Positions 1 through 37,419 of a DNA stretch of 37,419 nt are shown here, in pieces. The DNA comes from Dimargaris cristalligena (Eukaryota). Numbering within the stretch: the stretch's first letter is position 1; each line of letters begins with the position of its first letter. The translations under genes and the position numbers were made by a program. The stretch spans positions 1-37,419 of the forward strand of contig ML002367.1 in NCBI GenBank assembly GCA_003614675.1. Reading direction: 5' to 3'. The notes beneath the pieces were generated by a model, which worked only from the letters and a program-made list of their open reading frames with translations, did not search any database and had not been told where the DNA came from.

Positions 1-113
1 AAACTGGATATACCAGACAAAAAAGCTGCTTCATACCTTATATATAAATATAATAATCAAAATAGTAATAATTCATACCTGTGGCAATCAAGGGGACACT
101 CCACCTTGCCACA

Positions 114-179
114 CCACTTACCATTAGAAGCCTATCCCCGAGACTCTTGATGGACTAAGAGTAGTTAACCCGGGTGACA
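114..179. repeat. Dispersed 66-bp repeat, copy 1 (possible LTR 3' end or other transposon remnant)
   Basis: Ungapped match to 26813-26878, 55/66 identical by hand, all mismatches transitions. Internal hairpin ACTCTT-N8-AAGAGT; ends in ...GACA. Confidence 0.8.
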
Positions 180-977
180 CATTCAAACATATTTATTTAA
201 TAATAATTCAATGTAATACTTGGGAGTGATAACTATGCAGTAACTGAGTGCCATAGTTGAACAGGGGCTTCTGCTTGTGATCATGCTTGGGATTATATAA
301 CCCAGTTTTATGATCAAAATTGACAGGTTTAAATATGGCAGATGGCAAAACTACAGTATGTTTTTCTGGAAGTATCTACATGATCACCAGCAAAAGGTCC
401 TTCACCAGGGATGGCCCCTGCTATAGAACCAGATTTTGTTTTATCGGCTTATTCTCCACCCATGGTTTCTAAGGTGATGGCAAATTCCTTCACTGGTTTC
501 AACATTAGTGCCCATGTCATAGCAATATAGATTTGTTCGGAAATTATTACAGCTGATGCACCTGGTATTTAGCTCCCGCTCATCCTACACTATGTAGTAA
601 TACAATACTATGGGGAAATCCACTGTAAAATCGGATGCCTTTTTTATTATCACCATCCATAAACTCATTTTACTTGCCAATGTAATTCCCCAACGCCAGA
701 TGCCCTCCCGGATTTTTATTTTTTCAAATATTAAATAATGGTCACACTGATCTAACCAGCTCAATATCTACCCATCTTACCTATTAATTATCATTGATGG
801 GCCTGCCTATCAATCTGCCCGATGATTACATATTCAAGAAACTTAGTAACTACGGACAGTTACTTTTTTTAGGCTATTGACATGTTAAAGAATTTTGGGC
901 AATTATCATCTGAGCAGTATTTAGTTACTCCTTGTATACCCCAATGGCTTTTTTGTAGTTTTGACCAGGCTAAGTGA

Positions 978-1122
978 ATATGGGAGAGGTTCAACCAGGC
1001 TGTAAAATCAAAATTTCGTTAGATGAGGTAAATATTACTAATTAATAGTGAATATTCCATCTATTTCCCCATAACCATAACATTTAAAGCCTTATAAAGC
1101 TGGGCTGAATTGCACCCACTTA
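978..1122 (+). mobile_element. MITE-like element (~145 bp), family copy
   Basis: Ungapped ~75% match by hand (109/145) to the reverse complement of 28648-28792. Imperfect terminal inverted repeats ATATGGGAGAGGTTCAACCAGGCTGTA...TAAAGCTGGGCTGAATTGCACCCA. Confidence 0.75.
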
Positions 1123-2904
1123 TTTTAAGGGATATAATAGCAAGGTAATATAGAAGTGCTGAATATTCTGGGTTGAGGAGGGTCCCCACCCAGGTGGATA
1201 GCACAGTAGTTGGCTTATATTTTACCCTTTATCTGATGGCGCTCTCCATGTTTATTGTCGTATTCGGTCTACATTGAGGGTTAGACTCGACTGGTTCAAG
1301 TGGGTTACCACAGCTCTATTTAAACCAATAGGGCAGCATCAAATACCCCCCCCCCCAACATTATAAACCCTCGGCCCCATTTATGACTATACTCATTTTC
1401 TGACCAAGAATGCCTACCATAGCGGTATAAGTTAGAGCCTCAATATCATTTGTATATTTCTCCTTAAAAACTCTTTGAGCTTGACTATTTTGAACAGTGC
1501 CCTTCTACTCGAGATAAATGCACCCAATTTTTACAAATGTTCGTTGGAGCTAGGAATGCTATGCATGAAGAGGTTGTAGCCACTGGCTTGTTGAAAATTT
1601 AGTTTTAATATTCAGGAGAAAGGTGGAAATAGAGTGCAGCCAATATTTACAGTAACTAGTGTAGGTTTAGTATTAGGATCTTTTGCATATTATGTAGGCC
1701 TTTTAATGGAAAATATCAGCCAATTGCCACCCCGATACATGTAGGAAAACATAAGAATAGATGAACACGTTGGTGATCGCGTATATTAATCGGAATTTAA
1801 TATCAGTTTGGGTGACAAGGTTGGTTATCAATATGTTTTTGTCCCCACCTGTACGTCCCATATCAAGGCAGTCCCGAATTTCCCCCCCTCACGGCCCTCA
1901 CATGGACTAGGCTGCCCCGGTGTTTTCATGGTCTAGCTCGTTTCCTCTTCATTGCTCTCACCCTGTCCCTCCATCATAGGTTTCAGTTATCGCTAGTAGA
2001 GCATCGGGTAAAAATGTCGAAAAAACGACTTCGTGAGCAGCAGCCCAAAAGGCATAACTGGGGTTCAATTTATGAGACCCACACTTATTTTATTGCATTT
2101 TTTGGGACAAGCTCACTGTTTGTGAACGTACGGCATTAAATTGGGCAATGGGTACCGGTAGTTCAACCAAACACCGTCTATGGCAAGGGTTATGGTTGGG
2201 ACTCCAAAGAGGTCGTGGAGGTTTAATGCCCAGCTGATACGGCCACCCATAGTTTGGAGTCCATCGTTCGAGTCATTTAACGGCGGGATGGCTCATCGAT
2301 ATCCGGCCAGTCTAAGATGCGGCAGGTAAAACCAATCATCACAGAGTACCTCATGTAAAATACCCCTGCAGCAGAGAGGGAATCTCTATTGAAAGGCTGG
2401 AATAACAATGGGGAGGCGGATGATCTCAAAAGTAACATAGAATATGACCCGAGCCCAAGTCCAATGATTCACATCTCGCTAATGTATGTGTATATCTATA
2501 TCAGCGAGAGAAACCCCGGCAGTCAAAATCATGAACGCACTCCCCATCTCCCCTACTTCGATAACCCAATAAAAGCGATGGTAGATCGTTTCATTATTCT
2601 ACCCCAAAAGAGATTGTGTACATCTGTTCAGGGTACCTCTGCCGCCATTGGCTCTTATATCATCCTTGTTAAAGGGGAGCGGAGAGGAGGAATTTAGCTT
2701 ATTATTCGGTGTGAGCGTATAGCGACCGCACTTTGTAATACGCCGTTTCTTCGTGCAAGAGGCTATTTGATATGCGTGCAGCGTAGTGTAGTAGTAGCCA
2801 TTCAAACTGAGAGTCCTAAAGGCGACCAACATGTGAGTGCCGCACCGTGCCTTGGTCTATTGGACATGGGGTGGATGGAGTGGTTTACCCTTGGCCAAAA
2901 AACG

Positions 2905-2912
2905 TATAAATA
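2905..2912 (+). promoter_or_regulatory. TATA box of the small secreted protein gene
   Basis: TATAAATA about 200 nt upstream of ATG 3107, followed by a CT-rich leader typical of fungal 5' UTRs. Confidence 0.55.
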
Positions 2913-3106
2913 GCCGGTGGTATCGCCCCTTGCTTACCTCACCAAGTCACTCATTTTCCAGCTCTCCTACACCCCTCACCCCTTCTCTTGTATTTGCATC
3001 ACCAATTTACACCATCGATAGCCTCGTGGATCTTGACCTATCATTTTGCCCATTTTTTTTTCACCCCCGCTTATCCCACCCGTCACCCACTCCCCGTTAA
3101 TTCACT

Positions 3107-3588
3107 ATGGTGTCCCTACGTATGAACATTCTTGGTCTGGCCGCTATTGGCCTTTCGTTTTGTCTCCAGGCTCAAAGTTCGATAACGGCATTCCCCCTTG
3201 GATTCAACCAAAATCCCAATAGTGCTGGTCCGAGAGGCGGACCGTCCGGGGTTGGAGGTAGCAACAACCTTGGAAATAAGTTCTCCCGCCAAGGACTCCG
3301 AGATAATTTAAAAACCAACTATGCGGTAAGTATCTATACACGAGGCTGATTATTAGAAATCATTTTTCTACATATCCGACCAATTTCATTTACTGCCCCA
3401 AAACCTCCACTAATGGCCAAATTATGCTCTTGTTAATTCGTGCTTAATATAATTTACAGGCTGCTAACCATGCTAATGGAAATCCCCCAAGAGATACCCG
3501 GAAATACATGCAGGAGCTGAATAATAAAAAAACTGCGGCTCAAGGTATTTTATCGGGAAAGCCAGCCGATCGCAATACCAGATATTAG
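3107..3588 (+). CDS. Small secreted protein, 115 aa, Gly/Asn-rich and basic, function unknown
   Basis: Exons 3107-3325 and 3460-3588, with a phase-0 intron 3326-3459 (GTAAGT...TACAG). Signal-peptide-like N-terminus MVSLRMNILGLAAIGLSFCLQAQSSITA. Exon 2 reads AANHANGNPPRDTRKYMQELNNKKTAAQGILSGKPADRNTRY-TAG. Confidence 0.75.
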
Positions 3589-4403
3589 CCTTTTCGGATA
3601 CATTGTTTGTATTCCCAATTAACTATTACACTTAAATGTAAATAAAATTGACCTCCAGGAGACCCCAAGACCATGTAAAGTGTTCCGATTATGTTCAATT
3701 GAAATAAATGTATTTGATTATTTTTTTTAGGTTTTATATTTGAGGTTGGGGATTGCTTGAAGTGATACTAATGTTAATGGTTGGGCTGGTGTAAAAACCC
3801 GGAGAGGAATGGGGTGATATCCACACATAAAGGCTTGGTTCAGGACTCCCGTACTTGGAAAGTAACTTAGACCCATAATAGCCCATGTCGTCGTTAAAAT
3901 TCTCGGTAAGACAAGTCACTGGTGGCTTTTTAAACTAAATTTGGTTACGCAAAACTAATTGTACTCTTCGGATATGCCTATCTATCTAACCCATTAAAAA
4001 AATCTCTAGCACACCCTTTCGCTTAAATCTTCGGGGTTTCGTGCGTAAAAATATGTGGATCAGATAGATTGATTAAGGCAGCCATCGTTGCGGTCAGGGT
4101 ATTTTTTAATGGGGAAGAGTATTTATAATCATATTAATAGCAATTACAGAATAGACAGGCTTAATTTTAAAAAAAATAACACAGTGTAATCTAACTGGTA
4201 CGGAGTAAAATAATGATGTGGATTCAGCTAAACTTATAAAATATCGGGTTGAAATCCGAACACCGCATCAGCGAAAATTTAGAAAAAAGCAATAGCATAG
4301 TTCTAAGCGAATAGGACAAAAAAAAGGGTGGGGGGAGGAAGATAAGATAGCGACAAACAGCTGGGCATCGTTCAGTTACTCCCTAATAAACGGGGCCGTC
4401 AGC

Positions 4404-7400
4404 TTACATGTCGAACCCAAGGGCAAAGTTAGGGTGGACCATAAGAACCGGATCGTCCGTTTCACCCGCCAAAATGGCCGCACCGCCCACCGTTGGTGCC
4501 TCGTCGTCCGCCATATCACCACCACTGCCCTCCTCCTTCGGCAACCACTGGTCCTTCTGAATGGCCAGGAGCACATTTTCCACCTTGATGAGGTAGTTTA
4601 AGACCGTTTTGATGAGTTTCTGTTCCTGGAGGAACTGTTCCTCCGTTTCCAAAGCGTCCTCCTTTTGTTCCAGGTACCATTCGATCACCTGGGACCGGCG
4701 CAGACTCTCCTGGCCCGCGTCTTCGAGGGATTTCAAATGGGCCGTCACCATGTTCCGGATCAGTTCGAATGACTCGCGCTTAATCTTAAGTTTGCGCACC
4801 GAAGTGCTATCCTGGGTAGAAGAACCCCCCTCGGCAGTGGACCGGCTCGTCTGGGTCAGAACCGCCGCAGCGGACAGGGGGCCAGACGAGCTTCCGCCCG
4901 TCCCTTCACCACTGCCGGAACGCGGGTCGTTGTTGGTCATGATGTCTTCGGTATACTCGACATCCGTCATTTCCAGGGGCAGAATCGAACAGCGCAGCAG
5001 ACGCACCGCCTCCCGCACGTGGGCGGGAAAAATTTCTTCACTACAGTGCACCCGGGCCAGCGCCTCCGATAACCGGATCAGACTCTCCAACTGGCGAACG
5101 GTAATACGGAACGAGGCCTTTCCCACTCCTTGGGCGTCTTCCTGGCGCAGATTACGGTACTGTTCCCAGAGAAGTTTACTGGATTCGGGGGTCAGTTTGG
5201 GGCGGATGGTACGGGCGTACCGCAGGTAGCGCTGAATCTGGGCCGTCGAAAACTCCGGGTGGATGGCTTTATCTTTACGCATGTGCACGTTGCAGATGTA
5301 GCGGGCCAGATTATAATCCGATGTTTCGTTGCCATCGTCGACCATCACGAAGAACAGGTCAAAACGGGACATGATGGGAGCCGTCATGGCGATATTCTGT
5401 TTTAGTGTCAGTCGTTTGTTGTACCGGCCGGCAATGGGGTTCGCGGCGGCCAGAATCGAGGTACGCGCGTTCAAGGTAGCGTGAATACCGGCCTTGGCAA
5501 TCGAAATGGTTTGCTGTTCCATGGCTTCGTGAATGGCGACTTGGTCCACAATTTCCATCTTATCGAATTCGTCGATACAACAAATCCCGTTGTCGGCCAA
5601 CATGAGGGCACCGGCTTCGATGGTAAATTCGCCCGTTTCTTCATCTTTAACCACGGAGGCCGTCAGACCTGCCGCACTAGATGCCTTACCGGAGGTGAAC
5701 ACCGCGCGGGGCACCAGGTTGCATACGTATTTAAGGAACTGGGATTTACTCATACTAGGGTCACCCACCACACAGACGTTGATATCCCCACGCAGGCGGA
5801 TACCTTCGGGGGTTTGTTTGTGCACCCCGCCCATGAGCTGGAGGAGAATGCCCTTCTTGACCTCTTCGTTACCGAAAATAGTGGGGGCCAAGCTCTGCAC
5901 CAACTTGTGGTAGATGGTGGATTCCTGTTCCTTCATCAAACGCAAATCGTCCATTTCCTCCTGGGTGAACCGGCTGAGGAGGGTGGCCTGGTCCTCCTCC
6001 TCTTCGGCGATGTCGGTACTGTCTACCCACAGGTTACTGGCCGACGTAGTCACGCTATCCATACTGCTACCCCCACTGTGGCCGGTACGGGCGTCCGCCC
6101 GCCGGACGTGACAGGCCAAGAAAGCCAGTCGGTAGGTTAAATCACGCACCCCCAGTGCCTTGAGTCCGGTCACGCCGTCCTCGCCGTAACCCTCCCGCGT
6201 GCGGCCCTGGCCGCCCACATCCCGCTGGGACTCGGCTTTGTTACCGGGCGCATTGATCTGACTCACGTCAGGAATGACCAGGAGCGATCCGGTGAAGACC
6301 ATTTTATCGCCGGCCTTACAGTGTTCGACCAAATCGCCGCGCAAAATTACGTCGAGGGAGCGCGGCATGCTGCCCGCGGGGATTTCGTTGGCGTTTTCCT
6401 GAATCCGGACCCGCTGCCAATCGACAAACATGGAACTCTCCAAGTGGAGATCCCAGCTACCGCGGTTTTGGCAGACGGGATTTTGGCAAAGGCTAGGCTC
6501 GGTGTACTTGAATTGCTGCTCCACATGGTAGGCCATGGTTTGGCACATGGTGCACTGGAAACTGCCGAAGATTAATTCCGGTCGGACCTCGCTGGTTCGC
6601 GTCACGGTACCACTAATACTAGTGAGCTGGCCCACCTTATCGGTGCGCAGTTCCCGGATGCGAGACACGGAGGGGAGGTTCGTCAAGGCCACGTAGAACA
6701 TGCGTAGCTGGGCGGACCCATTGACGGCCATAGAAGACACGGAAGATGCGGTAGCGGTTGTGGCGGGAGTATCCGTGGGTTGGGCCACGTGCCCCAGGGC
6801 CGACGCCGAGTTGGAAGTAAGGGTATAACTGGGCACATATTTGCGAACCAAATTCTGCACACCCTTCCGCAGGAATGGTTCGAACCGGTAGTACTGATCG
6901 GCCAGGGCCTGGGCCAGATCCTCGTTGGCCGACAGGAGGTGGTTGAAGTCCACGACCAGCGTATGGGTTTCGTCCTGTTTCATCTGGTACAGCTGGGCCA
7001 CGTACGGCTTGTAAATATGGTCACCCGGGACAGGAGCGGTCGTAATAATGGCTTCGGCCACCGCGAATTGTTCCAGGAAATCCTCGAACCGCTGCCGAGC
7101 GTCTTCGGCATTGATATCAATTACTTTGGGGATGCTTCGGGGATCAATCGGGGCCTTGGGGACCGTACGCTTGAGACCGGCGGACGGAGCAGTGGAGCCC
7201 ACGTTGTGGGCATCCCCTTGGCTCAGCAAGGCCGCGGGGTCGCTGGGCAGAACACCCGCCGAACCGCCAAACCCTGGCGTAGCGTAGTTGAGAGGGGTCA
7301 TCGCCGAACCGGGGGTAAACGGGGTAAAGGGCGTACCCGGGTTGATGGAGGCATCGCTCCAGAGTGGGGGGTTGGACTGCTGGGAGTTTTGAGCCACCAT
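4404..7400 (-). CDS. MCM6: DNA replication licensing factor MCM6 (998 aa, single exon)
   Basis: Zn finger CTMC...CQNPVC, Walker A GDPSMSKS, Walker B IDEFDKM, Arg finger SRFD. MCM6-type segments GVTGLKALGVRDLTYRLAFLAC, KDEETGEFTIEAGALMLADNG and MTAPIMSRFDLFF; C-terminal winged-helix-like region. Confidence 0.96.
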   Translation of the reverse strand: MVAQNSQQSNPPLWSDASINPGTPFTPFTPGSAMTPLNYATPGFGGSAGVLPSDPAALLSQGDAHNVGSTAPSAGLKRTVPKAPIDPRSIPKVIDINAEDARQRFEDFLEQFAVAEAIITTAPVPGDHIYKPYVAQLYQMKQDETHTLVVDFNHLLSANEDLAQALADQYYRFEPFLRKGVQNLVRKYVPSYTLTSNSASALGHVAQPTDTPATTATASSVSSMAVNGSAQLRMFYVALTNLPSVSRIRELRTDKVGQLTSISGTVTRTSEVRPELIFGSFQCTMCQTMAYHVEQQFKYTEPSLCQNPVCQNRGSWDLHLESSMFVDWQRVRIQENANEIPAGSMPRSLDVILRGDLVEHCKAGDKMVFTGSLLVIPDVSQINAPGNKAESQRDVGGQGRTREGYGEDGVTGLKALGVRDLTYRLAFLACHVRRADARTGHSGGSSMDSVTTSASNLWVDSTDIAEEEEDQATLLSRFTQEEMDDLRLMKEQESTIYHKLVQSLAPTIFGNEEVKKGILLQLMGGVHKQTPEGIRLRGDINVCVVGDPSMSKSQFLKYVCNLVPRAVFTSGKASSAAGLTASVVKDEETGEFTIEAGALMLADNGICCIDEFDKMEIVDQVAIHEAMEQQTISIAKAGIHATLNARTSILAAANPIAGRYNKRLTLKQNIAMTAPIMSRFDLFFVMVDDGNETSDYNLARYICNVHMRKDKAIHPEFSTAQIQRYLRYARTIRPKLTPESSKLLWEQYRNLRQEDAQGVGKASFRITVRQLESLIRLSEALARVHCSEEIFPAHVREAVRLLRCSILPLEMTDVEYTEDIMTNNDPRSGSGEGTGGSSSGPLSAAAVLTQTSRSTAEGGSSTQDSTSVRKLKIKRESFELIRNMVTAHLKSLEDAGQESLRRSQVIEWYLEQKEDALETEEQFLQEQKLIKTVLNYLIKVENVLLAIQKDQWLPKEEGSGGDMADDEAPTVGGAAILAGETDDPVLMVHPNFALGFDM

Positions 7401-7900
7401 GGTTAGTTGGACAGATAAAAACTTTGGGGATGATTAAAGCGCTGGGGAGTGAATAACGGTGGAACTCGAACACACGGCTCCAATGGCAACACGAATTCCA
7501 AGGTGAGGTCTTCGGATCGGGTATAGGACTAGAAATGCCTTGGGCTCAGCCACTATTAAAGGACTAATATCGGAGTGTAAAGTAGCGTAGGTATAAAGGC
7601 ATATAATAATAACAATAATAAGTTCAATAAAGCCCACGATTAACCAAGAATGAACTGGAAGATGAGTGAAGGCTGGTAAAGGCAACGGATACACTGAGCT
7701 ACAATAGAGAACCACCTAGTGTATAGAGACCAAGCGGGTGGTATCAAGGGTGTTTTCTTGGCTCTGGAGTTTGTTTTGATTTGGGTCAATTCTTGACCCA
7801 CTCAGATGTCTGCAACTATAGAAAGGAAAACAATCCAAAATGCCCGTGCCACTAGGCGAGATTATAGGGGTATTATAGTGGGAAATACGGGTTGATAAAG

Positions 7901-7909
7901 GTCACGTGA
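7901..7909. promoter_or_regulatory. GTCACGTGA E-box (Cbf1/bHLH-type) upstream of MCM6
   Basis: Match to RTCACGTG about 500 nt upstream of the MCM6 ATG. The same 9-mer occurs, inverted, at 18197-18205. Confidence 0.45.
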
Positions 7910-8450
7910 TAACCTACAAAGTAGCCGGAATTGGTGGAATTTATTTAAAAGGGCGGCTTGTTATATATTTCCCGAAACAGTCTTAGTAATTGTTTAAGTA
8001 AACCCGTTGACCAAAGCTAATTTATTAGAGATCACCAGGTTACTCAATTATCCGTTTTCTCTATTAGGAAACCATGTTCCCCAAGGACATAGCACCCCTA
8101 TATCGCTTGTTTTACGTTGTATTTTAATCCATGGGTGGCACGCTCAAATAGCACGGGGGTTCGCAAATATACCCGGTACGGATTTTTATTGAAAAAAATC
8201 AACCAAAGCAGCCAAAGAGCTTGAATTAACGGGGTGATCATTAGTGGGTAACAAAAAATAAAGCACGCGTGTGGCACAAATCAATGCCCCATGAACCTCA
8301 CCAAAAAACCCAGGGAAATATAAAAATAATTGGCTAATCAAGTGAAAACGGAGAGAAGACAACGGGGATATGGGGCAAGCAATAAGGGTGGTGGGATTAA
8401 CGATGGTAAAATAGTAGAGTGCGGGTTAGAACCTGCTGGGTGGACCAGGT

Positions 8451-11400
8451 TTATGATACGTTCCGCGAAGTTTTGAATCGGGTCCGGGTTGAGGGTGTTC
8501 CTGGTGTGCTACTGCCCCCTGTTGATGGTCCTAAATCAGCCTGGGAGCTTCTACGGTTCAGTGCAGTTCGTCTCGGACCATTACTATTCTCGGGGCCGTC
8601 ATAGCTAGGGTCGTGACCGTGTTCTTGATCGTCGTCGCCATCAGGGTTTATCGACGAGCAAGTCGAATGTCCCGCCGCTGATGACGGCCGGCGCCCTAAT
8701 GAAGCGGCCAGTGAAGGTTTGTGATGGTGATTGGACGAGCACGATAGTTTACCGCAAGGTCCCCGTTCGGCGGGACGCCGGATTTCCACTGGTGAGCGAA
8801 TGGATACCTTTTTAGCACTGGTCGGTCCGTTGGTCTCCCCTCCTCCCGTAACCGAGACGAGGGAAGGTCGGCGAGCTCCCGCCCGTTTGGCAGCCGTACT
8901 TAATGTGGCACCAGTCGCCCGGGAATAAGAGGCACTGGTTTTGACCGGCGAGGTGGCCGATGTAGTGGAATGCACGGAGGATCGGGAGCGGCTGCGCAGC
9001 GGAGTTTCACTGATGGAGACACGCCGGGGTCTACCAGGGGGTGCTGCATCAGGGGTGGTCGAAGCGGCGGCTTTGGTGGTAGGTGATTTGGGGGAGATGG
9101 CGACCACCTCGTCTTCCTCTTCCTCCTCTACAACGGGCTCGGGGTGACGGTGGCCGCTCTGTGGTCCAGGAACTGCGGTGGGGGTCAACTGGTAATGTAC
9201 AGGAATCGTCAATACGGGCCCATGGGGACCGTCGAATTGCATACTCTGAATCCGCGCGAGGATTTCCGGAGTACTTTCGTTTAGATTGAGATTTTTCAAA
9301 TAACTGAGAAATTCGTGGGGCAAGTAGGCAATATAAATATATAAACCGGGGATAGCGTAGGCGTTAGAAATTGATTATAAACAAAAGTAAACTATAGATA
9401 TAGGTGCATTGTCGATGCAAAAATATCCATAAGGATCTAAAAATATAACAGTATTACAAACCCAAGAAATATGATTGACTATTTAAAGAAAAACTTACTG
9501 AGGGGTAGCGGGCATATTACCCAGAATATTGGTGGCTTGGAGGGCCACTTTTTGTTCTTGGAAAGCATCGCGTTCCTTGCGGAGCTCTTCGCGTTCTTTA
9601 CCAAGCAGGATAGCGGCCTCGGTGAATTTGCGGCGCTCGTCGTCCAATTCCGCCCGCTGTTGTTCTAGGGCGTCCCGGTCCTTTTGTAGCAAATCCGGGT
9701 CAACTTCACGGAACGCGGGGTTCGTATGAAGGCCGCTATCTGGACGTTCCGGACGCAGCATCGCCTTTTTAATAACCCGGGTTTGTTCTTCAATGACCCC
9801 CTGGTATTCGGCGAGTTTCTTGTTCAGAATATCGAGTTGTTCATTTAGTTGTTTGATGATCTCCTCCTTCTCGACCAACAGGCTGGCATCAACTTGGTTC
9901 TGGGAATGGGCATGCATGGTTTGCCAGTCCCCCTTCAGGTCGGCGACCAGTTGCTTCATGTCAGTAGACATACGCTCCTTGATGAGCTCGTAGGGCAAGA
10001 CGATCGGTTCTCGGGCAGGGCGGTCGCCGGCTTGGGAGTCAGAGTCCTCAGACGCCGTGGCGATGCTGATATCCATCTTGTCCGATTTGGTTTGCAACAA
10101 ATCAGTAACGCAGGAATACAGTTCGTAAAGGGATTGGCGCAGTTGTTCATTTTCATCCAGGAGCTCTTGCTCGCGCTCTTCGTAGTTCCCTAAAACGATA
10201 TCGACCAATTCTTTATCCTATGGCAACCGGGAAAAAAAGAAAGAATATAGAGATAAAGAATCGATATAGAATGGCTTGCAAATAGCCAAACCGCATAAAG
10301 TTAGAAGCGGTCGTATAGGATCAAATCAAAAATGAATGAGCGTTCTTTTGGAGTTATACAGACGAATGACCCCCATATAGATGGGGTTTTTATTGCCCAG
10401 AGATCCCTTAAGTCTCCGCAGTCTGCTGTGAATACTTACCCCAGCGGATTTACCGAATCCGATATTTCGCTCTTTGACGATGGGGTTCAAGAGCTGCATC
10501 CCGATTTTACCGGTTTTGTATTTATCGGCCACCATCCGCTGCATCTTGTCTTTAACCTTGAGGTTTTCTTGCTCGCGCTTTCGTACTTCGTGCTGTTATA
10601 CCCGAATGGACCCAGGGGTAGAGAGTTACGGTATACATTGAAAGTTAGCCAGGACAATGGCATGTGTATAGTACAAGCGACGCTCCTAAGACAAACATTG
10701 AGGGATCTGTGGAGCGTCAGTATCATTAAAGGATTATCCAAGTAATAGCATAAAGAACTGAGATCGCCTTCGGGAACTTACGGCATACTGAGACCGGCTA
10801 TACTGTAAATTGTTTTTGGCGGATTTGAGTTCCTCTTTAGTACTCCGGTGCTTCTCATTCACCTCTTTAAGCATCGTTTCGGAAATACTAGAACAGGGTG
10901 TAGGGGGGTATGACATGGGTAAAAATGGAGGAATGTATAAACTTAATCCGCTGACCGGAAACCAAGCGGTCAGTTTGGCCAATAACGCCACGCTCCATGG
11001 ACCTATGGGTGCATTAAACCAAAACAGATGAAGATGCCAACATACCTTAGCTTTGACTTGGAGGTATCCGAGTTACGCTCGGCGGTTTCTAGCTCGGTGC
11101 GGAGTTTGGACTAATGGTAATGGAGGGCCGGTGTAGCATAAATACAAGGATTTATAGACAATATAGATTGGTTATGGTGCGCCAGGCAATGGCAGTATCT
11201 GCCTTTAAAGGTACGCTAGGGACAAGCCAGATCCGGCAAAAAGATGCATTATTTTCCAGCCCACCACCGGAGGTAAAACGTCGTCACGTCAGTGGTAATA
11301 GCCATCTTACTTACCACATTCTGGGCCAGAGTTTCTTGATCACTTAATAGTCGGCGGTATTTGTCATCGATTTCTTCGCGGTAGTCCATATCTCGCTACA

Positions 11401-11775
11401 GTCGAACATTGCGAATATTTGTCATTAGAGGGGCAATACAGAAGAAGAACTGGGGTTGGTTAGTTAGCTAGTTGGGGTGGCTCGGTAAGGGTGAGATATT
11501 CGGACAAGGACCACCTCAAGGAGGGAAAGGGGTCGTTCGGTTGCGGCTGAAAAAGGGCTAAACGGGGTTTAAACACCTGGGCAGGCGTTGCAACGAACGA
11601 GGAACTAGGAATGAGTGGGTGACTGGAGGGCCTTCCTTACCTGGCGCTGCTGGAGCAAAGCCGACACACAGCGGAGAATTTGCTCGTTTTCATCATCGTA
11701 ACCTTCCACGAGTCGAAGCGGAGCCGGGAACCCGAAGGCGGTGAGTTCGTGGTTTAGGAAGTGGAGGCTCTCCAT
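8451..11775 (-). CDS. Afadin/alpha-actinin-binding (ADIP/SSX2IP/Msd1-like) coiled-coil protein, ~703 aa
   Basis: Seven exons join in frame via GT-AG introns: 11775-11641, 11395-11315, 11110-11046, 10887-10782, 10592-10440, 10217-9499, 9303-8451. Segments LHFLNHELTAFGFPAPL...ILRCVSALLQQRQRDMDYREE, SRSQYAHEVRKREQENLKVKDKM and YEEREQELLDENEQLRQSL resemble the ADIP family; Ser/Thr/Pro-rich tail. Confidence 0.82.
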
Positions 11776-12068
11776 GGGGACGACCGAAGCGGTGGACACA
11801 CTGGTCGCTTGGTCGGAAAGAGGGGAGATAAGTAGGAAGGGGGTGGCTATAGCAGATAGAAGCGGATAAATAGTAAGTGGAATACAGGGAAGTAAAAACA
11901 GAGCCGCAAGGGACTGAAATTGGAAAACGGAAGAGTAATTGCGAATAGGCCGGAACGAAAGATACCCTTGGAAAAAAACACAAGCAAGGTATATTTTTAG
12001 CAGTTGCTGAAGACCAGTGGCAGCGGTAGAGGATTCCAGTACCACACACCACCATAACAAAAGGGCTG

Positions 12069-12081
12069 TCCCGCCGCCAAA
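12069..12081 (-). promoter_or_regulatory. E2F-like element upstream of the ADIP/Msd1-like gene
   Basis: Minus strand reads TTTGGCGGCGGGA (overlapping TTTGGCGG and GGCGGGA), about 300 nt upstream of the ATG. Confidence 0.35.
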
Positions 12082-13055
12082 TAGATTGATAGGGTTGTTG
12101 CTACACCACCACTACACACACCACTAGAAAGCGCAGCTGCCGTGGGATGTGGGTGCTTGGAAAAAACAACCCCAAACCCAAGCCCAAGCTATGGCTATAG
12201 CCATATCAAGCTCTACAATATCCAAGGCTGTTTTGCCCTCGTCCTATACGCAGCCTGATCCCTTAATAAAGTAGAAGGCCTGTCCAAGACAAGAATATAA
12301 GAGCGTTCCAGCTATTCACTCCACCCCGTGGTATTTCGTCTTTCAGGCGACCAGCGGCGATATACTCAAGGGAAGGAAAAACGGCGTCGAAGGAGCCCCA
12401 TATTAATGATTGGGCTGTGTTGGGGGCGATAATTAATGCAAGGCGTATTCCCCCCCATGAGTGAGATGCAGCTGGTGGGTAAAAACCAAACTTCCACATT
12501 AGCACCTGGTTATTCTTTAATGTTCCTCCAAAATCTTATATAAAGCAGGATTATCCAACGTCCCAGCCCGTGCGCTCTCTATCTCTCGTGGGCTTGCGCG
12601 TTTATCCTCAGGGCTGGGTTTGGATACAGCGTTACCATTAAAATGACCCCTACTTCTCCCCCATGCCTCCAGGCACTCCACCTCCTTGGCCTTTAGCAAT
12701 ATTTGGGTGGAAAGGTCAGGGTCGATGAACCCGCAAATCGTGGCAAAAATATACTAAAACCGGTCATTCTGAATCTGTGCGCTGTTAAATTTAATCAATC
12801 AACTGAAAATGGAGAAAATTACAAAAGCAAAGCTAAGAGGGATTTATTCGGAATTTAAAGGTAATGGGCATTATATATCAAAGACGTTAGGGCTTATAAA
12901 TAATTAGAAAATAAAATAAAAATGCTAATGGAATGATAGGGATTAAACATGAGTCATATCAATAGTGGGGGGGAGGGCGCATATATAGTAGCTTGTAAAA
13001 ATAATGGTTGAGGTTCTTTCCGTTAAGGATAATTGGGCGGGGGAAGGTCAAGCAC

Positions 13056-16000
13056 TCACCGGCGGGGCAGTCGCGAGCTCACCTTGTTGGTTGAATTGAT
13101 GAGCGGCGACTTGGGCAGGGGAATCTTGGCCGCCGTAGTGATAGATACGGTACCGCCGTTCTGTACTGTCGTTCGACCATACATGGGTGGCGGCATGGTC
13201 CGATCACCACTGTTACCGCCACTGGTGCCGAGACGGGAGGCCGACCGGAGTCGAGTATGCTTGGGACCGGAGTAAGTCGATGCGTGGTTAGAGTGCGTCA
13301 GATGGCTTCCACTGGTGTGACTATCGAAATCACTGCTGGTGTCGGACATCGCCCCGGTCGAAGGGAAGGTGGGGTCCAATTTGGGCAAACTGGTCGAATG
13401 GGAAATTGTAGCGTACGATACAATACGCTTGGATTTCGAGTTGCCACGGTAGGTAATGTCAGCCGAGCGCGCACTCATGGAACTGGCACAGCGAGGCATG
13501 AGAGGGCTCACCGAACTACGTGGGTTTCCGAGAGTCGACGTATCGTCGTCATGATCGTGGTCGCGGTCGTGATCAGGGCTTACCACGGGTGTGCGGTTGG
13601 TGTCGGCATCATCATCCTCATCCTCCGCCGACCCATCCACGGACATTTTCTCGGATAACGGCGAAATAGTACGAGAGAGGCACAGCGGGGACACTCTTGG
13701 ACTACCGGATGAATCCGTCAACAAGCGAATCATATCCTGGGCCGTCATGCTAATAGGCCGTTCGAGTCCCTGTTGTTCATAGTACTCCTGTAGCAACTTA
13801 TCAGCATCGGAGGTACGGCGCCAGCTTTGGGTGTAAGAGATTCGGCGCTTCTTGGGCGTTTGGCCGGTTCGCTTGAGCTCCTGGATATCCTGGGTCGCCA
13901 ATCGATGCGAATTTTCCGCTATAGTAGTAATCTTTCCGCTGGCATTGACTGCAAACCCTTCAAAGGCATTATCCAGGCTGCTGGTTGTTTCCTGCACGAA
14001 TAGGTCCTTTTCCTTGATGGCAGTCGCGACTTGATCCATTTGGGTCGCGGCGGCTTCTTGAGTGCACTGGGCAGCTTGACGGACCTGCTGACCTAGTTCA
14101 ATTATTTGGCCCCGTAGGTTTACTCCAGCCTGGCCAACCGAGAGGTGGGCCTCTGTGACCTGGTGTAGGGACGAAGGTAACGCTGTCACGTAGGCATTGA
14201 ATGGTTCGGCTATAGTGGTTTGAATACTGTCGCGGTGGTGGGCAAGGGTCTGCTGGACTGTCTCGACAGCCTGGTCCGTCAGGGTAGTAATACCAGTCTT
14301 GAATTGGCCGTGATCATTCAGGGCTTGGTCCCCCAGGGTAGCCACTGCGGCGACCAGCACCGCCACTTGGCCCTGGTGGGTTTGACCAAAGGCATGCAGA
14401 CCAGTTCGGTGGGTGTGTTCTTGGGACTGTAGTGACTCCCATTGCTCATCCAGCTGCTGGCGGCGGGCATGGTTGGCCTGCATCTTGGACATGAATTCGG
14501 CCAGTAGCTTGCCCTCCTCAAGCTGGTAGGCCTGGTAGTCACCATGTAGCACCCGGATTTCGTCCGCCAGCTGCTGACTAGTCGCGACTGACGACGTGAG
14601 CGCCTCGGAAGTGGTTATGGTAAGTTGGTCGAGTCCTTGCCGTTGATCAGTAACCGCCTGCTGAATTCGGCTCAGCGAGCGTTCCGCCTGGTCGACAAGC
14701 GTGCGCGATTGCTCCAGGAAACGAGTGTGGAATGACTGCAGTTGGGTGGACAGGGCCGTTTGCGTCATATCCAACCCACTGGTAACCGTTTCGTGGGTGC
14801 TTTCCAAGGTAGCTTGAATCGCCTCCACGGTGGCCTGGCTCGCTCGCTCGTGCGTACGCAAATGCTCCAAGTGTTGGTCAACGTAGCCCTCGGCGTCACG
14901 GCTGTGACCTGAAATAACCTCCATGTGGGCCCGCAGCTCATCGAGATGGGTCCGCAATTTACTCTTCTCGTGCTCGGAAGTTTGGCGCAGTTCCTCTACG
15001 AACCGGGCGATGAATTCCTGCTGCAGGCCCTTGTAGGTGGAGATCTCCTGGTTCAGGTATTCGGTGCATTCTTTCTGGTGGGATTCGAAAGTGGCTAGGT
15101 GGGCCAAGTTGGCATTATCATTGTTATGGTGCCGCTCCACTTTGTCATGCAGCAGCCCTAACTCTTGGGCTACGTCCTTGATGGTCAGCAAAAGCCCCGA
15201 GGCCACGTCGTCCAGGTCGGACTCGGTGGTGGCGTGAGCTTCCGTTAGCAGTACTTGTTCGGTCAGGGATATGCGCGCCCGTTCGAGGTTAACCATGGCT
15301 GTCGTCAGGTTTTCGTTGGCGTTGCGGAGGCTCGTTCGCGTCTCACCTAACTCGACTTTGGTACCATTCAACTCGGCCATCAACTGTTTGTTTCGGTCCA
15401 AAATGTTGGCCTGGGATGCTTCAGCCCTCTCGAGTTTCAGTCTGATATCCGAGATCAGGTCCTTGTGACTCTGGTTTTCTTCCAAAATCTCTTGGTAGCT
15501 CTCACCGGACAAGTACACGCCATTCCTATCACGCGACGCCTATCGAAATCAAAAAGGAAGGAAGTTGACCACGGCCAATCCATCAATAACCCAGGTCGGG
15601 TCAAAGGGAATAATAGATTGAAAAATTAATTAAATTTGGGTTAGCAAGGCACCCTGTCAACAAACTCTGTAGGTTTCAAAGACTACCATGTCATTTGGCT
15701 TCGTCAAACAAATACAGACAAATTAGTATTCGGATTATACCCTGAACTCCCACTTACCTGCATATCACGTCTTAACCTTTCGATTTCCAGGGCCTGGCTC
15801 TTTACAAGGGTGTTATTGGTTATCTTCTGGTTCACCTCGGGCTTATTCTTGATATTCTTGGCCCGGCTGGCGTAGACTAGGGTACTTAGGGTTTCCTCCT
15901 GATCGGCTTTAGTCGGGGCGATGGTGGCGATAATGCTGGTTTTAGTATTGCCCCCTAGGGAGTCCTGGAGAAGCCGGGTTAGATTACTATCCCGGTAGGA

Positions 16001-17497
16001 GATGTAACTCGCGTGTTCCTCTAGCTGTTGAATAACCCGGCCCAGAGTGAGAAGACTGGTATTGATCTTGCCGGCCTCACGCGCCCGTTTATTCTCAGCG
16101 CCGGATCGGCCGATATTTTCGGACCCCGCCAAATCGACGAGGTTTAATTTGCCGAGTTTGAACACATCCTCGCCGTCGATGGTTGACTCCTTAACACTTA
16201 GAAATATCGAAAATATGGCATGGGAGCGGCTGAGGGGAAGATAAAACGCGGGTAAAAAATAAGGATATTGATGGACGTGATTACAAAAGGGTTAATAGAG
16301 GGCTAAAATGCAGCTCATACATAGCCGGTGTGCATAATCGGGTCTGGAGTCTCTGCAGTGGAGGTGCTAATGATATGGGAAATCCACCCATATGACTATA
16401 TCACAGGCCAGGTTGGAGACAGTGGGCTACATTAAAGAAGTGCATGTAAATGGTACACAGCGGGACAAGTGCTCAATGGGAAATACTTACCTAGATTTCT
16501 CATTGCACCGAGTAGCAGCCACCCGCCGTCGTTCTGAGCCCTTCTGGAGCATGCTAATGGCGGCCATTGCGCTATTGACGGATACCTCCTTGAGGTCCTG
16601 AACTTGTACGCCCAGCTTCTTATTGGAGTCCCGGCCTCCGTTTTCAAGACTGTGGGCTTGCGCCCCCCGTTTATTGGGGTCTTTACTAGGACCCTCGAAG
16701 ATTTTTAGCTTTTGCTGGGCGTCGTCGCTGAGCAGGTCGCGGAGTTCCTCGTTGTAGAGTTCGATATAGGAAAGACGTACGGTAAAATCGGCGCCGCCCT
16801 GGTCCAGGTAGTCGAAGAGGTAGAAAAGGGTGCGGGGGATAATCCCGGAGTCTTCATTGACCATACCATAGGTACAATCCAGGTCACCCTCCATGGTGTA
16901 AGTCTTACCCGTACCAGTCTGACCGTAGGCAAATAGAGTACAGTTGTAGCCTTTGGTGGTTTCGCCAATCAGTGGTAAAGCAACCTCTTTGAAAAGGTCG
17001 GACTGGTTGGCCTCGGGGCCAAAAACGCGATCATAGATAAAGGAACGACGCTGAGTGAAGTCGGTTGATGGTGCTTTTATGAAGATTTCCCGTTTTGACT
17101 CGGTGGGGATATTCACGACGGTGGGTAGACCCTCCCGCTGCTCGTTGTCATTGCGACCACTGAGTTAGGGGAGCATATGGATATATGTATGTGTAAGTAT
17201 ATGTGTGTGTTCATATAAGATTAGCGAAAGTACAATACTGGTGCAACACTGTAAGACTAATAATAGTTGCGGTTAATAAGTCAGACGCGAGCTGCAGACA
17301 CCGGGGCGATGGTTATTTTACAGAGCCAGGTGACTTGAAACCACCAGTTATGTACCAGCAGCCGGGCAGAGGCTGGGTGCAGCAGTACGCTCCCCCGCCT
17401 TCGGGGTGGGACAAGCGGAATATACGGAAATAACCTACCGGCAGCGGACAATCACCTGAATGTTCGCGTCCTTCTCTGATGAGGAAGGCGGCGGCAT
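13056..17497 (-). CDS. bimC: Kinesin-5 (BimC/Cut7/Eg5 family) mitotic motor, ~1227 aa
   Basis: Exons 17497-17439, 17159-16491, 16229-15758, 15539-13056 join in frame. Motifs [13 protein letters not shown]-loop GQTGTGKT, switch I NEKSSRSH (split by an intron), switch II DLAGSE with NIGRSGA, neck ...[10 protein letters not shown], long coiled coil, BimC box TGQTPKKR (~13845-13868). The exact start and stop are less certain. Confidence 0.93.
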
Positions 17498-18196
17498 TGG
17501 CACTAGTGGGGGTGGGGCTGTTTAAACCCGGGGGAAATGCGAGAGCCGGGTAACAAGGTAGGTAAAAACACACAGGTGAGATAAGAGCGTATACGTATGA
17601 ATGTTGCACGGGGGGTCTATATATGCTACTTCCGGATGGGGGAAATTGAATGGGGACTCAGGGCGACTGGACATGGGTACGCGGCGGCCCTCCGTTGAGC
17701 ACCGGAGGAGCAAAGCAGGGATATACTGACTTACGTTGATCGGGGTAGAGTAGGACTGGGAGTTGAGAAGGCTATAATACAAGAGAGAGAGTGACAACAA
17801 GGGGGGAATAATGCGAATAACTAACGAAGGGACGGGAGATTGACGGGAGAGAGAAAGAGGGAAAGGTCAGGGTTTATAGCCATTATTGCCCACAAGCACA
17901 GGGTTCCCTTTGAACGTGAGCGGGCGTTCGTTGTATGCACAGTCTGATGGACGTGACAATTGCTGTAGCGGTATTTGAATTCTACAGGAAAGTGGGGCAG
18001 TTGTTGTATATACACGATACGATATATCAGGGGAACCGCAGTGGGCCAATAGAATCACCCGCCCATTCACCTATTCCCTAATGGAAATGATATATAGATA
18101 GATAGATAATGCTAATGGTAATGGTGATAATAGGTAAACAACAATAACCAACCTCAAACGCAGGAGGAACCAAATCTCTCCGCCAATACCCTATTC

Positions 18197-18205
18197 TCAC
18201 GTGAC
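18197..18205. promoter_or_regulatory. TCACGTGAC E-box in the kinesin-5/WBP11 divergent promoter region
   Basis: Reverse complement of the GTCACGTGA upstream of MCM6; lies about 10 nt from CTCCGCCAA (E2F-like TTGGCGG on the minus strand). Confidence 0.45.
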
Positions 18206-18517
18206 CCACCTATCTGAAGTTCTGTTCGTCTTGCCTATTCCGGATGGCCTATGTAAGGCCCGCAATCAACCGGCATCAGGAATCCGTTGGAAATACAATC
18301 AAATAAAAGACTTCTTGCATCTTAGATTCTTCTTTAGCATCACGTTGCTAAACGCACTGTAAAGAAACTGCCAGGGTGAAAAATACTGTCCCCAATTGGG
18401 TTATATACTACTCTAGTCGTATTATCCTGGCCATCTTAGTAACCATCCCACTCAAACTAAATTGCCTTTAACCGGATGATCCCCAGAGGCCGCGCAACAT
18501 GCCAATAGGGAAGGTGA

Positions 18518-18561
18518 ATATGGGAGAAATTCAATTGGGCTGAACAATGAAGAGTTCGTTT
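18518..18561 (+). mobile_element. MITE-family left-end fragment
   Basis: ATATGGGAGAAATTCAATTGGGCTGAACAATGAAGAGTTCGTT resembles the family terminus; no clear right end found. Confidence 0.5.
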
Positions 18562-19041
18562 ACAGGGCCCGGATCTACCGGTTAAAAATAGTTCTCATTA
18601 ACCTCCACAATGGCATTAGCGGCCGGGTTGATTTTCTTGCATTATCATAACTTGGCTAATACCTGTGCAACCCTAACCCTTCGGGCGAGAAAACTGCGGA
18701 GTTCACTGAAGATCGCCGATCTAGTGGAAGTGCAAACTACAAATACACCGCTATGGGCTCTAGATATTACCACAGAATTTAATACTAGCCGGCTGTTTCC
18801 AACAGACAAGCCATCCACTAAAATATATAGGCGTAGTGGCATGTCAATATGTAGACCAGCCAACCCCACCCCATTTCGTTAAAATTTTGCTTCTCGTTTC
18901 CACTTAGTCCATGTATCCCATTTTAACATGCCCTTCGTTTTGATATAATTCTTATGTTAGCTATCATTCCCCTGCTTTAGAATTCGTTTATATCCAACTA
19001 CGCGTCACGTAAGACTTCTTTGGTGCATTTCCACATTCACC

Positions 19042-21696
19042 ATGGGTCGAGCTTCCAAATCGGCTAACCCGGTCGACGAAGTCCGTAAGTCTAACTCGTC
19101 CCAAGCCACTGGGCGCGGAAAGAGTTCATGCATAGCTTTCCTACTCCATTACCTCTCTTTTTTTTTAGATTTCGACCCCATCTGCAACCCACCATGGTAC
19201 CCCTTTAACTCATTCGTTGATTATTTTGTGCTAATTCGCGATCTTAACCGGCGGCAAATTCAAATGCGCATGAAACTGGAATCTAGGTCGTAAACAACAC
19301 CAGCGCGAACTCAAAAAAGTACGACATTCCTTATAACTGTAAAAACACTGTTTGTAGAAACTAAACCATACATACCCACACACCACTTTTTAAGGGAATA
19401 TTTAGACGATACGGTAATGTTGAGTTTTCAGCTTCGGCTCAGCGGGGTGTTGCTAAGCTAGCCAGATGATATCATTTCTTGCCTTGCTGGGAAGCGTTCG
19501 AAATCTAATGTAGCCCCCCACACACTAATTATTATCTATATCATATTGGATGATCCGCAATGGCCCTGTCGTGATGAATTAGAATAAGAGCGAACGATCA
19601 AAGGCACGTCAGGATGCGTTACTTTACAAAGATACGAGTAAACTAGAGACCGAAATTCAACGCTACGCAGATTTAGGTAAGCGTCCAGTATTCTACATAT
19701 CCCTCTTTTCACCCACACCCCATTTTCTAACCCCCCCCCCCCCAAAAAAAATGGGAAGAAGTCGGTACATTTGGTTTACATGGTCCTCGATGAGAGGTGG
19801 TGGGGAGAGGGAGGCTTGCCAACCCGAAACCACCAGCATGGGTTCTATGGGTGAAGTAATCAAGTTCAGAAAAGTCTGGGATTGACAAATTATATATCAT
19901 GCTGACGTTATTTCATTATTACTAATTTATCATCTTGTAGAGCGACACGGCCGTTTGGATAAAAACCAGAAACAAAAACTCTCGGATTTGGAGGCCCATC
20001 TTAAGTCAATTCGCGACGCTCAACAGGTAAACAGCATATTACTGGATTGTGTCACAAGCGACTAGTCATTATTGAGAAGTCCAATATCCTTAGAAAAGTA
20101 TTCATGTCTGTATTCACATATATCTCATCTATAATTACTTATTGTACTATCTCATGACAATCGTCAATTCTAGACTCACGGCACTGGCAGGTAGGTTCTA
20201 TATTCTGAATATGACAGGTCATGCTGAATGTTGACCATTCGTTCTTGTAATTCAAGGGTACATTAACCAGGCCCCTATTGCACCCAAACTAAATTTTCTA
20301 CTTGACTACCTAATTTATAAATACCACTTCATATTGCCCCTTTAGCCCCTCGAGCCACCAGGATGGTCACCAGCTACGAGCGGTCGGTTATATCCCAGGG
20401 TATCTTAAAGACCCCCTAGCATCGGCCAACAACGATGCTGCCGGCCAAGACTTTGCTTCGGACTCGGATTCCAACGCCGCTGGCTCCGATGACGAGACAC
20501 CGGCAATTGAAATCGAAAATCTGAAGGATGAGTCAATGGTCCGCCAGCCACAGCCATATCCTGCCTCTGCAAATTCCGGGTACATCGGGCCCATCATGCC
20601 TCCCGGACCGTTTCCCGGCTCGATGGGCCGGCCTCCGTGGCCACGACCGGATGCATTAGGAGGGGGAGGGCCCCATCCCTACCCCTATCCATTCCCACCT
20701 CATTTACCCTTCCGACCTATACCACCACCCCATATGGTTTTTCGGCCGGGTATGCCCTTACCCCCCGGTGGTGGTTTGGGGCGAGGTGGGCCCTTTCCCC
20801 CCATGCCTCCTAACATGGCCCGACCCTGGCCGCCACTGGGAAGAGGGGGAGGTCCGCCCTTCCGGCCCCCTCCCTCATCAGCAGCGGCGGCTAGCCCACC
20901 CATCGGAGGTCATCCACCAACTCGACCACTAGCGGCTAACCCCAGGCAGGCCGAGTCGCGGCCCTCCCGGGGAAAGCCTAGACCACCGGTCGCATCATCC
21001 GCCACCCCCAAGATCGCCTCCAACCCCACCGTGCTGTCGTCAGCCCCCGTAGCCAGCGATTACCAAAAGGACTTGAAAACCCTGGTCCCCCAGTCGGTGC
21101 TTAAACGCCGTCGACTGGAACGTAAAACCCAATCGACGACAGCAATCAGTCACCCTACCATGTCCGAAACGGAACTAAACGCCATCCAAACTGCCCCGGT
21201 TACCATCCGCAGTAGGGCTTCGAACTTCCTTCAAAACACCGAGGCATCTACATCGGCATTGGCATCGCCAGCGGTGGGGACCGATACGAGTACAGTAGGA
21301 ACCCCAGTGCAATTGGCCGCTAACAGGTCCCCTGCCACCGCTACGGGACAATTGCCGTTTAGTGTGAAAGGTTCCACCGTGATGAAAACAACCACAACGA
21401 CCACGACCACGGCCATGCCCACTTTAGCAGCAGGGGGCAAACCCTCGTGGTTGGCGGAACTTCAGCGGCGACAACCTAACGCGCCCGACTGGAAGAAAGC
21501 CAAACCGAATCCACCACCATCATCAACGCCCCCTCCACCACCCCCTCCACCAGCATCCGCTCCATCACCCCCTCCACCGCCGCCAGCTGCCGAGCAGAAT
21601 GAGTCGAGTCCGGCCCATCCGCCCGCAAAACCAACCACCAATATCGCGGATGAGTATGCTAGTTTTATGGCGGAAATCCAGGATTTGATTGATTAG
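19042..21696 (+). CDS. WBP11: WW domain-binding protein 11 (WBP11/Saf1-like splicing factor), ~540 aa
   Basis: Exons 19042-19084, 19287-19318, 19583-19676, 19941-20026, 20174-20190, 20346-21696 join in frame. N-terminus MGRASKSANPVDEVRRKQHQRELKKNKSERSKAR is Wbp11-like; Pro-rich middle; LSSAPV...LVPQSVLKRR; terminal DEYASFMAEIQDLI typical of WBP11. Confidence 0.88.
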
Positions 21697-21908
21697 TTCA
21701 TTATCCTGAATAACGATATTCGGGCGCAGTCGCTTTTCCCAATCCCTTCTAACCCACACATGATTGTATTCGTTACTTCGGGAATCCCTCTATCCCGTTA
21801 CGCCGTTTGAATAAATTGAATATTGGTCCGCATTTACCAACTTCAATATACATATTTCTCTTGAACTATTTAGTGGCATCTGCCGGTATACTTAGTAAAC
21901 CAAGTTGT

Positions 21909-22052
21909 AAATGAGCGAGATTCCACTGGGCTATATATTGAAAAATCCATTGGATGAAGTAAATTCCACTTTTTGAAGGTGAATATCCCGCCTGTTATCC
22001 CATACACATAGCATTTAATACCCTATACAGCGGGTTCGAATTTTGCCCGTAT
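21909..22052 (+). mobile_element. MITE-like element, family copy (subtype B)
   Basis: Core AAAAATCCATTGGATGAAG...TTTTGAAGGTGAATATCCCGCCTGTT...CATTTAA...ATACAGC closely matches 28825-28914; degenerate terminal inverted repeats. Confidence 0.72.
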
Positions 22053-23322
22053 GTTCAGATGAACAGCTAGGATATAATTTGGGGTTTTTTATTTTGGGTA
22101 ATAAATACGAACCTTCCGAAGATCATGGTGTTTAAGAAACGGGGACGAAAATCATAACAAGTCAATTATTGACAATTCATTGTATTACCTATTTGGTATA
22201 CGCTGATGTGCATGAAGTCAACTTATTTCAAAAATGGGACGTGTATATTGCGGGGGGTTTTATTACTATTAGCTTTATTCCATCCTTTTCCTTAACAACG
22301 ACCCATACTACTTCACCGACAGATTGCACCCATTTGGATTAAACTGGCATCCCCCTCATTATATAGCCCCTGGTTGACAGTTGGTTAAAGCCGTCTTATA
22401 TCTACGGTAGCCACCTTTATTGCTACTGTTTAATAATAATATCATTGGTCAAATTCATCGTAGCTTTATAGACCAGCAGATGAATGGCAAACAAATTGCA
22501 TAGCTGGTCAATATGTTTTTAGCCAACAGTTTCCGCTTTATCAAGTGCATTTATCGGTATACCAGCAGACCAAACTTCTCCTATATTTTAGATTCCACAC
22601 ATTCGATAGGTAGAAGGTGTGGTTGATTTTATCAATAATTCTACCTAATTATAATTGCTAAAGGTGAATCTATAATTAATAATAGATATCTGGAAAGCAA
22701 CAAGTCCAACGATTCCGATTAAACGAATAGACCATGGGCGCCGTGAGGGATACTCCCTAATATTAATCGGATTTCTACACCTAGAAAATTTAAGCGAAGG
22801 GTGCTTTAGAGATAACAATAGCCCGGATATCAGAAAAAGTGTGGGCTAACTAGCAATGGGAGGGGGGCGGTATCGAGATATAGCTGATGAACTGGGCAAC
22901 ATTTACTGGCAATACAACGGCTTTATAAAGCCCAGCAGACTGAGGATATATACGCGGGACAAACACAGAGAATTTTGGAGAACTCTTCTATAAAATCAAA
23001 ACTAAAGGAAGTAAATACGGGAGATGAAATAACGAATAGTGCTAGTGAGTAAGTGAATAAGGGGGATGGAAATATTCGATGGGATTAACACGGCTTTGGT
23101 GATGGAGTCCCTAAGTCTTGTGGATAGGACAAGGCCATGGCCACAGCCATAACCCAAGGAAGGGTCGGCTTGGGTGCCTTTGAATATCAGGCGCGACAAT
23201 ATGGTCATGTGTTTGTATCGGGGTTGCCATAAAGAGGCACAGCCTTGGTAGGATATTATACTCCCTTGAAATAACAAGACATGGACGACATGGCGGTCTT
23301 TCTATGGAAGAGTATCGGCCGA

Positions 23323-25420
23323 TTACTGACTGGAATTGCTGATTTGATGTAAAATTGCAGTGGGAGTATCTTGGATTTGGTCATCATTCGGAGCTGGCAC
23401 CGATTCGTCCAACATCAATTTGAGCTGGTTGAGATATTCCGGCTTCAGTCTGGGGGGGAAATCGCTGACATCCATCGTATCGGTCTACTCAAATCTTACA
23501 TCCGATGCCTGAATTAATTCTTCGGAATTGAATTCCGGTGCGAATGCCAAAAGGGCCATTTGGTTTTCATCGATGAGGCTTATGTGGGGCATATCAGGTA
23601 AATCATTAAGGTCACTGAAATCGGTTGGCGAATAATGGACCTGCGCCTCTCCCTCCATTATCGGACGTCCAACTGTTCCTCCGTCGCCAAAACCGGGGCC
23701 TGCCGCTTGATTACTCTCCCATGATCGGGAAAGTCTCCAATACGAGTCTAAAAACGCCGCTCCCTTAGGTAATGTAGCCATCTTCATGAGTTGTACTAAT
23801 TCCCATTTGGCCTTCTTCATATCCTTTGTTGCAATGTTTGAGCTGGGATCGGTATACATCGCAGTGAAGTGGGCTAGAGGTTCGGTTTGTTGAGCGACGG
23901 CCGCTAAAATAATAGCGAATCGGTTAAACTCGTGGTACTTTTTAAGGGCTATTTGTTCGGCTATGGTCACAGCTTTCACGATGGCCTCATTTAAAACTGT
24001 ATCGTCGACCATATTCTGAGCCATTATGCTATCCTGCGGTTTGGATTCGTACTCAGCATTGACCCTGGCCACGCTCTCAGCTACATATTTGTTGTTAAGC
24101 CACTGTTTCAAGCCGACCATAAAATCAACTGGATCTATAAGTCAATTGGTGGTGGACAGGCGTGTCATGATTACCGTTATGATACTCTCATAAAGATCGC
24201 TAAACCACGCCGATACTTCGATTGCATGCTCAACCGATTCAGGCAAAGATCTGTAGGGGCTTCCATGGATTGCCCATCTGGATCTAGGGAAAATTGGCCG
24301 AGTAATCCTTCCCAGTCTTTTCCATTGCGCCGGGGTCCAACCTCCACTATAAGACAGAGTCTTTAACAACGGATTCCCTAAAATACTCAACACCTCCGTC
24401 AACTCCTCACCATTCCGCTGCAAGTCCACCAGGTCTAATAGGGGAAGCCGGGCTACAAAAACTGATTGGGGAAGTAAATGGGGATTGGTATACCGCCAAG
24501 TAACAGCGGTGGACTGGAAAAGGGGGTCGGCTTGGTTAGCCAAAAGGTATTGGTAGAAGTTGGACAACACATTTCGGCCAGTGTGCGGGTTAGGATCACT
24601 TCTGTCACCTTCGATTCTTCCAGCTGCAGAACTCAAGGTACGGCTGGCATCGATGAACAATTTAACCGCTCGGGGCTGGTTAACAAGCTGAATCCAATGT
24701 TGAAATGCTCTATGGACTTTCTGCTGGGAAATTTGCCCCGCCTCGTTCAATTCAAGATACGTTTTCAGAAACCTATATGGCCTCTATACGGCCCCATAAT
24801 TATAGAAAAAGCAGGAGGGGAGTGATGGACGGAGATAGTTCGAAAGCGGGTTAGGAGTGAGAGTCAGTAAATAGAATCGTCACTAGCCCAAAGGACATGT
24901 GCACCTCTATACCGAGGATAGATCCCCGGAATAGCGTGGGGAAAAGAAGATGCGGCGAGACCGTATTCCAACAAGTAGGCTGGGTTGCCAACAACCAGGG
25001 AGGTGCTGTGGCCCCCTTCAGCCTCACTTACACATGGAGCCACCAACATGGTAAGCTAACATCGAGACACTGATGCTGTTTATCCTTCCCATCGAACAAT
25101 ATTATCCCAACAATACTTACCTGCACCAAATCGGAAAGTAATTTGGCAACCAGAGCATGATTTCCACGAGATGTATAGGATAGGTGGTGGCGCGAAAGAG
25201 GTGAAAGGTATCCAAAGACTGCCTCCTTTTGTTCGAAGGGCAATTTGGCCCAGTTGTCTAGTTTTTCATCAGTAGGGTTAGGTTGCGCTCCAAAGTCGTC
25301 GTGACTGGGGAAGCCCATGGATAGACCAGGTGCTGTGGTGACCTTGGTGATGAGCAGACTGAGAGCTAGACTCGTAAATATAGTCCGCCCTATGTTACGG
25401 TTCACTCGTTGGCTCGTCAT
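23323..25420 (-). pseudogene. Signal peptide + F-box-like protein gene, ~586 codons, interrupted by two in-frame stops (pseudogene or unresolved small introns)
   Basis: Exon 1 is 25420-25121 (donor GTAAGT); the intron runs to the first AG after CTAAC and a pyrimidine tract (24784). One frame then runs 24783-23323, with TGA at 24144-24142, TAG at 23487-23485 and final TAA at 23325-23323. Hydrophobic N-terminus TIFTSLALSLLITKVTTAP, then WAKLPFEQKEAVFGYLSPLSRHHLSYTSRGNHALV. Confidence 0.62.
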
Positions 25421-25656
25421 AGTAGGGGGTTACTCGAAAGACTTGTGGGGGGATATGGAGTTGTTGAGCCGAGTGATAGAAATTTACCACCGGTACGTAC
25501 AATGAATGGGCAGCTGAACTAATATAAATGTATAGACGTAGATAAGCAAAATGCGCGAGGGTAAGAGAGGTGCAACACCAAATAATATCCGCAAGGTTTT
25601 AGGTCTATGCGAATGAACAAAAAACCTTCAAGCAGGGAAAGCATCTCGTATTTATG

Positions 25657-25664
25657 TTTTTATA
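25657..25664 (-). promoter_or_regulatory. Probable TATA box of the secreted F-box-like gene
   Basis: TATAAAAA on the minus strand about 240 nt upstream of ATG 25420. Confidence 0.4.
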
Positions 25665-26221
25665 AAGCACTGTAGGGCCAGTTAGAGGGATCGAACAAGC
25701 TGGCTGATATACGGGTTGTATTCAGAGTGAACCTCAGAGGATTACAGCCATTCCTTTTATTTGTTTTATTAATTTTTGCACCTAACTCTAAGCGCTAGGT
25801 ACTGTGGCAGTGCCTGTTTTGATGTTGAAAGCCAATATTAAATATTTTTAGTGAATATATAACAATAGAAATGCATCCAGTATAGGAATGAGGGTAACTC
25901 GAGAGTACCATGAGCCATGCACCTATACAATGTTGAGCTGGACAATGGAAAGGCAGAGGCTCTACCAATACCATTTGTTTTAGATGTAACATGATTTGGC
26001 TTTTTCCGCTGCTTATGTAGTACACCTTTGAATATTTGAAGGTCTGATACCATCTAATTGGCATTAGAAACCTTTTATGATTTTAAAAGGCCACCTGAAG
26101 GAAAACAGTGTCAGTGTAATAGTCCATAGGCCAGGTGGATTTGGGCTCATCTACAGTTATAAAAACCAGCAGCTCCCACTCCCTTCTCTGGAACAAGGAG
26201 GTTCACATCTCCAGTAGTTCC

Positions 26222-26383
26222 ATATGGGAGAAGTTCAGCCTGACTATATAGGGTAAAATCCATTTGAGCAGGCTGGCTTATTTAAGTTACACATTCATTA
26301 TTGGCCCTCCTAATCTGACCTAAATCTGGACTTAATGATCATCTACTCTTATTAGGCCTTATAGCACCATATTAACCCTCCCA
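26222..26383 (+). mobile_element. Diverged MITE-family copy
   Basis: Begins ATATGGGAGAAGTTCAGCCTGACTATATAGGGTAAAATCCATTTGAG; possible right end GCCTTATAGCACCATATTAACCCTCCCA. Confidence 0.55.
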
Positions 26384-26812
26384 GTCACCCCTGGTACTAT
26401 GGGATTATTATTTATTATATAACCCTTCTCCTTCCAGCCCCAATGCTTCACACAAAACACTTAACCTACTGATCCAAAGATTCTTCTGGTTCCCATGAGA
26501 GTCTTCCCAATATAAAGCCCACCTGGTCAGTCTATTTATCTATACCATAGTTTAGTAGAATCTCCCCTTAGGACCTCCCTTTGGAGCTGTCCCCACATAT
26601 ATAACTAGACCCCATCATGGACCGGTTCAATTCCTTAGCTTATTCATATTCCCCAGTTTACCTCAATAAACTCTATATATGCTCACCCCCTCATACTAAC
26701 TAGTAAGTGTGTCTACTGCACATCCCTTGCATAATCCCATCACCTAAGCCTTTATTGGTTAGTACTGTGCCCCCATCCTAATGCTAGTAGCCCACTTGGC
26801 CGAGTCTAAGCC

Positions 26813-26878
26813 CCACCTACTGTTAGAAGCCTATCCTCAGGACTCTTGATGGACTAAGAGTGGTTAACTTGGGCAACA
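26813..26878. repeat. Dispersed 66-bp repeat, copy 2
   Basis: Direct-orientation match to 114-179, with the identical core GACTCTTGATGGACTAAGAGT. Confidence 0.8.
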
Positions 26879-28647
26879 TTCATAACTAATATATTTTATT
26901 TACTTAGTAGTAATCATCATAGAATAGGGCTTGTTAAATTTATACTGATGATATACTATTGATTTACTGCCAGTTAACTCTGGGCCCCAAGCTATTGAAT
27001 GGGGTAATAGGATTGCAGAGGATTATCCTCTTTCAAACATAGTCTAAAGGTAATGGGGCCAACAATTGACTAGTAAATAATGATATATTCACTGAGCTGA
27101 AAGAAGTGGTTCTGGAGGCAGGTATGTTCTATTAAATGAAATTACTTACTGTTTATAAATGTTAAATACCAACAGTGACTGCTAAAAATAAATTATAATG
27201 GGCAAGTAGGGAAAATAGAGAACTGCCAGAAGAGCATGCAACAGCATCATTTCAACCCCCAAAAATACACATTTCTATTATGCTAGGCTGCAATTGGGCA
27301 CCTACATTATTGCATTTAGTACTAAGCTGGAAGTGCAAAGGTGGCAGTCAACTGTCCTGTCCTTTAAATAACTGCTGGAAAGGAAAGTTTCCAACTTTTA
27401 CTCGCATACATAACTAAAGGGATATGTGGTTTTGAGGGCGGGCATCCCTTCAAACACAGGCCTATTCCCACTCATTGATGGCCTCGACTTTAAGCCAGCC
27501 AGAATACGCAGCCCTGTATTGCCAATTGACACTACAAATGCACTACGGGGATGCATAAGTTCAGGTATTTCGACCATCATTATAAACTCTGTAGGTAATT
27601 TACGATTTGTAAATTTAGTTAAAGCGGGCTTAAAAACTATTTAGCGTTTTTAATTTCTTGCCAAGTTACTTCGGGCACAACTTCCTCTAGCCTAATATAC
27701 ATATGTTAATAATATGTTGGTACTATAGAAATGAGGGAGGGGGTCAAATGGGCTGGTCCATCGTTAATCTAGATTAATTGTTGAGCAGAATCATGATTAA
27801 TTGATCAATATGGAAGTTAATCGGCCAGGCGATTTCGCCGGCTCATTTCTTGAACAGAGGGGACGTAGTATGGAGCTACATCGAAGGCAAACGGGTGACC
27901 CGATTAGTGCATTATGAAGACAGGAGAAGGGGGGAAGGGAATAGAGCGAGCAATCTGTCCATAAGGTATAGCCAGAAGAACCCCACGAGAGAAACCAATA
28001 GATACGAAGTCGATTGATCTCTTTGAGAAGCAGCAGCTCAATTTGTATTACAATGGCGTGGCCCCGGACTCGAATGCCAATCCCGTATTATGCTACGCTA
28101 AAAGCAAAGCTTACTCGACGGATAAACTTATAGGTGATTTGCATCGACGGTCTGTGGGGGCTGGGACGTGCCTGCCATGTGTACAGCTACTCGAGCAGAA
28201 GCCAAAAGACGGGTGAGAAGCAGTGTATTTTATGACCACCCCCCCTCCCAGTTGGCTCTAGGATGTCGGGAGCTACCCACAGAGATTGGCGTGATAGCAA
28301 TCCCTTTGTTTTATTTTAAAAAGCCGGAGTGGCGGAGAGACACGGGGATGTTAGTATATATTATGATGGTTGTTCACCCCCAATACATTGGGAGAAATCC
28401 CTTGAGACTGTAAGTATGGTGCTCTGAGACCCGACGAGTTTAACGGTGCTAAATAATAATAGGGGGCCTACTTAGCTCAGCCTACCACCCGATTGCCAGA
28501 CATCTATTTTTAAACACCCTCAGACCGCGCCTCGCTCCTAATCACTATCCCACACAGCATTTATAGTCTACTTTATCTGCACACCCATTATCACCCATTG
28601 CCACTGGCCTACATTGAGAAGTTTATATATTTGTCTACCCTACGTTT

Positions 28648-28793
28648 TATATGGGTGGAATTCGGCCCAGCTGTATAAGGTCTTAAATGAAATGTGTACG
28701 GGAAAATAAACGGGATGTTTATTTTCAACCTGTAGTAATTGCCTCATCCAACGGATTTTTCGTTATACGGCCTGGTTGAACTCCTCCCATATA
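28648..28793 (-). mobile_element. MITE-like element, best-preserved copy (146 bp including flanking TA)
   Basis: Terminal inverted repeats TATATGGGTGGAATTCGGCCCAGCTGTATA / TATACGGCCTGGTTGAACTCCTCCCATATA (23/30 complementary), TA at both ends, no ORF. Confidence 0.8.
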
Positions 28794-28933
28794 GAAAAAG
28801 TTCCACCATGCTATATATACCGGAAAAAATCCATTGGGTGAAGGAAACACTTCATTTTGAAGTTGAGTATTCCGCCTGTTTTCCTATACATACGCCATTT
28901 AAACCCCAATACAGCTAAGCCAAATTTCATATT
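28790..28933 (+). mobile_element. MITE-like element, subtype B, abutting the previous copy
   Basis: Colinear with 21909-22052; shares the TATA at 28790-28793 with the neighbouring copy. Confidence 0.68.
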
Positions 28934-29644
28934 ATGAAAGCCGCGGATTTATCAATGCTACCGACTGGGAGGGTGCCAATAGATCTTTCAGATTAATTTG
29001 GGCCGGCGGGTGATTAAGTGGCCAAATGTCCCATCAATTCACGAGAACAGGTAGGCGGAAACCCTCGAAACGGGAATATAGTCGAATCAGTCCTCCATCC
29101 CAGAAGTGACAGTTTTTCTGATTATTTATTAATCTATTAATCCGCAATGGCGGATCGTTAAGGATGACTCATTAAATCAGATTAATCATAAATTCCTAAG
29201 TCTAGAAGAACTATACCCAGTTTTTTTAAAATAATAATAATAAAATAATAGCCTTGGCGGGTATAGTGTCCGTCCGTCTGGTAATTTAAAAGAGCAATAA
29301 TGAAGTACGAATATGCATTTCCTGGAATGGTGGCATGACTAAAATACAAATGCTGAGAGGTAAGAATAAAGGAAACGGATAAACGATTTTTTTTAAATAA
29401 AAAAAACCTAAGAGAACGAGTGATTCATGCATAGGATAAAACATAGTGGAAAGCAAGCAGTCTAGCTACTAGGCGTACTTTTCAGTTTGCGAATGTATTA
29501 AATAAACGTTGGTCGGTGGATGGAAAGTATGGATGGCACTGGTCAAGAAGATAAACCCAACTTTCCCATTCCACCTTCCAACCAGCTCAGGGGTCCCCCC
29601 CTCCTAGTAATACTCTGACACCAGACCCATTATATTTCCACACA

Positions 29645-32600
29645 CTAGATGCGGCGGGAGACCCCAAAGATATCGCTTTGCGTTACAGAGTGTCGAGGCG
29701 AAAAAGTCGGAGACCGCTGACTGGCCGATACGGCAGGTTCCGTGGCTTCCCGGTGATGCCGGAAGAAGCCCGAAAAAGTACCGGATTTACTTAAAGGTCT
29801 GGGGGATTTTAAGCCGAAAAATAGGGATGGGGAAATACTGCGATTCCCCGGTCCTTCGCGGTCGCCGGTGTCATCAGCGAATGAATTCGTGGCCATGGTG
29901 GAGAGTTTGGGGGATGATGCGGCGGGGGTAGGCAAAGTCCTCGAGTGGACCTGCGTCTGTGATTGAGACTCCGAACCACTACTGCTACCATGGCGGGTAC
30001 TGTCGACAGTGGTAGTAATGGGAAAAGACTTGGCAATCGGCCCGAAATCGGCGGCGTCCAGGTCAGGGAACCGGTTTTCGATATGACCTCGAAGGTGTCG
30101 GTTGAATTTGTGGTGATTATCGATCATGATCATGTGGCCCGATCCCTCCATCAACACAAAGGGGCTATTCAGGAGGAGGGATAGGGTGCGGCCACAGGCC
30201 ATTCGAATGACTTTGTCTTTGGAACCGTGCATGACCAGGGTCCGGGCCCGCGTTTTGCCGAGCTTATGCATCTGCCAAAGGTTGAGATTATGCCACCAGG
30301 TCGCCTGCATTTGTTTCATATCGGCTTCTTGGCGGAGTTTGCTTTCGCCGGGTTCGTGCTTGAAGGCATTGAATGCCTAGGGATTGCGAAAAAATAAATA
30401 AGTATTAAGTATCGTTAATATGTAGTAATAAAATGGGATGGGCGGTCAGTAAATTCGCCCCGATAATACGAGAGCGAGATACAATAGGTTAATATGAGCT
30501 AGAGGATCGGCGAATCCATCCACGGGATGCCCCGGGTCTATATCCAAGAACTTACCGTCATGAGCATTTCCCGGTTGGTATGAGTGGAATCCTCGGTATA
30601 GGGACTATTGAGCCACTTCTTGGAGAAGCACAGTTTCAAAAGGTGTTCAGTAATTTGATCGCGCGAACTAGTAAAACTCTGTAGAAAATACCGCAAATCG
30701 CCGATGGTGGGCATAGCGAATACAGCCGAGTGGTAGGTGCTAATTAGTGTGGCCGATTCAAACCGGTCTCCGTCCAGCAAGAGTACCTTCTGGGTGATCA
30801 TGCCACCTGTTGAAGTAAGCCAGTGGGCATGGAATATAAAATAAATATTAACCAGATGTGTGAGCTAATATGCCAAGTAATGCTATCCGCGTTGGTAGCC
30901 CCAGAAAAATCGATTAAGATTCAACCAATTAAACGGCTACCCAATGAACCAGTTGATAATAATTTGGCGTTGACAGTATACATGTTTTTTTAAAAAAAAA
31001 CACCCCTACCTAATGATACCCCCGCGATATGGATGTCTTTTTTCCAGCCGAGATGATCTAGCAAGTCCACTGTATCCTTGGCGAACATGGAAATGCTGTT
31101 ATTAGGTGTTGGTAAGAGTAATCAATAGTAATACTGGTCTGTTAGTACATATTTTTCCGAGGACGTCATATACATTAACGGATCCATATAAAGAAGGTAG
31201 ACCATAAGAATGCTGACAAAGCCTTGCCAGGCGGCATAGTATAATATTTGCCCACCTAAGTTGAACCTACCTAAAGTTGCCCCCCGTGATCTCGCTTTTA
31301 CCGATGCCCCGGTTATCGAAAACACAGACTTGATAATCCTCCAGGTGACCAAAATATTCCGTCTGGGCGGTGGTGGTGATGAGACGAATTAAGGAAATTG
31401 GTGTCCAGTACAAATCCAACGTGGGTTGATCCGGGCGATAACAGAGGGGGTTTTTTTTTTTGACAATAAATAAACATCCATGGTCGACAAATTTGGATAG
31501 GGTTAGTATCTATGTGATGCGATTCGAGAAGCGCGTGATTCATAGGAACTCATCAACCGGGCGAATAGAATTCGCACACGCCCTTTCCTCCCTCGTGGTG
31601 GGGATAAACAAAGTAAGAAAGAACGAAGGTAAGGAGCAGACCAAAGCCAGCTCAGTGAACAGGACATTATCCTGCCGGAAGGGCCACCGAATGGAGTAGG
31701 GCTATGCACCCCCATGAGGTAAGCCACCACAGTGGGTTCAACGAATGGGGGAGGGGTACCTGCCCCTGACTAGTTTCGGGAATAAGGAATCTGCATAACG
31801 ACTGCCATACGCCCAGCCAGCTCTGCTACGAAGAAAGGGAGAGAGAGAATGTTTAGCTTGACTCACCTGTAATTTCCAAAAGGCCGACGTAGAATTGAGC
31901 CCTAAGAATATGGCAATACAGTAAAATAGGCCCGTGAAATAGTGCAATTACAATTGTCGAGTTAATAATACGTGGCTTAGAGCCCGGCTAAGGAATGGAT
32001 AACTAATAATGACAATAATAGCCAGACCCCGCCACCGCGAAAGAATTCTTGACATGAGGGTATTGTTCACCAGCCGAAACAGGATGCTTTCTAGAATGTG
32101 CCAAGAATTACATTGCGCCACATAGTTACGGGCATTTTCTTCACAAAACTGGCGGATGACACACCCATACAGTGGCCACGCTGACCGGGGAGGACACTTA
32201 CCCATAATCAGGATAATTTTACGAGGCCCGGTGCCGTGCAGTTCATAGTAGAGCCGGGCCGGCCGCTTGCGTTTAGGGTTTCCCGGGAAGAACCCCTGTT
32301 CGTGTAGGGTGGTGCTTACTTGCGAGTCAAAGAGCCGCTCGAGGGCCTCCATAGACGACCGCAATTGGGGGTGCTCCTCCTCCGATGCGGCATTGCCGTC
32401 GGGACTGGAGGGTGGGGAATCGTCGGAATCGGTGGTGGGAGACTCACTCGAGCGGGGCTGAATTAGGACTGGTGCTGGTTCGGAGGTAGCGGGTTGACTG
32501 TCTAGGGCCATCGACATGTGCCCCTTGCGACCGAATGACTGCGGTGGGGTAGTAGGGGGAGTGTCGGTTTGCGCACGATAGTTCTGGGGTGCAGGGGCCG

Positions 32601-32805
32601 GGTTCGCCAGGGAAACGGTTTGGGTGACGGCAGCGGTGGTCACCGACCGGGCGGTTGGTGGGGGCCCCCCCTCAAAGGTAAGGTTAGGGTTGGGGTTGGT
32701 GCCCCGTGGGGGGGAAGAACCGGCAAAGCTGGGAACCGTTGCTACCGTAAGCTGGGTCGTTCGCTTCCGAGTCAGGAACGGGGGTTTCATAAAGGCGAAC
32801 ACCAT
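29645..32805 (-). CDS. Alpha/beta hydrolase fold protein, ~599 aa, with long disordered N- and C-terminal extensions
   Basis: Exons 32805-32202, 31901-31867, 31362-31271, 31095-31010, 30806-30556, 30376-29645 join in frame. Motifs LYYELHGTGPRKIILIMGL, VFDNRGIGKS, nucleophile elbow GVSLGG (split by an intron), acid HGSKDKVI, histidine GSGHM. Confidence 0.9.
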
Positions 32806-32845
32806 GGCGGGCGGGTGGGTGGTAGTGGGTTTGGAATAGATATAA

Positions 32846-32850
<5 letters not shown>

Positions 32851-32878
<28 letters not shown>
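32851..32878. repeat. (TA)14 microsatellite in the hydrolase 5' leader
   Basis: Perfect dinucleotide run 45 nt upstream of ATG 32805; a second (AT)8 run at 33105-33120. Confidence 0.95.
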
Positions 32879-32879
<1 letters not shown>

Positions 32880-35465
32880 CGAGACAGCTCCGTCGCTAGT
32901 GGAATGGTCGGCTGGTGAGGAGGTGGGGCCTGCGGAGTCTATAGAAGGAAAAGTAGTGACGAAAAGGGACAGCCGAGCCAATGGGGTAGTGGTGAACTAG
33001 GGAAGAGCGCATTCAAGCAATCGGGGGCCATGCACTTAAAATGTAAAGGTTCGGTAGTAGGGGAAGGCAAACGAAACGACAGCCGGCTCTTGCCAAAGAG
33101 AATAATATATATATATATATAGTGAGAGTAGTGGGTTAAGCAAGGGGCAGGTAAAAAGAAGCTTAGGCCTTTTGGTTAAGGAGGCGCGGGGGAATAGTAT
33201 TCTATATATATGCTGAGGACTACTGACTGGGTCAGGGTTGGAGCTGTGCGTGTATGCAGCGGTGAGGCTAATCTTTGGATTATTTGGTCGCCCAATATGA
33301 ATAAAAAACATCCTTCCACACATATGCGGACCGGCCATTGCACAATAGCCCTCTCCTTTCTTTTCCTTCCCCTACGCGCGTATAAATCTGTTGTACAACT
33401 ATACAAATATATACCCTTATTTATACACACGTTCCTCGCCTCTTTCCGCTATTATGGAACACAGGTGGTGGTGGTGTATGTTTCCAAGGCAACAGTGATC
33501 CTCTCTCCTTTACTCGGCTAGCCAGTATGCTCACGTAATCAGTTGTTCCCCCTCCCATCATTTGCGGAACTCGTTATCACCATACTGCGTGGACTTCACT
33601 ACAGGTATATAGCATCTCTATTCGCTTGAATGTAGGCGTAGAAGTGAGAAAGAAAGAGAGAGAGAGAGAATCAACCTCTCTCCCCGCTGCGGTGTTCTTT
33701 GGGGAATCCTACACCGGTCTGATCACGTGCGTAGGCCCGGCTTTCACCACTGGCAGAAAAGGGGAGGAGGCCTATTTCAATCCATAATGCGTATGACACC
33801 TCCCCCCCTTCCTATCCTTAGTACACGGCAACATAATTACTAATAACTTAACTGGTGGCGGGTGGCTAAATATAATCCCCGCAAAGAAGACCTACGGTTA
33901 ATCTATTTCCCTCCATCCCCACTCATCTCATTGTATATATTTTTGGGGGATTTACCCCGGCCCTAACAAAACTAACGCGGTCTGCTGCCTGTCTGTTCCA
34001 GTCAATGGACCCCCCGAGATCAACCCCCCACGGCCACACGGAAAAATTGAACGTATCACCACCACCTTCTTCAATGATATAAACCTTGGCTGCTTGATTT
34101 CTTGGTCGAGGGACGGGAAAGGCCAAACGGCGTACTCGTGCTGGTACGGGCCATCGGTACCCACTGCTAGTCTTCATGTTTCGGTGGTCAACTTTTGGAA
34201 TCCAATCCCTTGATAGAAGGAGGCCAAGCCTGGTCATCTCATAGAGATTAACTAAAGACCCTCTTACTCAACCCGCTTGGCACTAAGTTTATCTTAATTT
34301 TCCACCGAAAACGGCTCCTTGGAATGTTCTACAGGTCACCTTGGATTCAAAAAGGGGCAACTAGTGAAGGTATTTTTGTAGCCCAATTATATCCATGTAG
34401 AAGAGACACACTATGTTGGAAACGACCGTAGAATTACAAAACGAACGAATTAACTGAGACCCAACCCATTATGGGTAGGTAGAGGCAGCTCCATCTATCT
34501 ATCCATTGGTAACTTTATAGAGCTCCAATCCAACCAACTTCGCTCGCCAATAAGTTAGGCCCCGCCCTGAGCTCCCCGAAATCGCTGGAGTTCTCGAGTC
34601 TGAGGGTACGGAATGGCCCCGTCCCGAATTTACTTCAAAAATACCCTATATATAATAAACTTGTTCAAAAAAGAAATTACTCCTCATGCATGCAGTACAA
34701 AAACTGCATGCTAACGAAGAGGCGGCAACACAAGATAGGGGAGCAGCTGTCAATCACGCATTACTAAGCACTGACCCTGAATATCGATGATCAGTGTGTA
34801 CTACAACTAGGGCCCCTACTTCCATTCCAGCCGGTCTCGGCGGTGACAACTGCTCCCCTTTCACTCTATAGCAAGGTCACCGTGGACATGGGCAGGTCAA
34901 AAACCACCCTAATAAATATAAAACTCCAAATAATAAATTAATGAATGTACACCCAACTCCGCGATAAGCACATTATCGACAGCAGAGACTTGGGGGAATT
35001 ATACCCGACGATTGTTAGTATTTTGCACCCAAGGGGGGCGGATGACATGAAACCCCATGTTTTTTTTAATGGTTATATAAAGTCAAAAGAGGTACACAGG
35101 CGGGAGGGGGTATCAAAATGGATAGATAGGTGAAACAATAATTACAAACCCAGTGTGTCAGAGAAAAGAAGATAAAAAAGGGGGGTTGAACCAACAGGCA
35201 TTGCGGTACCCAACTGATTGGTGCTAAACCATCAGCGTCATAATGAAACACTGGGCGATACATAGCCAAGCCAATGGGTGAGAAGCGGGACACCAGGCAC
35301 CACAAAGCTAGAGCACAGTTACCTTGTATTCAACGAATCCAAAAAAAAAACCCCCTCGGCAAAATATGGCCAAAGGCAATAAGCCTAGTCCCCCAGTAAG
35401 TCAATCCAATGTAGCCGACGCTGACCTGGACAAGGGGGCCTACATAACATTTAAGCAGGACACCA

Positions 35466-35487
35466 ATATATATATATATATATATAT
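35466..35487. repeat. (AT)11 microsatellite downstream of the AAA gene stop
   Basis: Perfect dinucleotide run. Confidence 0.95.
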
Positions 35488-35590
35488 GAAAAAGTATTAC
35501 TTAACAACAACCAAAACGATGAAGTATTAAATCAATTCCCCAGTGACCATCCTAACTAGATAAAGTAGACAGTCAAAATGTCTACAAGCG

Positions 35591-37419
35591 TTAACGGCGG
35601 TAATGGTCCCCACCATGCAACTGGTGCCATTGTTTAAAAAAGGTGGAACGCACAGGATCCATAGGCGATTTGAAATGCCGCAAGGCCAGTCGCCAGTCTG
35701 TCACACTGACGGGGCGAATCGCATCGGCCGACATGGTTAAGAGCTGCTGGGAATCCGCTATTTCACGAATAGGCTGGAAGGCCGCTTCTTTTCCAATGAT
35801 TTGGATGTCTGGGTAGGAATAGCCGCTCGTAAGTTCGACGAGATAGTCGATTTGGGGAGGGGTTAGATTGTGTGGAATGGAGGAGGCTTGGGGTGGGGCG
35901 GGATTAAGGGCGGCAGTGGAGACGGAGGTGGAAGAGCAGGACGAGGACGAGGGGGACGACTGTGGCGGGACGGCGGACACCGCCGTGCCCGCAATTGCTG
36001 AAGAAGGTGCGTTATTATGATGGTAGTGATTATCGGATCCCCGCAGGAGCTGCATAATCAAGTTATAGCGCATCATAAGATCAGGTAGAGGCAAGTACAC
36101 CTGGCCTAAAAATTTCCGTCGGAGGGTCTCTGGTATCAATTCGGGGCGGTTAGTGGCGGCCAGCCATACAACCGGAGGCGGTTGAATAGACGGCGAAAAG
36201 AATGAAGATGTATGGGTGCGTCTGATTGAAGGTGGGTGTTGAAAAAATGGCAGCGAGGCCGTTGAAGACCCATATTGATGGTGGGCCAATGTTGCCGAGG
36301 GAGTGAGATCATTTGAGTGTAGGGAGTCAGAAAACTCACCAGAATTGGGAGTCGGTGTATACAAAGAATGGCGAAAGGGGGATGTGGAGGGGAAGGGTTC
36401 CAGGGTGGGTACCAACTCAGTGGTCTGGGTAGTTTCGTCTAATAACCGTCCAAATTCAACAGACCAGTCGGCGCCGGATGTCACTGGTTGCATTGGGTTG
36501 TTACCATCACCACCGTTACCACCAGTGCGGCTAGTGGGGTGCAATAGAAAATCCAGGTCATCCCAGAACACCACCGACGGACTCATTTCGGAAGCCAAGG
36601 TCGATAAAGACTGCAGAAACAACGAGCGCTGTTCGGGGGCTACGTTGGCCCATACTCCTGGAGTAACGTGGAAAAAGGCACTGCGGGCCTGATGGGCAGC
36701 GGCTCGCACTAACAGGGTTTTCCCTCCGCCCGGAGGTCCGTACAGTAGCAGCCCCCGGGGCGGGGCACGGATGCCCGTAAAAAGATCGGGCCGGAGAAGG
36801 GGGAATATAACGGTTTCGCGCATAGTCTTTTTAGGGCCCTCAAGCCCAGCGATGGCATCCCAGGACATGAGCGCATAGGGCTGGAAGACGTGAGTTAATA
36901 TCCACCGCATAATCATCTCGTCGACGCCCTGACCCCGTAGGCGAGCCATGATTTCACCGGGACCCGGACGTTGCAGCTGTGTTGGAGGTGGCACATTGAG
37001 AGATGTCGATGATGCGGTATGTAAAAGGGGGCGGTCGAGGGTTGTCGGTTGGGCCAAGGGTGACTCGGGTAGGTGGGCGGGGGGTCGGAATTGAGAATGA
37101 ATGGGGGAAGGTGCCAGAACGGGTGCGGGGGAAGGTGAGGGCGAGGGTGACAGAGAGGGTGAGGATGAAGGGGGGCGTGGTGGGACAACGGCAATAGACG
37201 ATCGGTTCAAATTATTTGAATTGGTCTGGGATTGGCCGTCGGTCATTGAAATTGCGGAATCCGATGAACTGGGCGTCGTTGAAGCGGGCCGTGATATACT
37301 AGGACTCACTTTAGCCATGGGGTTAGTGGGGCGGCACGCAACCACGCCGCTTCCATTTAAAGAGTGAGTCGGAAGGGATTGTCGATGCTGACGAAATTCA
37401 ATCGGGGTAGTGGGAAGGG
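35591..37419 (-). CDS. Spastin/fidgetin-like (meiotic clade) AAA protein, 5'-truncated by the window edge, with degenerate catalytic motifs
   Basis: SWDAIAGLEGPKKTMRETVIFPLLRPDLFTGIRAPPRGLLLYGPPGGGKTLL, AATNRP, LTSGYSYPDI...KEAAFQPIRE and a Vps4_C-like end (IRPVSVTDW...FKQWHQLHG). The frame stays open upstream of the listed GTG to the window end. Confidence 0.88.
   Translation of the reverse strand, partial: LPTTPIEFRQHRQSLPTHSLNGSGVVACRPTNPMAKVSPSISRPASTTPSSSDSAISMTDGQSQTNSNNLNRSSIAVVPPRPPSSSPSLSPSPSPSPAPVLAPSPIHSQFRPPAHLPESPLAQPTTLDRPLLHTASSTSLNVPPPTQLQRPGPGEIMARLRGQGVDEMIMRWILTHVFQPYALMSWDAIAGLEGPKKTMRETVIFPLLRPDLFTGIRAPPRGLLLYGPPGGGKTLLVRAAAHQARSAFFHVTPGVWANVAPEQRSLFLQSLSTLASEMSPSVVFWDDLDFLLHPTSRTGGNGGDGNNPMQPVTSGADWSVEFGRLLDETTQTTELVPTLEPFPSTSPFRHSLYTPTPNSGEFSDSLHSNDLTPSATLAHHQYGSSTASLPFFQHPPSIRRTHTSSFFSPSIQPPPVVWLAATNRPELIPETLRRKFLGQVYLPLPDLMMRYNLIMQLLRGSDNHYHHNNAPSSAIAGTAVSAVPPQSSPSSSSCSSTSVSTAALNPAPPQASSIPHNLTPPQIDYLVELTSGYSYPDIQIIGKEAAFQPIREIADSQQLLTMSADAIRPVSVTDWRLALRHFKSPMDPVRSTFFKQWHQLHGGDHYRR

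Follow-up and report, generated by a model that had tools for sequence, protein, structure and literature searches.

Capture of the host ubiquitin system by parasite proteins that carry an F-box is established for bacteria and viruses and has been proposed for a gall midge; VirF of Agrobacterium is a translocated F-box effector that uses the host Skp1. Cellular F-box proteins, to our knowledge, have no signal peptide, and we know of almost nothing on how biotrophic mycoparasites of early-diverging fungi control their hosts. In the SSGP-71 proteins of the Hessian fly (Mayetiola destructor), a signal peptide is combined with an F-box and LRRs; PMC4617103 reports an interaction with the host Skp and proposes that these effectors mimic host F-box proteins. 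SSGP-71 is a documented eukaryotic precedent for secreted F-box effectors that bind the host Skp. The same paper describes binding of RipG7 to Arabidopsis SKP1-like proteins (PMC4617103). In the literature that we searched, no description of F-box mimicry by a fungus acting on a fungus was found.

Here, we analyzed a locus on a complete contig of 37,419 bp (the window) of Dimargaris cristalligena, in which an earlier note, made from the letters alone, had seen a candidate secreted F-box effector of a fungus, possibly a mycoparasite. The organism suits that suspicion, being described as a biotrophic mycoparasite in its genome paper (PMC6784888). Our literature search found nothing that links D. 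cristalligena with F-box proteins or describes the family presented here; the term "F-box" is absent from the main text of PMC9866270, PMC9391592, and PMC6784888, whose supplementary secretome lists could include these proteins.

The open reading frame in question lies on the minus strand, begins with the ATG at position 25420, three codons downstream of a stop codon, and is identical to the sequence quoted in the earlier note. The stretch 25420..25121 (-) comprises 100 codons and terminates at a CAG|GTAAGT splice donor (25121/25120). Since these codons end at a splice donor, the flagged interval makes up an entire first exon, and by its predicted splicing it is exon 1 of a two-exon minus-strand gene, 25420..25121 joined to 24783..23323. 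The predicted intron (24784..25120, minus strand) has a length of 337 nt, is in phase 0, and reads GTAAGT...TATAG; a GTAAGT donor is also used by both introns of the kinesin gene in the window, with lengths of about 217 and 259 nt. When exon 1 is joined to position 24783, the alignment with the paralog P0015 is gap-free over the junction. Exon 2 (23323..24783, minus strand) has 487 codons, encodes a family-specific, all-helical C-terminal domain, contains two in-frame stops, and ends with the TAA at 23325-23323. Two public models of the locus exist, P0001 (JGI, 433 amino acids) and P0023 (H4R33_003056 of a second assembly, 439 amino acids). P0023 opens with MTSQRVNRNIGRT..., i.e., at the ATG at 25420, and P0001 has two tiny upstream exons in place of the first 16 residues. 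Since model P0023 and the N termini of the paralogs agree (P0011 aligns with the window gene from residue 1), the ATG at 25420 is the start codon.

The contig carries ordinary genes as neighbors, i.e., MCM6 (4407-7433), a kinesin motor gene (about 13059-17164), and an AAA ATPase gene (35591-37417). The locus had been described as sitting in a repeat-rich, gene-poor island. Indeed, the region of about 4 kb upstream of the F-box gene (25421-29600) is gene-poor, with no open reading frame of ≥120 amino acids, and its GC content is lower (0.40 to 0.44), but it is barely repeat-rich: only three short fragments of dispersed repeats were present (89 to 141 nt, 76 to 80% identity), which are common to other intergenic parts of the same contig, and a search of this region for tandem repeats found none. 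A second copy of the family was not found in the window when the whole 37,419 nt was searched by tblastn with 12 paralogs.

The paralogs were collected with HMMER, the last 218 residues serving as the query. Among 1.84 billion representatives, 13 proteins, the query's own included, matched at an E value of ≤1e-3. All 12 other proteins are named D. cristalligena and are 28% to 57% identical to the query. By these sequences, the family has at least 13 paralogous loci and is so far known from D. cristalligena only, so that a paralog family of the same architecture, which had been suggested as a check, does exist. Ten of the loci, the window gene among them, have complete N termini; the models at three loci (P0010, P0014/P0002, and P0016/P0004) are N-terminally truncated. 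Word-indexed homolog searches with exon 2 and with exon 1 yielded one D. cristalligena protein, the locus's own P0001, and nothing new. With the family alignment as the query, and the best 8000 word-sharing candidates scored, such a search yielded only P0003, the second-assembly model of P0015. The architecture predicted for the family is a signal peptide-like leader, an acidic spacer, a divergent F-box, and an all-helical domain of about 400 residues.

The signal peptide-like leader comprises residues 1 to 29 (25334..25420, minus strand), as delimited by hydropathy and by the aligned leaders of nine paralogs. Residues 1 to 30 read MTSQRVNRNIGR + TIFTSLALSLLIT + KVTTA/P. Classical signal peptides have a basic n-region, a hydrophobic core of 7 to 15 residues, and small residues at positions -3 and -1. 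A heuristic scan found three Arg residues (R5, R8, and R12, in the n-region) ahead of a hydrophobic core of 13 residues, the h-region TIFTSLALSLLIT, which is followed by V-T-T|A-P. Cleavage is likely at VTT|AP, which would give a mature N terminus of APGLSM. The paralog leaders have AxA-type sites ahead of AP (ATA|AP, ASA|AP, or TCA|AP), and cleavage there would leave a common mature N terminus, AP[GS][LI]SM. The best 12-residue Kyte-Doolittle mean of the window leader is 2.15, the highest of the 21 ATG-initiated open reading frames of ≥100 amino acids in the window, this one counted (90th percentile, 1.45). Its best 19-residue mean, 1.29, is below what a typical membrane span would show. A hydrophobic leader is present at all 10 loci with a complete N terminus, with best 12-residue means of 1.37 to 2.57 and best 19-residue means of ≤1.51. 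Residues 1 to 30, read earlier as a secretion signal, are thus signal peptide-like, and by this heuristic and paralog conservation a signal peptide is a well-supported prediction. In the window copy, the three Arg residues and the lack of any acidic residue ahead of D41 resemble a mitochondrial presequence too. As an explanation for the whole family, a mitochondrial presequence was rejected, several paralog leaders being devoid of basic residues. Residues 30 to 56 (25253..25333, minus strand) form an acidic spacer that is predicted to be disordered and contains the conserved stretch AP[GS][LI]SM...DDFD, which is common to the window gene, P0011, P0015, and P0005. In the model of exon 1, residues 32 to 54 have a pLDDT of <50, and in the AF2 model of P0015, residues 1 to 49 are detached, with a pLDDT of <50.

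An F-box pattern had been claimed for residues 57 to 91, which read WAKLPFEQKEAVFGYLSPLSRHHLSYTSRGNHALV as quoted, and the Pfam F-box models PF00646 and PF12937 both match this stretch in register. Sub-threshold Pfam matches and structural matches delimit an F-box-like domain at residues 57 to 100 (25121..25252, minus strand). PF12937 matches residues 57 to 90 with profile positions 1 to 34 of 47 (E value, 0.096) and PF00646 matches residues 59 to 93 with positions 3 to 37 of 43 (E value, 0.12), but the 12.9 and 12.8 bits that the window copy scores are below the curated gathering cutoffs of 24.3 and 20.5 bits, respectively. The proposed profile check thus came out in part, with the register as expected and the scores too low. 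Since both models match the same stretch in register, the motif is more than chance. The homologous columns of the paralog P0005 clear the cutoff of PF00646 (22 bits; E value, 1.4e-4), and three paralogs carry the UniRef label "F-box domain-containing protein." Eight of the 10 sequences with an N terminus that were scanned with Pfam gave no F-box match at an E value of ≤10. Comparison of exon 1 with PDB sequences by phmmer gave 0 matches at an E value of ≤10. With the family profile as the query, no F-box chain of the PDB was matched at that threshold, and the one match, 2m0n_A in the PLLALVD region (E value, 0.24), is at chance level. The paralogs keep the positions named in the earlier note: L60 is conserved in 10 of 10 sequences, P61 in 9, E63 in 8, and I/V68 in 9, and R77 is conserved in 7 of 9 and S/N84 with K/R/Q85 in 9 of 9. 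Also conserved are L64 (7/10), where the window copy has Q, and L80 (7/9). Judged by these alignments, the L-P pair and the hydrophobic core of an F-box are kept across the family, and the sequence evidence for an F-box is weak but consistent.

The predicted structures appear to speak more clearly than the sequence. When the model of exon 1 was compared by VIA-align with 48,161 PDB representatives, the nine best matches were all F-box domains (in order, Fbw7, FBXO42, FBXL17, FBH1, FBXL2, Legionella AnkB, Cdc4, FBXL5, and Skp2; model range, residues 50 to 100; Z, 4.3 to 5.9), and residues 46 to 101 of the P0015 model matched the F-box of FBXO42 (Z, 6.5; root mean square deviation [RMSD], 2.8 Å over 56 residues); Z values of 4 to 6.5 are below the level that the tool calls safe, and they are modest because the domain has only about 45 residues. 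The AnkB F-box (5k35_A), the sixth best match of the exon 1 model, superposed with a Z value of 4.7, also below that level, and an RMSD of 3.0 Å over 48 residues, and more F-box chains ranked below the top nine. With Foldseek, about 15 F-box proteins were among the matches listed for the exon 1 model, with RMSDs of 1.0 to 1.9 Å over 32 to 41 columns, e.g., FBXL5 (1.0 Å over 34 columns) and Skp2 (1.3 Å over 35 columns), all at E values of >1. The ESM Atlas search with exon 1 gave weak leads to F-box clusters, with scores of 0.88 and 0.84, which are under the bar of 0.9. The mean pLDDT of the exon 1 model is 58 (65 to 69 in the F-box part); the AF2 model of P0015 has a pLDDT of 73 and a pTM of 0.75, and the blocks covering its residues 51 to 100 average 81 to 91. 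A three-helix F-box fold is present in the predicted models, and a structural match of the kind that the earlier note had looked for is at hand, although AF2 may merely echo the sequence motif.

The C-terminal domain of about 400 residues is predicted to be all-helical, with two short strands, and contains the conserved motifs PLLALVD, MARLSTTxRF, FNRxAxxLAAVAQ, LPKGAxFL, and HLTDDNQM. Pfam assigned no family to it, either in the window gene or in the scanned paralogs, and found no WD40, LRR, or Kelch repeats. A Foldseek search with the full P0015 model gave no match at an E value of ≤0.001, and only generic armadillo or designed repeats were hit, with TM scores of 0.10 to 0.18. VIA-align of the helical domain found only generic helical repeats with Z values of ≤7.1, which is inside the tool's background for helical proteins, and the ESM Atlas search with the C-terminal part gave nothing usable. 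By Pfam, PDB sequences, Foldseek, VIA-align, and ESM Atlas, the domain, partly searched within the full-length P0015 model, has no recognized relative.

The earlier description of an unrecognized C terminus of about 480 amino acids is therefore right about the missing relative but not about the reading frame, which is broken in frame by a TGA and a TAG. The TGA (24142..24144, minus strand) is codon 314 of the spliced frame and lies within the most conserved motif of the family, M[AT]RL[SA]TTxRF, where 10 of 12 paralogs have Arg, one has Lys, and one has Leu. The TAG (23485..23487, minus strand) is codon 533 and is followed by 53 further homologous codons, of which a stretch including LKPEYLxQL is identical to P0015 at 15 of 48 positions. 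In tblastn, residues 94 to 508 of P0015 align with 24777-23398 in a single frame (E value, 7e-88), and residues 1 to 252 of P0014 do so with 24168-23401 at 54% identity. Both public models bypass the TGA by an intron and terminate at the TAG (23487-23485). The donor of that intron, G|GTTGGA, is nonconsensus, whereas the three other donors in the window are all GTAAGT, and its removal would delete about 68 conserved residues, the MARLSTT motif among them. Comparison with the paralogs shows that both public models of the locus are, by this alignment, wrong and that an apparently invented intron conceals nonsense codons. The two annotation pipelines are independent, since the N termini that they chose differ; their models both avoid the TGA and end at the TAG, and both assemblies thus probably carry the two stops.

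A decayed copy is probable because there are two in-frame stops and the homology to the paralogs runs across both of them without a frameshift, and on its sequence the gene is probably a young pseudogene or gives a truncated product of at most 313 residues. A decayed copy is to be expected where members of a gene family are gained and lost. It is quite improbable, in our judgment, that this copy still functions, be it by splicing-out or read-through of the TGA or through an active product of 313 residues, i.e., the leader, the F-box, and half of the helical domain. For such a function speak the leaky context of the TGA, which is followed by C, the 587 codons without a frameshift, covered over both stops by one tblastn frame, the identity of 20 to 31% (9/44 to 15/48) that is still kept with paralogs past the stops, and the existence of spliced models from two pipelines. 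Those models, however, depend on the nonconsensus donor and on the loss of the MARLSTT region, the TGA stands at an Arg conserved in 10 of 12 paralogs, and it is difficult to see what other than decay would have produced two separate nonsense codons.

For the family, the best explanation, which we advance tentatively as possible and somewhat short of probable, is a D. cristalligena-restricted set of proteins with a leader, an F-box, and a helical domain that serve host-directed SCF mimicry, the copy in the window being decayed. Family members would go into the secretory pathway, be released at the parasite-host interface, and enter the cytoplasm of the Mucorales host, where the F-box would engage the host Skp1 and the helical domain would recruit a host protein, leading to SCF-dependent ubiquitination. 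Since the putative secretory leader is joined to a domain for which the cytosolic Skp1 is the one partner known, the combination is most sensible in the cytoplasm of another cell. Judged by its sequences, a host-manipulating effector family is plausible; the mycoparasitic lifestyle fits it, and so does a private, divergent family with decayed members. The mature parts of the family have 0 to 7 Cys residues and 0 to 4 N-glycosylation sequons, which is weak evidence but would fit a cytosolic working site. Counting against an effector is the finding that the best-conserved part of the protein is the C-terminal motifs, above the F-box, whereas the target-binding surfaces of effectors usually evolve fast. 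The full version, in which a private secreted F-box family enters Mucorales cells, uses the host Skp1 with a new helical receptor, and has AP[GS][LI]SM...DDFD as an uptake or processing signal, we regard as unlikely; if true, E3 ligase mimicry by one fungus against another would have its first case here.

The same strong C-terminal conservation would suit proteins that are secreted or reside in the secretory pathway and whose F-box-like helices are vestigial or a convergent three-helix motif without Skp1 binding, the helical domain having a role that does not involve ubiquitin ligases, either extracellularly or in the SCF-free lumen of the endoplasmic reticulum (ER). That the leader is kept at all 10 loci with an N terminus, that Pfam detects no F-box in eight of the 10 scanned sequences and only a sub-threshold one in the window copy, and that the family profile retrieves no F-box chain from the PDB agree with this possibility. 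We nevertheless consider it somewhat unlikely, as the L-P pair and the hydrophobic spacing agree with an F-box, the nine best structural matches are F-box domains, P0005 is above the Pfam cutoff, and proteins so poor in Cys and sequons are atypical of the extracellular space. Alternatively, the leader could stay on the protein as an anchor or play no part in targeting, and the proteins could be the parasite's own SCF receptors, multiplied in a lineage-specific expansion. F-box proteins are, by general knowledge, normally cytosolic or nuclear and such expansions are common; moreover, the hydrophobicity of the h-region is only moderate and its content of Ser and Thr is high, and the N terminus of the window copy can be likened to a mitochondrial presequence. 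Short h-regions (19-residue means of ≤1.51) followed by AxA-type sites, however, fit cleavage better than an anchor, and with the basic residues N-terminal, even an anchor that is not cleaved would leave the F-box on the lumenal side. That the whole family carries a mitochondrial signal is unlikely because basic residues are missing from several paralog leaders, and residues 1 to 49 of P0015 are detached in its AF2 model. Receptors of the parasite's own SCF are, in our judgment, rather unlikely. For host-directed SCF mimicry, the family supplies Skp1 as a candidate partner and a new domain with which to look for a target, and its concrete candidates are the paralogs that look intact, of which there are at least three (RKP35785.1, RKP37172.1, and RKP38586.1).

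How would proteins that mimic a host SCF receptor in this way relate to known F-box proteins? With Skp2, Cdc4/Fbw7, and the FBXL and FBXO families they share the L-P-x-E-L...I...L...[ST]K pattern and, as far as the models go, a three-helix fold that can be superposed on Skp1-bound F-boxes. Unlike these canonical cellular proteins, they have a signal peptide-like leader, in the window gene as at all 10 loci with a complete N terminus, the window copy is sub-threshold in Pfam, and the C-terminal domain belongs to no Pfam family, WD40, LRR, and Kelch included. Like AnkB of Legionella, RipG/GALA of Ralstonia, and VirF of Agrobacterium, they have the F-box in a parasite protein that is, here putatively, exported to exploit the Skp1 of the host. 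The bacterial effectors, however, reach the host by type III or type IV secretion, compared with an ER signal peptide-like leader here, and they bind their targets through ankyrin or LRR repeats, compared with a helical domain here. SSGP-71 likewise combines a eukaryotic parasite with a signal peptide, here a signal peptide-like leader, followed by an N-terminal F-box, and it too is a large lineage-specific paralog family, some members of which have lost the F-box (PMC4617103). In contrast to the C-terminal LRRs and the host Skp interaction described there for SSGP-71, the Dimargaris proteins have an unrecognized, predicted all-helical domain, would have another fungus as the host, and would dock on Skp1 as proposed from sequence. 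What is new at the locus itself is the two in-frame stops of this copy; what is new in the family is a candidate for parasite F-box mimicry with an ER signal peptide-like leader, a new putative receptor domain, and a fungus as the host.

Both public models of the locus, the JGI model P0001 (433 aa) and the second assembly's model P0023 (439 aa), look wrong at 24138-24342 and 25032-25644. Each contains the nonconsensus intron G|GTTGGA...TATAG, which conceals an in-frame TGA and removes approximately 68 conserved residues, and P0001 also carries three tiny exons of 18 to 24 nt each. The first premature stop of the locus copy is a TGA followed by C (TGA CTT; 24142-24147), and TGA with a following C is generally considered the leakiest stop context in eukaryotes.

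Immediately past the predicted signal-peptide cut, a stretch reading AP[GS][LI]SM and then [HR]DDFD (residues 30 to 56; 25253-25333) is conserved in at least four paralogs. This stretch could act as a signal for processing or uptake. Elsewhere in the family, P0010 and P0013 have consecutive locus tags (BJ085DRAFT_33160 and BJ085DRAFT_33159) on the same 42,247-bp contig, which suggests that they are a tandem pair. Only N-terminally truncated models exist for three loci (P0010, P0014/P0002 and P0016/P0004), which may be additional decayed copies or annotation errors.

The window also contains two long, proline-rich, low-complexity ORFs without a Pfam family, one on the forward strand (20314-21693) and one on the reverse strand (31951-32895), and a tandem repeat of the 12-nt unit CCCCCTCCACCA (21529-21578). 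Short dispersed repeat fragments (89 to 141 nt, 76 to 80% identity) were found within the AT-rich intergenic parts of the contig, paired at 114-201 and 26813-26899, at 978-1118 and 28652-28792 (inverted) and at 21921-22031 and 28801-28915. An unclassified mobile element probably left these fragments behind as relics.
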